In this document: positions 1-64,000 of the stretch, in pieces
How positions within the stretch are numbered: position 1 is the stretch's first letter
Layout: every line of letters starts with the position of its first letter
Assembly: GCA_027624315.1 (NCBI GenBank)
Contig: JAQBXX010000005.1
Coordinates: 51 to 64,050, forward strand
Length of the DNA: 64,000 nt
DNA from: Pseudomonadota bacterium
Lineage (GTDB): Bacteria > Pseudomonadota > Gammaproteobacteria > SURF-13
Direction: 5' to 3'
Program-made: the position numbers and the translations under genes
Notes under the pieces: model-generated
What the model was told of the DNA's origin: nothing
Seen by the model: only the letters and a program-made list of their open reading frames with translations
Database searches by the model: none

Positions 1-77
1 TTATCGGGGTAAGATCAGGGTGAGGTATACATTGATAATCAGATGAAGGAACCTGTTAAATCGTTTAAAATCCAATA

Positions 78-863
78 TTGGTACAGCTAAGCCAAACCTA
101 TACGAGGAATCCAGCAGTGCCATATTCTGAACAACACGTTACCTCCGTCCGCAAATGGTCGGATAAAACCTTCAGCCTGACCACGACCCGGCCGAGCAAC
201 TTCCAGTTTGAAAATGGGGAGTTCGTTACGATCGGCCTGCGGCCCGAGGGCAAACTCATTGCGCGCGCCTATTCGATCGTGTCGACCAACGACGCCGATT
301 ATCTGGAATTCTTGAGCATTCACGTGCCGGAGGGGCCGCTGACCAGCCGCCTGGCGCAGGTGCGCGAGGGCGATACGGTCTGGGTCAACAGCAAGGCCAC
401 CGGTTCTCTCACGCTGAAGTACATACGGCCCGGGCGCAACCTCTATCTGTTGTCGAGCGGCACCGGGCTGGCCCCGTTCATGTGCCTGATCCGCGACCCG
501 GAGGTTTACAAAACCTTTGAGCGGGTTATTCTGGTGCACACCGTGCGCACCGTGCCCGAGTTGGCCTACAAAGCCGAGATTGAAGCGCTGACCAACGAAC
601 GCCTGTTCTATGTCCCGACCGTGACACGCGAGCCGTTTAAGACACCGCAGCGCGGCGCCGATCTGTTCCGCACCGGAGAACTGTTTACCCAACTCGGCCT
701 GCCGCAGGCCGACCCGGAACATGACCGGGTGATGATTTGCGGTAATCCCGACATGAACAAGGAAATGAGCACCTACCTTGAGCATCACGGCTGGGTGTTC
801 ACCACGCACCGCGGCGTTGGCAATTTCACCACGGAAAAGGCCTTTGTGTTGCACAATAGTTAA
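78..863 (+). CDS. fpr: Ferredoxin/flavodoxin-NADP+ reductase
   Basis: FAD-binding RAYSIVS, GPLTSRL, SGTGLAPF and MICGNP motifs; TTG start. Confidence 0.9.
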   Translation: MVQLSQTYTRNPAVPYSEQHVTSVRKWSDKTFSLTTTRPSNFQFENGEFVTIGLRPEGKLIARAYSIVSTNDADYLEFLSIHVPEGPLTSRLAQVREGDTVWVNSKATGSLTLKYIRPGRNLYLLSSGTGLAPFMCLIRDPEVYKTFERVILVHTVRTVPELAYKAEIEALTNERLFYVPTVTREPFKTPQRGADLFRTGELFTQLGLPQADPEHDRVMICGNPDMNKEMSTYLEHHGWVFTTHRGVGNFTTEKAFVLHNS

Positions 864-884
864 TCCCCGGATCGCGCCGCCGGA

Positions 885-1041
885 ACACCGCGGCGTACCC
901 CGGAAATTCTTCCATCTTTATTTGGAGGTGCTTTGCTGGCGGTTTAATCATCGCGATGAGAACCTGGAACCCTTGCTAGATAAGCTTTTACGGACAACAC
1001 CCATGAATGAAATTAACCCCATTTTGGTCCGAGTTCGTTAG
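885..1041 (+). pseudogene. C-terminal remnant of an IS1595-family transposase
   Basis: The frame reads HRGVPRKFFHLYLEVLCWRFNHR, resembling the IS1595/IS1016 C-terminal HxGvxxxxxxxYLxExxxRFN motif. No N-terminal or DDE part is present. Confidence 0.6.
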
Positions 1042-1129
1042 GTATTACCAAATTTTTAAGGGTGGGGTTACGTCCCAGGAAAAGAGAAACCCCGCTACTC
1101 ATCCAGTCATGTAGATACCGTCTCATGCA

Positions 1130-1738
1130 TTACGCACTAAGCAACAACGCCTCCAGTTCCGCGAAATTTTGTACCCTCCCTGTGGGCTGGATATCCATAC
1201 CCAATTGCTTGCCGATTTGCGTGGTTGAGAATATCCCACGCACAATTTCAGCGCCGGACAAGGCGGCATCCTCGTGTGGTTCAACCGCCAGTGCGTGCTG
1301 TCGGTTGGCGTTCTTGAGCGTCAGCACGATATCGCCTACGCTGGCGCGCAAGACATCCGCCATTTGCAGCACTTGTATCTGGTCTGCCGGCGTCATGATG
1401 TGCTCCACGAGTATAGCGTCGTGTGAAACGCGCGCCTTGGCGGCGTAGTTGACGGGCTTTTCTTCCATAATGTCGCGGGCGGTGATTAAGCCCAGGATGA
1501 GGTCATTGGCGTCGGTTACGAGCAGCAGACGCACCTCGGCGTGAATCATCTTCTGCAGTGCGGTATCGATAGGAGTTCCGGGAGCCACGGTTACGGCTCT
1601 GACCCGCCTCAGATCGGTCATGGCGTCCAGCGCGGAATTGTCCAACCGGATCATTTCAGGCAGCCCTTGATGGTAGCTGTAGAAGGACGTCCCGGGCTGC
1701 AGAATGTAGGATGACAGGGCATGATAGGGGTTGGGCAT
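1130..1738 (-). CDS. CBS domain-containing protein
   Basis: Tandem CBS-like repeats (AMTDL...VRLLLV...LGLITARDI; HIMTP...RGIFSTTQI); GGAGG RBS upstream. Confidence 0.85.
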   Translation of the reverse strand: MPNPYHALSSYILQPGTSFYSYHQGLPEMIRLDNSALDAMTDLRRVRAVTVAPGTPIDTALQKMIHAEVRLLLVTDANDLILGLITARDIMEEKPVNYAAKARVSHDAILVEHIMTPADQIQVLQMADVLRASVGDIVLTLKNANRQHALAVEPHEDAALSGAEIVRGIFSTTQIGKQLGMDIQPTGRVQNFAELEALLLSA

Positions 1739-1775
1739 GACAGCGTTCCTCCCTGGTGTGTGTCGCTCTACTTTA

Positions 1776-1904
1776 ACCTCATTTTCGCGCAGTTACGAGT
1801 AGCTTGGAAGCGTAGGCCTGATGCAACCGGCTGCATTTCTTGCCAAACATCTCCGCTCCAAAGAGCGGTCATATAAAATTGTGATAACTGCGCGATAAAG
1901 AGGT
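1776..1904. mobile_element. MITE-like element with 20-bp terminal inverted repeats
   Basis: ACCTCATTTTCGCGCAGTTA (1776-1795) and TAACTGCGCGATAAAGAGGT (1885-1904) are reverse complements at 18/20; non-coding interior. Confidence 0.55.
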
Positions 1905-1961
1905 GATATCCCGGTCTTATACTGTGCGCACTGGTGGAAACAAACGAGCGGAGATAGCGCC

Positions 1962-2450
1962 ATGAACAGACGTCAATTCATAGCAACATGCCTGGGGCTT
2001 GCGACCTTGCCCCTGATTACATCCAGAGTCTTTAGTGGGGATAGCGCCATGCCAACGACCATAGACAAGATTGTCAAATCGGATGTGGAGTGGAAAGCAC
2101 TGCTGACGCCCGCGCAATACAATGTTTTGCGCGACGAGGGGACGGAACCGCCTTTTTCCAGTCCTCTGAATAATGAAAAACGCAAAGGTCAGTATGTCTG
2201 CGCCGGTTGCGATCTGCCGCTGTTCACATCCGATATGAAGTTCGACAGCGGTACGGGCTGGCCGAGCTTTTATACGGCGTTGCCCGGCGCGGTTGAAACG
2301 AAGACCGACTTCAAGATCATCTACCCACGCAAGGAGTACCATTGCGCGCGTTGCGGCGGCCACCAGGGCCATGTTTTCAATGATGGCCCCAAGCCGACCG
2401 GCCAGCGCTGGTGCAACAATGGGGTGGCGTTGAAGTTTATCCCCGCGTAG
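1962..2450 (+). CDS. msrB: Peptide-methionine (R)-S-oxide reductase MsrB with Tat signal
   Basis: GTEPPF, two CxxC, KFDSGTGWPSF, HQGHVFNDGP, RWCNNG; N-terminal MNRRQFI twin-arginine leader. Confidence 0.95.
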   Translation: MNRRQFIATCLGLATLPLITSRVFSGDSAMPTTIDKIVKSDVEWKALLTPAQYNVLRDEGTEPPFSSPLNNEKRKGQYVCAGCDLPLFTSDMKFDSGTGWPSFYTALPGAVETKTDFKIIYPRKEYHCARCGGHQGHVFNDGPKPTGQRWCNNGVALKFIPA

Positions 2451-2492
2451 TCACCGCTCGGCAGACTCACACAGTACAGAGGACACCTACAC

Positions 2493-3134
2493 ATGTCGCG
2501 TAAATTACTTATCGCACTGATCGCTGGCATTGCCTTGCCCGGCATGGTCATGGCACAGCAGGATGTGGCCGGCACGGCCACGCCACCCAAGAACCATGAG
2601 ACCGCCCTGTTTGCCGGTGGCTGTTTCTGGTGTACGGAATCGGATTTCGACAAGATACCCGGCGTGATAGAAACGGTTTTCGGATATGCCGGTGGGCAAA
2701 AGCTCAATCCTACTTACGAAGAGGTGTCCAACGGTGGCACCGGCCACGCAGAAGTGGTGCAGGTGACCTATGACCCTGCAAAAGTCAGCTACAAGGAGCT
2801 GGTAGACAAGTTTTGGCGCACCATCGACCCCACGACTCCGGATCGCCAATTTTGCGATAGCGGCAGCCAGTACCGCAGCGCTATCTTCTATAGCACCCCG
2901 CAACAAAAGGCCATCGCGGAACAATCAAAGACGGCGCTCGAAAAAAACAAGCCGTTTAAGGGGAAGATAGTCACCGAAATCACGCAGGCCACGACGTTCT
3001 ATGCCGCGGAAGAGTATCACCAGAATTTTTACAGAAAGAACCCCGTACGCTACAACTATTACCGCTTCAGCTGCGGCCGCGACCAGCGCCTGGAGCTGTT
3101 ATGGGGAAAGGAACAGGGTCGGGCGTCGCACTGA
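2493..3134 (+). CDS. msrA: Peptide-methionine (S)-S-oxide reductase MsrA with Sec signal
   Basis: AGGCFWC, PTYEEV, TGHAEVVQV, QYRSAIF, AEEYHQ; hydrophobic N-terminal leader. Confidence 0.95.
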   Translation: MSRKLLIALIAGIALPGMVMAQQDVAGTATPPKNHETALFAGGCFWCTESDFDKIPGVIETVFGYAGGQKLNPTYEEVSNGGTGHAEVVQVTYDPAKVSYKELVDKFWRTIDPTTPDRQFCDSGSQYRSAIFYSTPQQKAIAEQSKTALEKNKPFKGKIVTEITQATTFYAAEEYHQNFYRKNPVRYNYYRFSCGRDQRLELLWGKEQGRASH

Positions 3135-3153
3135 CCCATCACGACCCGAATAG

Positions 3154-3230
3154 TGGCGCGCCCTAGAGGATTCGAACCTCTGACCTTTGGGATCGGAACC
3201 CAACGCTCTATCCAACTGAGCTAAGGGCGC
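3154..3230 (-). tRNA. tRNA-Arg(CCG)
   Basis: Minus strand GCGCCCTTAGCTCAGTTGGATAGAGCG TTGGG-TTCCGAT-CCCAA AGGTCAGAGGTTCGAATCCTCTAGGGCGCGCCA; 77-nt cloverleaf with encoded CCA. Confidence 0.95.
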
Positions 3231-3264
3231 AAGTAAAGCAAGTCGCGAGTAGCGCCTCGGCTCG

Positions 3265-3343
3265 CCCCCTTCTCCCCCTGGGAGAAGGGATGGGGATGAG
3301 GGCGTCTACCCTCCTTCTGCCCTTGGGAAGGGATGAGGGAGGG
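3265..3343. repeat. Two tandem CCCTTCTCCC/GGGAGAAGGG-type hairpin repeats
   Basis: CCCTTCTCCCCCTGGGAGAAGGGATGGGGATGAGGG followed by a degenerate second copy; related copies at 39603 and 53704. Confidence 0.6.
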
Positions 3344-3415
3344 CGACTAGCATAGCCACTCTGCCGCCCCCCGTCTATTCGGCCAGCTTGATCTGCGCCC
3401 GGCTGAGAATTTCTG

Positions 3416-3442
3416 CTTGAACTGTGCGATTGTTGCCACTAT
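3416..3442 (+). promoter_or_regulatory. Putative sigma32 heat-shock promoter of groESL
   Basis: CTTGAA-N13-GCCACTAT resembles the consensus CTTGAA-N13-14-CCCCATnT. Confidence 0.55.
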
Positions 3443-3444
3443 GA

Positions 3445-3471
3445 TTAGCACTCACCAAGGGCGAGTGCTAA
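3445..3471 (+). promoter_or_regulatory. CIRCE element (HrcA operator)
   Basis: Perfect TTAGCACTC-N9-GAGTGCTAA upstream of groES. Confidence 0.95.
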
Positions 3472-3557
3472 CAACACCTTCGCCAGATTCCCCGGGTTGT
3501 TGCCGACCACAGGCCTCAGCCTAATATAATTTGTTCAAGATCAAGGAGATAGATGAG

Positions 3558-3842
3558 ATGAAGATTCGTCCGTTGCATGATCGTGTCGTTGTGATCCGCA
3601 TGGAAGAGGAGCGTACCACCGCTGGTGGCATCGTGATCCCCGACAATGCCGCTGAAAAGCCGAGCAAAGGCGAGATCGTGGCCGTCGGTAAGGGCAAGAT
3701 GCTCGACAGTGGCACTATCAGCCCGCTCGAGGTCAAGGTGGGTGACAAGGTGCTGTTTGGCAAGTACTCGGGCACTGAGGTGAAGCTTGAAGGCAAAGAC
3801 CTCATCGTGATGCGCGAGGAAGACATCATGGCTGTGATCTAA
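3558..3842 (+). CDS. groES: Co-chaperonin GroES
   Basis: [12 protein letters not shown]...GGIVIPD...[10 protein letters not shown]; AAGGAG RBS before ATG 3558. Confidence 0.97.
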
Positions 3843-3868
3843 GTCAAGATCACCCCAAAACATACTGA

Positions 3869-5518
<1,650 letters not shown>

Positions 5519-5552
5519 GCAGTAAACCAGCTACTGCTGTTTGCATGAGCTC

Positions 5553-5584
5553 AAAGCCCCCTCCATACGAGGGGGCTTTTTTTT
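5553..5584 (+). terminator. Rho-independent terminator after groEL
   Basis: AAAGCCCCCTC-catac-GAGGGGGCTTT followed by a T run. Confidence 0.85.
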
Positions 5585-5609
5585 GTGCGGAATTCGGTAA
5601 TATGAGTGG

Positions 5610-8549
5610 ATGCGCGCGCCCTCCGATCATCGCCACCCTGTTCCGGAAGCACTGCGTGAAGTTGCGCTGCAACGCTGGTCTCAATTTCTGGAGGCGGCAC
5701 AGGTTGCGGGCGTAACGCCGCCGTCGCATCCCGAGCTGCTCGCGGTGCTGCATCGCGTGTGGGCGTGCAGCGATTTCGTGGCGCACGCCTGCATCCGGAA
5801 CCCGGTGCTGTTGTGCGACCTATTGAGCAGCAGCGATCTGCTGCGCGAGTATTGCGCGCAGCAGTATGCAATCACGCTGGAGGCTGCGCTCGCGGAGGTG
5901 CATGACGAAGCAGCGCTGGGTGACGTGCTGCGCCGTCTGCGGCGACGCGAGATGGTACGCATCGCCTGGCGCGAGCTTGCGGGCTGGGCGCAACTCGACG
6001 AAACCCTGCGCGATCTCTCCAGCCTCGCCGAGGCCTGTGTGGATGGCGCGCTGCGACGGCTGCACGCATGGCAGGCGCAGGACTACGGTACGCCGCGCGA
6101 TAGCGAGGGTGTGGCACAAGCGCTGGTGGTGATCGCCATGGGCAAACTCGGCGGCGCGGAGTTGAATTTTTCCTCCGATATCGACCTCATCTTTGCCTAT
6201 CCCGCCGACGGCGAGACGCGCGGCAAGCGTCGCCGCATCAGCAATGAAGAATATTTCCTGCGCCTCGGCCAGCGCCTGATCGGTGCGCTCAGCGCCGCCA
6301 CCGCAGAGGGGTTTGTGTTCCGCGTGGATGTCAGGCTGCGTCCGTTCGGCGACAGCGGGCCGCTGAGTGCCAGTTTTTCCGCGCTGGAAGATTATTACCA
6401 GACGCACGGACGCGAGTGGGAGCGCTATGCCTGGATCAAGGCGCGCGTGGTGGGTGGCGACCGCGCGGCGGGTGCGCGGCTGCTCGATACGTTGCGCCCG
6501 TTCGTCTACCGCCGCTATCTCGATTTCGGCGCGTTCGAGTCGCTGCGCGACATGAAGCGCATGATTCAGGAAGAGACTGCGCGCAAAGGCATTGAAGACA
6601 ATATCAAGCTGGGGCCGGGCGGCATACGCGAGATCGAATTCATCGCCCAGGCATTTCAGTTGATACGCGGCGGGCGCAACCCGGACCTGCAAATCCGCGC
6701 CACGCTCGCCGTGCTCGAGCAGCTTTCACGTCATGGCTACTTGCCGGAGCAGGTGACGCGCGAGTTGACGGCTTCGTATGTATTTCTGCGCCGCACGGAG
6801 AACCGCCTGCAAGAGGTCGCCGATGAACAGACCCATCGGTTGCCGGTGAGCGACTTCGAGCGTGCGCGGCTCGCCTTTGCCATGGGTTACCGTGACTGGG
6901 CGGCGTTCGATCAGGCGCTGCACGCACACCGGGCGCAGGTGCAGAGCCATTTTGAGCAGGTGTTTGCGGTGTCTCAGGCGATGGCAGAGGGCGCGTCCGG
7001 CATCGCCACTGATCTGTCGCGCCTATGGCAGGCGGTGCTGACACAGGATGAGGCGCTACGGATGTTAACTACACACGGCTTTACCGACGCCGCCGAGGCG
7101 TGGCGGCGCATTGTGGTGCTGCGTGATTCTTTTGCGTATCGCGCACTCAGTGTGCAGGGCCGTGGGCGTATGGATCGTTTGATGCCGCTGGTGCTCGGCG
7201 CGGTGACGACTCAGAGCCCGGATCATGCCGCAGCGGAAGTGCACGTCACGCTGGCGCGTGTACTGAACCTGCTCGAAACGATCGCACGCCGCACGCCGTA
7301 TCTGGCGCTGCTCGCAGAACATCCGCTGGCGCTTACGCAACTGGTGCAGTTATGCGCCGCCAGTCCGTGGATCGCCGCTCTGCTGACGCGCCAGCCATTG
7401 CTGCTGGATGAATTGCTCGACCCGCGCACGCTGCATGCGCCGCTTACGCGCACGTCACTCGAGCATGAACTGCAGCGCAGTCTGCAGGCCGCTCACGCGC
7501 ATGATCTGGAGCAGCAGATGGATGCGCTGCGTCATTTCCGTCAGGCGCAGATGTTGCGCGTCGCCGCGACCCAGATTGCCCGTCCGGAGGATACGCTTGC
7601 GGTGTGCGCCCAGTTATCCGACATCGCCGAGGTGGTGTTGCAGGCGGTGCTGGAACTCGCGTGGCGTCAGATGGTGGCAAAACACGGCCGTCCGCGTTAC
7701 CGGGAAAGCGGACAACTCAAAGATGCCGGCTTTGCCGTCGTGGGTTACGGCAAACTGGGCGGGCGTGAATTGAGCTATAGCTCTGACCTCGACCTCGTAT
7801 TCGTGCATGATAGCGGCGACGATGATGCCCGCACGGCAGGCCCGCATCAACTCGATAACGCGGTGTTTTTCACGCGCCTGGGACAGCGCATGATTCATCT
7901 GCTTAACACGCGCACCCCGGCGGGGGTGTTGTATGAGGTGGATATGCGTCTGCGGCCCAGTGGCGGTTCGGGCCTGCTGGTGGCGAGCCTGGCCGCATTC
8001 GCCGATTATCAGCGTAACGCGGCCTGGATCTGGGAGCATCAGGCGCTGGTGCGCGCGCGCGTGGTGGCGCAGCATTCCGCCCATGAGTCGGCCATCGCCG
8101 CGAATTTTTCCGCGCTGCGGAGTGAAATCATGGGCTACGCGCGCGAACGTGCCACGCTGCGCACCGAGGTGTCTGCCATGCGTGCGCGCATGCATGCAGC
8201 CCACGCTGGCGGCACGGCGGGGTGCTTCGACCTCAAACACGATGCCGGCGGTATCGCAGATATCGAATTTATGGTTCAATATGCGGCTTTATTGCATACG
8301 CATGAGACGCCGGAATTGGCGCGCAGTACACAGACTGCGGACATGCTGTCTCATTTGTCAGCCGCCGGGAAAATTACGGCGCAGCAGGCGCAGGTGCTTG
8401 AGCAGGCCTACCGCGCCTACCTCGGCGCCGTGCATCGGCTCGCGCTGCAAGAGGCATCTGCCAGTGTCCCGGAAACGGAGTTTTCGGAGCATCGTGCAGC
8501 AGTGGTACGCGTCTGGCGGGAATTATTTGAAGAAAACAACAAAGGGTAG
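5610..8549 (+). CDS. glnE: Glutamine synthetase adenylyltransferase/adenylyl-removing enzyme
   Basis: Two nucleotidyltransferase halves (MGKLGGAELNFSSDIDL; YGKLGGRELSYSSDLDL), VDxRLRP, KLGPGGIREIEF. Confidence 0.97.
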   Translation: MRAPSDHRHPVPEALREVALQRWSQFLEAAQVAGVTPPSHPELLAVLHRVWACSDFVAHACIRNPVLLCDLLSSSDLLREYCAQQYAITLEAALAEVHDEAALGDVLRRLRRREMVRIAWRELAGWAQLDETLRDLSSLAEACVDGALRRLHAWQAQDYGTPRDSEGVAQALVVIAMGKLGGAELNFSSDIDLIFAYPADGETRGKRRRISNEEYFLRLGQRLIGALSAATAEGFVFRVDVRLRPFGDSGPLSASFSALEDYYQTHGREWERYAWIKARVVGGDRAAGARLLDTLRPFVYRRYLDFGAFESLRDMKRMIQEETARKGIEDNIKLGPGGIREIEFIAQAFQLIRGGRNPDLQIRATLAVLEQLSRHGYLPEQVTRELTASYVFLRRTENRLQEVADEQTHRLPVSDFERARLAFAMGYRDWAAFDQALHAHRAQVQSHFEQVFAVSQAMAEGASGIATDLSRLWQAVLTQDEALRMLTTHGFTDAAEAWRRIVVLRDSFAYRALSVQGRGRMDRLMPLVLGAVTTQSPDHAAAEVHVTLARVLNLLETIARRTPYLALLAEHPLALTQLVQLCAASPWIAALLTRQPLLLDELLDPRTLHAPLTRTSLEHELQRSLQAAHAHDLEQQMDALRHFRQAQMLRVAATQIARPEDTLAVCAQLSDIAEVVLQAVLELAWRQMVAKHGRPRYRESGQLKDAGFAVVGYGKLGGRELSYSSDLDLVFVHDSGDDDARTAGPHQLDNAVFFTRLGQRMIHLLNTRTPAGVLYEVDMRLRPSGGSGLLVASLAAFADYQRNAAWIWEHQALVRARVVAQHSAHESAIAANFSALRSEIMGYARERATLRTEVSAMRARMHAAHAGGTAGCFDLKHDAGGIADIEFMVQYAALLHTHETPELARSTQTADMLSHLSAAGKITAQQAQVLEQAYRAYLGAVHRLALQEASASVPETEFSEHRAAVVRVWRELFEENNKG

Positions 8550-8615
8550 GTCGGATCAAGCGTAGCGGATCCGACTGCTGTGTCGGTTCCGCACTGCGTG
8601 CTTGAGCCGACCTAC
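8546..8615. repeat. Inverted REP doublet (family REP-B; REPIN/BIME-like)
   Basis: GTAGGTCGGATCAAGCGTAGCGGATCCGAC (8546-8575) and an inverted copy ending TTGAGCCGACCTAC (8582-8615); related copies at 41409, 50797 and 51662. Confidence 0.85.
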
Positions 8616-8630
8616 GATTAAGGAGAACGT

Positions 8631-9572
8631 ATGACAACGATGGACGACCGCGATGGCGTCATCTGGTTTGACGGCACGCTGGTGCCCTGGCGTGATGCCA
8701 AGGTGCATGTGCTCACGCACACCCTGCATTATGGGATGGGGGTGTTTGAAGGCGTGCGTGCCTATAAAACGGATAAAGGCACGGCCATCTTCCGCCTCGA
8801 TGCGCACATGGATCGCTTGTTCCGCTCGGCGCATATCCTGGGCATGGACATGCCGTATGATAAGCGCACGCTGAGTGAGGCATGCCGCGCCGCCGTGCAT
8901 GAAAACAGTCTGGAGTCATCAGACTCCAAGTCGGTCTACATCCGGCCCATGTGTTTCTACGGCTCAGAGGGCATGGGGCTGCGCGCCGACAATCTCAAGG
9001 TGCACGCCATCGTTGCGGCCTGGCTGTGGGGTTCGTATATGGGCGCGGAGGGCATCGAGAAGGGCATACGCGTCAAGACCTCATCGTTCACGCGCCATCA
9101 CGTCAACATCACCATGTGCAAGGCGAAGGCCAACGGCAATTACATGAACTCGATGATGGCGCTGCGCGAGGCGCTCTCCTGCGGCGTGGATGAGGCACTG
9201 CTGCTGGATGTGGACGGCTACGTGGCCGAAGGCAGCGGTGAGAATGTCTTCATCGTGCGCGACGGTGTGCTCTACACGCCCGAGCTGACCTCCGCACTGG
9301 ACGGTATCACGCGCGACACCATCTTCACGCTCGCCGCCGAGATCGGCGTCGAGGTGCGCGAAAAGCGCATCACGCGCGACGAGGTGTATATCGCGGACGA
9401 GGCCTTCTTCACCGGCACGGCGGCGGAAGTCACGCCGATCCGCGAGCTGGACGGGCGCCGCATCGGTAACGGTGATCGCGGGCCGATCACTACACGCCTT
9501 CAGGCGTTGTATTTCGACCAGGTACACGGGCGGCGCAAGGAGCATCCCGAGTGGCTTACGCCAGTCGCGTAA
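8631..9572 (+). CDS. ilvE: Branched-chain amino acid aminotransferase
   Basis: LHYGMGVFEG, KAKANGNY, EGSGEN, LDGITR, TGTAAEVTP. Confidence 0.97.
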   Translation: MTTMDDRDGVIWFDGTLVPWRDAKVHVLTHTLHYGMGVFEGVRAYKTDKGTAIFRLDAHMDRLFRSAHILGMDMPYDKRTLSEACRAAVHENSLESSDSKSVYIRPMCFYGSEGMGLRADNLKVHAIVAAWLWGSYMGAEGIEKGIRVKTSSFTRHHVNITMCKAKANGNYMNSMMALREALSCGVDEALLLDVDGYVAEGSGENVFIVRDGVLYTPELTSALDGITRDTIFTLAAEIGVEVREKRITRDEVYIADEAFFTGTAAEVTPIRELDGRRIGNGDRGPITTRLQALYFDQVHGRRKEHPEWLTPVA

Positions 9573-9587
9573 GCTGAGGAGACGAGC

Positions 9588-9806
9588 GTGTCCAAGTCAA
9601 CGCAACAAAATATGACTGCGCGATCCAGCGAGCCCAACGCGCAAAATATTTATCACGTGACGCGCGCCGATCTGCCGCTGCACTGCCCGATGGATCACAT
9701 GAGTCTGTGGAATTCTCACCCGCGCGTCTATCTGCCGATCGAGGCAACGGGCAAGGCGAAGTGTCCGTATTGCGGGGCGGATTACATATTAAAAGACGGC
9801 ACATAG
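9588..9806 (+). CDS. Small CHCC-type zinc-finger protein
   Basis: LPLHCP...WNSHPRVYL...CPYCG. Confidence 0.85.
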   Translation: MSKSTQQNMTARSSEPNAQNIYHVTRADLPLHCPMDHMSLWNSHPRVYLPIEATGKAKCPYCGADYILKDGT

Positions 9807-9850
9807 CCGGATGTGGCTTCTTTACATGGTGAGCCAGCGCAACGCGAACC

Positions 9851-10882
9851 ATGAATGCCCATGAGGTAAAAAAAATCCTTGTCGTCGGCCCGGCCTGGGT
9901 CGGTGACATGGTGATGGCGCAAAGCCTGTTCCAGAGGCTCAAGCAGCAATCCCCCAGTGTAGTCATTGATGTGCTAGCACCGGCCTGGTCCGAGCCGCTG
10001 CTCGCGCGCATGCCGGAGGTGCGCCGTGCACATACGCTGCCGTTCATGCACGGCGAGTTGAAACTCATTGAGCGCCATCGCATCGCGTGCCGCCTGCGCG
10101 CCGAGCGTTATGATCGCGCCATAGTGCTGCCCAACTCTTTCAAGTCTGCGCTGATCCCATTCTGGGCCAATATCCCGCGCCGCACCGGTTATCGCGGCGA
10201 GTTGCGCTGGGGTCTGCTGAACGATGTGCGTCAACTGGATAAAAAAATGCTGCCGCAAACCGTGCAGCGTTTCGTCGCACTCGGGTTGCCAAAGAACGCT
10301 GCGCAGCCGCCGCAGATTCAGTTTCCGCAACTTCATATTTCAAGCGGCAGCGCGCAGGCCGCGCTGTCAGCGTTGCGGCTGGAGCACCCGTCGCAACCGC
10401 TGCTGGCACTGTGTCCGGGCGCCGAATACGGTCCGGCCAAGCGCTGGCCGACAGAGTATTTTGCCGACGTCGCGCGTACAAAAATCGCGCAAGGCTGGAG
10501 CGTGTGGATTTTCGGGTCGGCGCACGACAAGACCATCGCCGCAGAAATTTGCGCACAGGCGGGAGAGGAGTGTGTTGATCTCAGCGGACGCACCTCGCTT
10601 GCTCAAGCCATTGATCTGCTGTCGCTCACCGATCTCGTGCTTACCAACGACTCCGGCATGATGCACGTTGCCGCCGCCCTGGGTCGTAAACTGGTAGCGG
10701 TATATGGTTCGTCCGATCCCGGTTTCACGCCACCGCTCAGCAGCACGGCGCGCGTCGTCTGGCTCAAGCTTGCGTGCAGCCCGTGTTTCGAACGCAAGTG
10801 TCCGCTCGTCCATCTCAATTGTCTGCGTGAGATTAAGCCGGAGCGTGTGCTGGCAGAGATGGCGGCGTTGATCCCCTCATGA
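9851..10882 (+). CDS. waaF: LPS heptosyltransferase II
   Basis: GPAWVGDMVM, LPNSFKSA, PGAEYGPAKRWP, NDSGMMH (GT9). Confidence 0.95.
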   Translation: MNAHEVKKILVVGPAWVGDMVMAQSLFQRLKQQSPSVVIDVLAPAWSEPLLARMPEVRRAHTLPFMHGELKLIERHRIACRLRAERYDRAIVLPNSFKSALIPFWANIPRRTGYRGELRWGLLNDVRQLDKKMLPQTVQRFVALGLPKNAAQPPQIQFPQLHISSGSAQAALSALRLEHPSQPLLALCPGAEYGPAKRWPTEYFADVARTKIAQGWSVWIFGSAHDKTIAAEICAQAGEECVDLSGRTSLAQAIDLLSLTDLVLTNDSGMMHVAAALGRKLVAVYGSSDPGFTPPLSSTARVVWLKLACSPCFERKCPLVHLNCLREIKPERVLAEMAALIPS

Positions 10883-11910
10883 AGGTGCTGATTGTCAAAA
10901 CATCTTCTCTCGGAGACGTGTTGCACACGCTGCCCGCGCTGACCGATGCCGCGCTGGCGCTGCCCGGCATTCGTTTTGACTGGGTAGTGGAGGAAGCGTT
11001 TGCGGAAATCCCTGCATGGCATCCGGCAGTGGACAGGGTGATTCCTGTTGCATTGCGGCGCTGGCGCAAGCACCCATTACAGGCATTGCGCAGCGGCGAG
11101 TGGGGCCGCTCCCGTGATGCGTTGCGCGCGGATAGTTACGCCAGGATTATTGATGCCCAAGGGCTGTTGAAAAGCGCTGTGCTCACAAGGATGGCGCGCG
11201 GCACACGTTGTGGCTTGGACCGGGCCTCTGCGCGTGAGTCACTGGCTGCGCTCGCCTACCATGAGCGTTACGCCATCCCCAAGGGACAGCTGGCCATAGA
11301 GCGCTTACGTCAATTGTTCGCAGCCGCCCTGAATTACGAGGCACCCGCCAAGGCGCCTGACTATGGCATTCGACGTGCGTCCCCACCCACCGGGAGGTTG
11401 TCCGATAAGGTGGTTTTTGTGCATGGCACGACCTGGTCAAGTAAACTATGGCCCGATGAGTATTGGGTACAACTGGCGCAGTTGGTCAATGAGGCTGGCC
11501 TGGGAGTCCAGCTGCCGTGGGGCAGCGCAAGAGAATTAGAGCGAGCACAAAAAATTTCAGGGGCTGCAAAAAATGTCGAGATACTGCCCAAAATGGATCT
11601 GGCACAGATAGCCCAGGTACTGACCTCCGCGCGCGGCGTGGTGGGGATTGATACAGGGCTGACCTATCTTGCGATCGCGCTGGGTGTGCCCACCGCCACC
11701 CTCTACGGAGCCACACGGCCGGAGTTCATGGAGATGCCAGGGCAAGGACAACGGTATATTCGCGCTGACTTTGGCTGCTCACCGTGCATGGCGCGCACGT
11801 GCAGTTATCGCGGTGAGTCGGTGGTTCAGCCTGCATGTTATCAAACCCTGCCGCCGGACACGGTATGGCGCGCCGCCGGGGAGTTGTTCGATGCTTACAG
11901 ACGCGCCTGA
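10879..11910 (+). CDS. waaC: LPS heptosyltransferase I
   Basis: KTSSLGDVLH, DAQGLLKS, HGTTWSSKLWP, GIDTG. Confidence 0.93.
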   Translation: MKVLIVKTSSLGDVLHTLPALTDAALALPGIRFDWVVEEAFAEIPAWHPAVDRVIPVALRRWRKHPLQALRSGEWGRSRDALRADSYARIIDAQGLLKSAVLTRMARGTRCGLDRASARESLAALAYHERYAIPKGQLAIERLRQLFAAALNYEAPAKAPDYGIRRASPPTGRLSDKVVFVHGTTWSSKLWPDEYWVQLAQLVNEAGLGVQLPWGSARELERAQKISGAAKNVEILPKMDLAQIAQVLTSARGVVGIDTGLTYLAIALGVPTATLYGATRPEFMEMPGQGQRYIRADFGCSPCMARTCSYRGESVVQPACYQTLPPDTVWRAAGELFDAYRRA

Positions 11911-12970
11911 CTTCTCTGCCGTGAGGCGTGTGCTGGTGATGAAGCTGCGTCATCATGGCGATGTGCTGCTGACGTCGCCCGTATTTTCAGCATTGAAAAA
12001 CCATCTGCCACACGCAGAAATTGACGCGCTGGTCTATCATGAAACGCGGGAGATGCTGACCCTGCACCCTGCAATTGATAACGTATTCACTGTGGACCGG
12101 GGATGGAAGCGGCGCGGCGTACTGCAGCAGTTGAGTGCAGAAGTGAAGTTGCTGCGCACCTTGCGCGCCAGGCGTTATGATTTGCTGATTCACCTCACCG
12201 AACATCCGCGCGGGGCCTGGCTGCGGCGCTTGCTGGGTGTGCGCTACAGCGTGGCGCGCATGTTTGCCGGCAGGCGAGGCGCGTGGTGGCGCAGCAGCTT
12301 TTCACACCTCTATCCATTGCCCGCCACGCCCCGGCACACCGTCGAGTGCCATCTCGACGCATTGCGCAGGATCGGAATCTACCCGCGCGATGATGAGCGT
12401 GCGCTGGTACTGGTGCCCGGTGCGGAGGCTGAGAATTTCATTGGCGCGATGCTGGCTAGTCACGGCTTAAGAGGCAAGGATTTTATTCATTTTCACCCCA
12501 CCTCACGCTGGTTATTCAAGTGCTGGGAGGATGAAAAATGCAGCGCCTTGATTGATCGATTGCAGGCTGCGGGCGAGCGTGTCGTTGTTACTGCGGCGCC
12601 GACGACGGCCGAGCATGATCGCGTGCGTCGCATACTCAATAAAGTGAAGTCTCCAGTGGTGGATGTATCCGGCCAATTGAATCTGAAGCAGCTTGCGGCG
12701 TTGACGCGGCGTGCCAAGTGTTTCGTCGGCGTCGATTCAGCGCCTATGCACATAGCTGCGGCGATGCAAACACCGGTGGTTGTGTTGTTCGGGCCAAGCG
12801 GTGAGATGGGCTGGGGGCCGTGGCAAGTAGTGCAGCGCGTGATCACCTCACGGCATACCTGCCGACCCTGCGGACTCGATGGCTGCGGCGGCGGCAAGGT
12901 CAGCGAGTGTCTGACGTCGATCCCTGTCGAGCGCGTCTTGGGCGCCGTCAACGAACTATTGGCGATATAA
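11891..12970 (+). CDS. waaQ: LPS heptosyltransferase III
   Basis: KLRHHGDVLL, HPTSRWLFKCW, GVDSAPMHIAAA; ATG 11891 overlaps the end of waaC. Confidence 0.88.
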   Translation: MLTDAPDFSAVRRVLVMKLRHHGDVLLTSPVFSALKNHLPHAEIDALVYHETREMLTLHPAIDNVFTVDRGWKRRGVLQQLSAEVKLLRTLRARRYDLLIHLTEHPRGAWLRRLLGVRYSVARMFAGRRGAWWRSSFSHLYPLPATPRHTVECHLDALRRIGIYPRDDERALVLVPGAEAENFIGAMLASHGLRGKDFIHFHPTSRWLFKCWEDEKCSALIDRLQAAGERVVVTAAPTTAEHDRVRRILNKVKSPVVDVSGQLNLKQLAALTRRAKCFVGVDSAPMHIAAAMQTPVVVLFGPSGEMGWGPWQVVQRVITSRHTCRPCGLDGCGGGKVSECLTSIPVERVLGAVNELLAI

Positions 12971-14100
12971 TGAAGTCCCTCAACATCGCGCTGATCCGCC
13001 AGCGTTACACGGCGGATGGAGGGGCGGAACGTTTCACGGAGGGTGCCATGACGGCTCTCCGGGCAGAAGGGGTGGGCGTTACGCTGATCACCCGCGCCTG
13101 GCGGGCACAGGGTGGCGTTGCGGCGGAAATATGCAATCCGTTTTATATCGGCAGTCTGTGGCGCGACTGGGGGTTTGCGCACGCTGTACGCCGGTTGCTG
13201 GAAACAAAAAAATATGACCTGGTGCAGTCGCACGAACGCATCGCATGCTGTGGCATCTATCGCGCCGGCGACGGCGTGCATCGCGAATGGCTCAGGCAGC
13301 GCATGCGCACGCTCGGTATCTTCGGAAAGCTGCGCATTTGGCTCAGTCCCTACCATCACTATGTCAAATCCTCTGAGCTGGCCTTGTTCCGCAGTTCACG
13401 GCTGCGCGCCGTGATTTGCAATTCGCACATGGTGAAAAGTGAAATACAGCGCTATTTCGCGCTGCCCGGGCACAAGCTGCATGTCATTTATAACGGTGTG
13501 GATGTTCAGGCCTTCAGCCCTGAGTTGAAGCGTCACCGTGATGCTGTCCGCAAACAGTTCTCCATCCCCCAAGAGGCCACACTGTTTTTGTTCGTCGGTT
13601 CCGGTTTTGAGCGCAAAGGTGTGCGCATGGTGCTGGAGGCGATGGCGCAGCTGCCGCTCAACGCCTGTTTGATTGTGGTGGGCAGGGACAAGCGGCTCAA
13701 AAAATTCTTGCAGCAGACCAAAGCGCTGAAGATTGAGAATCGTGTGCGCTTTGTGGGCGTGCAATCCGATGTCAAGCCGTTTTACGGCGCAGCGGATGCC
13801 TTGGTGCTGCCCACCCTGTATGATCCTTTTCCCAATGTGATTTTAGAGGCCATGGCCGCAGGCTTGCCGGTGATTACCAGCGCCCAGTGTGGAGCGGCGG
13901 AGTTGATTGAGCACGGCAGAAACGGTTATGTGTGCGATGCGCTGGACACACCGGCGCTGATCGAGTCCATGCGCGCGCTGATGAACGCCGGGATTCAAAA
14001 GCAGATGGCCGATGCAGCACGCAGCACGGTGCTGCCCCTGAATCAGGAAGCGATGGTTGAGCAATTAGTGCAGTTGTATCAGGGATTGCTGGCGGGCTGA
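12970..14100 (+). CDS. GT4 glycosyltransferase (WaaG-like LPS core glucosyltransferase)
   Basis: GGAER, FVGSGFERKG, YDPFPNVILEAMAAGLPV; translationally coupled (TAATG). Confidence 0.85.
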   Translation: MKSLNIALIRQRYTADGGAERFTEGAMTALRAEGVGVTLITRAWRAQGGVAAEICNPFYIGSLWRDWGFAHAVRRLLETKKYDLVQSHERIACCGIYRAGDGVHREWLRQRMRTLGIFGKLRIWLSPYHHYVKSSELALFRSSRLRAVICNSHMVKSEIQRYFALPGHKLHVIYNGVDVQAFSPELKRHRDAVRKQFSIPQEATLFLFVGSGFERKGVRMVLEAMAQLPLNACLIVVGRDKRLKKFLQQTKALKIENRVRFVGVQSDVKPFYGAADALVLPTLYDPFPNVILEAMAAGLPVITSAQCGAAELIEHGRNGYVCDALDTPALIESMRALMNAGIQKQMADAARSTVLPLNQEAMVEQLVQLYQGLLAG

Positions 14101-15200
14101 TGCATATCGTACACACCGAATCATCGCTCGGCTGGGGCGGGCAGGAGATACGCATACTGGAAGAGGCCCGCGGCCTCATTGGACGCGGTCACGATGTCCG
14201 ACTCGCCTGCCCGCAGGAAGCGCGCATTTACACCGAAGCGGCCCGCTACGGTGTGCCGGTCCACGCCCTGCCCATCGGCCGTAAAAATCTCAAGGGACTG
14301 CTGGCGCTACGCCACTGGCTGAAAATTCATCCCGTGGATGTCATCAACACCCACAGCTCCACAGATAGCTGGCTGGCCGCCCTGGCCTGTGTCAGCTTGC
14401 ATGGTGCGCCGCCCATCGTGCGCACCCGGCATATCTCCACGCCTGTAGCCAAAAGCTGCACTTCCCGCTGGCTTTATGGCAAAGCGGTAAAGCACGTTGT
14501 GACGACTGGCGAAGTGCTCAGGCAGACCCTCATCCATGATCTCAGGCTGGCCCCAGAACGCGTAACCTCGGTGCCCACCGGTGTCGACGCGGCCCGTTTC
14601 GTGCCCGGTGACAAGGCCGCTGCGCGACGTGACCTGGGTCTCGATCCTGAAATACACTACCTCGGTATCGTCGCCACCCTGCGCAGTTGGAAGGGGCACC
14701 GCTACCTGCTGGAAGCCTTCCATCAGCTTGCAGCCCCCGGTTGGCAACTTCTGATCGTTGGTGATGGCCCACAAAAAGAGCATCTGAAAAATAAAGTTAA
14801 CCAACTCGGACTAGAGAGCTGCGTGATTTTTACGGGTCAACAAAACAACCCGGAACGGTGGCTTCAAGCGCTAGACATATTCTGTCTCCCCTCCTATGCC
14901 GATGAAGGAGTGCCGCAGGCCATACTCCAGGCGATGCTCACCGAACTGCCGATCATCACGACCCCTGTAGGGGCCATAATGGAAGCTGTAAGCGATGGGA
15001 AAACAGCTTGTATCGTGCCGCCAAGGGATGCAACAGCGCTAGCGGGTGCCATAAAGGCATTAATAGAGAACCCTGGGCAATGTTCGGCCATGGGAAGGCA
15101 AACACGTAAAGATGCCGAACAAAGATTCTCTTCCGGGAGTATGCTGGAGAATATGGAGGCGATATTTGATCTTGCTGCATGCGATCGGCCATCCTCTTAA
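14100..15200 (+). CDS. GT4 glycosyltransferase
   Basis: HTESSLGWGGQE, LRSWKGH, EGVPQAILQAM. Confidence 0.88.
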   Translation: MHIVHTESSLGWGGQEIRILEEARGLIGRGHDVRLACPQEARIYTEAARYGVPVHALPIGRKNLKGLLALRHWLKIHPVDVINTHSSTDSWLAALACVSLHGAPPIVRTRHISTPVAKSCTSRWLYGKAVKHVVTTGEVLRQTLIHDLRLAPERVTSVPTGVDAARFVPGDKAAARRDLGLDPEIHYLGIVATLRSWKGHRYLLEAFHQLAAPGWQLLIVGDGPQKEHLKNKVNQLGLESCVIFTGQQNNPERWLQALDIFCLPSYADEGVPQAILQAMLTELPIITTPVGAIMEAVSDGKTACIVPPRDATALAGAIKALIENPGQCSAMGRQTRKDAEQRFSSGSMLENMEAIFDLAACDRPSS

Positions 15201-15218
15201 GCATGACTTGTTATTGTT

Positions 15219-16364
15219 TTGGTTGAGAGGTTCACATACAAGGTGCATTCACAAACGATGCAAAGATTGCTCTTCAAGCTCACACTATATTTTCTATGGG
15301 TACATAGCCGCTTTGGCACTAAGCGAGCCAAGACTATCGTGGTCTGCTGCCCCTTGTTCATCGGGGATATGGTGTTTACCTTCCCTCTCTTGCGGAGCAT
15401 CAAAAAAAGATATCCAGATTACCAACTGATCTTCCTTTGTCGGAAGGAGTTTCAATCACTGGCGGCCCTCAACCCGGACATTGATACTGTTCTGCATATC
15501 GATAAAACAGCTAACAGCCTCTTGGCGGTCTATCCCAAGATTTCACAAGCAACCTATTTCTTAACCCCGATGGCAAATTATTGGATAAAGCTCGGCCGGG
15601 CGATAGCTGCCCATGAAATATGGTATCTGAGCAAAATGGCTCAGCCATCATCGATGCCTCCCATAACGCAAAGCTTTTCTGCTTCGCCCAAGCATATCTC
15701 GGAATACCTATTGCAGATAAATATCGCAATGGGCGGTGAGTCAAATGTCGACAACAGCCCCTACCTTAGAAATCAGGAGCTATATCCCACACTAGTCGTT
15801 ATCCAATGTGACGGCAGGAACCAAAGCATAAAATCCTTCACAACGGATCAGTTAGCCAACCTCATTAAGCTTGCCAAAAAATATCCAGTAGATATTCGGT
15901 TGATGGGCATGTACGCACCTGAAAAGCGATTGAATGAAGACAGAATAATCGACGTGCGAGGATTAACTGGATTTGACGATTGGCTGAAAGATATATTGAG
16001 GGCCAGGCTCGTCATTGGGCTTGATTCAGCTGCAGCCCAGATTCGTAAAGCCGCCGGCCTGCCAGCCTGCATCCTGATGGGCCCAGCCGCTACGGATTTC
16101 TTCGGCAATAGCCCGTTTTTCCCCTCAATCGACCTCATCGACAACAGGAATCTACCCTGCCGAGATAGAGGCACATTCCAAGGAATCCATTTCCCAAGCC
16201 TGAAAAACTGTCAAAAATCTGCCTGCGACCATCCTGAGGGCAGGGTTTGCGTGGAGGGCGCTGTTTTTGCAGAATTCATGGTACTAGTCAATCGGCATCT
16301 GGCGAACAGCTTCCCCCGCCCACTGCCTGATCCCTATGATGGAGGGGCAACCCGTCTGACATGA
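15219..16364 (+). CDS. Divergent GT9 (heptosyltransferase-like) glycosyltransferase
   Basis: IGDMV...LLRSIK, IGLDSAAAQI, Cys4 C-terminal motif; the start may be ATG 15258. Confidence 0.75.
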   Translation: MVERFTYKVHSQTMQRLLFKLTLYFLWVHSRFGTKRAKTIVVCCPLFIGDMVFTFPLLRSIKKRYPDYQLIFLCRKEFQSLAALNPDIDTVLHIDKTANSLLAVYPKISQATYFLTPMANYWIKLGRAIAAHEIWYLSKMAQPSSMPPITQSFSASPKHISEYLLQINIAMGGESNVDNSPYLRNQELYPTLVVIQCDGRNQSIKSFTTDQLANLIKLAKKYPVDIRLMGMYAPEKRLNEDRIIDVRGLTGFDDWLKDILRARLVIGLDSAAAQIRKAAGLPACILMGPAATDFFGNSPFFPSIDLIDNRNLPCRDRGTFQGIHFPSLKNCQKSACDHPEGRVCVEGAVFAEFMVLVNRHLANSFPRPLPDPYDGGATRLT

Positions 16365-16471
16365 AGCCTAGTGTCAACGAAATCGAGGGAAGATGCAGCA
16401 CCGATTTTCGGACGGTGTTAAATTAGAGTTTGGCTGGTTTGACAGCATCCTCCTGGTCTCACTTCGCATGC

Positions 16472-17512
16472 TCAGTCGGTGTTATGGATAGCCTCCATTA
16501 CCTCCTTGACTGTGATGCCGGCGATCTGCCCGGCTCGCTCGATTAAGCAGCATCCATCTGTCCATGGTAGCCAGGTGTCCTTGATCTGGACGCCGGACAA
16601 GACGGTGACAGGTAGTCTCAGCATTGCTGCCAGATGTGATACGCCACCTTCCTGGCAGACTACATGGTCCAGTGTCTTGATTTGTGCAATCAGTGCGGCA
16701 GTCCCCTTCGGGTGAATGGATGTAAGAATGGGGGGCAGAGGTACCTTGTTTTTTTTGCTCAAAAATACCTTAACCTCATGGCCTGCATCATTTAAACCGG
16801 TGGCCAAATCGAGCCATTTTTCATAAGGCCACTGGCTTTGTTTTCTGTTTGATTCCGGGAAGAGTCCAATCCGGAGGCCTTGATTTGGGTGCCTTATGTG
16901 AGTTGCCTTGGGAGGGGCTTCGAGAGGTAAGCCGGCGCGATTGAAGACGTTGGCAATCCGTATGAGCTGGTGCGCTTCCCACAGATCTCTTTCCATAGGC
17001 CGGCAATCATCCAGGGCGATTTGCCATATCCTGGGTTCGCTCTTATGGGCGACAGCCAACTTGTAGCGTGCGCGCACGGCTGCCAGTAGCATGATGGCCT
17101 TGCTGGAATAGGCTGCGGAACCATTCAGCGCAATATCGAAGACCCGTGCGCGTAGCTGCCGCACTGTCGGATGTAAGAAGAGTCCGAATGGGCTTCCAAG
17201 ATATTTCTCAGGCAGTTCCAGAACTTCGATCCCGGGCAGGGCTTCCCGAAATACCGGAGCAGCATAGGAGTTGCTGAGTACGGTGATGCTTATTGATGGG
17301 TATTCACGCCGTAGTTGCTGAAGAATCAGGGCGGTGATAACGGCATCTCCAATCCGGTTCCTTCGGACTACCAATATGGAGTCGATTTTCCGGGGCAGGG
17401 CTCTGGGTTTGTGGAAGCTGGCCAATCCCAGATAAAGACCCGCCCCTAGCCGCCTTAACAACCATTGCCATGGCTGCTTTATCAGGTCGGTTGGCTTTTC
17501 AATTTTCTGCAT
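16472..17512 (-). CDS. GT9-family glycosyltransferase
   Basis: RRNRIGDAV, QWPYEKW, EGGVSHLAA. Confidence 0.78.
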   Translation of the reverse strand: MQKIEKPTDLIKQPWQWLLRRLGAGLYLGLASFHKPRALPRKIDSILVVRRNRIGDAVITALILQQLRREYPSISITVLSNSYAAPVFREALPGIEVLELPEKYLGSPFGLFLHPTVRQLRARVFDIALNGSAAYSSKAIMLLAAVRARYKLAVAHKSEPRIWQIALDDCRPMERDLWEAHQLIRIANVFNRAGLPLEAPPKATHIRHPNQGLRIGLFPESNRKQSQWPYEKWLDLATGLNDAGHEVKVFLSKKNKVPLPPILTSIHPKGTAALIAQIKTLDHVVCQEGGVSHLAAMLRLPVTVLSGVQIKDTWLPWTDGCCLIERAGQIAGITVKEVMEAIHNTD

Positions 17513-17535
17513 TGGCTGGTTTCACATAAGTCACA

Positions 17536-18684
17536 TCAGAAATTGTCTTGCTGCCGATGCGTTGAAAATTTCTCCAGGGCATGCGTCAAGGCGTCCAGGG
17601 AGATGCCTGCAAAGCAATGCCTCGTCTCGAAGAGACACGCACTGCGCTGACAGTTCTTTATCCAGCCAGTGTGTATGCCATGGACTATGCTCTTGTCCTG
17701 GCAGTCGAGTGGGGCGCAGGATAGATTGAGGGATTGCGGACTTAGCCCCCAATCAGCGCCGAATAAATTGACGTCCGACGGCCCCATAACCGCCAGGCAG
17801 GGCACGGAAAACAGCCTGGCCCAATGTGCAACCCCAGTATCCACGGTGACGACATATTTGGCTCGTGCCACCAAATCCAACAGCTCACCCAAATCTGTTG
17901 CGTCGATCCTGTCATGTATTTGATGTGCGTGTGCCGGAAAATCACGAAGCAAGCTCCGCAAACCATCAAGGTAGTTCTGGTCGATTGATCTCCCAGTCAG
18001 TACAAGATGTTCCCCATTCGCCAACAAGCGGCCCACAATTAAGTGCAGCATCTCAGGTGGCCATAGGCGAGCTGGAATGCTGGCCCCAATGTGCAGAATC
18101 ACATGGCCGCGCGTACGGGTCTCGCTTGGGAGGCTCATCTTGGCATAGGGCGGTGTAGGCGTCGTCACCCCCAGCTTGCTGCCCAAGGTAAGGATTGCTC
18201 TGGCCAGGGTTTGAGGTGATCGGGGGAACTCGTGTAACTCATCGACTAATGCGGTGTGCCTTCCTTTGGGATCCGCGTGGCTGATTACCTTACCTGCCGG
18301 GAGTTTCGAGACCAAGGGCAAGAATTTCCAGGAAAAAACATTGATAATCTCCGCATACCCGCTTGGTGATGCGTCCACCAAGCGAATCAGTGCACGCCAA
18401 CCAAGTCTCTCGACAGCCACAACCCTGTCGGCATACAAGTAATGCGCTGTTGTTGCCAGACTCGCCCGTGTAAGCAAGACAATCTGTTTATCGGGATTGG
18501 ATTCCTTCAGCGCTTTGAGCAAGTAGCCTGCCATCGCCAAATCCCCGAGCAGGAGATACCCAAGCACAAGAATAGGGCGCTCGCTGTCACCGCATCTGGC
18601 CGTCCTTGACCTGGCTATGGCATAGAGCCTTCCAAGGGCGAGGACGCTGAGCTTGTCGAGGCTATGAATCAGCCTTGAGAACAT
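17536..18684 (-). CDS. GT9-family glycosyltransferase
   Basis: LLGDLAM, HIGASIPARLWP, VDTGVAHWA, Cys4 tail. Confidence 0.8.
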   Translation of the reverse strand: MFSRLIHSLDKLSVLALGRLYAIARSRTARCGDSERPILVLGYLLLGDLAMAGYLLKALKESNPDKQIVLLTRASLATTAHYLYADRVVAVERLGWRALIRLVDASPSGYAEIINVFSWKFLPLVSKLPAGKVISHADPKGRHTALVDELHEFPRSPQTLARAILTLGSKLGVTTPTPPYAKMSLPSETRTRGHVILHIGASIPARLWPPEMLHLIVGRLLANGEHLVLTGRSIDQNYLDGLRSLLRDFPAHAHQIHDRIDATDLGELLDLVARAKYVVTVDTGVAHWARLFSVPCLAVMGPSDVNLFGADWGLSPQSLNLSCAPLDCQDKSIVHGIHTGWIKNCQRSACLFETRHCFAGISLDALTHALEKFSTHRQQDNF

Positions 18685-19609
18685 GTCTTTCCATCCATTT
18701 CCGCATAAGGCGCGGGGTATGTTTCAGCACCTTGTTTCTCTTGGTATAGTCATCAGGAATATATCCATGCCAAGGTGATTGCGCCAGATATCTGTTGAAA
18801 CGCCACTTGAATGGGTGACTTCCCAGGTAATGCCAGGGTTTGAGCTTTGCAGCAAAGTGGACAATCATGTCCGGCAAGAATCCCGTGAGCCCCATCCTGG
18901 CCAATAGTCCATAAAGTCTCAAGCGCCACTTGTTTTCACGCGTGGGAAGCAAGTTCCAAACCGACGGCAAGAATAAGGCTTGCGCCCCCAAGACAAGATT
19001 CAGGGCATCCTGATCGTGGAAGCGCAAATGGAGGCTGCTGTCTGCAATTACTTGCATGAGCTTGTCCCCGACGTGTTGGCGCTTCCATGCGCCAACGTCA
19101 ATCAACATCACCCCTGAATTGAAATAGCGCAGGGGCTTGCGGGCGCCAAGGTGCGACAAATTGAGGTAGGGTGCATCTGCGACCACTCCAACAGCACGCC
19201 CATCGAGATTGACATCCCATAATTTCCGCAACGACCCAAGAACCAAGGTATCGGCATCAAGATAGATGACGCGCTCAACCGCGTGGGGCAACTTATCCGA
19301 CATGAATAGGCGCATATAAGCCGCGGCATTTATACGGCCGGATTCGTAAAGGTTTGATGGAAGATACTCCCTGCTGAATGGCACCGGACGAAGAACAACC
19401 CCTTGGCTGGCTGCATGTCCGGAAACTTTCCGGATGACATCATCGGGCACTTCGAGGGCAAACCAATAGAGAGTGATTCGAGCCTCCGTCACTGTACCGC
19501 ACAGTGAGCTGATCAATACTGCCAAAGGCATTGCATAGTTGGCATCGGAACAAGTCAGCAGGTTGATATTGGCCGGGGCTCTCTTCATATCATCGTAGAA
19601 TAATGGCAT
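18662..19609 (-). CDS. GT8 glycosyltransferase (LgtC/WaaI-like)
   Basis: SDANY, YLDAD, YFNSGVMLID, HDQDALN, HFAAKLKPW; start at ATG 19609 or 19588. Confidence 0.88.
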   Translation of the reverse strand: MPLFYDDMKRAPANINLLTCSDANYAMPLAVLISSLCGTVTEARITLYWFALEVPDDVIRKVSGHAASQGVVLRPVPFSREYLPSNLYESGRINAAAYMRLFMSDKLPHAVERVIYLDADTLVLGSLRKLWDVNLDGRAVGVVADAPYLNLSHLGARKPLRYFNSGVMLIDVGAWKRQHVGDKLMQVIADSSLHLRFHDQDALNLVLGAQALFLPSVWNLLPTRENKWRLRLYGLLARMGLTGFLPDMIVHFAAKLKPWHYLGSHPFKWRFNRYLAQSPWHGYIPDDYTKRNKVLKHTPRLMRKWMERHVLKADS

Positions 19610-19834
19610 CGGGGTAAGACCAGATAGGCTAGTCTGCCACCTGACGGCTAAACAGGTCGAGCATGGCGGCCAGTTACAGCCAGCTCTCATTGGCAAGGTG
19701 TGATCAATCCCGGTCTTTAAGGGTCTCGGTAATGACAAAGATGAGGTCTGCACCACAAAGAAACCGGTTAAGACTATAATGCAATTGCCCACAAACAACC
19801 ATGGGCGTTAATTGTGGCCAAGGAATAGCCGGGA

Positions 19835-21073
19835 ATGATAATGATAACAATGTTCAAGCGTCCGGCAGAATTTATTCTGCTGCTGGGGTTGGTGATGGCG
19901 CTGCCTCTGCTCGAGGCGCCGAAGAATCTGTTGTGGGGTGCGTGGATTATAACTTGGCTGTACCATCGGGTGCGAGACAAGGATTACGGCGGGCCTTGGG
20001 ATGCCTGGGATAGCTTGATCGCACTGTTGATCGCATCGGGCTATGTGGGTGTGGCGTTTGCCGGTTTGCATAACAAAGAATGGGGTGGAGCCAATGACAT
20101 CCTGCGCTACGGCAGTATCCTGTGGGCCCTCAAGCGCAGTGGTTATGGAGAGCGAGAATTCCGTTGGCTGATCGTAACCGTGATTATTTCCACCCTGATC
20201 GCATTGGGTGCCACGCTCTGGGGCTTGTATGTGTCGCACAGTCACGGAACCTTGAAGCTGCACTCCGTGGGGCATGTCAATCATAGTGCGATTTATCTTG
20301 CCATCAGTTACGGTATTGCCTTGGCGGCGGTGATGGCCTTTTGGGGGCGGCTGGGCTGGATGACGCGCGTGGCGGCTCTTTTCGCCACCGGTGCATTTGC
20401 GACAGGGGTGTTTATCACCTCCAGCCGCGGGGCCGTGGGCGCCATGCTTGTGCTTACATTTTTCATGAGTCTGGCGTGGTCAAGGAGATCAAAAGCTATT
20501 GCCGCCATCACCATGGCGACGCTGATTGCGACAGCGTACATTACCTATTCCAGCAAGGTGAACGTGTTCACCAAGCACCAAGGTAGTGTGGCCACCGATG
20601 ATGTGTTGTCACACAGGGGGGAGATATGGAATGCGGCTGTGGTGACGTGGCGGCAATTCCCGCTCTTCGGCGTGGGCATGGGCAACTATAGCCAGATCAG
20701 CACGGAACGCATCAAGCAATGGGTCGAGGCCTCAGGGCGTACTTACGTGGCGAGCAACTATCTGAGTTATGCGCACGGCCATAGCCTATATCTCAACACC
20801 CTGGCTGAGCGTGGATTGTTCGGTCTTGGGGTGCTGGTAATATTGCTATCAGCCTGGTTTTATGGGCTGCTGCGTTATCTGCCCGGCGTGCACGATGAGA
20901 ATATGGCCTGGATGCTATGGGGCGGCAGCCTCAGCGCATGGCTGGTGACGGTGGGCGTGGGGACGGTCAACACGACGCTGCATCATGAGCACGCCATTTT
21001 AAGCGTGTTGATGCTGGGGACATGGCTTGCGTATCTCGGTTCGAGTCTGCGGCCCAAGAAAGGGGATGCGTGA
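19835..21073 (+). CDS. waaL: O-antigen ligase family membrane protein
   Basis: Polytopic; TSSRGA, RGEIW...PLFGVG, HGHSLYLNTLAERGLFG. Confidence 0.82.
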   Translation: MIMITMFKRPAEFILLLGLVMALPLLEAPKNLLWGAWIITWLYHRVRDKDYGGPWDAWDSLIALLIASGYVGVAFAGLHNKEWGGANDILRYGSILWALKRSGYGEREFRWLIVTVIISTLIALGATLWGLYVSHSHGTLKLHSVGHVNHSAIYLAISYGIALAAVMAFWGRLGWMTRVAALFATGAFATGVFITSSRGAVGAMLVLTFFMSLAWSRRSKAIAAITMATLIATAYITYSSKVNVFTKHQGSVATDDVLSHRGEIWNAAVVTWRQFPLFGVGMGNYSQISTERIKQWVEASGRTYVASNYLSYAHGHSLYLNTLAERGLFGLGVLVILLSAWFYGLLRYLPGVHDENMAWMLWGGSLSAWLVTVGVGTVNTTLHHEHAILSVLMLGTWLAYLGSSLRPKKGDA

Positions 21074-21104
21074 TGCAGGAGCCAGGGAGGGTTATGGTAA
21101 TTCT

Positions 21105-21908
21105 TCAGGCCGATCCAGTGTCGGGCCTGCGGAATACCGCGGTGTATCCCGTGGTGAAGGATTTCTCGAAATCCAGGCGATCCAGCCAGTAAAAAAGAGG
21201 GCGTATCACCCACGCCAGCAGTGGATTAAACGCCAGCCAGAACGGCAGAAACAGCAGCGACCAGCCCAGGCAGGCCAGCACAGATTGGCCGCGCTTGTGC
21301 GCGCGGAAGGGATCCACCGATTTCATCGCCTTGCGTGGCAGGTCCGTCAGGCGTTTCCCAAGCAGCCAGTAGGCGCCCCCCACCTTTTCGCAGCGCGCCA
21401 TATCCCATCCGGTGCGTTGTGCCAGTTGTGCCAGTCCGTAATGCGTGAAGTGGAAGAAGTGCCATGGCTCGCCGTGAAGCGGGGAATTCATTGGCACGCT
21501 CAGGATGAGCAAGCCACCCGGCCGGGTGACGCGCAGCAACTCACGCAAGACCTCCTCCGGGTTTGCTACGTGTTCCAGCACCTGGGTCAGCACTACAGCA
21601 TCGTAATACATATCGGCGCGGGGAATGGCGTCGAGGTAGCACTCGAAGTCGTGTGGGCAACGATAAAACCCGTCCGGTACGTCGCAAGACTCATAGCGCT
21701 GGCGCTGGAACACCGGGCGGTAAGGGCGGCTCCCCGCGCTGGCATCCAGCACTCGTGTGCCCGCAGCCAATCCTGCCGCCTCTTCCCTCAGGAACTGCCG
21801 GATACGGGCATTTTCCGGGTCGCACAGTGCCCCAAGCCCATCGGCGGGCCACCAGCCCAGCCAACCAGCGCGTGGATTCAAAGGCACATCTTTTGTGTCA
21901 GCGCTCAT
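21105..21908 (-). CDS. Class I SAM-dependent methyltransferase
   Basis: VLDASAGS, TQVLEHV, RVTRPGG; located inside the LPS cluster. Confidence 0.82.
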   Translation of the reverse strand: MSADTKDVPLNPRAGWLGWWPADGLGALCDPENARIRQFLREEAAGLAAGTRVLDASAGSRPYRPVFQRQRYESCDVPDGFYRCPHDFECYLDAIPRADMYYDAVVLTQVLEHVANPEEVLRELLRVTRPGGLLILSVPMNSPLHGEPWHFFHFTHYGLAQLAQRTGWDMARCEKVGGAYWLLGKRLTDLPRKAMKSVDPFRAHKRGQSVLACLGWSLLFLPFWLAFNPLLAWVIRPLFYWLDRLDFEKSFTTGYTAVFRRPDTGSA

Positions 21909-22680
21909 CGGCGCTCCTTACCTTGTTCCGACCAGTAAGCTCAATGTCCCACAACTTGGCGTATTTCATGAACGAATTGAAACAACCTATGGCGATGTGC
22001 ACCAGGCCCGGCACGCCGTCCATGAATCCGCGCCGGATGATATAAAACTTGATAAATCGCAGCAGCGGACTGAATAGCAGTTGCAGCAGATGCGCGCGCT
22101 TGCCGCGTTGATGCAGCACTGCCGCTTGCAGGGACGTGTAGCGATTCTGTTTGGCGAGATACGCTCCCAATCCGGCTTCGGATTCGTGCATCAGGTCGCC
22201 GCTGAGCGAGCCGACGGGAGTGGCGCACACTACATGCTCGTGGATTACGTCGGTGCTCCACGCGGCATGCCTGCGGTCAAACAGGCGCAGGCTCACATCG
22301 GGGTAGCCCTCGCCGTGGCGCAGCCAGCGCCCCATGAAACGGTTGCAGCGCTTGCAGGCGTAGGCGTGATGTGGCGGCGGGGTGTCCATCAGCGCGCGGA
22401 TGGAGTGCGCCAGGTCCGGGCTCACCCATTCGTCGGCGTCGATGCTCAGTATCCAGTCATGTGCGGCCTGCGTGACGGCGAAATTCTTCTGTGCGCCATA
22501 GCCCGGCCAGTCGTTGTGGATGACGCGCGCGGCGGATTCTGCGGCGATGGAGAGCGTGGCGTCGGTGCTGCCCGAATCCACCACGATGATTTCATCCGCC
22601 CACGCTACGCTCTCCAGGCATTGGCGCAATGTCGCGGCGGCGTTCAGCGTGATAATGGTGACGCTCAGCGGTGTGGTCAT
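21898..22680 (-). CDS. GT2 glycosyltransferase (KdtX/LgtF-like)
   Basis: VVDSGSTD, WPGYGAQKN, IDADE, GFMDG. Confidence 0.9.
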   Translation of the reverse strand: MTTPLSVTIITLNAAATLRQCLESVAWADEIIVVDSGSTDATLSIAAESAARVIHNDWPGYGAQKNFAVTQAAHDWILSIDADEWVSPDLAHSIRALMDTPPPHHAYACKRCNRFMGRWLRHGEGYPDVSLRLFDRRHAAWSTDVIHEHVVCATPVGSLSGDLMHESEAGLGAYLAKQNRYTSLQAAVLHQRGKRAHLLQLLFSPLLRFIKFYIIRRGFMDGVPGLVHIAIGCFNSFMKYAKLWDIELTGRNKVRSADER

Positions 22681-22692
22681 AGATATGTTCCA

Positions 22693-23610
22693 TTAAGCAC
22701 GGTGGTATACGTCGGTTTCACCCGGCGGGCGGTCCTTAAAGCGCCGGTGTACCCAGAGGTATTGTTCTGGCGCCTTGCGCACCTGCTCTTCAATCAAGTG
22801 ATGGATATGTCGCATGTCGTTTTCGACGCTGGTGCCCGGTATGCTTTCTAATGCAGACAGCAAAACAAGACGGTAACCCTGCGCATCGGACAGGCGTTGA
22901 ATGAAGAAGGGCACGATGGGCGCGCCGCTGATTTTTGCCAGGCGCACCGGCGCTGGATTGGTGGCCGCCACCACGCCGAAGAACGGCACAAAGACGCTGT
23001 GCTTGTGACCGTAATTCTGATCCGAAGCGTACCACACCGGAATATTCTGCTGCAGGCTTTGTAACATGCCGCGCACATCGTCGCTCGCAATGGCTTTTTC
23101 ACAGCGCGCCTCGCGCGCACGTTTCATCACCGTTTCAAACAGCGCGTTCTTGTGTGTACGGTACATGGCGTGAAATCGCGCGTGCATGGCGAGCAGATGG
23201 GTGCCGATTTCGAGGGTGGTGAAATGAGCGCTGAGCAGGATCACGCCATGACCCCGGGCCAGCGCGTGATCGAGATGTTCCAGTCCCTCAATGTGGGCGA
23301 GCGGACGCAGCCTGGCATCCGGCATCCACCAGCTCATCGCCGTTTCCAGCAGGCTGATGCCGAGTGATTCGAAATGATGGCGCAGTAAAGCGTTGTGTTC
23401 TTGCTCGCTCAACTGCGGGAAGCACAGCGCGAGGTTGATTGCCGCGATATGCCGGCGGCGCGGCTGTAACAGGAGCATCAGCCGACCCAGCCTGTGCCCG
23501 GCGTATAACTGCCAGCGGTAGGGCAGATGCGCCATGCTCCACAGCAAGGCCAGTCCCGCCCAGGTGGGCCAGTAGCGTGGCGAGAGATGGCTTGCGCGTG
23601 TGGATGTCAT
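22693..23610 (-). CDS. lpxL: Lipid A lauroyl acyltransferase
   Basis: HFTTLE, WYASDQ, VFVPFFG, PEQYLWVHRRFK. Confidence 0.92.
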   Translation of the reverse strand: MTSTRASHLSPRYWPTWAGLALLWSMAHLPYRWQLYAGHRLGRLMLLLQPRRRHIAAINLALCFPQLSEQEHNALLRHHFESLGISLLETAMSWWMPDARLRPLAHIEGLEHLDHALARGHGVILLSAHFTTLEIGTHLLAMHARFHAMYRTHKNALFETVMKRAREARCEKAIASDDVRGMLQSLQQNIPVWYASDQNYGHKHSVFVPFFGVVAATNPAPVRLAKISGAPIVPFFIQRLSDAQGYRLVLLSALESIPGTSVENDMRHIHHLIEEQVRKAPEQYLWVHRRFKDRPPGETDVYHRA

Positions 23611-23733
23611 GGAGGAAGTTTTTACCGGGCGCTGGTGCGCCTGTTTACTGAACGCATCTTAGCGTAATCCCGACTGAAATTTGCAACCCCTTGTGCGATA
23701 ATCCGGTCAGCATTGAAAGTGGCGAACGCACAC

Positions 23734-25191
23734 ATGACTCTGCACATTCCTGATTTTTCCTCCGCGCGCGTGCTGGTGGCGGGTGATGTCATGCTCGACC
23801 GCTACTGGCACGGGGCCACTGCGCGCATCTCGCCCGAGGCGCCGGTGCCGGTGGTGCGCGTGGAGACGAGCGAGGAGCGTCCGGGCGGTGCGGGCAATGT
23901 GGCGCTCAATGTCGCCGCGGTGGGTGCGCGTGTGACAGTTGCGGGCCTGACCGGGGCGGACGAGGCCGCGCAGGCGCTGGAGCGCTTGCTGGCGGCGGCG
24001 CAGGTGGAATGTCTGTTCGAGCATATTCCGGGTTCCGCCACCGTGACCAAGCTGCGCGTGTTGAGCCGGCATCAGCAGCTCATCCGCCTCGATTTTGAGG
24101 ATGGCTTTCGTCAGCCGGATGCACAGGCGCTGTCGCAACAGGTGGTGCAGCGCTTGCAGAAGAACGACGTGCTGGTGCTGTCCGATTACGGCAAGGGCGC
24201 CTTGCGCGCTGCGCCGGAGATCATCGCTGCCGCGCGCGCCGCGGGCAAGCCGGTGCTGGTGGACCCCAAGGGCAGGGATTTCGAGCCGTATCGCGGCGCG
24301 ACGCTGATGACGCCCAATCTGGCGGAATTCGAGGCGGTCGTCGGCCACTGCGCCGATGAGGACGAACTGGTGCGCAAGGGCGAGGCGTTGCGCCACAGTC
24401 TGGCATTGAACGCGCTCGTCATCACGCGCAGCGAGCGCGGCATGACGCTGCTGCGCGCAGACCATCCTGCGCTGCATCTCCCCGCGCAGGCGCGCGAGGT
24501 GTTTGATGTCACCGGCGCGGGCGATACCGTGATCGCGCTGTTCGCCGCAGCGCTTGCGGCGGGCGCGGATATGGCCGATGCCGCGCGGCTGGCCAATCTC
24601 GCTGCGGGCATCGTGGTGGGCAAACTCGGCGCCGCCACCGTGAGCGTGCACGAACTGCGCAGTGCGCTGCATGCGCACGTGTCCACCCGGCAAGGCGTGG
24701 TGAGCGAAGAAGATCTACTCGCGGCGGTGGCGCAGGTGCGCGCGCGCAGCGAGACCATCGTGATGACCAACGGCTGTTTCGATATTCTGCATGCGGGCCA
24801 TGTGCGTTATCTGGAGCAGGCCAAACGCCTGGGCGATCACCTGATTATTGCCGTCAACGACGACGCCTCGGTGCGCAGGCTCAACAAAGGCACTGGGGCA
24901 ACAGAGCGTCCGCTCAACCCGCTCGATGTGCGCATGGAAGTGCTGGCGGCATTGAAGTGTGTGGACTGGGTGGTGCCGTTTTCGGAAGACACGCCGGAGC
25001 GTCTGATCTGCCGCGTGCTGCCCGACAAGCTGGTGAAGGGCGGCGATTACAAGCCGGAGCAGATTGCCGGCCATCGCTGTGTCACCGCGCACGGCGGTGA
25101 GGTGCGCATCCTCAGTTATGAGCAGGGCCATTCCACCACGCGCCTCATCGAGAAGATGCAGGGCGGCGCAAAAGGCAAGGGCGCGCGATGA
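23734..25191 (+). CDS. hldE: Bifunctional heptose-7-phosphate kinase/heptose-1-phosphate adenylyltransferase
   Basis: [42 protein letters not shown]; alternative TTG start at 23713. Confidence 0.96.
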
Positions 25192-26162
25192 TTGTTGTTA
25201 CCGGCGGGGCGGGGTTTATCGGCAGCAATCTGGTCAAGGCGCTGAACGAGCGCGGCCGCAGCGACGTGCTGGTGGTCGACAATCTCGAAGACGGCACCAA
25301 GTTCGCCAACATCGCCGATTGCACCATCCTCGACTATCTCGACCAGGACGACTTTCTTGCGCGCGTGACGGCGGGCGCGGACTTCCCTGAACCGATTGAG
25401 GCGATCTTCCATCAGGGCGCTTGTTCCGCCACCACGGAATGGGACGGGCGCTACATGCTGCGCAACAACTACGAATATTCCAAACACCTGCTGCATTACT
25501 GTCTCGACCGCCACATACCTTTTATTTATGCGTCGAGCGCGGCGGTGTACGGCGCGGGCAAGGTGTTCAAGGAAGACCCCGCCTGCGAGACGCCGCTCAA
25601 CGTCTACGGTTACTCCAAGCTTCTCTTCGACCAGTACGTGCGGCGCCACCTCGGCACGGCGTGGAGCCAGGTGGTGGGCCTGCGCTATTTCAATGTGTAC
25701 GGACCGCGCGAGCAGTACAAGGGCGGCATGGCGAGCGTGGCGCTTCATCTGCACAATCAACTGCACGCCAGCGGCAAGCTGCGCCTGTTCGAGGGCTCCG
25801 GCGGTTATGGCCCGGGCGAGCAGCGGCGCGACTTCATCTACGTGGCGGACGCGGTGGCGGTGAACCTGTGGTTCTGGGAGCAGCGCGACAAGTCCGGCAT
25901 CTTCAATCTCGGCACCGGCAAGAGCCGCAGCTTCAACGACGTGGCGTGCGCGGTGATCCACGCCGAAGGGCGCGGCGAGATCGATTACATCCCGTTCCCC
26001 GATCACCTGTGCGGGCATTATCAGAGCTTCACCGAGGCCGACATGGACGCCCTGCGCGCCGCCGGTTATACCCAGCCGTTCACGGACGTCGAGGCGGGTG
26101 TGAGCAAATACATGGAGTGGCTTAAAGACAGAGAAAAGATACAAGAGCAAAGAGAAAAGTAA
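25188..26162 (+). CDS. hldD: ADP-L-glycero-D-manno-heptose 6-epimerase
   Basis: [31 protein letters not shown]. Confidence 0.96.
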
Positions 26163-26205
26163 AAATGCAGGAAACTTTTCTCTTGTAACTTTTCTCTTTT
26201 CTCTG
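26129..26205. repeat. Inverted array of heptamer repeats (AGAGAAA-type)
   Basis: AGAGAAA AGATACA AGAGCAA AGAGAAA AGT ... ACT TTTCTCT TGTAACT TTTCTCT TTTCTCT. Confidence 0.7.
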
Positions 26206-26210
26206 CCTTT

Positions 26211-27485
26211 ATGAGACATGCATACACCCTGCTGTTATACCTGCTGCTCCCGCTGGTGCTGCTGCGCCTGCTCTGGCGCGGGCTGCGCGCCCCGGCCTAC
26301 TGGCGGCGCTGGCCGGAGCGTTTCGGTTTTGTCCCGCCGCTGACACCGTCCGACGCCCCCGTCATCTGGCTGCATGCGGTGTCGGTGGGCGAGGTGCAGG
26401 CCGCGACCCCGCTCGTGCGCGCGCTGCATGCGCGCTACCCGCGCCACACCTTCGTGCTCACCACCATGACGCCGACCAGTGCGGAGCAGGTGCGCGCGAG
26501 CTTCGGGCGCGAGGTCGTACACTATTATGTGCCCTATGATCTGCCCGGTGCGGTGCGGCGTTTCCTGACGCGCGTACGTCCCAGCATCGCCATCATCATG
26601 GAGACCGAACTGTGGCCGAACATCTTTCACGGCTGTCACGCGCGCGCGATTCCGCTGCTGCTCGCCAACGTGCGCCTGTCGGAGCGTTCCGCCGCAGGCT
26701 ACCGGCGCATCGGCCGTTTGGCGGCGGAGATGCTGAGCCACGTCACTGCGATTGCCGCGCAAACGCAAGCTGACGCCGCGCGCATCATCGCGCTGGGGGC
26801 GGAGGCCGCGCGCGTGCGCGTCACCGGCAGCATCAAGTTCGATGTCAGACTGCCCGCGAGCCTGCGCGAAGAGGCCGCCGTGCTGCGCCGCGGCCTCGGC
26901 GTAGAGCGTGCGGTGTGGATTGCGGCGAGCACGCGCGAGGGCGAGGAGCCGCTCATCCTCGACGCCTTTGCCAGCGTGCGGCGCGCACTGCCGCAGGCCC
27001 TGCTGGTGCTGGTGCCGCGCCATCCCGAACGTTTCGCCAAGGTGGCGGCGCTGTGCCGCAAGCGCGGCTTCAGCACCGTACTGCGCAGCGAGCGGCGTGC
27101 GTGCGACACCGGCACTGCGGTATTCATCGGCGACACCATGGGTGAACTCACGCTGCTGTACGCCGCGTCGGATGTCGCCTTCGTCGGCGGCAGCCTGGTG
27201 CCCACCGGCGGCCATAACATGATCGAACCTGCCGCACTCGGTCTGCCGGTCATTGTCGGGCCGCATGTGTTCAATTTCGCAGAGGTGAGCCATCTGCTGT
27301 GCGATGCGGGCGCGGCGGAGCAGGTGAAAAACACGGAACAACTCGCCGCCGCCGTATTGGCGTACCTCACGGATGCCAACCTGCGCCATGCCACGGGCGA
27401 GAAGGGGCGCCGGCTGGTGGAGCAGAACCGCGGCGCGCAGGAGAAGGTGCTGCACATGATTGCCGAGGTGATGCCCGCGCCATGA
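26211..27485 (+). CDS. waaA: Kdo transferase
   Basis: WLHAVSVGE, METELWPN, VPRHPERF, DTMGEL, GGHNMIEPA. Confidence 0.96.
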   Translation: MRHAYTLLLYLLLPLVLLRLLWRGLRAPAYWRRWPERFGFVPPLTPSDAPVIWLHAVSVGEVQAATPLVRALHARYPRHTFVLTTMTPTSAEQVRASFGREVVHYYVPYDLPGAVRRFLTRVRPSIAIIMETELWPNIFHGCHARAIPLLLANVRLSERSAAGYRRIGRLAAEMLSHVTAIAAQTQADAARIIALGAEAARVRVTGSIKFDVRLPASLREEAAVLRRGLGVERAVWIAASTREGEEPLILDAFASVRRALPQALLVLVPRHPERFAKVAALCRKRGFSTVLRSERRACDTGTAVFIGDTMGELTLLYAASDVAFVGGSLVPTGGHNMIEPAALGLPVIVGPHVFNFAEVSHLLCDAGAAEQVKNTEQLAAAVLAYLTDANLRHATGEKGRRLVEQNRGAQEKVLHMIAEVMPAP

Positions 27486-28693
27486 GTAATGCGGAATACG
27501 ATGTCGTTATCGTCGGCGCCGGTATCGTCGGTGCCACGCTGGCCTGCGCGCTGGCCGACTCCGGTCTGCGCATGGCGCTGATTGAGGCGCGTGTACCAGC
27601 GCGCACCTGGCCCGCCGACAGCCGCGATCTGCGCGTGAGCGCGATCACGCCCGGCTCGATGCGCGTGTTGCATGCGCTCGGTGTGTGGCGCAACGTCGTA
27701 GCGCAGCGCGCGCAGCCGTTTCATGCAATGCAGGTGTGGGACGCCACAGGCGACGGCGCGATTCATTTTGACAGCGCCGATATTGACGCTGACAGTCTCG
27801 GCTACATTGTCGAGAACCGCGTGCTGCAACACGCGCTGCTGGAGCGCGCAGAGCGCCACACCAATATCGAGTGGCGCTGTCCGGAGAGCGTCACTGCCGT
27901 GGAGTTTGGCGACGCTCAGACGACGGTGGCGACGGCAGCGGGCCACACATTGCGCGCGCGTCTGGTGGTGGGCGCCGACGGGCCCGATTCCGGCATCCGC
28001 GCGCTGGCGGGCATTGCCACGCACGGCTGGGCCTATGCGCAGAGCGCGCTGGTGGCCAACGTCAAGACCGCACGCCCGCACCAGGACACCGCCGGGCAGC
28101 GTTTTCTGCCCGGCGGCCCGCTTGCCTTTTTGCCGCTCACCGACGGTTACAGCGCCGTCGTGTGGACGCTGCCTACGGCCGAGGCCGAGCGTCTGCGTGC
28201 GCTGGACGAGGCCGCGTTTGCGCGCGAACTGGAGACCGCACTGGAATCGCGCCTGGGGCGCGTCGAGCAGGTCGGATCACGCGCGTGCTTTCCGCTGCGG
28301 CTGCTGTGGGCCGAGCATACGGTGCAGGCGCGCCTCGCGCTGATCGGCGACGCGGCGCATACCGTGCATCCGCTCGCCGGCCAGGGGCTCAATCTGGGCA
28401 TCATGGATGCCGCGGTGCTCGCCGAGGTGATTACAGATGCGCGCGCCCGGCGCAAGGATATCGGTGCCTTGAGCATACTGCGGCGCTACGAACGCTGGCG
28501 CAAGACCGACGTGCTGGCCACGGGCGCGGCGCTGGAGGGCCTGCATCGCTTGTTCGGGAGTTCGCTGGCGCCCGTGCACTGGGCGCGCAATGCGGGGTTG
28601 ACGCTGACCGATGCGCTCACGCCGCTGAAAACCCTCATCATGCGCCACGCCGCAGGGGTGGCGGGCGATCTGCCGCGCCTTGCGCAACTTTAA
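27482..28693 (+). CDS. UbiH/UbiF/VisC-family FAD-dependent hydroxylase (UbiI-like)
   Basis: IVGAGIVG, DLRVSAI, VGADG, GDAAHTVHPLAGQGLNLG; ATGA overlap with waaA. Confidence 0.9.
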   Translation: MSNAEYDVVIVGAGIVGATLACALADSGLRMALIEARVPARTWPADSRDLRVSAITPGSMRVLHALGVWRNVVAQRAQPFHAMQVWDATGDGAIHFDSADIDADSLGYIVENRVLQHALLERAERHTNIEWRCPESVTAVEFGDAQTTVATAAGHTLRARLVVGADGPDSGIRALAGIATHGWAYAQSALVANVKTARPHQDTAGQRFLPGGPLAFLPLTDGYSAVVWTLPTAEAERLRALDEAAFARELETALESRLGRVEQVGSRACFPLRLLWAEHTVQARLALIGDAAHTVHPLAGQGLNLGIMDAAVLAEVITDARARRKDIGALSILRRYERWRKTDVLATGAALEGLHRLFGSSLAPVHWARNAGLTLTDALTPLKTLIMRHAAGVAGDLPRLAQL

Positions 28694-28700
28694 GGCAGCA

Positions 28701-28727
28701 CTTTAAAAAGGTCACAGGCGCCCATAC
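28701..28727 (+). promoter_or_regulatory. Possible sigma32 promoter of clpB
   Basis: CTTTAA-N13-GCCCATAC about 30 nt upstream of a heat-shock gene. Confidence 0.4.
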
Positions 28728-28756
28728 CTAAGTACAAACCCATCAGGATACCCGCC

Positions 28757-31332
<2,576 letters not shown>

Positions 31333-31333
<1 letters not shown>

Positions 31334-31370
31334 ATGCCAAGGCGCGGCCCTGATGGCCGCCTCTGGCATT
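31333..31370 (+). terminator. Hairpin after clpB (possible terminator)
   Basis: AATGCCA AGGCGCGGCC-ctgat-GGCCGCCTC TGGCATT; weak U tail. Confidence 0.4.
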
Positions 31371-31467
31371 CCTTAATTCTCCAACCATTTCCCCAGGCCA
31401 GGCGCTGCTGCGCATGGACGGCACGGCCTGTCATATCTCCTTTATGCAACCCCTTGACAGCCATGGA

Positions 31468-31515
31468 TGACTAGATGTAGTGTCATCACATCCTGTGACA
31501 CCCATCTTGTAGTGG
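31468..31515 (+). promoter_or_regulatory. Tandem NrdR boxes upstream of nrdA
   Basis: TGACTAGATGTAGTGT (31468-31483) and ACCCATCTTGTAGTGG (31500-31515) start 32 bp apart and match acaCwAtATaTwGtgt; TTGACA at 31454. Confidence 0.75.
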
Positions 31516-31658
31516 TTTATGCCAGATGTGCATCCAGCAGGAAGGCCGCAGGCGCCGCCGTTTGTCATGGAATGTGATAGGCGCAGCCTGCCCAATATAT
31601 TCAAAGACTTGTACGGCATTGCCCCGGCAGTGCCCGCCAAATTCAGAGGGGAGACAGT

Positions 31659-34583
31659 ATGCATAAGGAAACGACCCCACCGCCTTCGGTTCATATGGAA
31701 GCCGCGCTCATGGACCGACAGGAAGGTTCGAATCCCCCCGCCACTGTGCCGCTGGACGTGGCGGCCACCGCCCCCGGCCAGTTCCGCGTGATCCGCCGCA
31801 ACGGCAAGGCCACGGCGTTTGATCCGGCCAAGATCGGGGTCGCGCTGACCAAGGCCTTCATCGCGGTGGAGGGCGGCAACGGCGCCGCTTCAGCGCGCAT
31901 CCACCAGATCGTGCGCAGTCTGGCCACGCAGGTGGGCGAGGCGCTCACGCGCCGCCATCTGGGCAGCGGCGTACTGCATATCGAGGAGATTCAGGACCAG
32001 GTCGAACTGGCGCTCATGCGTGACGGCCACCACAAGGTGGCGCGCGCCTATGTGCTGTACCGCGAGGAGCGCGCGAAGGAACGCGCCAGGGAACATGCCA
32101 AGGAGCATACCGGCACTGCCCAGGCCGAGTCCGCGCCGCCCGCGCTGCACGTCACCCTGCCCGACGGCAGCCGTCCGCTGCTCGACATGCAACGGCTGCG
32201 GCGCCTGGTGGACGAGGCGTGCGAAGGGCTGCCCGAGGTATCGGTGCAGGCCATCGTCGAGGATGCGCTGCGCAACCTGTTCGACGGCGTGGCTGAGGCC
32301 GACGTGGGCCGCGCGCTGGCGATGAGCGCGCGTGCACTCATCGAGCGCGAGCCGAACTACAGCTACGTCGCCGCGCGCCTGCTGCTCGACGATCTGCGCC
32401 GCGAGGCGCTGCGCTTCCTGGGCGAGGGGCTGGCCACCGCCACCCAGGGCGAGATGCACCAGCGTTACGCGGATTATTTCGCGCACTACGTGCAGCGCGG
32501 CGTCAAACTCGAGCTGCTCGACCCGCGCTTGCAGCAGTTTGACCTCGCGCGCCTCGGCGCGGCGCTGAAACCCGAGCGTGACATGCAGTTCACCTATCTC
32601 GGCCTGCAAACGCTTTACGACCGCTATTTCCTGCACTCCAACGGCACGCGTTTCGAGTTGCCGCAGGCGTTCTTCATGCGCGTGGCGATGGGGCTTGCCA
32701 TCGGCGAAGTGGAGCGCGAGGCGCGCGCCATCGAGTTTTACAACCTGCTGTCCTCGTTCGATTTCATGAGTTCCACGCCCACGCTGTTCAATGCGGGCAC
32801 GCTGCGCCCGCAGCTTTCCAGCTGCTATCTCACCACCGTAGCGGACGACCTCGACGGCATCTACAGCGCCATCAAGGACAACGCGCTGCTGTCCAAATAC
32901 GCCGGCGGTCTCGGCAACGACTGGACGCCGGTGCGCGCCATGGGCGCCCACATCAAGGGCACCAACGGCAAGTCGCAGGGCGTGGTGCCATTCCTCAAGG
33001 TGGCGAACGACACCGCCGTGGCGGTGAACCAGGGCGGCAAGCGCAAGGGCGCGGTGTGCGCCTATCTCGAAACCTGGCACCTCGACATCGAGGAGTTTCT
33101 GGAACTGCGCAAGAACACCGGTGACGAGCGCCGCCGCACGCACGACATGAACACCGCCAACTGGGTGCCGGATCTGTTCATGAAACGCGTGTACGACAAC
33201 GCCGAGTGGACGCTGTTTTCGCCCAACGAGACGCCCGATCTGCACGATCTTACCGGTCGCGCCTTCGAAGAGGCCTACGTGCGCTATGAGAAAAAGGCCG
33301 CGCGCGGCGAGATGAAGGTCTTCAAGCGCATGCCGGCGCTTAACCTGTGGCGCAAGATGCTCAGCATGGTGTTCGAGACCGGCCATCCGTGGATCACGTT
33401 CAAGGACGCGTGCAACCTGCGCAGCCCGCAGCAGCATGTGGGCATGGTGCACAGCTCCAACCTCTGCACCGAGATCACGCTCAATACCTCGAAAGACGAA
33501 ATCGCGGTGTGCAACTTGGGTTCCATCAATCTTGCTGCGCACATCGGTGAGCGCGGGCTTGATCTGGAAAAATTGGCCCGCACCGTACGCACCGCGATGC
33601 GCATGCTTGACAACGTGATCGACATCAACTACTACAGCGTGCCGCAGGCGCGCCACTCCAACCTGCAACACCGCCCGGTGGGCCTCGGCATCATGGGCTT
33701 TCAGGACGCGCTGCACAAGCTGCGCCTGCCGTATGCCTCGGAGCCCGCCGTGACGTTCGCCGATAGCTCCATGGAAGCGGTGAGCTACTACACCATCCTG
33801 GCGTCCACCGAGCTTGCCGCCGAACGCGGCACCTATCCGAGCTTCAAGGGCTCGCTGTGGAGCCGAGGCATCCTGCCGCTCGACAGCATCCGGCTGCTGG
33901 CCGAGCAGCGCGGCGGCCATCTGGAGATGGACGATCAGCCCAGTGCCGATCTCAAACTCGACTGGGCAGCCCTGCGCCAGCGCGTGATGACGGTTGGCAT
34001 GCGCAACTCCAACTGCATGGCGATTGCGCCCACCGCCACCATCTCCAACATCTGCGGCGTGGGTCAGTCCATCGAGCCCACCTACCAGAACCTGTTCGTG
34101 AAGTCGAACCTGTCCGGCGAGTTCACCGTGGTGAACCCCTATCTGGTGCGCGATCTCAAGCAGCGCGGCCTGTGGGACGAGGTGATGACGAACGACCTCA
34201 AGTATTTCGACGGCAGCGTGCAGGCCATCGGGCGTATCCCCGCCGAACTCAAGGCCCTCTACGCCACCGCCTTTGAGGTGGACCCGACGTGGCTCATCGA
34301 GGCCGGCAGCCGGCGCCAGAAATGGATCGACCAGGCGCAGTCGCTCAACCTGTATCTCGCCCAGCCCTCCGGCAAGAAACTGGACGAGATGTACAAGTTC
34401 GCCTGGACGCGCGGCCTCAAGACCACCTACTACCTGCGCACCCTGGGCGCAACACACGCGGAGAAGTCCACCGTCACGGACGGCGCGCTCAACGCCGTGC
34501 AGGGAGGCATCAGTGCCGCTGCGATGACGGCGCTGGCGGGCGCGTGCGCGATTGATAACCCTGACTGTGAAGCTTGTCAGTAA
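31659..34583 (+). CDS. nrdA: Ribonucleoside-diphosphate reductase alpha subunit (class Ia, two ATP cones)
   Basis: VIRRNG ATP cone, STPTLFNAG, QLSSC, SSNLCTEI, APTATIS, KTTYY, C-terminal CEACQ. Confidence 0.97.
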   Translation: MHKETTPPPSVHMEAALMDRQEGSNPPATVPLDVAATAPGQFRVIRRNGKATAFDPAKIGVALTKAFIAVEGGNGAASARIHQIVRSLATQVGEALTRRHLGSGVLHIEEIQDQVELALMRDGHHKVARAYVLYREERAKERAREHAKEHTGTAQAESAPPALHVTLPDGSRPLLDMQRLRRLVDEACEGLPEVSVQAIVEDALRNLFDGVAEADVGRALAMSARALIEREPNYSYVAARLLLDDLRREALRFLGEGLATATQGEMHQRYADYFAHYVQRGVKLELLDPRLQQFDLARLGAALKPERDMQFTYLGLQTLYDRYFLHSNGTRFELPQAFFMRVAMGLAIGEVEREARAIEFYNLLSSFDFMSSTPTLFNAGTLRPQLSSCYLTTVADDLDGIYSAIKDNALLSKYAGGLGNDWTPVRAMGAHIKGTNGKSQGVVPFLKVANDTAVAVNQGGKRKGAVCAYLETWHLDIEEFLELRKNTGDERRRTHDMNTANWVPDLFMKRVYDNAEWTLFSPNETPDLHDLTGRAFEEAYVRYEKKAARGEMKVFKRMPALNLWRKMLSMVFETGHPWITFKDACNLRSPQQHVGMVHSSNLCTEITLNTSKDEIAVCNLGSINLAAHIGERGLDLEKLARTVRTAMRMLDNVIDINYYSVPQARHSNLQHRPVGLGIMGFQDALHKLRLPYASEPAVTFADSSMEAVSYYTILASTELAAERGTYPSFKGSLWSRGILPLDSIRLLAEQRGGHLEMDDQPSADLKLDWAALRQRVMTVGMRNSNCMAIAPTATISNICGVGQSIEPTYQNLFVKSNLSGEFTVVNPYLVRDLKQRGLWDEVMTNDLKYFDGSVQAIGRIPAELKALYATAFEVDPTWLIEAGSRRQKWIDQAQSLNLYLAQPSGKKLDEMYKFAWTRGLKTTYYLRTLGATHAEKSTVTDGALNAVQGGISAAAMTALAGACAIDNPDCEACQ

Positions 34584-34586
34584 CGC

Positions 34587-34662
34587 CAGTGGCGAGTAGC
34601 TAGTAGCTAGTAGCGAGTATGAGTGTTTTTCCTCGCCACTCGTCACTAGCCACTCGCAACTG
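34587..34662. repeat. Inverted array of heptamer repeats (AGTRGCK-type)
   Basis: AGTGGCG AGTAGCT AGTAGCT AGTAGCG AGT ... CGCCACT CGTCACT AGCCACT CGCAACT. Confidence 0.75.
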
Positions 34663-34681
34663 TTTTTATAGGAGAAAAGTT

Positions 34682-35848
34682 ATGTTGAGATGGGATGAAC
34701 CAGTTTCCGGCGCAGACCTAGCCGCGCACAATGGCGCGATGGCGGTTGCGAGGCCTGTGGTGCTGGAGGATGCACCCACTGTTGCCGCAAGTACGGGGGC
34801 GATAGGCGTGGAGAATCTGGAGATGGGCGCGTCGCGCATTCGCGTCGATGACAAGAAGATCATCAACTGCCGCGCCGACCTGAACCAGCTGGTGCCGTTC
34901 AAGTACACCTGGGCGTGGGACAAATATCTTGCCGCCTGCACCAACCACTGGATGCCGCAAGAGATCAACATGTCCGCCGACATCGCGCTGTGGAAAGACC
35001 CGCACGGGCTCACGCCCGATGAACGCACCATCATCAAGCGCAGTCTGGGCTACTTCTCCACCGCGGATTCGCTGGTGGCGAACAACCTGGTGCTGGCGGT
35101 GTACCGTCACATCACCAATCCCGAATGCCGCCAGTACCTGCTGCGTCAGGCCTTCGAGGAGGCGCTGCATACCCACGCCTACCAGTACGTCATCCAGAGC
35201 CTGGGCATGGATGAGGCCGAGATATTCAACATGTACCGCGAAGTGCCGAGCGTGCACGACAAGGCCGCGTTCAGTCTGCCCTTCACGCAGGAGTTGTGTG
35301 ACCAGAACTTCAAGACCGGTACGCCGGAGGCCGACCAGCGCCTGCTGCGTAACCTGATTGGTTTCTACGTGATCGTGGAAGGCATCTTCTTCTACGTCGG
35401 TTTCGTGCAGATGCTTTCCTTCGGGCGGCGTAACAAGATGATCGGGGCCTCCGAACAGTTCCAGTACATCCTGCGCGATGAATCCATGCACATGAATTTC
35501 GGCATCGACGTCATCAACCAGATCAAGTTCGAAAATCCGCACCTGTGGACGACGGAATTCTGCGACGAGATCGCCGCGCTGATCCGCGCCGCCGTGGAAC
35601 TGGAGTACCGCTACGCGGTGGACACCATGCCGTGCGGCGTGCTGGGCTTGAATGCCGCCATGTTCAATGACTACCTGAAGTTCATTGCCAACCGCCGCTG
35701 CGCTCAGATCGGTCTGCCGGAGCAATACCTAGGCGCCAGCAACCCCTTCCCCTGGATGAGCGAGGTGCTCGACCTCAACAAGGAGAAGAACTTCTTCGAG
35801 ACGCGCGTCATTGAATACCAGACCGGCGGCGCGTTGAGCTGGGATTAG
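34682..35848 (+). CDS. nrdB: Ribonucleoside-diphosphate reductase beta subunit
   Basis: [19 protein letters not shown] (radical Tyr present), EGIFF, RDESMH, NFFETRV; AGGAG RBS before ATG 34682. Confidence 0.97.
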
Positions 35849-35964
35849 ATTAGTGAGGGACTTGTACCAGGAAGCAGTCAAGCAAGCAGATAGTGCCTGC
35901 TCGGTTGTTTTCTGGTTAAGTGCTGTACCCGTAGCTGTTAACGTAAATCCAGAAGGAGGACTGT

Positions 35965-36039
35965 ATGCCAGTTAAAAAATCCAAAGCCAAGCCAAAGACG
36001 AAAGCCAAAAAGTCCGCGGTGAAGAAGAAAAGAAGATAG
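35965..36039 (+). CDS. 24-aa Lys-rich peptide (minimal histone H1-like protein)
   Basis: AAGGAGG RBS, then MPVKKSKAKPKTKAKKSAVKKKRR-stop, then a terminator; too short for the ORF track. Confidence 0.7.
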   Translation: MPVKKSKAKPKTKAKKSAVKKKRR

Positions 36040-36046
36040 GGCCATT

Positions 36047-36078
36047 TCAGGCAAGGTGGGGCAGCTCACCTTGCCTGA
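36047..36078. terminator. Hairpin terminator between convergent genes
   Basis: TCAGGCAAGGTGGG-gcag-CTCACCTTGCCTGA followed by TTTT. Confidence 0.75.
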
Positions 36079-36087
36079 TTTTCGCCA

Positions 36088-37380
36088 TTACTCGGCGGGT
36101 TTTTCTGCCGTTGCGCTTTCCGTTCCCGGCAAGGCACCGATCTTTAATGTCTTCACCGCGTTGGCGGTGGTCTGGATGATTTCAATCATGTAGTCAGCGA
36201 TGCACAGACTCGTGCCGGGCTCGGGAATCGCCTCCAGATAATCCAGAATCAGCCCGTTCAGGGTCTTGGGGCCGTCGGTGGGGAGCTGCCAGTGCAGTAC
36301 GCGGTTGAGATCGCGGATGTTGACGCCGCCGTCCACCAGATAGGTGCCGTCGTCCTGGCGGCGGATTTCCTTGATGCTGGCGGAGGGGTCGGTGGTGAAT
36401 TCGCCCACGATCTCCTCAAGAATGTCCGCCAGCGTCACCAGCCCCTGAATATCGCCGTACTCGTTGACCACGAGTCCGACGCGCTGTTTCTGGCGCTGAA
36501 AGTTCAGCATCTGCGTGTTGAGCGGCGAACTCAGCGGCACAAAATAGGGTTCCTGCGTCACATTGACCAGCGCCTCCTTATTGAATTCGCCGCGCGCCAG
36601 CAGGTGCAGGGCGTCACGCAGGTGCAGCATGCCAATCACGTTTTCAATGCCGCCGCGGTGCACCACGAGCCGGGTGTGCTGGCTGCTCGTGATCTGATTG
36701 ACGATGTCATCCCACTCATCATCGAGATCGATGCCCGCGATCTCGTTGCGCGGGATCATGATATCTTCCACCGTAACCTTCTCCAGATCGAGGATGCTGA
36801 GCAGCATCTTCTGGTGCCGGCGCGGGATCAGGGCGCCGGCCTCGTTGACCACGGTGCGCAGTTCTTCATGGCTTAAATGATTTCTTTCACCCGCTTCGAT
36901 AGAAATCCCCAGCAGCCTCAGCACGCCATTCGAGAGGGTACTCACCAGCCATACCACCGGATAAAACAGCTTGAGCAGGGGGCGCAGCACATAGGCGGCC
37001 GGGAAGGCGACACGTTCCGAGTAAAGCGCACCGAGCGTCTTGGGCGCTACGTCGGTGAAGATTGTCCCTGCGATGGTAAGCAGAGCCACCGCGACAGCGG
37101 CACCCACATCGCCCAGCAGTTGCAGACCGATAATGGTTGCGACGGCGGTGGCCAAATTGTTGGCGAAGTTATTGCCCAGAATCAGCAGGCCTATCAGGCG
37201 GTCGGTACGCTGCAACAATGCCTGCGCATGCATGGCCCCGCGATGCTTGATGTTCACCAAGTGCCGCAGGCGGTAACGGTTGAGGGTGAGCAAGCCGGTT
37301 TCGGAGCCGGAGAAAAACGCCGCCAACAGGATCAACAGCACCAGAGCCCCGAACAGGGCGCTTAACGGGATATCATTCAT
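36088..37380 (-). CDS. HlyC/CorC family (CNNM-CBS-CorC) transporter, YfjD/CorB-like
   Basis: FFSGSET, LGNN, APKT, CBS pair, EYGDIQGLVTLADILEEIVG, GPKTLNG. Confidence 0.92.
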   Translation of the reverse strand: MNDIPLSALFGALVLLILLAAFFSGSETGLLTLNRYRLRHLVNIKHRGAMHAQALLQRTDRLIGLLILGNNFANNLATAVATIIGLQLLGDVGAAVAVALLTIAGTIFTDVAPKTLGALYSERVAFPAAYVLRPLLKLFYPVVWLVSTLSNGVLRLLGISIEAGERNHLSHEELRTVVNEAGALIPRRHQKMLLSILDLEKVTVEDIMIPRNEIAGIDLDDEWDDIVNQITSSQHTRLVVHRGGIENVIGMLHLRDALHLLARGEFNKEALVNVTQEPYFVPLSSPLNTQMLNFQRQKQRVGLVVNEYGDIQGLVTLADILEEIVGEFTTDPSASIKEIRRQDDGTYLVDGGVNIRDLNRVLHWQLPTDGPKTLNGLILDYLEAIPEPGTSLCIADYMIEIIQTTANAVKTLKIGALPGTESATAEKPAE

Positions 37381-37456
37381 AGGCTCTTAAGTTGAGTGGC
37401 AAGTGATTTTTTCAAGACCGGCCGCCGCAGCGGTCGCGGCTGCCGACGTTGAGAGA

Positions 37457-38266
37457 TCAGCGTCCAAGCATGACTTCCAGCACCAGTTTGGTGCCGGAGT
37501 AGGCGAGCATCAGCGCAAAAAACCCGGCCAGCGTCCAGCGTATGGCGGTGCGTCCGCGCCAGCCGAAACGCCAGCGCCCCCACAACAGCGTGGCGAATAC
37601 AATCCAGGCGAGAAGGGAGAGAATGGTTTTGTGCGCGAGATGCTGGGAGAAAATATTTTCCAGAAACAGAGCGCCGCTCAGCAAGGCCAGGCTGAGCAGC
37701 GCAAAACCGACCCAGATAATCTGGAACAGCAGGTCTTCCATGGTCTGCAACGGCGGCAGCGCGCGGATGAATCCGCCGGGATGTTTGTGGCGCAGATGCG
37801 CATCCTGGATGGCAAACAGCCCCGCCTGCACCGCGGCGATGCCAAGCAGGCTGTAGGCGAGAATCGAGATCAGGATATGCAGGTCCAGCCCCTTGAAGCC
37901 ATTGCTCGTCGCGAGCAGATGATGGCTGGGGAATACGCTTCCGAGCAGCAGGGTGAGTGCCGCCAGCGGCAACAGCCCGATGCCGAGATTTTCCACCGGT
38001 TTGACGAGCGCGGTGAGCAGCAGTAGCAGTGCAATGAGCCACCCGATCAGCGAGGTGGCGTTGAAAAAGCCGAGATTCAGCCCATCGGGTGTGATGATCC
38101 AGCGATACAGTTCGGAGGCGTGCAGGCCCGCCGCTACCAAGCCCAGGGCGATCAGCCCCAGCTTGACGGACTGTGTCGTGGCCGCACGCGACAGGCGCAG
38201 GGCGAGCAACAGCCCGGTCACGAGATAGAGAATGATCGCAACTACACCGGTCATGCTGATATTCAT
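37457..38266 (-). CDS. ypjD: Cytochrome c assembly family inner-membrane protein (YpjD)
   Basis: LPPLQTME, HKTILS, GWRG, LAYSGTK; adjacent to the yfjD-like gene. Confidence 0.88.
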   Translation of the reverse strand: MNISMTGVVAIILYLVTGLLLALRLSRAATTQSVKLGLIALGLVAAGLHASELYRWIITPDGLNLGFFNATSLIGWLIALLLLLTALVKPVENLGIGLLPLAALTLLLGSVFPSHHLLATSNGFKGLDLHILISILAYSLLGIAAVQAGLFAIQDAHLRHKHPGGFIRALPPLQTMEDLLFQIIWVGFALLSLALLSGALFLENIFSQHLAHKTILSLLAWIVFATLLWGRWRFGWRGRTAIRWTLAGFFALMLAYSGTKLVLEVMLGR

Positions 38267-38420
38267 TAGGGCACCTCTAAAAATCCGCTAAAGCCACGAT
38301 GGCCCGTTGGAAGTGCGCTTAAAATGCGGGGCCGCGAAGCGGCAGACTACCTGTACACTGCGCTTTTTCGCGCATTTCCGCCTTGCCCTCGCGTCTTGAT
38401 CGAATTTTTAGACGCGCCTA
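38267..38420. mobile_element. Palindromic MITE-like element with nested GTAG-REP
   Basis: Ends TAGGGCACCTCTAAAAATCCG and CGAATTTTTAGACGCGCCTA; core GGGGCCGCGAAGCGGCAGACTAC is shared with 63466. Confidence 0.7.
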
Positions 38421-38458
38421 TTACTCATATAGTCTACGTTTTATGCTATTTTTTGTCC

Positions 38459-38905
38459 ATGAGCCAGAAGCCGCACCTTACCGTAGCCGCCGTGGTGGAG
38501 CAGGCAGGACGTTTTCTCATTGTGGAGGAAGAAGCCGATGGCCGGGTGGTGTACAACCAGCCCGCCGGGCATCTGGACGAGGGCGAGACGCTGGTGCAAG
38601 GTGTTGTCCGCGAAATGCTGGAGGAAACGGCGTGGAATTTTCAGCCCGAGGCCATCGTGGGCATTTACCGCTGGAGCAGCCCCGTCAACGGCGTTACCTA
38701 TGTGCGCGTGTGTTTCCGCGGCCGCTGCCACGGGCATGAGCCTGAGCGTGCGCTGGACAGCGGTATCCTGCGCGCACTCTGGCTGACGCGCGACGAGGTG
38801 CGCGCGCTCGGCCATCAGTTGCGCAGTCCCATGGTGTTGCGTTACATTGATGATTATCTCGCGGGCATGGCCTATCCGCTCAGTCTGATTACTGAACTGG
38901 CATAG
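38459..38905 (+). CDS. nudJ: NUDIX hydrolase NudJ
   Basis: KPHLTVAAVVE, NQPAGHLDEGE...REMLEET, LRSPMV; upstream of mnmA. Confidence 0.88.
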   Translation: MSQKPHLTVAAVVEQAGRFLIVEEEADGRVVYNQPAGHLDEGETLVQGVVREMLEETAWNFQPEAIVGIYRWSSPVNGVTYVRVCFRGRCHGHEPERALDSGILRALWLTRDEVRALGHQLRSPMVLRYIDDYLAGMAYPLSLITELA

Positions 38906-38984
38906 GCGCCATGCGGTTTCGTGACAGCCTGATGCCGTTTATGTTGCCGTTACCGGTGTGGCAGAACGGCTGGGAGTCCACGCC

Positions 38985-39560
38985 ATGAGATATATCCGGC
39001 ACATGCTGGCGGCGGGCTGCTTACTCGTAGCGATACCTGTGCATAGCGCTCAGACTGCCGCTCCCGCGCCCGATGGATTTCCGGTGTGTTATAACTTCGA
39101 ATGCAGCAGACAACAAACTGTCACACTTGACGCGCAGCAGTGGCAGGCAATGCGCGCGCTGTTCACGCCGGCGGCAGGGTCGGCGGCAGAGGAGCGTGCC
39201 ATGATCCGCCGTGCCATTGCGCAGATGGAGGCCTTCGCCGGTGCACTCACCGGCACTTCCGACATCGGCGGCAACGTCGCGGGCGCGGGCCACCCGGGCC
39301 AGATGGACTGCATCGATGAGTCCACCAACACCACCACCTACCTCACGCTGCTGCAACAAGACGGCTTGCTGCGCTGGCACGCTGTGCGTGAGCGTGCACA
39401 GCGTGACAAATGGATCATTGATATCCACTGGACCGCGGTGATACGCGATACGGACAGCGGACAACTGTACGCCGTGGATTCCTGGTTTCTCGACAACGGC
39501 CAGCCGCCCTATATCCAGAAGCTGGCGGACTGGCTGAACAAGAAAGACTTTGATGAATAG
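38985..39560 (+). CDS. Exported conserved hypothetical protein (possible Cys-His-Asp hydrolase)
   Basis: Signal peptide, QMDCIDESTNT, HWTAVI, YAVDSW; GGGAG RBS. Confidence 0.75.
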   Translation: MRYIRHMLAAGCLLVAIPVHSAQTAAPAPDGFPVCYNFECSRQQTVTLDAQQWQAMRALFTPAAGSAAEERAMIRRAIAQMEAFAGALTGTSDIGGNVAGAGHPGQMDCIDESTNTTTYLTLLQQDGLLRWHAVRERAQRDKWIIDIHWTAVIRDTDSGQLYAVDSWFLDNGQPPYIQKLADWLNKKDFDE

Positions 39561-39602
39561 AGTTTTATTTTCCTCTCCCTCAGGTGGAGCTTATTTATTT
39601 CT

Positions 39603-39634
39603 CCCTCTCCCTTTGGGAGAGGGTAGGGTGAGGG
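39603..39634. repeat. CCCTCTCCC/GGGAGAGGG hairpin repeat
   Basis: CCCTCTCCC-ttt-GGGAGAGGG TAGGGTGAGGG ending 1 nt before the mnmA ATG. Confidence 0.7.
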
Positions 39635-39635
39635 C

Positions 39636-40718
39636 ATGCTACAGCGCGTAATGGTCGGCATGTCCGGCGGCGTGGATTCCTCCGTGGCCGCGTGGCTGTT
39701 GCTGCAGCAGGGCTATGAGGTGCACGGCTTGTTCATGAAAAACTGGGAGGGCGATGATGCCGACGAGCACTGCACCGCCGCCGCAGATTTTCAGGACGCC
39801 AAGGACGTCTGCGCGAAGCTCGACATCCCCCTGCACGCGGCGAATTTCGCCAGGGAGTATTGGGAGCGCGTATTCAGTTACTTTCTGGAGGAATACCGCG
39901 CCGGACGCACGCCCAACCCAGACGTACTGTGCAACAAGGAAATCAAGTTCAAGAGCTTTCTTGAGCACGCGCTGGTACTCGGTGCGGAGTTGATCGCTAC
40001 CGGCCACTACGCGCGCAGCGCGCAACGCCACGGCGTGTTTCACCTGCTGAAGGCGTGCGATCTCAACAAGGATCAGAGCTATTTTTTGCATACCCTGGGC
40101 CAGGCGCAGTTGGCGCGCACGCTGTTCCCGCTGGGCGAGTTGACCAAGCCGGAGGTGCGCGCCATCGCGGCAGAGCAGGGCTTCGTCAATTCCGCCAAGA
40201 AAGACAGCACCGGCATCTGCTTCATCGGCGAACGCAATTTCAAGAATTTTCTCTCACGCTATCTGCCCGCGCAGCCCGGCGAGATACGCAGCGTGGACGG
40301 TACACGGCTCGGCAAGCACGACGGCCTCATGTACTACACGCTGGGTCAGCGCCAGGGGCTGGGCATCGGCGGCCAGCACGGCGCGAGCGGCGATGCGTGG
40401 TACGTGACGGGCAAGGATATGGAAAACAATGTACTCATCGTCGCGCAGGGGCACGACCATCCCTCGCTTTACAGCCAGGGCCTGGCCGCGCATGATCTCT
40501 GCTGGGTGTCGGGCGCTGCGCCACAGACGCCGCTCTCCTGTGCGGCCAAGACACGTTACCGCCAGGTCGATCAGGCCTGCACGATTACTGAAATCAGGGA
40601 CGGCGTTTGCGAAGTGACGTTCGATGAACCGCAGTGGGCCGTAACGCCCGGCCAGTCCGTGGTATTTTATCAGGGCGAAGAATGCCTGGGCGGCGGCGTG
40701 ATCGAACAAGCAATGTGA
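39636..40718 (+). CDS. mnmA: tRNA 2-thiouridylase
   Basis: [43 protein letters not shown]. Confidence 0.98.
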
Positions 40719-40791
40719 AAAAAGCCGCTGCTGCATATCCCCCTTTTTAAAGGGGGTGGATCTTTAACATTCAGGATAAATACAGACAAAC

Positions 40792-41412
40792 ATGTCATCT
40801 CCTTATCGCAACCGAGCCCTTGCCCTCGCCGGAATCTTACAGGCCTGCCGCCTCGTACAGCAGGTGGCGCGCAAAAACATGGCTGACAACGTGGCGTTGG
40901 AAGCCAGCCTGGCGAGCGTGTTCAACATAGACGCAGACACTACCGAGGCCATCTACGGCGGGGTGGAGGGTGTGCGTCCGGGACTGAAAATATTGCAGGA
41001 ACAACTGGAAAAAAGCGGTGCGCCCCGAGACATCGAACTTACACGTTACGTCATTGGCGTCATGCACCTGGAGCGTCAGCTTGCCAGCCAGCCGGAGATG
41101 TTGGAACGCATACGCAAAGGCATCGAAAGTGCTGAACCGCAAAGGCAAGCGCTCGGTGCCGCCCACACTGATGTGATCGAGCAGCTAGCGGAAATCTACA
41201 GCGCGACAATCAGCACCCTGACGCCACGCATCATTGTGCAGGGCGAGGAAGGTTATCTCTCCAGCCCGGACAACGCCAACAAGGTGCGCGCACTGCTGCT
41301 CGCCGCCATGCGCTCGGCGGTGCTGTGGCGCCAGGTCGGCGGACGACGCTGGCAGTTATTGTTTGTGCGCGGTGCGTTGGCGCGTGAAGTGGCGGCGATG
41401 TTACAGGTGTAG
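40792..41412 (+). CDS. hflD: High-frequency lysogenization protein HflD
   Basis: ALALAGILQA, TISTLTPRIIVQG, RALLLAAMRSAVLWRQVGG. Confidence 0.93.
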   Translation: MSSPYRNRALALAGILQACRLVQQVARKNMADNVALEASLASVFNIDADTTEAIYGGVEGVRPGLKILQEQLEKSGAPRDIELTRYVIGVMHLERQLASQPEMLERIRKGIESAEPQRQALGAAHTDVIEQLAEIYSATISTLTPRIIVQGEEGYLSSPDNANKVRALLLAAMRSAVLWRQVGGRRWQLLFVRGALAREVAAMLQV

Positions 41413-41462
41413 GTCGGATCAAGCCTGTCCTGAGCGAAATCGAAGGGCGTAGAGGATCCGAC
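41409..41462 (+). repeat. REP-B copy with a 24-bp internal insertion
   Basis: GTAGGTCGGATCAAG[CCTGTCCTGAGCGAAATCGAAGGG]CGTAGAGGATCCGAC. Confidence 0.8.
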
Positions 41463-41468
41463 GAGCTG

Positions 41469-44024
41469 CTACGTTGCAGCCGTTATCTCTTTCTCAGCCG
41501 TCGCAACATACTCCGCCATCTGGTGGAAGTTGAGGTAGCGGTAAATGTTGTCCGACAGCGGTGCGATGCGGTGGGTGTAGTCCATGTATTCCTTCACGGT
41601 CGGGATGTGGCCGAGCTTGGCGGTGACGGCGGAGAGTTCCGCCGAGCCTAGATAGACGTTGGCCTCCTTGCCCATGCGGTTGGGGAAGTTGCGCGTGGAG
41701 GTGGACATGACGGTGGCGCCGTCACGTACGCGCGCCTGGTTGCCCATGCAGAGTGAGCAGCCGGGCACTTCGGTGCGGGCGCCGGCGCGGCCGAAGATGG
41801 CGTAGTAGCCTTCTTCGGTGAGCTGGTGTGCGTCCATGCGCGTGGGCGGCACGATCCACAGACGCACCGGCACTTCGCCGCCGTCTTCCAGAATCTTGCC
41901 TGCGGCGCGGTAGTGGCCGATGTTGGTCATGCACGAGCCGATGAATACCTCGTCCACGTGATCGCCCGCGACTTCCGACAGGGGCTTGATCTTGTCCGGG
42001 TCATTGGGGCAGGCGAGCAGTGGTTCCTTGATCTCGTTCATGTCGATCTCAACCACTGCGGCGTATTCGGCGTCCTTGTCGGCTTCGAGTAATTCCGGCT
42101 TGGCGAGCCACGCCTCCATCGCCTGGATGCGCCGCTCCAGCGTGCGCCGGTCTTCGTAGCCGGTGGCCATCATCCACTTCAACAGCGTGACGTTGGAGGT
42201 GAGGTATTCGATGATCGGCTCTTTATTCAGGCGCACGGTGCAGCCGTTGGCCGAGCGCTCCGCCGAGGCGTCGGCGAATTCAAACGCCTGTTCGATCTTG
42301 AGATCGGGCAATCCTTCAATCTCCATGACGCGCCCGGAGAAGACATTTTTCTTGCCCTTTTTGTCGAGCGTGAGCAAACCTTTTTGCAACGCGATATACG
42401 GAATGGCGTTCACCAGATCACGCAGCGTGATGCCGGGCTGCATCTTGCCCTTGAAGCGCACCAGCACCGACTCCGGCATGTTGAGCGGCATCACGCCGAG
42501 CGCGGCGGCGAAGGCGACGAGGCCTGAGCCTGCGGGAAAGCTGATGCCGATGGGAAAGCGCGTGTGTGAGTCGCCGCCGGTGCCGACGGTGTCGGGCAGC
42601 AGCATGCGGTTGAGCCACGAGTGGATGATGCCGTCGCCGGGGCGCAGCACCACGCCGCCGCGCGTACGGATGAAATCGGGCAGGTCATGCTGCAACTGGA
42701 TGTCGATCGGTTTCGGATAGGCCGCGGTGTGGCAGAAGCTCTGCATGACTAAATCCGCCGAGAAACCGAGGCAGGCGAGCTCCTTCAGCTCATCGCGCGT
42801 CATGGCGCCGGTGGTGTCCTGCGAGCCGACGGTGCTCATGCGCGGTTCGCAATAGGTGCCGGGGCGCATGCCTTTCACGCCACAGGCGCGCCCGACCATT
42901 TTCTGTGCCAGCGTGTAACCCTTGCCGCTGTCGGTCGTCGCCAGCGGGCGGATGAACAGGGGCGAGCAGTCCAGCCCCAGATGCTCGCGTGTCTTGTCGG
43001 TGAGTGCGCGGCCGATGATGAGTGGAATGCGTCCGCCTGCGCGCACTTCGTCGGGCAGGGTGATGGGCTTTAGCTCGAAGCGCGCAAGCTCTGCGCCCGT
43101 TTCACTGGTGATGCGCCCGGCGTGCGGATAAATCTTTATCACATCGCCAGTGTTCAGCTTGTCCACCGCGCACTCGATGGGCAAGCTGCCTGCATCTTCC
43201 GCCGTATTGAAAAAGATCGGCGCGATCTTGCCGCCCAGTATCACGCCGCCCTGACGCTTGTTCGGCACATAAGGCATATCGTGCCCCATATGCCACAGCA
43301 CGGAGTTGATGGCGGACTTGCGCGAGGAACCGGTGCCGACGACGTCGCCGACATAGGCCAGCGGGTGGCCTTTCTTTTTCAGCGCCTCGATGGTGCTGAG
43401 CGCGTCCGGCATTTTATTGGCAAGCATGCTCTTGGCATGCAGCGGGATGTCCGGGCGGCTCCACGCCTCCGAGGCGGGCGAGAGATCGTCGGTGTTGGTT
43501 TCGCCCGGCACCTTGAACACGGTGACGGTGATTTCATCGGCGAGTGGCGCGCGGTGCGTGAACCACACGGCGTCGGCCCACGACTGTAACACCTGCTGCG
43601 CATGGCGATTTGTTGCGGCCTTTTTAACCACGTCGTGATACGCGTCGAAGATCAGGAGCATAGTGGCGAGCGCCTGCGCCGCAGTGGGCGCAAGTTCTTC
43701 GTCATCCAGAAGATCGATGAGCGGATGGATGTTGTAACCGCCCAGCATGGTACCGAGCAGTTGCGTTGCCTGTGTGCGGGTGATGAGCGGGCTCGCCGTC
43801 TCGCCGCTGGCCACCGCAGCCAGAAAGCCGGCCTTCACATAGGCTGCCTGATCCACGCCCGGCGGCACACACTGGGTGACAAGCGCCAGCAAAAACTCGC
43901 CCTCATCGGCGGGCGGGTTTTTCAGTAGCTCGACCAGTTCGGCAGTTTGTCTGGCGTTGAGCGCGAGCGGCGGCAGGCCGTGTGCGGCACGCTCGGCGAC
44001 ATGAAGACGGTAGTTTTTCAGCAC
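41469..44024 (-). CDS. acnB: Aconitate hydratase B
   Basis: [46 protein letters not shown]. Confidence 0.98.
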
Positions 44025-44049
44025 GTGGTTGATCCTGGGTGCAAGAACG

Positions 44050-46097
<2,048 letters not shown>

Positions 46098-46110
46098 AAG
46101 GGACTGGAAA

Positions 46111-46632
46111 ATGGCAGGGGTGAGTAACTTGGAGCGGATGCAACTCGGAAAAGACCCCGAGCCAATACTGATTGCCACCAGTGGGGACAACCGCATCGCC
46201 GCCATCGCGCTGGTCAAACAGGGCAGGCGATATCTGCATATCTTCAGCCGTGATCTCGATCCCACCGTGTATGACACCACCACATTTGTCTCCGCGGTGC
46301 GCGAGCTTGCCACCTACAGCCGCTATTCGCAGATACGTATCTTGGTGCAGAATTCGGAGCGCATCGCCAAGCACGGCCACCGTCTGGTGCAGCTGGCACA
46401 CCGGTTGAGCAGTTTTATCCAGGTACGCAAACCGGGGGGCGATCATCAAGCCTTGAGCGAAGCCTTTCTGGTGGTAGACAAGCTTGGCCTCATGCACCGT
46501 AAGATGAGCGACCGCTACGACGGCGTGGTGAACTTCAACGCGCCGCTTGAAGCCGCCGCACTGGTGCGCCTGTTTGATGAAGTGTGGGAGCGGAGTGAGC
46601 CCGATCCCGAAATTCGCAGACTCTATATCTGA
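46111..46632 (+). CDS. Conserved hypothetical protein (domain often found near purB and GNAT genes)
   Basis: Coding-like ORF directly after purB: IFSRDLDP, IRILVQ, HRLVQLAHRLSS, FLVVD. Confidence 0.7.
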   Translation: MAGVSNLERMQLGKDPEPILIATSGDNRIAAIALVKQGRRYLHIFSRDLDPTVYDTTTFVSAVRELATYSRYSQIRILVQNSERIAKHGHRLVQLAHRLSSFIQVRKPGGDHQALSEAFLVVDKLGLMHRKMSDRYDGVVNFNAPLEAAALVRLFDEVWERSEPDPEIRRLYI

Positions 46633-46633
46633 A

Positions 46634-47470
46634 ATGCGCGTCATCAGGTGTGTCTTGCTGTTGCTGTTGATGCAGGCTGTATCAGCCGCTGAATCTGCAG
46701 TGGAGATCATGCCGCTGCGGCATCTTACGGTGGAGCAGGCGATTACGCTCGTCAAACCGTTCATCGAGAAAGAGGGGGCGCTGAGCGGGTGGAACAACCA
46801 GTTGGTAGTGCGCACCACGCCAAATAATCTGGTGCAGATAAAAGACATTCTGCTGGCCCTCGACGTGGCTCCGCGCCGTTTGTTGGTTACGGTGAAGCAG
46901 AATGCCCGGGATGAGCAAGCGCGCAATGAGGCTGCGGTGCAGGGCCAGATACGGAGCGGCGATGTGCGCGTCAGCACCGGGCGCAAGGGGCCGGTAGCGC
47001 GCGAGGGTGTTGAAGTCCACATCACGCACGGTGACCGCACGGCGCACGACAATAATACGCAGCAGGTTCAGGTGTTGGAGGGTAGCGCCGCATTTATCCA
47101 GATCGGACTATCCATTCCGGTGGTCGAACGCAGTGTGCATGGCAACGGCCCCGATCAGCGCGTCTATAACACCATCACTTACAAGGATGTGACCACAGGT
47201 TTCAGCGTTCTGCCGCGCGTAAGCGGCGGCACGGTTACGCTTGATATCTCCCCACAACACGCCGTACCGTCCATGCAGGGCGGCGGCAGCATCGATATCG
47301 CACAGATGCGCACTACCGTTTCCGGAAAGCTGGGCGAGTGGATAGACATCGGCGACGCAGTGCGGGAACAAAGTTCGGACAGCAGCGAGATACTCTCCTC
47401 GACACGCTCACTGCGTAATGAAGATCGCCATGTTTCAATCAAGGTTGAAGAGTCGAAGCCGCGCAAGTAA
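46634..47470 (+). CDS. Secretin N-terminal/NolW-like domain protein (short secretin-like)
   Basis: Signal peptide, NQLVVRT...ALDVAPRRLLVTV, VQVLEG, TGFSVLPRVSG, VSGKLGEW. Confidence 0.8.
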   Translation: MRVIRCVLLLLLMQAVSAAESAVEIMPLRHLTVEQAITLVKPFIEKEGALSGWNNQLVVRTTPNNLVQIKDILLALDVAPRRLLVTVKQNARDEQARNEAAVQGQIRSGDVRVSTGRKGPVAREGVEVHITHGDRTAHDNNTQQVQVLEGSAAFIQIGLSIPVVERSVHGNGPDQRVYNTITYKDVTTGFSVLPRVSGGTVTLDISPQHAVPSMQGGGSIDIAQMRTTVSGKLGEWIDIGDAVREQSSDSSEILSSTRSLRNEDRHVSIKVEESKPRK

Positions 47471-47481
47471 CCGCAGTCGTT

Positions 47482-47697
47482 TAGTGTAGTGCGTCATTAC
47501 TCTTGGAGCTTATCAAGTCAGCTCGACATCGCGGTCTTAAATCCCCCGGCCGTTCGGCAAGCTCACGGCCACCCCATTTGCAAAGGGGGTCGAGCGTAGC
47601 GAGGGAGGATTTGGAGCCGCGCTGCCAACGAATACAGCGCATCATTATCGTTTCGCATCGTCAACATAAGATTCAATAATTGCGAAGCAGTCCACTA
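47482..47697. mobile_element. Degenerate MITE-like element with nested hairpins
   Basis: Imperfect inverted ends TAGTGTAGTGC and GCAGTCCACTA; internal AAATCC...GGATTT palindrome. Confidence 0.45.
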
Positions 47698-48321
47698 GCG
47701 CACCAGCACCTCGGTGATCCCACGCAGGATAAATTCCATCGCCACGGCAAGCAGCAGCATGCCCATGATGCGCGTGGTGACGCGCGCGCCGGTCGGCCCC
47801 AGTTTTTCAAACAAGGGGTCGGCCATGCGGAACATGATGTAAAGCACGAGTGCGGTCACCAGTATCACGCCGCTGAGTTGCGCGTGCCCGGCCAGGCTTG
47901 CGCCTTGCTGCTGGGCGTACAGGACCACTGCGGTGATGGTGCCGGGGCCGGCGAGCATGGGAATGCCGAGCGGCACGATGGAGATGTCCTCGCGGTGCGC
48001 GGACTCCTCGCCTTGCACGCCCTGCACGCGCGAGGGTGTGGCGTGCAACATCGACCACGCCATGGATGCGAGGATCAGGCCGCCCGCTACCTGGAAGCTG
48101 GGCAGGCTGATGCCAATGAGGGTAAGCAGGTACATGCCGCCGTATTGAAAGAACAGCAGCGTCACCACCACGGTGACAATCATGCGCAATAAAACCTTGC
48201 GCCGCTGTGCGGCTGCCATGTCATGCGTAAGGGAAAGATAAAGCGGCATCACGTCGAACGGCGCGAGTACCACCAGCAACGAGACGAATTGCTTGATAAG
48301 CAGTATGGTGTCGAATTGCAT
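47695..48321 (-). CDS. MarC family membrane protein
   Basis: FQVAGGLIL, VPLGIPMLAGPG, TRIMGMLL. Confidence 0.92.
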   Translation of the reverse strand: MQFDTILLIKQFVSLLVVLAPFDVMPLYLSLTHDMAAAQRRKVLLRMIVTVVVTLLFFQYGGMYLLTLIGISLPSFQVAGGLILASMAWSMLHATPSRVQGVQGEESAHREDISIVPLGIPMLAGPGTITAVVLYAQQQGASLAGHAQLSGVILVTALVLYIMFRMADPLFEKLGPTGARVTTRIMGMLLLAVAMEFILRGITEVLVR

Positions 48322-49313
48322 CAGGCTGTTTCCCGCATGTTGCCTGCATTATAGGATGCAAGCACGCCCTCAAGCCAGGCAGGAATGCGCTCCTCCAGCC
48401 AGTAACACGCCCGCCAGGGTGCGCTTCCGTAAACAAAGCCCACGTGTCCACCGTGCCCGGACAACTCCAGGGTCACGTGCGGCGAGAGTTCGGCCTGTGT
48501 GGGGGTTGCCTTGCGCGTCAGGAAAGGGTCATCGGCGGCATGCAGCACCAGCGTGGGAATGCCGATCCGCCCGAGATATTGACGACAGCTTGATTGCGTA
48601 TAGTAGTCGTCCACCCCGGCGAATCCATGCAGCGGCGCGGTGACGGCATCGTCGTAAGTGCGCAAGGTGCGCAGGCGATCAAGATCGCCGATGTCGAGCG
48701 GCAGCCTCATGTGTCTTGATTTTTCGCGTACCGTATCGCGCAGGCAACGCAGCAGATGCCGTTGATAAAATCTGGAAAGGCCGCGTTGTAGCCGCAGCAC
48801 CGACTCATTCATGTCGAACGGCACGGACACCGCCACAGCGCAGGTGAGCGGCGCGTGCTGCCCCTGCTCACCCAGCCATTTCAACAACACATTGCCGCCG
48901 AGCGAATAGCCGACCGCGGCGAGTGGCGTGTGCGGTTCGCGTGCGTGCAGGACATTGACCAGCGTATTGAGATCACCCGTCTCTCCGCCGTGGTAAAAGC
49001 GCGGTAGCCGATTCGGTTCGCCGCTGCAACCGCGAAAGTGCATCAGTACGGCGCGATAGCCGCGTTGATGGAGGGCGCGCAAAATCCCGCGTGCATAGCT
49101 GGAGTTGCTCGAACCTTGCAGGCCGTGCAGGACTATCACCACCGGTCCGGATGCGCCGGTAGTCCAGTCCAGATCGACAAAGTCACCATCCGGCAGTTCC
49201 AGCCGCTCGCGCCGCAACGCGGTATTTTCAGCACGGCGCACCACGTTCGCCCACAGCGTTTGCAGGTGCGCATTACGCAGCCACCAGGCGGGTATGAAGG
49301 GGTTGTTCAGCAC
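48321..49313 (-). CDS. YheT-family alpha/beta hydrolase
   Basis: NAHLQT, DGDFVDLDW, HGLQG, GYSLGG, ADDPF, GGHVGF. Confidence 0.92.
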   Translation of the reverse strand: MLNNPFIPAWWLRNAHLQTLWANVVRRAENTALRRERLELPDGDFVDLDWTTGASGPVVIVLHGLQGSSNSSYARGILRALHQRGYRAVLMHFRGCSGEPNRLPRFYHGGETGDLNTLVNVLHAREPHTPLAAVGYSLGGNVLLKWLGEQGQHAPLTCAVAVSVPFDMNESVLRLQRGLSRFYQRHLLRCLRDTVREKSRHMRLPLDIGDLDRLRTLRTYDDAVTAPLHGFAGVDDYYTQSSCRQYLGRIGIPTLVLHAADDPFLTRKATPTQAELSPHVTLELSGHGGHVGFVYGSAPWRACYWLEERIPAWLEGVLASYNAGNMRETA

Positions 49314-49343
49314 GCGCGTTATCGCCGGTTTATGCAGAGGGTC

Positions 49344-49373
49344 ATCGGAACCGCTACGCTCAACCCATTCTGC
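49344..49373 (-). repeat. Chimeric REP (REP-A 5' half joined to REP-B 3' half)
   Basis: Minus strand reads GCAGAATGGGTTG AGCGTA GCGGTTCCGAT. Confidence 0.7.
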
Positions 49374-50163
49374 GATCTGGCCTGTGGAGCCGACGGCGAT
49401 GCAGCATCCAGGCCACTTGCACCGTGGCTACAGCGGCGAGCAAATGCTTGATGGCGTGGCCGCTCACTATTCCACCGAACTGATAGACAGTGCTGTCCAT
49501 GACCTCAAACATCTTGGCTAGCACATACCAGCCAGCCACCAGCAGCAAAGCCCAGCCGTGACTGTAGCGCGGAGGGTGCAGCAGCAATAATAGCGGTATA
49601 AGCAGCAGGGGTAGCAACTGCACCAGAATATAGGGTCGCAGGTCGCCACGTCCCCATGTTTCGCTCAGGTACCAATAAATCACACTGGCTACTGCGTAAA
49701 CCAACATGGGCAGCAAGCTCCACGCAGCAAGTCGCGCCGACACCCTTTCGGCCAGCACAGCAGCAAACAGGCAGATAAACGACAGTGTGATGGGCAAGCG
49801 ATCCCATACCAGACGCAGATTGTCAGGCTGCCAGTGATAGTAGGCCGAGCCAAAAAACGTCAGCAACACACCCAGCAAAAAGCCGGCCCACACCACCCGC
49901 TCGAACCGGGTGCTTATTATAAAGCGCGGCAAGCGCCGCAGCCCCCACAGTCCCACCAGCAAAAACGGCAGATTAGAGAGCACATTCTGTGCGTTGGGCA
50001 ACCACCACCAAGACCGCGTATCAGCAAAGTTGTTATAACCGGCGATTTGTGGAATGCGTCCGTAGAAAAACAGGGCAATCACTACCGCCGCCGCCACAGC
50101 CAGCAATAACGCCGCACGCGCGCCCGCAGGCCAATTCCTCACATGATTTAAAATAGAATGCAT
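49360..50163 (-). CDS. Alkaline ceramidase-like (CREST superfamily) membrane protein
   Basis: NFADTR, NVLSNLPF, GSAYYH, WDRLP, GDLRPY, SGHAIKH; about 7-8 transmembrane segments. Confidence 0.82.
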   Translation of the reverse strand: MHSILNHVRNWPAGARAALLLAVAAAVVIALFFYGRIPQIAGYNNFADTRSWWWLPNAQNVLSNLPFLLVGLWGLRRLPRFIISTRFERVVWAGFLLGVLLTFFGSAYYHWQPDNLRLVWDRLPITLSFICLFAAVLAERVSARLAAWSLLPMLVYAVASVIYWYLSETWGRGDLRPYILVQLLPLLLIPLLLLLHPPRYSHGWALLLVAGWYVLAKMFEVMDSTVYQFGGIVSGHAIKHLLAAVATVQVAWMLHRRRLHRPDRRMG

Positions 50164-50171
50164 TTAGTTTT

Positions 50172-50203
50172 GTAGGATGGGTTGAGCGTAGCGATACCCA
50201 TCA
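50172..50203 (+). repeat. REP-A flanking the RAYT gene
   Basis: GTAGGATGGGTTGAGCGTAGCGATACCCATCA: GTAG plus imperfect hairpin. Confidence 0.9.
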
Positions 50204-50207
50204 TGGC

Positions 50208-50738
50208 TCATTCACCAAAACCGTCCTCAATGCCATCTTCACCCCATGCCCAATCCGCCGCATACCGTCCTCGGCGAACATGATGGTGAAATGACGAATA
50301 AGGCCAATCCTGTACCCGTTTCACATGGCCGTGTTTGACGGGGTTGAAGTGAATATAATCCACATGGCGCTCGAAATCGCATTCGTCGCGGATAGTATGC
50401 TCCCAGTAGCGCCGTTGCCATATTCCCCGCTCTTCCTTCGACAGACGGCTGTTTGATCGTCTTTCACCCGACGCCAAGGCCCGCGAGAAATTTGTTTTAA
50501 TTAATCGCCAGCGCAGGGCGTAGTCACAATCGTCTTGAGGCAGAGTACACACGGCGTGAAGATGATCCGGTAGCACCACAATAGCGTCTATCGAAAATGG
50601 GTGATGACGCCGCACCGCACGAAAAGCAGCGCGTAAAAGATCGATATGTTCGGTAAGCAACTGCACACTACGCTGCGCGAGATTAACCGTGAAGAAATAA
50701 GTGCCACCCGGAACAAAGTTGCGCCGATAATTTGCCAT
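50208..50738 (-). CDS. REP-associated tyrosine transposase (RAYT/TnpA-REP, HUH Y1)
   Basis: YFFTVN, PDHLH (HUH), WQRRYWEHTIRD, YIHFNPVKHG, DWPYSS; flanked by inverted REPs; alternative start 50753. Confidence 0.93.
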   Translation of the reverse strand: MANYRRNFVPGGTYFFTVNLAQRSVQLLTEHIDLLRAAFRAVRRHHPFSIDAIVVLPDHLHAVCTLPQDDCDYALRWRLIKTNFSRALASGERRSNSRLSKEERGIWQRRYWEHTIRDECDFERHVDYIHFNPVKHGHVKRVQDWPYSSFHHHVRRGRYAADWAWGEDGIEDGFGE

Positions 50739-50760
50739 TGATACATTATACAAGCATCAT

Positions 50761-50792
50761 TGATGGGTATCGCTGCGCTCAACCCATCCTAC
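50761..50792 (-). repeat. REP-A (inverted) flanking the RAYT gene
   Basis: Reverse complement of 50172-50203 at 31/32. Confidence 0.9.
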
Positions 50793-50796
50793 GAGT

Positions 50797-50815
50797 TACG
50801 CTTGATCCGACCTAC
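50797..50815 (-). repeat. 5' half of REP-B
   Basis: Minus strand GTAGGTCGGATCAAGCGTA, identical to 8546-8564. Confidence 0.85.
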
Positions 50816-51641
50816 TTGACTGCAGCACGTCGTTAGATGCCATTGTCATCGAATTTCTCACGAAAGTCCTTCAGGACCTGCTCGTAATTCGTAATACGAA
50901 GCCACGTCAGTGTTCCGAGCAGCGCGCCTTGGCAGGCCTTCAGCTCGCCCAGCCGTGGCTCTGCTTGTTGCGTCAAACGCCCGACCAAGGGAAGAACGCT
51001 GCCGACGAGGTAGGTCAGCTCGCTCACCACTAGGAAGAGCCCGGGTATCGACAACTGAGGGCCGACGTAGACACGAGCCCCCTCAAGATCGTGGGACAGG
51101 AACGCGGACGCTGGCGTGACGTGGATCCCAAGTTCGCAGAGAACTCTGTAGGCGGGCTCGTCGACGATCGGCCTTTCATCGCGCGCTTCCACCAACCGAC
51201 GCACGGCCGCTGGACCATATCGACTCATTCGTTCGGAGCGTGAGGATGCCGTCCAGGTGCCCAGTTCCACCGGGGCGAGAAAAAAGAGCTGGAGGAGGTT
51301 CGCCAACTCGCCAGCACTGCGGATCACTCCAATCGCTTCGTCATAGTAGCCGAGATAGGCCAAGCGTAAGGCTGCCGTTGCCGCGTTGGCGAGACGGCGC
51401 ACGAGGTTCTCCACCGCATGGCCGGCGTGGCGACAGCCCCATGCACAGGACGCGATCTGAGCAAGCAACGACAGGCCATCTCCGAGCCGCGTGAGCATCT
51501 CAGGTCCGCGCACTCCAAGCTGCCCTTTCGCATCAAGTTGGAGAGCGGCCTGCTGGGCAGCCTCCTCAAGGCGTCGGATGTTATCGATGAGTTCGCGGCC
51601 TTTCAGAAAGCCGTCCGGCTGCTCTATCATGTGCGTCTAAC
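50816..51641 (-). mobile_element. Orphan integron-type gene cassette with truncated attC
   Basis: GTTAGAC-GCAC-ATG at the start; the stop lies within ATCTAAC, followed by GACGT-GCTGCAGTC. Confidence 0.65.
50833..51630 (-). CDS. Hypothetical alpha-helical protein (DUF5677/HEPN-like motif pattern)
   Basis: GYYDEAIGVIRSAGE and YRVLCELGIH motifs; fills the cassette exactly. Confidence 0.7.
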   Translation of the reverse strand: MIEQPDGFLKGRELIDNIRRLEEAAQQAALQLDAKGQLGVRGPEMLTRLGDGLSLLAQIASCAWGCRHAGHAVENLVRRLANAATAALRLAYLGYYDEAIGVIRSAGELANLLQLFFLAPVELGTWTASSRSERMSRYGPAAVRRLVEARDERPIVDEPAYRVLCELGIHVTPASAFLSHDLEGARVYVGPQLSIPGLFLVVSELTYLVGSVLPLVGRLTQQAEPRLGELKACQGALLGTLTWLRITNYEQVLKDFREKFDDNGI

Positions 51642-51661
51642 GTATATTCGACATCAGTTAG

Positions 51662-51690
51662 GTAGGTCGGATCAAGCTAGCGGATCCAAC
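51662..51690 (+). repeat. REP-B copy
   Basis: GTAGGTCGGATCAAGC-TAGCGGATCCAAC, abutting the acs stop codon. Confidence 0.85.
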
Positions 51691-53658
51691 TCATGCCTTC
51701 CCCTGCAACTGCAGCAGGATCGCCTCGTTCTCCAGCGTCGAGGTGTCTTGGGTGATGGCCTCACCGGCGGCGATGGAGCGCAGCAGGCGGCGCATGATTT
51801 TGCCGGAGCGGGTTTTGGGGAGGTTGTCGGCGTAGCGGATGTCGTCGGGGCGGGCGATGGGGCCGATCTGTTCGGTGACCCAGGCGCGTAGTTCTTTGGT
51901 GAGCGTTTCGTCCACGCCGCCCGCGGGGCGTGCGCCGCGTAACACGACGTAGGCGAATACGGCTTCGCCTTTAATCTCGTCGGGTTTGCCGACCACGGCG
52001 GCTTCGGCGACGCGCGGATGCGCGACGAGGGCGGATTCGATCTCCATGGTGCCGAGGCGGTGGCCGGATACTTTCAGTACGTCGTCGGCGCGGCCCATGA
52101 TCCAGAAATAGCCGTCTGCGTCGCGGTGCGCGGTGTCGCCGGCGACGTAGTACTTGTTGCTGAATTTCTTCCAGTAGGTGTCCAGGTAGCGCTGCTCGTC
52201 GCCCCAGATACCGCGCAGCATGAACGGCCAGGGTTTCTTGATGACGAGATAGCCGCCCTGGTTGGGCGCGGTAATGCTGTTGCCTTCTTCGTCCACGACG
52301 TCCGCCGCGATGCCGGGCAGCGGCAGGGTGCAGGAACCGGGCTTGGTGGGCATGGCGCCGGGGATGGGGGCGATCAGGTGCGCGCCGGTTTCGGTTTGCC
52401 ACCAGGTGTCCACGATCGGGCAGCGCTCATGGCCGATGTGTTTGCGATACCACATCCACGCCTCGGGGTTGATCGGTTCGCCCACGGTGCCGAGCAAACG
52501 CAGCTTCGATAAATCATATTTCGCTGGAATTTCGTCGCCCAGTTTCATCAGGCCGCGTATTGCGGTGGGCGCGGTGTAGAAAATAGTTACGTTGTGGCGC
52601 TGGCAGATGTCCCAGAAACGTCCGCCGTCGGGAATGGTCGGCGCGCCTTCGTACATCAGCGTCGTCGCGCCGGTCGCAAGCGGGCCGTAGGTGACGTAGC
52701 TGTGGCCCGTCACCCAGCCGACATCGGCGGTGCACCAGAAGATGTCGTCGTCGTGGATGTCGAACACCCACTGCATGGTGACGATGGTGCCGAGCAGATA
52801 GCCCGCGCTCGCATGCTGGATGCCCTTGGGTTTGCCGGTGGAGCCGGAGGTGTAGAGCAGAAATAATGGGTGCTCGCTCTCGACCCACACCGGCTCGCAC
52901 TGGTCGGCAACGTTTTTCACGGCATCGTGCCACCATGCATCACGCCCCGCCTGCATGTTGACCTGCTGGCCGGCGCGTTGCAACACGATCACGTTCTCAA
53001 TGCTGGGGCAGCCTTTGCTCAATGCCAGATCGGCGGCGGCCTTGAGCTCGATGACCTTGCCGCCGCGTGTGCCGCCGTCGGCGGTGATAAGCATTCTTGC
53101 TCCGGCGTCTTCGATGCGGTCCTTCAGCGACTGCGCGGAGAAGCCGCCGAACACGACCGAATGAATGGCGCCGATGCGTGCGCACGCCTGCATGGCGACG
53201 ACGACCTCCGGCACCATCGGCATGTAGATCACCACGCGGTCGCCTTTTTTAATACCCTTGGCCTTGAGCGCATTGGCAAAGCGGCATACGTCACGATGCA
53301 GCTCGGCGTAACTCACGCGGCGGACGTCGCCTTGCTCGCCTTCGAAAATAATGGCGGTTTTGTCGGCCCTGTCCTTGAGGTTGCGATCAAGGCAGTTGTA
53401 GGAAACATTCAGCAGTCCGTCGTCAAACCAGCGGTAGTGCGGCGCATTGCTGCTGTCGAGAATGTTAGTGAATGGCTTGTGCCAGATGATTTCGTTGCGC
53501 GCGAGGGTGGCCCAGAAGTTTTCGTGGTCTGCATCGCCCTGCTGTTGAAGTGCGACCAACTGTTCCCTGCTTTTGACGCGCGCATGCGTGGAAAAATCGG
53601 GTGACGGCGCAAACAGCCGTTCTTCGTGCAGGGTGGATTCGAGGTTTTTGGTGGTCAC
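51691..53658 (-). CDS. acs: Acetyl-CoA synthetase
   Basis: [40 protein letters not shown]. Confidence 0.97.
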
Positions 53659-53703
53659 GTCAGAGCCTCATATTGGGGCAGGGTGGCGATCCTTGGCTTA
53701 CTA

Positions 53704-53740
53704 CCCCCATCCTAGCCTTCCCCCTGGGAGGGGGAAGGGA
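53704..53740. repeat. CCTTCCCCC/GGGGGAAGG hairpin repeat
   Basis: CCCCCATCCTAG CCTTCCCCCT-ggg-AGGGGGAAGG; related to 3265 and 39603 in inverted orientation. Confidence 0.6.
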
Positions 53741-53757
53741 AATTAATTTTGTCAGGG

Positions 53758-54540
53758 TTAGAGTGCGGCCATGCCAACGATGTGGTAGCCGCTGTCCACG
53801 TGCACGATCTCGCCGGTGATGCCGGCGGCCAGGTCGGAGCAGAGGAAGGCCGCAGTGTTGCCCACGTCGTCGATGGTGACGTTGCGCCGTAGCGGGGAGT
53901 TTTTCTCCGCATAATCGAGCATCTTGCGGAAGCCGCCAATGCCGGCGGCGGCGAGTGTCTTGATCGGCCCGGCGGAGATCGCGTTCACGCGTATACCCTC
54001 GGGGCCGAGGCTGTCGGCCATGTAGCGCACGTTGGCTTCGAGGCTCGCCTTGGCGAGGCCCATCACGTTGTAATTGGGAACGACACTCTCCGCGCCGAGG
54101 TAGCTGAGCGTGAGCAGTGCGCCGTTGCGCCCCTGCATCATGTTGCGCCCGGCCTTGGCGAGCGCGGTGAAGCTGTAGGAGCTGATGTCGTGGGCGATGA
54201 GAAAGCCCTCGCGCGTTACGGCGTCGAGATAGTTGCCCTCCAGTTCCTTGGCGGGCGCATAGGCCACCGAGTGGACGATGATGTCGAGGTGATCCCAGTA
54301 GTCATCCAGATGTTCGAACACCGCGTCGATTTCGGTGTCGTTGCTCACGTCGCACGGCAGGGTGATCACCGAGTCGCATTCCGCGGCCATTTTCTCCACG
54401 CGCTCCTGCAGCCGCTCATTCTGGTAGGTGAAGGCGAGCTGCGCCCCTTCCCGCTGCATGGCCTTGGCAATGCCCCAGGCGATGGAGCGGTTGCTGGCGA
54501 GCCCTACGATGAGTGCGCATTTACCGTCGAGAAATCCCAT
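53758..54540 (-). CDS. fabI: Enoyl-ACP reductase
   Basis: [43 protein letters not shown]. Confidence 0.97.
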
Positions 54541-54624
54541 ATCATTATCCTTCTGCGTATAAAATTGTTCTACCGCTAATAGGGTATTATAAAGACATTA
54601 CGCTTGCACGCACCATTCGACAAG

Positions 54625-56787
54625 ATGATGATGAAACGGGCTGTCCTTTCCCTGATGATGTTGCTGTGCTACGCACTGGCGGGGTGCGACGGACGCCCGT
54701 GGAACAACCCCTACGCCGCGCAGGATGACCGCAGCAACATCCTCTACAGTTCGTTCGATCAGCGCCCGAAACACCTGGATCCTGCACAATCCTACGTGGA
54801 AAACGAATTTGCACTGATCGCGCAGATATATGAGCCGCCGCTGCAATATGATTACCTCAAGCGGCCTTACACGCTGATCCCGCTTGCAGCGCGCACGGTG
54901 CCGCAGGCGGTGTATCTGGACAAGATGGCCAAGCCGCTTCCGGAAAACGCCGCCATCGGGGATATTGCCTACAGCGTCTATGATATTACGCTTCAGCCCG
55001 GCATCCGCTATCAGCCGCACCCTGCGTTCGCGCGCAATGCTGATGGCAGCCCGCGCTACCTTCAGCTCACGCCGCACGAACTTGACGCCGTGACGCACTT
55101 GCAGGATTTCACCGAACACGGTACGCGCGAGCTGGTGGCGCAGGATTACGTCTATCAGATCAAGCGTCTTGCCCATCCGAAGCTGGAGTCGCCGATCTTC
55201 GGCTTGATGAGTGAATACATCGTTGGGCTGAAGGAATATGCGGAAACGCTACGCAAGGCGCAGGCCGCAGAGGGGCGTGATGCGTTTCTTGATCTCACGC
55301 AATTTCCGCTGGAGGGCGCGACGGTGCTTGATCGTTACACCTACCGCATCAAGGTGCGCGGCAAATACCCACAACTCGTGTACTGGCTCGCGATGCCATT
55401 TTTCGCGCCGGTGGCGCAAGAAGTGGATCGCTTTTACGCGCAGCCCGGCATGGCGGAGAAAAACATCTCGCTCGACTGGTATCCGGTAGGCACCGGGCCG
55501 TACATGCTCACGCTGAATAACCCCAACCGTCAGATGGTGCTGGAGCGTAATCCCAACTATCACGGTGAGACCTATCCCGCTGCAGGTATGCCGGGCGACC
55601 GCGAGGCGGGGTTGCTCGATGACGCAGGCCGTCCGCTGCCGTTTATCGACAAGGCGGTGTACAGCCTGGAAAAAGAAAGTATTCCATACTGGAATAAATT
55701 TCTGCAAGGTTATTACGATGTCTCCGGTATCAGTTCCGACAGCTTTGATCAGGCGGTACGCATCACGACGCAGGGGGATGCGGGGGTGAGCGAGGCGATG
55801 CAGGAAAAAGGTATTCGACTTCTTACCAGCGTCGGCGCGGATATTTCCTATATCGGTTTCAACATGCTCGACCCGGTGGTGGGAGGCCTAAGCGAGCGCG
55901 CACGCAAACTGCGTCAGGCGATTTCCATCGCCGTAGATCAGGAGGAGTTCATCTCCATCTTCCTCAATGGCCGCGGTATCCCGGCGCAAGGTCCGATCCC
56001 ACCGGGCATCTTCGGCTATGTGGAGGGCGAGGCGGGGATCAACCCTTATGTTTACGAATGGGTGGATGGGCGGGCGCAACGGAAATCAATTGAGACCGCG
56101 CGCCGCATGCTGGCCGAGGCAGGTTATCCTGATGGCCGTGATGCCAATACCGGCAAACCCCTGTTGTTGCATTTCGACACCGCGTTGAGCGGCCCCGATG
56201 ACAAAGCCTATCTCGACTGGCTGCGCAAGCAGTTCCAGAAACTCGATTTGCAGCTCGATGTGCGCAATACTGACTTCAATCGCTTTCAGGACAAGATGCT
56301 GAAGGGCAACGCGCAGGTCTGGCAGTGGGGCTGGAACGCCGATTACCCGGATCCGGAGAACTTCATGTTTCTGCTCTACGGGCCAAACGCCAAGGTTGGG
56401 AAGAACGGCGAGAATGCCGCGAACTACGATAATCCGGAGTTCAACAAACTGTTTGAACAGATGAAAAACATGGACGCTGGTCCCCAGCGCCAGAGCATTA
56501 TCAATCAGATGCTGGCTATCGCTCAGCGTGATGCGCCTTGGGTCTGGGGGCGGCATCGCAAGAAGTTCGGCCTGTTTCACGCCTGGTATAAAAACGCCAA
56601 GCCCAACGAAATGGCCAACAACGAATTGAAATACATTCGCATCGATCCGGCGCTGCGCAACCGGATGCGAGCCGAATGGAATGTGCCGGTACTGTGGCCG
56701 TTGTTCGCGTTGTTCGCAGTGCTGGTGATCAGCGCCGTGCCTGCGGTGATCAGCTACGTGCGCAGAGAGCGCAGGGTAGCCAAATGA
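54625..56787 (+). CDS. Peptide ABC transporter substrate-binding lipoprotein (family 5)
   Basis: LAGC lipobox, PKHLDPA, PVGTGPY, WNADYPDPENF; C-terminal hydrophobic helix; alternative TTG start 54604. Confidence 0.9.
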   Translation: MMMKRAVLSLMMLLCYALAGCDGRPWNNPYAAQDDRSNILYSSFDQRPKHLDPAQSYVENEFALIAQIYEPPLQYDYLKRPYTLIPLAARTVPQAVYLDKMAKPLPENAAIGDIAYSVYDITLQPGIRYQPHPAFARNADGSPRYLQLTPHELDAVTHLQDFTEHGTRELVAQDYVYQIKRLAHPKLESPIFGLMSEYIVGLKEYAETLRKAQAAEGRDAFLDLTQFPLEGATVLDRYTYRIKVRGKYPQLVYWLAMPFFAPVAQEVDRFYAQPGMAEKNISLDWYPVGTGPYMLTLNNPNRQMVLERNPNYHGETYPAAGMPGDREAGLLDDAGRPLPFIDKAVYSLEKESIPYWNKFLQGYYDVSGISSDSFDQAVRITTQGDAGVSEAMQEKGIRLLTSVGADISYIGFNMLDPVVGGLSERARKLRQAISIAVDQEEFISIFLNGRGIPAQGPIPPGIFGYVEGEAGINPYVYEWVDGRAQRKSIETARRMLAEAGYPDGRDANTGKPLLLHFDTALSGPDDKAYLDWLRKQFQKLDLQLDVRNTDFNRFQDKMLKGNAQVWQWGWNADYPDPENFMFLLYGPNAKVGKNGENAANYDNPEFNKLFEQMKNMDAGPQRQSIINQMLAIAQRDAPWVWGRHRKKFGLFHAWYKNAKPNEMANNELKYIRIDPALRNRMRAEWNVPVLWPLFALFAVLVISAVPAVISYVRRERRVAK

Positions 56788-57761
56788 TCGCCTACATCAC
56801 GCGCCGCATACTGTACGCCATACCCATTCTGATCGGCGTCAATCTACTGACGTTTGCACTGTTTTTTGTGGTGAACAAGCCGGATGACATGGCGCGTGTG
56901 CATCTGGGCGTCAAGCACGTTACGCCTCAGGCGATAGAGAAATGGAAGGCGGAACGTGGCTATGACAAGCCGCTCGTGTTCAATAACTCAGCCAGTGGCG
57001 CGGCACAATTCACCGACACTATTTTTTTCAGGAAATCGGTGTTGTTGTTTGTCTTCGACTTCGGGCGCTCGGACGATGGCCGCGATATCGGCCTCGATAT
57101 CCGCGAACGCATGTGGCCGAGTCTCGCTATCGCATTACCGGCGCTGTTTATCGGGCTGCTCGCCAACATTACCTTCGCCCTGTTGATGGCGTTTTTCAGA
57201 GCCACATATATTGATGTCTGGGGCGTGGTGCTGTGCGTGGTGCTGATGTCCATCTCCGGGCTGTTTTACATCATCGGCGGGCAATATCTCATCAGCAAGC
57301 TGCTGCACATCGTGCCCATCTCCGGCTACGACAGCGGCGTGCAGTCATTCAAGTTCATCCTGCTGCCGGTGATCATCGGTGTGGTTAGCGGCATCGGCTC
57401 CGGCAGCCGCTGGTACCGCACGATCTTTCTGGAAGAGATCGGCAAGGACTATGTGCGCACCGCCCGCGCCAAGGGCCTCTCCGAGCTGCGCGTGCTGTTT
57501 TACCATGTGCTCAAGAATGCCATGATCCCGATCCTGACCGGCGTGGTGGTCGTGCTGCCGTTGCTGTTCATGGGCAGTTTGATTATGGAGTCTTTTTTCG
57601 GCATCCCCGGCCTCGGCAGCTACACGATAGACGCCATCAATGCGCAGGATTTTGCGATCGTGCGTGCGATGGTGTTTCTGGGCTCCGTGCTCTACATCGC
57701 CGGACTGATCCTCACCGACATCTCTTACACCCTGGTTGACCCGCGCGTGAGGTTGGGCTGA
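56784..57761 (+). CDS. Peptide ABC transporter permease (OppB/DppB-like)
   Basis: DYVRTARAKGL, ESFFGIPGLG, DISYTLVDPR. Confidence 0.93.
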   Translation: MIAYITRRILYAIPILIGVNLLTFALFFVVNKPDDMARVHLGVKHVTPQAIEKWKAERGYDKPLVFNNSASGAAQFTDTIFFRKSVLLFVFDFGRSDDGRDIGLDIRERMWPSLAIALPALFIGLLANITFALLMAFFRATYIDVWGVVLCVVLMSISGLFYIIGGQYLISKLLHIVPISGYDSGVQSFKFILLPVIIGVVSGIGSGSRWYRTIFLEEIGKDYVRTARAKGLSELRVLFYHVLKNAMIPILTGVVVVLPLLFMGSLIMESFFGIPGLGSYTIDAINAQDFAIVRAMVFLGSVLYIAGLILTDISYTLVDPRVRLG

Positions 57762-59176
57762 TGCACTTTCTGCCTGTGGTGTTGCCCACTGATGCATTGA
57801 TATTCCTGCTGCTCGTCACGGTAGTAGGGTTTGCCCTGTATGTGCGCGGCAAGGAGCACCTGCGCGCGCCGTGGCGCGAGGTGAAGCGCAGCCGCATGGC
57901 GGCGGCGGCGCTGGTGGTGTTACTGACGTATGTACTGATCGGCCTGCTGGATTCGCTGCATTTTCGTTTGCCGCTGCCGGATAACGGTGCGGCAAAGGCA
58001 GAAAAAGAATATTCAGTGGAGGTGCTGAGCCTGCTGGATGTGATCGCCACGCCGTTGCGCGTGCGGGTGGAGAAGACCTATTCAGCGCCGTTTGCCGCTC
58101 ATCTTTATACCAGGGAGGCTGATGAGCGCGCCGACGGTACGGAGGTGCGCGTGTTTCCGCGCCTCAAACACGGCGGGCGGCACCTGCAAGACCCGGACAA
58201 CGAACGGGCGGCGGATATCCTTGCGGCCTCGGCGCGCGCCGTCGCCATCAGCGTGCTGATCTGGGTCGGCGTGTGTGCGGCGCTGACAGCTGCGCTGGCA
58301 TGGCGCGAGCGCATCTCGTTCAAGGCCATGGCGCGCCGCATTTTGCGCGGCGAAACGGAAACACCGTGGCGGATTACGCTGGCGACGCTGCTGGTCATCC
58401 TCACGTTCGCCGTCTGGGCGGCGCTGCTCAGCCTCAAATACCATATCCTCGGCACCGACAAGGTGGGGCAGGATGTTTTTTATCAGGCGCTCAAGAGCAT
58501 CCGCACCGGGCTGGTGATCGGCACGCTGACCACGCTGGTGATGCTGCCGTTTGCCGTGCTGCTCGGCATTATGGCGGGTTATTTTCGCGGCGTGGCGGAC
58601 GACATCATTCAGTATGTCTATACCACGCTCAGTTCCATTCCCGGTGTGCTGCTCATCGCTGCGGCGATTTTGAGTTTGCAGGTGTACATCACCAACCACC
58701 CGGAGCAGTTCGATACACTGGCCGAGCGTGCCGACCTGCGCTTGTTATTTCTGTGCATCATCCTTGGCATTACCGGTTGGGCTGGCCTGTGTCGTCTGTT
58801 ACGCGGTGAAGCCCTGAAACTGCGCGAGATGGAATACATTCAGGCCGCGCAGGCATTCGGTGTAGGACACTTTAAGATCATTTGGCGCCACATCCTGCCG
58901 AATGTGATGCACATCGTGCTCATCAGTGTGGTGCTCGATTTTAGTGGGTTGGTACTGGCCGAAGCAGTGCTGTCCTACGTCGGCGTGGGCGTGGATCCGA
59001 GCACGCTCAGTTGGGGCAACATGATTAATGGCGCGCGTATGGAGATGGCACGCGACCCCATGGTGTGGTGGTCGCTGTGCGCGGCCTTTATGTTCATGTT
59101 CACGCTGGTGCTTGCGGCGAACCTGTTTTCCGATGTGGTGCGCGATGCCTTTGATCCAAGATTGCGTAAACAATGA
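57761..59176 (+). CDS. Peptide ABC transporter permease (OppC/DppC-like)
   Basis: LGTDKVGQD, EYIQAAQAFG, HILPN, SWGNMI, RDAFDPR. Confidence 0.93.
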   Translation: MHFLPVVLPTDALIFLLLVTVVGFALYVRGKEHLRAPWREVKRSRMAAAALVVLLTYVLIGLLDSLHFRLPLPDNGAAKAEKEYSVEVLSLLDVIATPLRVRVEKTYSAPFAAHLYTREADERADGTEVRVFPRLKHGGRHLQDPDNERAADILAASARAVAISVLIWVGVCAALTAALAWRERISFKAMARRILRGETETPWRITLATLLVILTFAVWAALLSLKYHILGTDKVGQDVFYQALKSIRTGLVIGTLTTLVMLPFAVLLGIMAGYFRGVADDIIQYVYTTLSSIPGVLLIAAAILSLQVYITNHPEQFDTLAERADLRLLFLCIILGITGWAGLCRLLRGEALKLREMEYIQAAQAFGVGHFKIIWRHILPNVMHIVLISVVLDFSGLVLAEAVLSYVGVGVDPSTLSWGNMINGARMEMARDPMVWWSLCAAFMFMFTLVLAANLFSDVVRDAFDPRLRKQ

Positions 59177-61086
59177 CAAGCAACATACTGCTCAGCGTGC
59201 GCGGCCTCAGCACCTCGTTTGAAACAGGTCAGGGCACGCTGCGCGCGGTGGATGACATCAGTTTCGACATCGCGCGCGGAGAAACCTTCGCCCTGCTCGG
59301 CGAGTCGGGCAGCGGCAAGTCGCTCACCGCGTTGTCGATCATGCGACTGTTGCCGGTAAACGCGAACGTGTCCGGCGAGGTGCGGCTGGCCGGGGAGGAC
59401 TTGCTGGCGCTGCCGGAGAGGGATATGCGCCGTGTGCGTGGCGGGCGCATCGCAATGATCTTTCAGGAGCCGATGACCAGCCTGAATGCGGTACTCACCG
59501 TCGGCGAGCAGATCGGCGAGACGTTGCGGTGTCACCACAAGATCGCGCCGCGCGCCGCGCGCGTGCGCGTGGTGGAGTTGCTCGATGCGGTGGGTATCGA
59601 GGAGCCGCAGCGTCGCTATTACGATTTTCCGCATCAACTCTCCGGTGGCATGAAGCAGCGCGTGATGATTGCGATGGCGCTCGCGGGTGAGCCGGAACTG
59701 CTCATCGCCGACGAACCTACCACGGCGTTGGACGTGACCATTCAGGCGCAGATTCTCGACCTGCTGCGCAGGCTGCAGAAAGACACCGGTATGGCGTTGC
59801 TGCTCATCACGCACGATCTCGGCGTGGTATCCGGGATGGCCGCACGCGTTGCGGTGATGTATGCCGGGCAGATTGTGGAGCAGGCGCCGCGCGCGCAATT
59901 CTTTGCTGCCCCAAAACATCCCTACGCGCAGAAACTGTTCGATTCCGTGCCCACCCTGGACAAGCGCGGTGCGCGCCTGGCGGTGATGCGCGGCGCCGTG
60001 CCGCCGCTGGTGCAGGAATTTTCCGGCTGCCGCTTTGCGCCGCGCTGTGATTTCGCCTGGCCGACCTGCCGCGAGATTGCGCCGGAACTGATCGGCGCCG
60101 GAGAGGGTGCTACCGTGCGCTGTCACCTTTACGATGCACGCTTCAGCGCTGCGGCTCCTCCAGCGGCACAGACACAGATGCAGGAGGAAGGACGACAGGC
60201 AACATCACTACCGGCGGAGGGCGAACTGCTCGTGGTGAATGATCTCAAGGTCTATTTCCCCATTGAAAAGGGAATTTTCAAACACGTCGCCGGGTACGTG
60301 CGCGCGGTGGACGGCGTCTCGCTACGTATCCGCGCCGGGCGTACGCTCGCGCTGGTGGGCGAGTCCGGTTGCGGCAAGACCACGGTGGGCAAGGGCATAC
60401 TGCAACTCATCCGTCCGACCGCCGGCAGCGTGCGCTTCGCGGGCACGGAGCTCACTCAATTGCGTGGCGCGGCGTTGCGCGCGCGCCGCGCCGATTTTCA
60501 GATCATCTTTCAGGATCCGTATTCATCGCTCAATCCGCGCATGATGGTCGCCGACATTATCGAGGAAGGGATGATCGTGCAGGGCGTGGGCAAAACAGCG
60601 CACGAGCGCGCCGCGCGTATCGCACAGGTGCTGGAGCAGGTCGGACTGCCGCCGGAGGCCAGATACCGTTATCCGCATGAATTCTCCGGCGGTCAGCGCC
60701 AGCGCATCAGCATCGCGCGCGCCTTGGCGGTAAATCCGAAACTCATCATTTGCGACGAGCCGACCAGCGCGCTCGATGTCTCGGTGCAGGCGCAGATACT
60801 GAACCTGCTGAAAACCTTGCAGGAGGAATCCGGTATTGCCTATCTATTCATCACGCACAACATCGCGGTGGTGGAGTATCTCGCCGATGAAGTGGCGGTG
60901 ATGTATCAAGGGAGGATTGTCGAGCACGGCAGCGCGGAGCAGGTGCTGCGCAATCCGCAGCAGGAATACACGCGTGCGCTGCTCGCCGCGGTGCCGAAGA
61001 TCGAAAGACAGGGGCTGGCAGCACATCAGAGCAGAGGCCAAAGTCCTCAATCCACCACGCGCAGTACGATTTTTCCACGTGTGTGA
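59173..61086 (+). CDS. Peptide ABC transporter ATP-binding protein (fused D/F domains)
   Basis: Two Walker A motifs ([16 protein letters not shown]), LSGG/FSGG, DEPT, CRFAPRC. Confidence 0.95.
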
Positions 61087-61979
61087 CCGCTTTGCAAAGC
61101 GGTATGCGCCTTGGAGGCCTCATGCAGCGGAAACACATTTCCCACTACCGGCTTCACCTTTCCCGCGTCTATCAATTCGGCCATTCTGGTTAGCTGGGCG
61201 GCATTCGGCTGCACGAAGACATAGGCCGAGCGCCAGCCTTGTTGCGGCGCTTCTTCGGGCACGGTAAGCGCGAGGATGGAAACCAGTATGCCGTCCTTCT
61301 TCAAGGTCTGCCACGAGCGTTGCTGCACTTCGCCGCCCACGGTGTCGAATACCATATCTACATCACGCACGGCGTCTTCGAAGCGGGTGCCGGTGTAATC
61401 AATTGCTTCGGCGGCGCCGAGCGCACGCACGAAATCCGCATTGCGCGCACTGGTGGTGGTGATGACGTGGGCGCTCTTCCAGTGCGCGAGCTGTATGGCG
61501 TAATGCCCGACGCCGCCTGCCCCGGCGTGAATTAGCACCCTTTGTCCTTGTTCCAGCTTGCCTGCGTCAAACAGCGATTGCCACGCGGTGAGCGCGGACA
61601 ACGGTACGGCGGCGGCGTGTATGAAATCGAGTGACTCCGGTTTCAGCGCGACCTCACTCGCGCGCACCACGATGTATTCCGCGTAGGCGCCGTCACGCGC
61701 CATGTCGGGACGCGCGTACACTGCATCACCCACCTTGAATTGCGAAACAGCAGCACCAAGCTGTTCGATTATGCCCGCGACATCCCATCCCAGCGTGAGC
61801 GGTAGGTGATGAGTGATGCGACCTTGCAGACGGCCTTCGCGGATTTTCCAGTCCACCGGGTTGACGCCCGCGGCGTGCACGCGGATCAGCACTTCGCCCG
61901 CGTCCGGTACGGGGCAGGGTGCGTCTTCATAATGCAACACCTCGGGGCCGCCGAATTGATGGATGTGTATCGCTTTCAC
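61047..61979 (-). CDS. NADP-dependent oxidoreductase (MDR/quinone oxidoreductase family)
   Basis: GGPEVL, AGVNPVD, HAGAGGVG, GKIVL; GTG start. Confidence 0.92.
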   Translation of the reverse strand: MKAIHIHQFGGPEVLHYEDAPCPVPDAGEVLIRVHAAGVNPVDWKIREGRLQGRITHHLPLTLGWDVAGIIEQLGAAVSQFKVGDAVYARPDMARDGAYAEYIVVRASEVALKPESLDFIHAAAVPLSALTAWQSLFDAGKLEQGQRVLIHAGAGGVGHYAIQLAHWKSAHVITTTSARNADFVRALGAAEAIDYTGTRFEDAVRDVDMVFDTVGGEVQQRSWQTLKKDGILVSILALTVPEEAPQQGWRSAYVFVQPNAAQLTRMAELIDAGKVKPVVGNVFPLHEASKAHTALQSGHTRGKIVLRVVD

Positions 61980-61994
61980 CGGGCAGTTTTCCTG

Positions 61995-63365
61995 CTACTT
62001 ACCCGCCGCGGAGGGAATATAGATGCTGAGCCTGATGCTGGATTTCAGGTATTTTCCGCTGAAGCGGCCCGCATTCCAGGCAGTCAATTGCGCCACGCTG
62101 GTTTTGAATTTGCGTGCAATTCCCGCCAGTGTGTCGCCTTCACGCACGACATAGTATGTCGTGCGTCCTTGTGCATTGCCGGCCCGTTTCGTGCCGGACA
62201 GGTTTGCCTGTGACGACGACATGCGCTCGCCCGGGGCCATGGCCGCGAGCCGCGCGCTGAACCTTGCGGCCTTGTCCGCCGGCAGCAGGAGTTTTGTTTT
62301 GCCCTTGGGGTCGGTGGCGCCCCGCAGCAGGCCGGGATTCAGGCGCGTGAGTTCCTCGCGTGAGATACCGGCGATCCTGGCCGCCACATTCAGGTTGATC
62401 TGGCTGTCGATATCGACGCTGGCGAGATAGGGCGCGTCCGGAATGCTGTTGAGGCTCACGCCGAACTCCTCCGGGTTTGCCACGATGGCGGCAATCCCCA
62501 GCAGGCGCGGCACGTAGGTTTCAGTCTCGCGCGAGAGATCCAGCGACCAGAAGTCGGTGGGCTTGCCGGCCTGCTGGTTTTTGTTCACGGCACGCTGCAC
62601 GGCGCCTTCGCCCGCATTGTAGGCCGCGAGGGTGAGCAGCCAGTCGCCGTCGAACTCGGTATTGAGTCTTTGCAGATATTTCAGCGCCGCCTCGGTGGAG
62701 GCGATGACATCGCGGCGCCCGTCGTGCCAGAAGGTTTGTTTGAGGCCAAAATGCCGGCCGGTGGAGGGGATAAATTGCCAGATGCCCACCGCGCCGACCG
62801 TCGATGTGGCCGAGGCCACAAAGGCGCTTTCGATGATCGGCACCAGCGCGATCTCGGTGGGCATGCCGCGCTTTTCCACCTCGCGCACGACGTAATACAT
62901 ATAAGGCTTGGCGCGCCAGGTGACGGTGTCGAAATAGTCCTGGGATGCGGCGTATTCCTCGGCCTCGGCCCGTACCCTGGGGTGGGTACGGTAAGGCAGC
63001 GAGAAGCCGGCGCGGATACGGTCCCATAAATCCTCGCGCCGCTCCTCGGTTATCGGAGCGGTCACGCCCTCGGGTGGGGCAAATTTTTCCCCCAGGCTTT
63101 CCCACAGATTTGGGATGACGGTAATAAGGTAGTTTTCGTAGGAGAAGTCTGGTGGCGAGGTGGGGGCGGTGGGGGGTGCCCCTGTGGCCGTTACGGGCGG
63201 GGGCTGCCCAGGTTCGGGCGGTATTGTATTGCCTTGATTTCGTTGCATCTTTACAGGAGTGTCCGCGGCCTGGGTGGACGGCTGGGCGCAGCCGTCCAAA
63301 CCCGTGCTGAGGAGCAGCATTAGACAAAGTCTCACCCCTAAGGCACTGCTCTTCATTCGCGGCAT
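61995..63365 (-). CDS. mltD: Membrane-bound lytic murein transglycosylase D (SLT + LysM)
   Basis: IIES, GIWQF, LAAYNAGEG, ETETYVPR, C-terminal LysM; next to gloB. Confidence 0.88.
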   Translation of the reverse strand: MPRMKSSALGVRLCLMLLLSTGLDGCAQPSTQAADTPVKMQRNQGNTIPPEPGQPPPVTATGAPPTAPTSPPDFSYENYLITVIPNLWESLGEKFAPPEGVTAPITEERREDLWDRIRAGFSLPYRTHPRVRAEAEEYAASQDYFDTVTWRAKPYMYYVVREVEKRGMPTEIALVPIIESAFVASATSTVGAVGIWQFIPSTGRHFGLKQTFWHDGRRDVIASTEAALKYLQRLNTEFDGDWLLTLAAYNAGEGAVQRAVNKNQQAGKPTDFWSLDLSRETETYVPRLLGIAAIVANPEEFGVSLNSIPDAPYLASVDIDSQINLNVAARIAGISREELTRLNPGLLRGATDPKGKTKLLLPADKAARFSARLAAMAPGERMSSSQANLSGTKRAGNAQGRTTYYVVREGDTLAGIARKFKTSVAQLTAWNAGRFSGKYLKSSIRLSIYIPSAAGK

Positions 63366-63402
63366 AAGAAAATGGTAGAGGGAGGAGGGAGCTGGGTCAA
63401 CC

Positions 63403-63562
63403 TATACATAGCGCCCTAAATCTACTGCGCGTCTTTGATGCGGGTGCGTGCGGTGCTCGGAATCCGGGGCCGCGTAGCGGCAGACTACTTGTACACTCCG
63501 GTTCCTGCGCTCCGCCGCCCCCGCCTCAAAGCCGCTCGCTACGATTTATGTCGCTATGTATA
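63403..63562. mobile_element. Palindromic MITE-like element with nested GTAG-REP
   Basis: TATACATAGCGCCCTAAATC and GATTTATGTCGCTATGTATA are inverted at 18/20; core GGGGCCGCGTAGCGGCAGACTAC. Confidence 0.75.
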
Positions 63563-63575
63563 AAAGGCCATAGGC

Positions 63576-64000
63576 TTATACTGAATCTAAATCGTCTTTC
63601 CAGCGGCGCACGACACCAAACACCTCCGCCGGCGTGGACAGCGGGCGCCTGGCATGGCTCTCCGCGGCTGCGATAACCACCGGGGTATGACAGCGCAGAA
63701 AGGGATTGGTGCGCAGCTCGAGCGCGAGAAGGGCCGGCACGGTCGGCAGGTTCCGGGCACGGAGGCGCGTGGCCTCGGTGATACGTGCGCTGATGTCGGC
63801 GTTGCGCGGCTCGACCACGCGCGCGAAGGACAGGTTGTCCAGCGTGTATTCGTGGCCGCAGTAGACCTGGGTTTCCGGCGCCAGCGCCGCGAGCTTGCTC
63901 AGGGAGTGATACATTTGGGGTGGCGTGCCTTCAAACAGATAGCCGCAGCCGGCAGTGAACAGTGTGTCGCCGCAAAACAGGCAGCCGTGTCCGTAATAGG
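63576..64000 (-). CDS. gloB: Hydroxyacylglutathione hydrolase (glyoxalase II), 5' end outside the window
   Basis: LFCGDTLFTAGCG, YCGHEYT, TNPFLR, RRWKD. Confidence 0.93.
   Translation of the reverse strand, partial: YYGHGCLFCGDTLFTAGCGYLFEGTPPQMYHSLSKLAALAPETQVYCGHEYTLDNLSFARVVEPRNADISARITEATRLRARNLPTVPALLALELRTNPFLRCHTPVVIAAAESHARRPLSTPAEVFGVVRRWKDDLDSV

Follow-up and report, generated by a model that had tools for sequence, protein, structure and literature searches.

RAYTs (REP-associated tyrosine transposases) are domesticated transposase genes, regarded as non-jumping relatives of transposases that are vertically inherited and usually found in the same gap. That view would be challenged if a RAYT locus were shown to have inserted cleanly together with cargo. 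In the REPtron or REPIN-RAYT system a RAYT gene has flanking inverted REPs, as described by Nunvar et al. 2010 (PMC2817692), Corneloup et al. 2021 (PMC8266576) and Bertels and Rainey (bioRxiv 10.1101/2021.07.10.451892). The window analysed here, the whole stretch of 64,000 nucleotides, contains a RAYT gene (RAYT-A) and a ceramidase-like gene lying between two anomalous REPs, and the original prediction took the two genes to be a mobile unit that had entered a resident REP of another family. The question raised by the locus is whether the interval 49344-50815 is the footprint of such a move or a product of rearrangement in place. The genome concerned (G000) is a MAG of 53 contigs, in which repeats may be under-assembled, and with 19 relatives it makes up the family set of 20 genomes.

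Anatomy of the RAYT-A locus

The features of the locus are listed in Table 1. The acs gene is full length in relatives with 79-93% identity, and the MarC-family gene follows the hydrolase in every relative checked. Identity of the acs C-terminus was tried as a detector of transfer and rejected as uninformative, being 92-95% in seven of nine relatives (82% in G013 and G016, over a 288-aa stretch). A contig built independently from run X1, which is probably the source sample of the genome, covers 47600-51816 with 0 differences, so the junctions described below are not an assembly join.

Table 1. Features of the acs-hydrolase gap and its flanks in G000 (window positions)
Feature	Position	Strand	Remarks
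MarC-family membrane protein	47695..48321	-	right-hand neighbour of gap, conserved; Pfam MarC 164 bits
YheT-type alpha/beta hydrolase	48321..49313	-	conserved flank; Pfam Abhydrolase_1 80 bits; NCBIfam PRK10985 335.5 bits (cutoff 267)
Hybrid REP	49344..49375	-	REP-A left arm, shared core and REP-B-like (mosaic) right arm
Ceramidase-like polytopic membrane protein, 267 aa	49360..50163	-	Pfam Ceramidase 24.5 bits, sub-threshold
REP-A copy 3' of RAYT-A	50172..50203	+	GTAG head on plus strand; inverted pair I1
RAYT-A, REP-associated tyrosine transposase, 181 aa, intact ORF	50208..50753	-	NF047646, Pfam Y1_Tnp
REP-A copy 5' of RAYT-A	50761..50792	-	GTAG head on minus strand; preceded by ACTC
Left half of REP-B	50797..50815	-	ends after AGCGTA in loop; 19/19 as family consensus
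hyp265, hypothetical protein, 265 aa	50833..51630	-	lineage-specific; between inverted REP-B copies
REP-B(1), slightly decayed	51662..51690	+	immediately past acs stop; fold -2.7 kcal/mol
Acetyl-CoA synthetase (acs)	51691..53658	-	left-hand flank, conserved; Pfam AMP-binding 306 bits, ACAS_N 65 bits

Judged by its sequence, RAYT-A is a bona fide RAYT with a canonical inverted REP pair. The protein scores 207.3 bits on NCBIfam NF047646 (cutoff 80) and 23.1 bits on Pfam Y1_Tnp, and falls short of the IS200 model NF033573 (17.4 bits, cutoff 55). It aligns with the E. coli TnpAREP 4er8_A (E 3.4e-48) across the HUH and Tyr regions, the alignment taking in PDHLH against PEHMH and HVDYIHFNP against HVDYIYINP, motifs which we take to hold the catalytic residues. 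Its GC3 is 0.49 as against 0.70-0.82 in the flanks. The REP-A pair I1 consists of 32-nt arms that are 97% complementary, lie 557 nt apart and each fold with -6.3 kcal/mol. RAYT-A has a single match in G000, and its cognate REP is not a high-copy one there, the REP-A 16-mer being found twice at no more than one mismatch, a count that in so fragmented a MAG may be depressed by under-assembly of repeats. The REP-B family has 17 copies in G000 at the same tolerance, and its own RAYT (RAYT-B) is absent from that genome.

The only ORFs with family matches in 49344-50815 are those of RAYT-A and the ceramidase-like protein, and neither a DDE transposase nor terminal inverted repeats are present there. 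The match of the latter protein to Pfam Ceramidase is below the gathering score of 32.5 and covers residues 59-166 only, NCBIfam and PADLOC gave no match, and the term ceramidase-like should be read as a lead and not as family membership. For hyp265 there was no match in Pfam, NCBIfam or PADLOC; it was found in one of 60 relatives, at 30% identity only. Look-alikes drawn from a protein atlas were all hypothetical proteins, DUF5677 and DUF6988 each being annotated for 10% of them. The inverted REP-B copies on either side of it have a common 7-nt flank (inverted repeat I4). The contig depth of hyp265 is zero in runs X3 and X4, which do contain RAYT-A (91%) and the ceramidase-like gene (98-99%), and hyp265 therefore appears to be a recent addition beside the half REP-B.

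The half REP-B and the hybrid REP

Both junctions were found with the letters and at the positions predicted (49344-49360 and 50797-50815), and the rebuilding of a REP-B by joining their outer flanks was also borne out, a script count giving 28/30 identity to 8546-8575 of the window. On the right, the minus strand from 50815 to 50797 gives the first 19 nt of REP-B with 0 mismatches, that is the GTAG head, the left arm and the loop as far as AGCGTA, and is followed by ACTC and then by a complete REP-A on the same strand. The piece is a true REP that has been truncated, and its break falls at the loop position where the hybrid is joined. The left-half word GGATCAAGCGYA has 10 copies in the genome, and the REP-B right arm follows it in nine, the exception being the copy at 50797-50815. 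On the left, the hybrid (49375 to 49344, minus strand), which supplies the ceramidase-like ORF with its stop and its last five codons, reads as a REP-A left arm with two head mismatches, the full 9-nt core and an 11-mer that agrees with the REP-B right arm in 9/11 positions. The REP-A inner 12-mer occurs three times in the genome, always at the RAYT-A locus, and the right-arm 11-mer exactly once. The element behaves, as had been proposed, like an A/B recombinant joined in the shared core; its right arm, however, is a mosaic, with six of eight positions as in REP-B, five of 8-9 as in REP-A and all eight carrying the letter of one or the other.

The 6-bp TACGCT at the two junctions had been described as a duplication. 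It is not a target-site duplication; TACGCT (AGCGTA) is found at both because it is part of the REPs' own loop core, the 9-nt AGCGYAGCG, which is common to REP-A, REP-B and other repeats and occurs 134 times. Neither broken element retains the structure of its family: intact REP-A folds with -6.3 kcal/mol and intact REP-B with -8.5 (z -4.9), while the hybrid gives -2.3 kcal/mol (z +1.0) with no hairpin and the half REP-B no fold. Each junction is unique within G000, and among the 20 family genomes the hybrid 26-mer and the 26-mer of the half-REP-B junction are both confined to G000, being absent from the 19 relatives at up to three mismatches. This supports junctions specific to the lineage, and their absence from the relatives suggests that they are younger than the residence of RAYT-A in the gap. 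The half REP-B is intact at 19/19 positions and the hybrid has four deviations, which hints at unequal ages but does not reach significance.

The same gap in relatives and the origin of the junctions

RAYT-A/REP-A sequence also lies in the acs-hydrolase gap of at least three other genomes, which belong to two further genera. In G011, the last 55 nt or so of RAYT-A are followed, colinear with G000, by REP-A, AAAACT and the ceramidase-like gene (93 nt at 81.7%, with a continuation of 881 nt at 76%); in G009, AGTTTT, REP-A and the RAYT-A 3' end (62 nt at 90.3%) lie upstream of an EamA transporter gene and the hydrolase. The REP-A at 50172..50203 has in both an ortholog that is likewise flanked by AGTTTT, and that at 50761..50792 has a homologous REP in G016, where REP-A, the promoter region and the first 18 RAYT-A codons (105 nt, 80%) are fused to the C-terminus of RAYT-B, with REP-B following. 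All these RAYT-A orthologs are remnants, of 18-61 codons. G017 retains half of a REP-A, 16 nt long and likewise flanked by CTC, which breaks off immediately before the core. These four genomes make RAYT-A an old resident of the gap, and the evidence mostly confirms the standard vertical picture of RAYTs, since the gene stays in one gap across genera. The idea that RAYT-A and the ceramidase-like gene arrived together as mobile DNA is not supported in view of the earlier presence of RAYT-A/REP-A in G011, G009 and G016, nor is the gene's supposed role as a passenger in view of G009, where EamA takes its place. Ceramidase-like orthologs adjoin acs with 86% identity in G012 and 77-78% in G011; the ortholog is patchy, occurring in three of the 20 family genomes, and neither it nor RAYT-A is present in the four genomes of the same genus.

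It is also clear that the gap is hypervariable. Between RAYT-A and the hydrolase lies a ceramidase-like gene in G000 and G011 and EamA in G009; the gap of G001 spans 2.5 kb with a 432-aa ORF, and that of G002 holds a 230-aa ORF and a Sel1 protein. G003 has an intact RAYT-B with flanking REP-B, and G007 and G014 have REP-B alone between acs and the hydrolase. REP-B(1) is orthologous in G003, G012, G014 and G016 and decayed in G007. In G016 there is in addition a half REP-A beginning exactly at TACGCT, beside which the acs 3' end is duplicated.

The empty site that a recent insertion would predict (hyp265, intact REP-B, hydrolase) was sought and was not found in any of the 11 relatives whose gap was read. 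Four sequencing runs were examined as Logan contigs, not as reads, and rare variants such as an empty site or a circle junction are not visible in contigs. The X3 and X4 pieces cease to match G000 exactly at the core on both sides, which shows some structural difference from G000; the hydrolase-side contig reads up to ...CGCTACGCT at the REP. The X3/X4 pieces at 49352/49360 have 10-11 unmatched end letters. Joints running from 50200 to 50762 (17-33 other letters between, side of 23) were rejected, being REP-A doublets that derive from elsewhere or from other organisms. When the hydrolase N-terminus, extended upstream, was used as a protein query to recover those contig ends as partial proteins, no match exceeded 85% identity and none covered the REP. 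Searches with the hydrolase yielded 80 metagenome loci, the best at 70% identity and none a close relative; 14 of them have an acs-like gene (E <= 1e-8) directly upstream, and in these 14, to which the tabulation was confined, there was no ceramidase-like or RAYT match. Flank-pattern searches to link two G003 contigs gave one unrelated REPIN locus and otherwise no match.

The explanation that we favour, with roughly even confidence, is that 49344-50815 belongs to a REPtron nest in which recombination at REP loops has left scars, and is not a discrete mobile element. RAYT-A with its two inverted cognate REP-A hairpins would be a long-standing resident, kept vertically between acs and the hydrolase, in a gap which also housed a second REPtron (RAYT-B with REP-B) and in which unrelated genes (ceramidase-like, EamA, hyp265, an HTH gene, Sel1) are gained and lost lineage by lineage. 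The half REP-B and the hybrid would be rearrangement scars with breakpoints in the 9-nt core common to both families, the hybrid being a REP-A x REP-B deletion joint, and would probably have arisen when the G000 lineage gained hyp265 and lost RAYT-B. On this view the ceramidase-like gene is a neighbour and not RAYT cargo. Other REPs broken at or beside the core in the same gap, in G016 and G017, speak for this reading. Since there is no assembled gap from any relative closer than ~88% hydrolase identity, we infer the order of these events, as we do the making of the scars by host recombination at REP loops.

Some observations sit less well with recombination scars. The break lies at a single loop position in both REP-B pieces, which complement each other exactly as halves, and when joined seven of eight stem positions would still pair, including one G-T; one event would for that reason be simpler than two. 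A single-step placement confined to the G000 lineage, which we consider possible though doubtful, would have put a 1.44-kb segment (REP-A, RAYT-A, REP-A, the ceramidase-like gene and a half REP-A) into the loop of one resident REP-B, namely that 5' of RAYT-B in G003 and G012, by homology-facilitated or microhomology recombination of a relative's DNA or by RAYT-catalysed strand transfer. It would account for the 28/30 identity of the joined halves, for the break after AGCGTA in both pieces, for the restriction of both junctions to G000 and for the divergence of the X3/X4 contigs at the core on both sides. The G000 right arm and its flank GACCC resemble the right end and flank GACAC of the REP-B 5' of RAYT-B in G003 and G012, which fits the split of a single REP-B(2), and the absence of RAYT-A and the ceramidase-like gene from the four same-genus genomes, with the patchiness of the latter, would also fit re-acquisition. 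REP loops are moreover known targets of insertion sequences, such as ISPpu9, which inserts in REPs (PMC8450116). The difficulty is that the unit would have had to leave and re-enter the same gap, RAYT-A/REP-A being already there in G009, G011 and G016; it exists in one copy with no empty site in the 11 relatives read, and the slight hint of different ages for the two pieces also tells against one event. A simple crossover between cores should yield the reciprocal chimera, which the order REP-B left half, AGCGTA, ACTC, full REP-A does not represent. The cleavage described for TnpAREP (PMC8266576), moreover, takes place not in the loop but at CT or CA dinucleotides that lie outside the hairpin.

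A bolder version would make the shared core AGCGYAGCG an attachment point, so that a whole REPtron with its adjacent gene integrated into the loop of an other-family REP and REP loops served as cassette exchange sites between related genomes, possibly with RAYT cutting in the loop; if true, a RAYT locus would here have left the first footprint of relocation with cargo, but we think this version improbable. Least probable of all, and by our estimate very unlikely, is that there is no chimera, 49344-49375 being a decayed third REP-A (81% identical over its full 32 nt, 2 nt of flank among them, its right arm agreeing with REP-A at 5 of 8-9 positions and with REP-B at 6/8) and the half REP-B an unrelated truncated REP 3' of hyp265, complementary by chance, as might suit the non-significant likeness of piece and flank to the hydrolase-side REP-B of G003 (306/2000 shuffles reach the score). 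Against this reading, of the four right-arm positions that differ from REP-A three carry exactly the REP-B letter, for which the chance with three random substitutions is below 1% by our own arithmetic. A REP-B right arm matching in at least 6/8 positions follows only two of the 124 cores genome-wide without a REP-B left arm, the hybrid being one of the two, and the half REP-B is broken at the same loop position.

Comparison with known systems

With IS200/IS605 elements carrying passenger genes the interval has in common a Y1 HUH enzyme and hairpins near the ends, and an insertion without target duplication beside a short specific word is conceivable. It differs in the poor score of RAYT-A on the IS200 model, in hairpins that are inverted and not co-oriented, and in its one copy without an empty site in 11 gaps, where an autonomous transposon would be expected to show several copies or a precise empty site. 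REP-targeting insertion sequences were reportedly treated by Tobes and Pareja in 2006, and IS1397 is one of them. Like IS1397 and ISPpu9, the interval has foreign DNA lodged in the loop of a REP, with both joints marked by a short repeat; unlike them it has neither DDE transposase nor terminal inverted repeats, and its 6-nt repeat is the REPs' own core and not an insertion-made duplication. The locus is a caution that complementary REP halves need not point to transposition.

The likeness to a REPtron lies in the match of RAYT-A to the NCBIfam equivalog model and to the E. coli TnpAREP structure sequence, in two inverted flanking REPs with GTAG head and hairpin, and in its single copy. Unlike a typical REPtron, the cognate REP-A is nearly absent elsewhere in G000 (two copies and the hybrid), REP-B is abundant (17 copies) without RAYT-B, two RAYT families have occupied one gap and one flank of the RAYT-A locus bears an other-family REP broken in the loop. 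Among its less common features, the locus documents two RAYT families nested in one hypervariable gap and a REP family left without its RAYT.

Shyamala et al. are said to have found in 1990 that REPs act as join-points of recombination, for example in tandem duplications in Salmonella. With such REP-mediated chromosomal rearrangements the locus shares breakpoints within REPs, a hybrid REP at a junction and, in G016, an acs 3' duplication beside a half REP; it differs in that the partners are two REP families with only a 9-nt core in common and that the breakpoints cluster at one loop position. It also documents REP loops as recurrent breakpoints together with a hybrid of two REP families, and is an example of REPs shaping local gene turnover.

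Broken REP elements around RAYT-A

All genes in the 47.6-53.7 kb interval are carried on the minus strand. RAYT-A matches E. coli TnpAREP (4er8_A) with an E value of 3.4e-48, and its two REP-A copies pair as inverted repeats of 32 nt with 97% complementarity, spaced 557 nt apart; an inverted REP pair around a RAYT is described as the canonical arrangement (PMC2817692). The RAYT-A gene (50208-50753) has a GC of 0.509 and a GC3 of 0.49, against 0.56-0.62 and 0.65-0.82 in neighbouring genes.

Genes and repeats between MarC and acs in the host genome, G000
Feature	Position	Strand	Remarks
MarC	47695-48321	minus	
YheT-type alpha/beta hydrolase	48321-49313	minus	
Hybrid REP	49344-49375		overlaps stop of ceramidase-like gene
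Ceramidase-like membrane protein	49360-50163	minus	Pfam Ceramidase 24.5 bits, cutoff of 32.5 not reached
REP-A	50172-50203		
RAYT-A	50208-50753	minus	NF047646 207.3 bits, cutoff 80
REP-A	50761-50792		inverted orientation
REP-B left half	50797-50815		
hyp265	50833-51630	minus	hypothetical gene, 265 aa
REP-B	51662-51690		slightly decayed, directly past acs stop
acs	51691-53658	minus	

The junction letters and coordinates of the original prediction were correct, and a scripted join of the two flanks rebuilt a REP-B identical at 28/30 positions to that at 8546-8575, which forms a doublet with a second, inverted REP-B. TACGCT, which had been taken for a 6-bp duplication, proved instead to be part of a 9-nt loop core, AGCGYAGCG, common to REP-A, REP-B and other repeats. 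The hybrid had been described as an A/B chimera; its right arm is a mosaic with an A or B letter at every position, agreeing with REP-B at 6/8 positions and with REP-A at 5/8-9, and the element overall is 81% identical to REP-A. Intact REP-A and REP-B have folding energies of -6.3 and -8.5 kcal/mol; the hybrid does not fold (-2.3 kcal/mol, z +1.0), nor does the half REP-B.

Chimeric and half REPs were found to be uncommon in G000. The REP-B right arm follows GGATCAAGCGYA in nine of its 10 genome copies, the sole exception being 50797-50815. The inner 12-mer of REP-A occurs three times in the genome, each time at the RAYT-A locus, and the 11-mer of the hybrid right arm has a single exact occurrence. 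Only two of 124 loop cores without a preceding REP-B left arm, the hybrid included, continue into sequence that matches the REP-B right arm at 6/8 positions or more. An independently built contig from sequencing run X1, probably the source sample, spans 47600-51816 with 0 differences, so the joins are not an artefact of one assembler.

Only one other irregular REP-B was seen (contig C3:41459, window 41409-41462), its two arms parted by ~24-29 additional letters in the loop. Here too a REP-B loop contains foreign sequence, and the interruption is a few bases off the break position at 50797-50815. The same loop core recurs in another repeat family (…GGGGGTCGAGCGYAGCGAGGGGGGATTTG…), which is found at several genomic sites, one of them just upstream of MarC (window about 47571-47615; C3:47643). 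A further family, GTAGGTTGGGTTAGGCGCG…, is also abundant, with 10 copies or more. An identical stretch of ~50 nt that includes the loop core is present at or close to five contig ends (C2:42, C7:59, C33:46, C42:9067 and C44:19439) and is probably an unassembled multi-copy element.

The acs/hydrolase gap among relatives

The family comprises 20 species genomes, all MAG-like, and the gap between acs and the hydrolase was read in 11 relatives of G000. Of these, G001, G002 and G003 share its genus, and G007, G009, G011, G012, G013, G014, G016 and G017 belong to other genera. RAYT-A and REP-A occupied this gap before the split of three genera. In G011, acs is followed by ~50 nt and the last ~55 nt of RAYT-A, then by REP-A, AAAACT, the ceramidase-like gene and the hydrolase; the arrangement is colinear with G000 over 93 nt at 81.7% and then 881 nt at 76%. 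G009 retains the 3' end of RAYT-A together with REP-A and the AGTTTT flank seen in G000 (62 nt, 90.3%), followed by an EamA transporter in place of the ceramidase-like gene and then the hydrolase. The gene adjoining RAYT-A thus differs between genomes, so no fixed link joins the ceramidase-like gene to the RAYT.

The gap has also been home to RAYT-B. Within the 20 family genomes this gene is full-length only in the same-genus relative G003, at the same gap (locus L034), in the order acs, REP-B, contig break, REP-B end, RAYT-B, REP-B, hydrolase; it scores 174.9 bits against NF047646 and is 43-48% identical to RAYT-A. Remnants persist in G016 and G012, and G000 has no RAYT-B. REP-B itself is present in 18/20 genomes, with 17 copies in G000 at up to 1 mismatch, and is therefore a largely orphaned REP family. 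REP-A-like 16-mers occur in 10/20 genomes, 1-3 times each.

Elsewhere the gap is varied. Of two same-genus genomes, G001 holds a low-GC stretch of 2.5 kb containing a 432-aa ORF, and G002 a 230-aa ORF with a Sel1 protein. G007 and G014 have REP-B sequence only, and G013 has a spacer of 83 nt, assessed by its length. One contig of G012 (1.7 kb) carries acs, an intact REP-B and the ceramidase-like gene, within which it ends; a second carries EamA and the hydrolase, and a third ends with an intact REP-B and a RAYT-B 5' remnant. In G008, G010, G015 and G018, compared by tblastn only, there was no acs, ceramidase-like or RAYT match within 1.5 kb of the hydrolase; four others had no usable gap, the hydrolase being unmatched in G004, G005 and G006 and lying at a contig start in G019. 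In 14 of 80 more distant metagenome loci the hydrolase has an acs-like gene immediately upstream, with no ceramidase-like or RAYT match. The unpublished genome G058 enters only three tallies and one paralog match, and no claim is based on it.

Origin of the junctions

Neither junction 26-mer of G000 was found in the 19 relatives, with up to 3 mismatches allowed, so RAYT-A has resided in the gap for longer than the junctions have existed. hyp265 had no family match outside G000 except one at 30%. The contigs of runs X3 and X4 leave it uncovered but do contain RAYT-A (36 differences over 405 nt) and the ceramidase-like gene (3 differences over 235 nt; 5 over 237 nt). Inverted REP-B sequence brackets hyp265 (50800-50822 and 51655-51677), reaching 7 nt past the GTAG heads with 5/7 flanking letters alike, and may mark how the gene entered. 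Given young junctions, a lineage-restricted hyp265 and a resident RAYT-A, the half REP-B and the hybrid are read as probable scars left by rearrangements that broke within REP loops; they probably arose as hyp265 was gained and RAYT-B lost. Comparable loop-level breaks occur in the same gap of two relatives. In G016, acs and REP-B are followed by a half REP-A that begins exactly with TACGCT, a second copy of the acs 3' end, REP-A, a fused pseudo-RAYT, REP-B and MarC, the pseudo-RAYT joining 18 N-terminal RAYT-A codons to a 61-residue RAYT-B-like C-terminus (locus L130, G016:C15:7000-13500, about 3000-3400). In G017 the left half of a REP-A, 16 nt long and with the CTC flank of G000, breaks off immediately ahead of the core, and an HTH gene comes next.

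That the segment was instead placed in one step, within the G000 lineage, into a REP-B lying 5' of RAYT-B is possible though rather unlikely. In its favour, the REP-B pieces are complementary halves broken at a single position; GACCC comes after the right arm, and GACAC after the REP-B 5' of RAYT-B in G003 and G012; both RAYT-A and the ceramidase-like gene are absent from the four same-genus genomes; and on each side X3/X4 contig pieces (49084-49360 and 49352-49586) lose their match to G000 at the core. Such a step would more likely be recombination of a relative's DNA than RAYT-driven transposition. The TnpAREP cleavage described in PMC8266576 falls outside the hairpin, at CT or CA, and no reciprocal chimera is seen at the left junction.

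With rearrangement in REP loops as the preferred reading, the sequence observation of the original prediction stands, and its interpretation is partly supported. The long residence of RAYT-A in one gap agrees with the picture of RAYTs given in bioRxiv 10.1101/2021.07.10.451892, where they are reported to keep the same extragenic space and to be inherited vertically, with no evidence of self-transposition. The locus belongs to a known type of system, the REPtron, and lies in a gap that is unusually busy.

Follow-up and report, generated by a model that had tools for sequence, protein, structure and literature searches.

An intact accessory gene with integron cassette-like ends beside a RAYT gene in a gammaproteobacterial contig

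Between an acetyl-CoA synthetase gene (acs) and a REP-associated tyrosine transposase (RAYT) gene, the stretch of 64,000 nucleotides analysed here, which we call the window, carries a gene of a sparse and unnamed protein family, P0001, whose two ends resemble those of an integron cassette. Our tentative reading, in which we place a little less than even confidence, is that this is one intact accessory gene and not a working cassette, and that the two cassette-type heptamers at its ends are not relics of recombination by the integron integrase (IntI) at this locus. The preliminary description of this DNA had seen in it an orphan cassette whose attC was cut off by a REP element; the heptamers, their geometry and a cassette-borne homolog in another genome agree with that view, whereas an L' or R' element, an attC-like fold and an integrase were not found at the locus.

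The gene, its neighbors and the REP elements

On the minus strand the order of elements is acs, a full REP-B copy, 20 nt, GTTAGAC, GCAC, the ATG, the P0001 ORF, a truncated REP-B copy, a REP-A copy, the RAYT gene, and a further REP-A copy. P0001 (minus strand, 50833..51630, ATG at 51630-51628) is intact, encodes 265 amino acids, and is a single gene wedged between its same-strand upstream neighbor acs (51691..53658, minus; Pfam AMP-binding at 3.7e-91, with AMP-binding_C and ACAS_N) and the RAYT gene (50208..50738, minus, ATG at 50738), which was confirmed by its match to NCBIfam NF047646 with an E-value of 8.9e-62 and a score of 207 bits relative to a cut-off of 80. All 52 called ORFs of the window are housekeeping or unknown; besides P0001 and the RAYT gene, the content includes groEL, glnE, an LPS core cluster, clpB, nrdAB, acnB, purB, fabI and an ABC transporter. 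The composition of P0001 is ordinary, with GC 0.609 and GC3 0.684 relative to window means of 0.597 and 0.713 (GC3 standard deviation 0.084); the adjoining RAYT gene, as P0001 is not, is a compositional outlier, with GC 0.509 and GC3 0.489 against the same means. Neither a sigma-70-like site upstream of P0001 on the minus strand nor a Shine-Dalgarno sequence of its own was found, and for this reason read-through from acs is probably the simplest route of expression.

Since P0001 matches no family in Pfam, NCBIfam or PADLOC and has no ribosome-binding site, one might ask whether it is a real gene at all or whether its motifs are intergenic noise. This idea is refuted almost beyond doubt by its homologs, the profile hits and a confident predicted fold. 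The homologs P0002 and P0003 are 79% and 58% identical to P0001, the others lower, and they share the invariant residues Cys62, Cys66 and His71 of the family, which also has conserved Glu, Arg, Asn and His positions. An initial search gave only 10 relatives, and a profile of 26 members yielded 1371 representatives at E≤1e-3; source annotations, compared for 10 relatives, read 'hypothetical protein' or were lacking. The predicted structure is an all-helical bundle (pLDDT 89.9, pTM 0.88). In its all-alpha fold and its size of about 250 aa, P0001 is like the helical proteins of the DUF5677 and DUF6988 type; it differs from them in that the family has no match at the Pfam cut-off and P0001 matches nothing. 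Weak Pfam DUF5677 matches occurred in 4 of 11 family members (best E 0.022), none of them reaching the gathering score and P0001 itself matching 0 families; Atlas gave only hypothetical clusters, and neighbors there carried DUF5677 or DUF6988 in 10% of members. A relative of solved structure was not found, neither by PDB sequence at an E-value under 0.096 nor by fold at one under 0.13, and tblastn against plasmids and phages gave no match.

P0001 is bracketed by two inverted copies of REP-B, a feature overlooked in the preliminary description. The full copy (plus strand, 51662..51690), with a GTAG head and an 8-bp hairpin, abuts the acs stop codon, has an exact 16-mer match, and shows its hairpin in the fold of 51631-51693. 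The truncated copy (minus strand, 50795..50822) consists of the GTAG head and the first hairpin arm only (50815-50795), plus 7 nt, and 19 nt of it are identical to the REP-B copy at 8546. Around P0001 there is in this way a 23-nt inverted repeat (50800-50822 and 51655-51677), complementary at 21 of 23 positions (91%), which runs 7 nt (5/7) past the REP-B consensus of the other copies. Elsewhere in the window REP-B is present as a doublet at 8546 and 8600 (8546-8615) and as a single copy at 41409. When up to 3 mismatches were allowed, the REP-B pattern gave 7 matches relative to 0.41 expected, a number that 0 of 100 shuffles reached; four intergenic gaps in the window bear REP-B, and two of these flank P0001.

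The RAYT gene itself is flanked by REP-A instead of REP-B, with a 32-nt copy at 50761..50792 (minus) that is 97% complementary to its inverted partner at 50172..50203 (plus). With a Y1 transposase (NF047646), inverted REP-A flanks, and GTAG-headed hairpin REPs repeated in intergenic gaps, REP-B occurring there as a doublet and as singles, the region is like known REP and REPIN-RAYT systems, on which PMC3337134 and PMC3116915 give background. The REP-B pair at P0001 differs from a REPIN in that one copy is truncated, in that it is not the cognate flank of this RAYT, and in that its GTAG heads face inward, whereas those of the REP-B doublet and of the RAYT-flanking REP-A pair face outward. This orientation indicates that the pair represents two separate back-to-back REPs and not a REPIN split by an insertion. 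A degenerate third REP-A copy, with an 81-86% match to the RAYT-flanking copies, lies at 49344-49375 between a hydrolase gene and a ceramidase-like ORF, so that three gaps in succession around the RAYT gene carry REP-A.

Cassette-like ends and the search for attC

The core GTTAGAC, which fits GTTRRRY, lies at 51635..51641 on the minus strand, 4 nt before the ATG, with GCAC between them. At the other end of the gene, ATCTAAC (50832..50838, minus) fits the inverse core RYYYAAC and holds the TAA stop codon (50835-50833) at its positions 4-6; it is complementary to the 5' core at 6 of 7 positions, and with neighboring bases included 8 of 9 positions pair between GTTAGACGC and GCATCTAAC. Five nucleotides after the inverse core (spacer GACGT) comes GCTGCAGTC (50818..50826, minus), which is like an L'' arm and whose last bases lie inside the inverted repeat, followed by AA and then, starting at 50815 on the minus strand, by GTAGGTCGG. 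A further heptamer, ACCTAAC, is found at 51663-51657, 15 nt ahead of the GTTAGAC core. All of these motifs were present where the preliminary description had placed them; of the two that it had taken as further attC and cassette features, however, ACCTAAC belongs entirely, and GCTGCAGTC by about half, to the REP-B inverted repeat. P0001 is thereby like an integron cassette in being a single promoterless ORF with GTTRRRY before its start, RYYYAAC holding its stop, and complementary ends. A SALIN is an isolated cassette with a single detectable attC and no integron-integrase; P0001 is like a SALIN in having no integrase nearby, and a member of its family lies in a real cassette array, but it differs from a SALIN in that no attC is detectable, the L'-R' half and the hairpin being absent, and in that a relative's flank homology crosses the supposed junction.

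To judge how often such ends arise by chance we used as controls a set of 310 genes, each called as a longest ORF, drawn from the window and from 17 homolog loci; L011, the cassette array described below, was excluded. GTTRRRY occurs 62 times on both strands of the 64-kb window. In 3 of the 310 controls a strict core stood no more than 25 nt ahead of the start, a figure that is rough because the start calls are crude, and in 7 a strict inverse core lay at the stop or up to 15 nt after it. Both strict heptamers were present in only one of the 310, which is P0001 itself, relative to about 0.07 expected under independence. The joint coincidence of heptamers at P0001 is thus real and fairly rare. 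Terminal inverted repeats sought without regard to motif (9 nt, at least 8/9) occurred in 12 of 320 genes and are not rare, and therefore it is the two heptamers, not the complementary ends, that carry the weight. When 15 attC sites cut from class 1 integrons in plasmid records were used as a reference for geometry, the stop TAA occupied positions 4-6 of the inverse core in 8 of the 15, the same register as in P0001; the core stood 3 nt before the ATG of the next gene in two cases; and one site, that of cmlA1, had an L''-like 7-mer, GCTGCAG, identical to the one at P0001 and likewise 5 nt from the inverse core. The cassette-like geometry proposed for the ends of P0001 is therefore that of real class 1 cassettes.

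A complete attC is an imperfect palindrome of about 57-141 nt, with an L''/L' stem and extrahelical bases, that ends in a second core, R'. For GCTGCAGTC there was no L' partner within 330 nt, the best candidate matching at 7 of 9 positions and lying inside REP-A, and a second core R' was not found after P0001. The 3' flank of P0001 folded no better than its shuffles (z of -0.59 over 87 nt and -0.16 over 48 nt); for comparison, the attC of L011 folded with a z of -2.77, and 0 of 200 shuffles was as good. The missing half was also looked for beyond the RAYT block, and it is not there. None of the 52 called ORFs of the window matched a recombinase family at E≤1e-5, which confirmed the earlier statement that the window holds no intI.

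Two attC models of our own making were also used. R1, built from 10 L011 attC sites, found 14 sites in L011 and 0 in the other 18 sources, and is too narrow for this to mean much. R2, built from 15 class 1 attC sites, has a structure with 82.7% of cells paired, a value as high as which was given by 0 of 500 shuffles; it failed its positive control in that it missed the L011 attC sites, and it is therefore insensitive and its negative results on the homolog loci are weak. Neither of these home-made models, with their limited reach, found an attC site in the 64-kb window. With filters off over 48000-54000, the best R2 hit was 50777-50838 on the plus strand, opposite to P0001, with 13.5 bits and an E-value of 0.037 for 12 kb; it consists of REP-A and the complement of the inverse core, and we regard it as noise, as chance hits elsewhere reach 13.9 bits. 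With no L' or R', no fold, and a model hit at noise level, we found no complete attC at P0001. A weight matrix for the spacer and L'' of class 1 sites ranked the site at P0001 9th of 62, in a test without power, since true L011 sites score no better. The top two of these 62 inverse-core-like sites are in the REP-A loops at 50777-50783 and 50181-50187, which read GCTCAAC and then CCATCCTAC; this ranking suggests that REP hairpins can look like halves of an attC and could lead to spurious attC calls. Three further home-made attC scanners, which relied on R-box pairs with folding or with stem counting, were set aside after they missed true L011 sites or did no better than shuffles, and no Rfam attC family fired on the L011 array, where the sole Rfam hit was one tRNA.

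Homologs in other genomes

A genome scan gave 18 loci in very different phyla. One of these is L011, a Flavobacterium aquicola contig of 11.4 kb (1-11389) with 14 called ORFs, all on one strand, and 14 copies of a 133-nt attC-like repeat, whose consensus hairpin has 29 pairs, 8 of them with compensatory changes. The cassettes include ThsB-TIR, ThsA-Macro and SLATT_5 genes; L011 is an integrase-less array of defense-gene cassettes in a Bacteroidota genome. In the family member that it carries (9179-9970), G|TTACTT precedes the ATG by 8 nt, and the stop codon lies, in the same register as that of P0001, inside AAGTAAC, the exact complement of that core; after the gene comes a variant attC of its own, whose stems are compensated. 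For the preliminary description, a family never borne on cassettes would have spoken against a cassette origin; this is not the situation, as a distant homolog lies in a true array of 14 attC sites with matching geometry.

Homologs in intact cassettes with a full attC, which it had also been proposed to look for, were found at 1 of the 18 loci (L011) and at none of the other 17 by a repeat search or by R1 and R2, two models of limited sensitivity (for L008, R2 was run with default filters only). This 1 of 18 is a lower bound, because lone divergent attC sites are poorly detectable by the means used. An integron integrase was likewise not found in the other 17 loci, where the scan covered those 148 of the 272 called ORFs of at least 100 aa that lie no farther than about 5 kb from the match, and excluded L008, which nearly duplicates L007. 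A tyrosine recombinase at L004 was rejected as an integron integrase, falling far below every NCBIfam cut-off, and L010 was rejected as a cassette array, its repeats (a perfect 20-nt inverted pair and others) not fitting R'' and R'.

Many of the homolog loci resemble anti-phage defense islands or mobile DNA, with neighbors that include restriction genes of the MmeI type and Mrr, SAVED, AbiEii, Hypoth_Ymh, DUF1156/DUF499 and transposases. From such neighbors we would guess at a defense or abortive-infection-type role for P0001, which itself stands among housekeeping genes, unlike most family members elsewhere. In Dehalococcoidia loci (L007, 9893-12594; L018, 9217-17741) the start of a 623-aa gene without a known family is overlapped by the homolog, which in L018 lies between a NOV_C gene and a DUF1156, DUF499 and HEPN_Swt1 set, arrangements which suggest that some family members may work inside multi-gene defense operons. 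Published work shows that a defense gene carried by a cassette in one species can lie outside integrons in other species (10.1101/2024.07.02.601686); as such genes occur in both settings, one cassette-borne relative does not make the other members former cassettes. Integrons are reported to occur in 17% of genomes (10.64898/2026.03.17.712381).

At none of the 18 loci did tblastn (E≤1) detect a RAYT, and no convincing REP-B was present among them, two matches having 3 mismatches each. The P0001 family therefore has no standing tie to REP/RAYT. The link between a RAYT/REP system and an integron that the preliminary description had drawn does not recur at the homolog loci, and its basis is the adjacency seen in the window.

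The nearest relative with genomic DNA, L001, comes from a Gemmatimonadales bin; its protein is 59% identical to P0001, and GTTAGGT stands upstream of its gene. This comparison covers the 5' side, as the contig ends within the 3' end of the gene. The two leaders, aligned as GTCGAATATACGTTAGACGCAC against GTCCAATACCCGTTAGGTGCAC, are identical at 17 of 22 positions, and with the GTTAG core common to both we concluded that the core was inherited and is not a local accident. Beyond the supposed G|TT junction the homology runs on through a further 11 upstream nucleotides, 8 of which are identical. In the cassette model the bases upstream of G|TT belong to the neighbor at the insertion site, so their conservation argues against it, and homology across the junction fits a gene-plus-leader unit better; alternatively, there was an old cassette stage and later transfers carried some flank along. 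L001 has a Shine-Dalgarno sequence, AGGAAAG, at the position where the window has its ATG, indicating that the state described earlier as leaving no room for a ribosome-binding site is derived in the lineage of the window. About 190 nt upstream of the L001 homolog, at 9169-9798, are five tandem copies of a GC-rich 105-nt unit, with GTTAGAC seen in four of the units; this repeat was rejected as attC, having no matching inverse core.

Origin of the locus

The reading that we tentatively prefer is that P0001 would have arrived by horizontal transfer as a gene-plus-leader unit, with a leader, including the GTTAG core, shared with L001; that REP-B copies would have come to fill both intergenic gaps beside it, as at two other gaps of the window; that the heptamers would be a conserved leader element and a stop-codon context and not relics of IntI recombination at the locus; and that the gene would be transcribed by read-through from acs. 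The inverted REP-B pair, the lack of a recombinase and of a second attC half, the L001 leader and the native-like composition all favor such an ordinary gene. Its cost is that the joint heptamers, unique among 310 controls, must count as coincidence, and that the real-cassette geometry, the cassette-borne L011 homolog with the same register and the GCTGCAG identical to that of cmlA1 go unused; REP-B on both flanks, when only 4 gaps of the window carry it, is mildly unusual as well. The heptamers, the geometry and the L011 homolog argue for a decayed integron cassette, inserted outside an integron in the manner of a SALIN, that kept the 5' TTAGAC and R''-spacer-L'', lost L'-R' through a deletion or when REP-B arrived, and so became immobile, a history that we consider possible and yet more doubtful. 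Under it both heptamers stand at exact cassette positions with ends 8/9 complementary; the stop register is that of 8 of 15 real cassettes, two of which also have 3-nt leaders; the L011 homolog in its array has a core that is the exact complement of its stop-holding inverse core; the GTTAG core is kept in L001; and a promoter and Shine-Dalgarno are missing, as in many cassettes. Isolated cassettes and IntI-driven insertion at non-att sites are documented (10.1101/2022.09.11.507474), and in some genomes small palindromes are reported to be targets of REP insertion (PMC3733652). What such a cassette does not explain is the absence of L', R' and any attC-like fold, of intI and of any other attC in 64 kb, the 8/11 homology to L001 over the 11 nt upstream of G|TT, which is unexpected at the junction of an independent insertion, and the native-like composition of P0001; moreover, visibly cassette-borne loci are only 1 of 18, and 9.3% of all 12-mers are at least as close to class 1 attC sites as the spacer and L'' are, a comparison without power for other attC types. 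On balance we rate an ordinary horizontally acquired gene slightly higher than a decayed cassette.

Capture between REPs, in which recombination of REP-B copies or RAYT action on the inverted pair moved P0001 and the true ends are the REP-B copies themselves, we consider improbable. The 23-nt inverted repeat that brackets the gene and reaches 7 nt (5/7) beyond the REP-B consensus, the position of two of the four REP-B-bearing gaps on either side of P0001, and the adjoining RAYT gene would all be accounted for; the GTAG heads, however, face P0001, opposite to the RAYT/REP-A unit and to the doublet at 8546-8615, the adjacent RAYT is flanked by REP-A and not REP-B, one REP-B copy is truncated, there is no target duplication, and neither a RAYT nor a convincing REP-B turned up at any of the 18 homolog loci. 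We think it similarly unlikely that REP-B landed in the attC hairpin of a cassette that IntI had inserted outside an integron, removed the L'-R' half, and froze the cassette beside the RAYT gene. An attC cut off by a REP would look the same here as one that had never existed, and a REP is one of several ways in which a half-site can be lost.

If REP-B did enter an attC, the locus would represent direct cross-talk between two systems based on single-stranded DNA hairpins, by which cassettes would turn into chromosomal genes hidden from attC-based tools. The interest of the locus would lie in such a mechanistic connection of REP/RAYT with integrons, for which we found no support. If P0001 is a former cassette, it would be an example of an integron cassette decaying into a fixed chromosomal gene, to which tools that look for a whole attC are blind, so that isolated cassettes would be undercounted. 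Descriptions of isolated cassettes that lack an integrase exist already, with 3400 SALINs in 2469 of 21,105 genomes (10.1101/2022.09.11.507474), and a decayed one would be a new example and not a new kind. Either way, an unnamed family with more than 1000 representatives, near phage-defense genes and in at least one cassette array, is a candidate for defense screens.

Two observations concern other parts of the window. A 43-nt direct repeat, 88% identical between its copies at 38323-38365 and 63461-63503, is neither REP-A nor REP-B, and one copy lies at the start of a NUDIX gene. The lowest GC3 of the window (0.545-0.614) and its most atypical codon use are found in four adjacent genes of the LPS core type at 15219-19798, of which three encode glycosyltransferases and the fourth matches no Pfam family; this suggests that this segment of the core-oligosaccharide cluster may have been swapped in.
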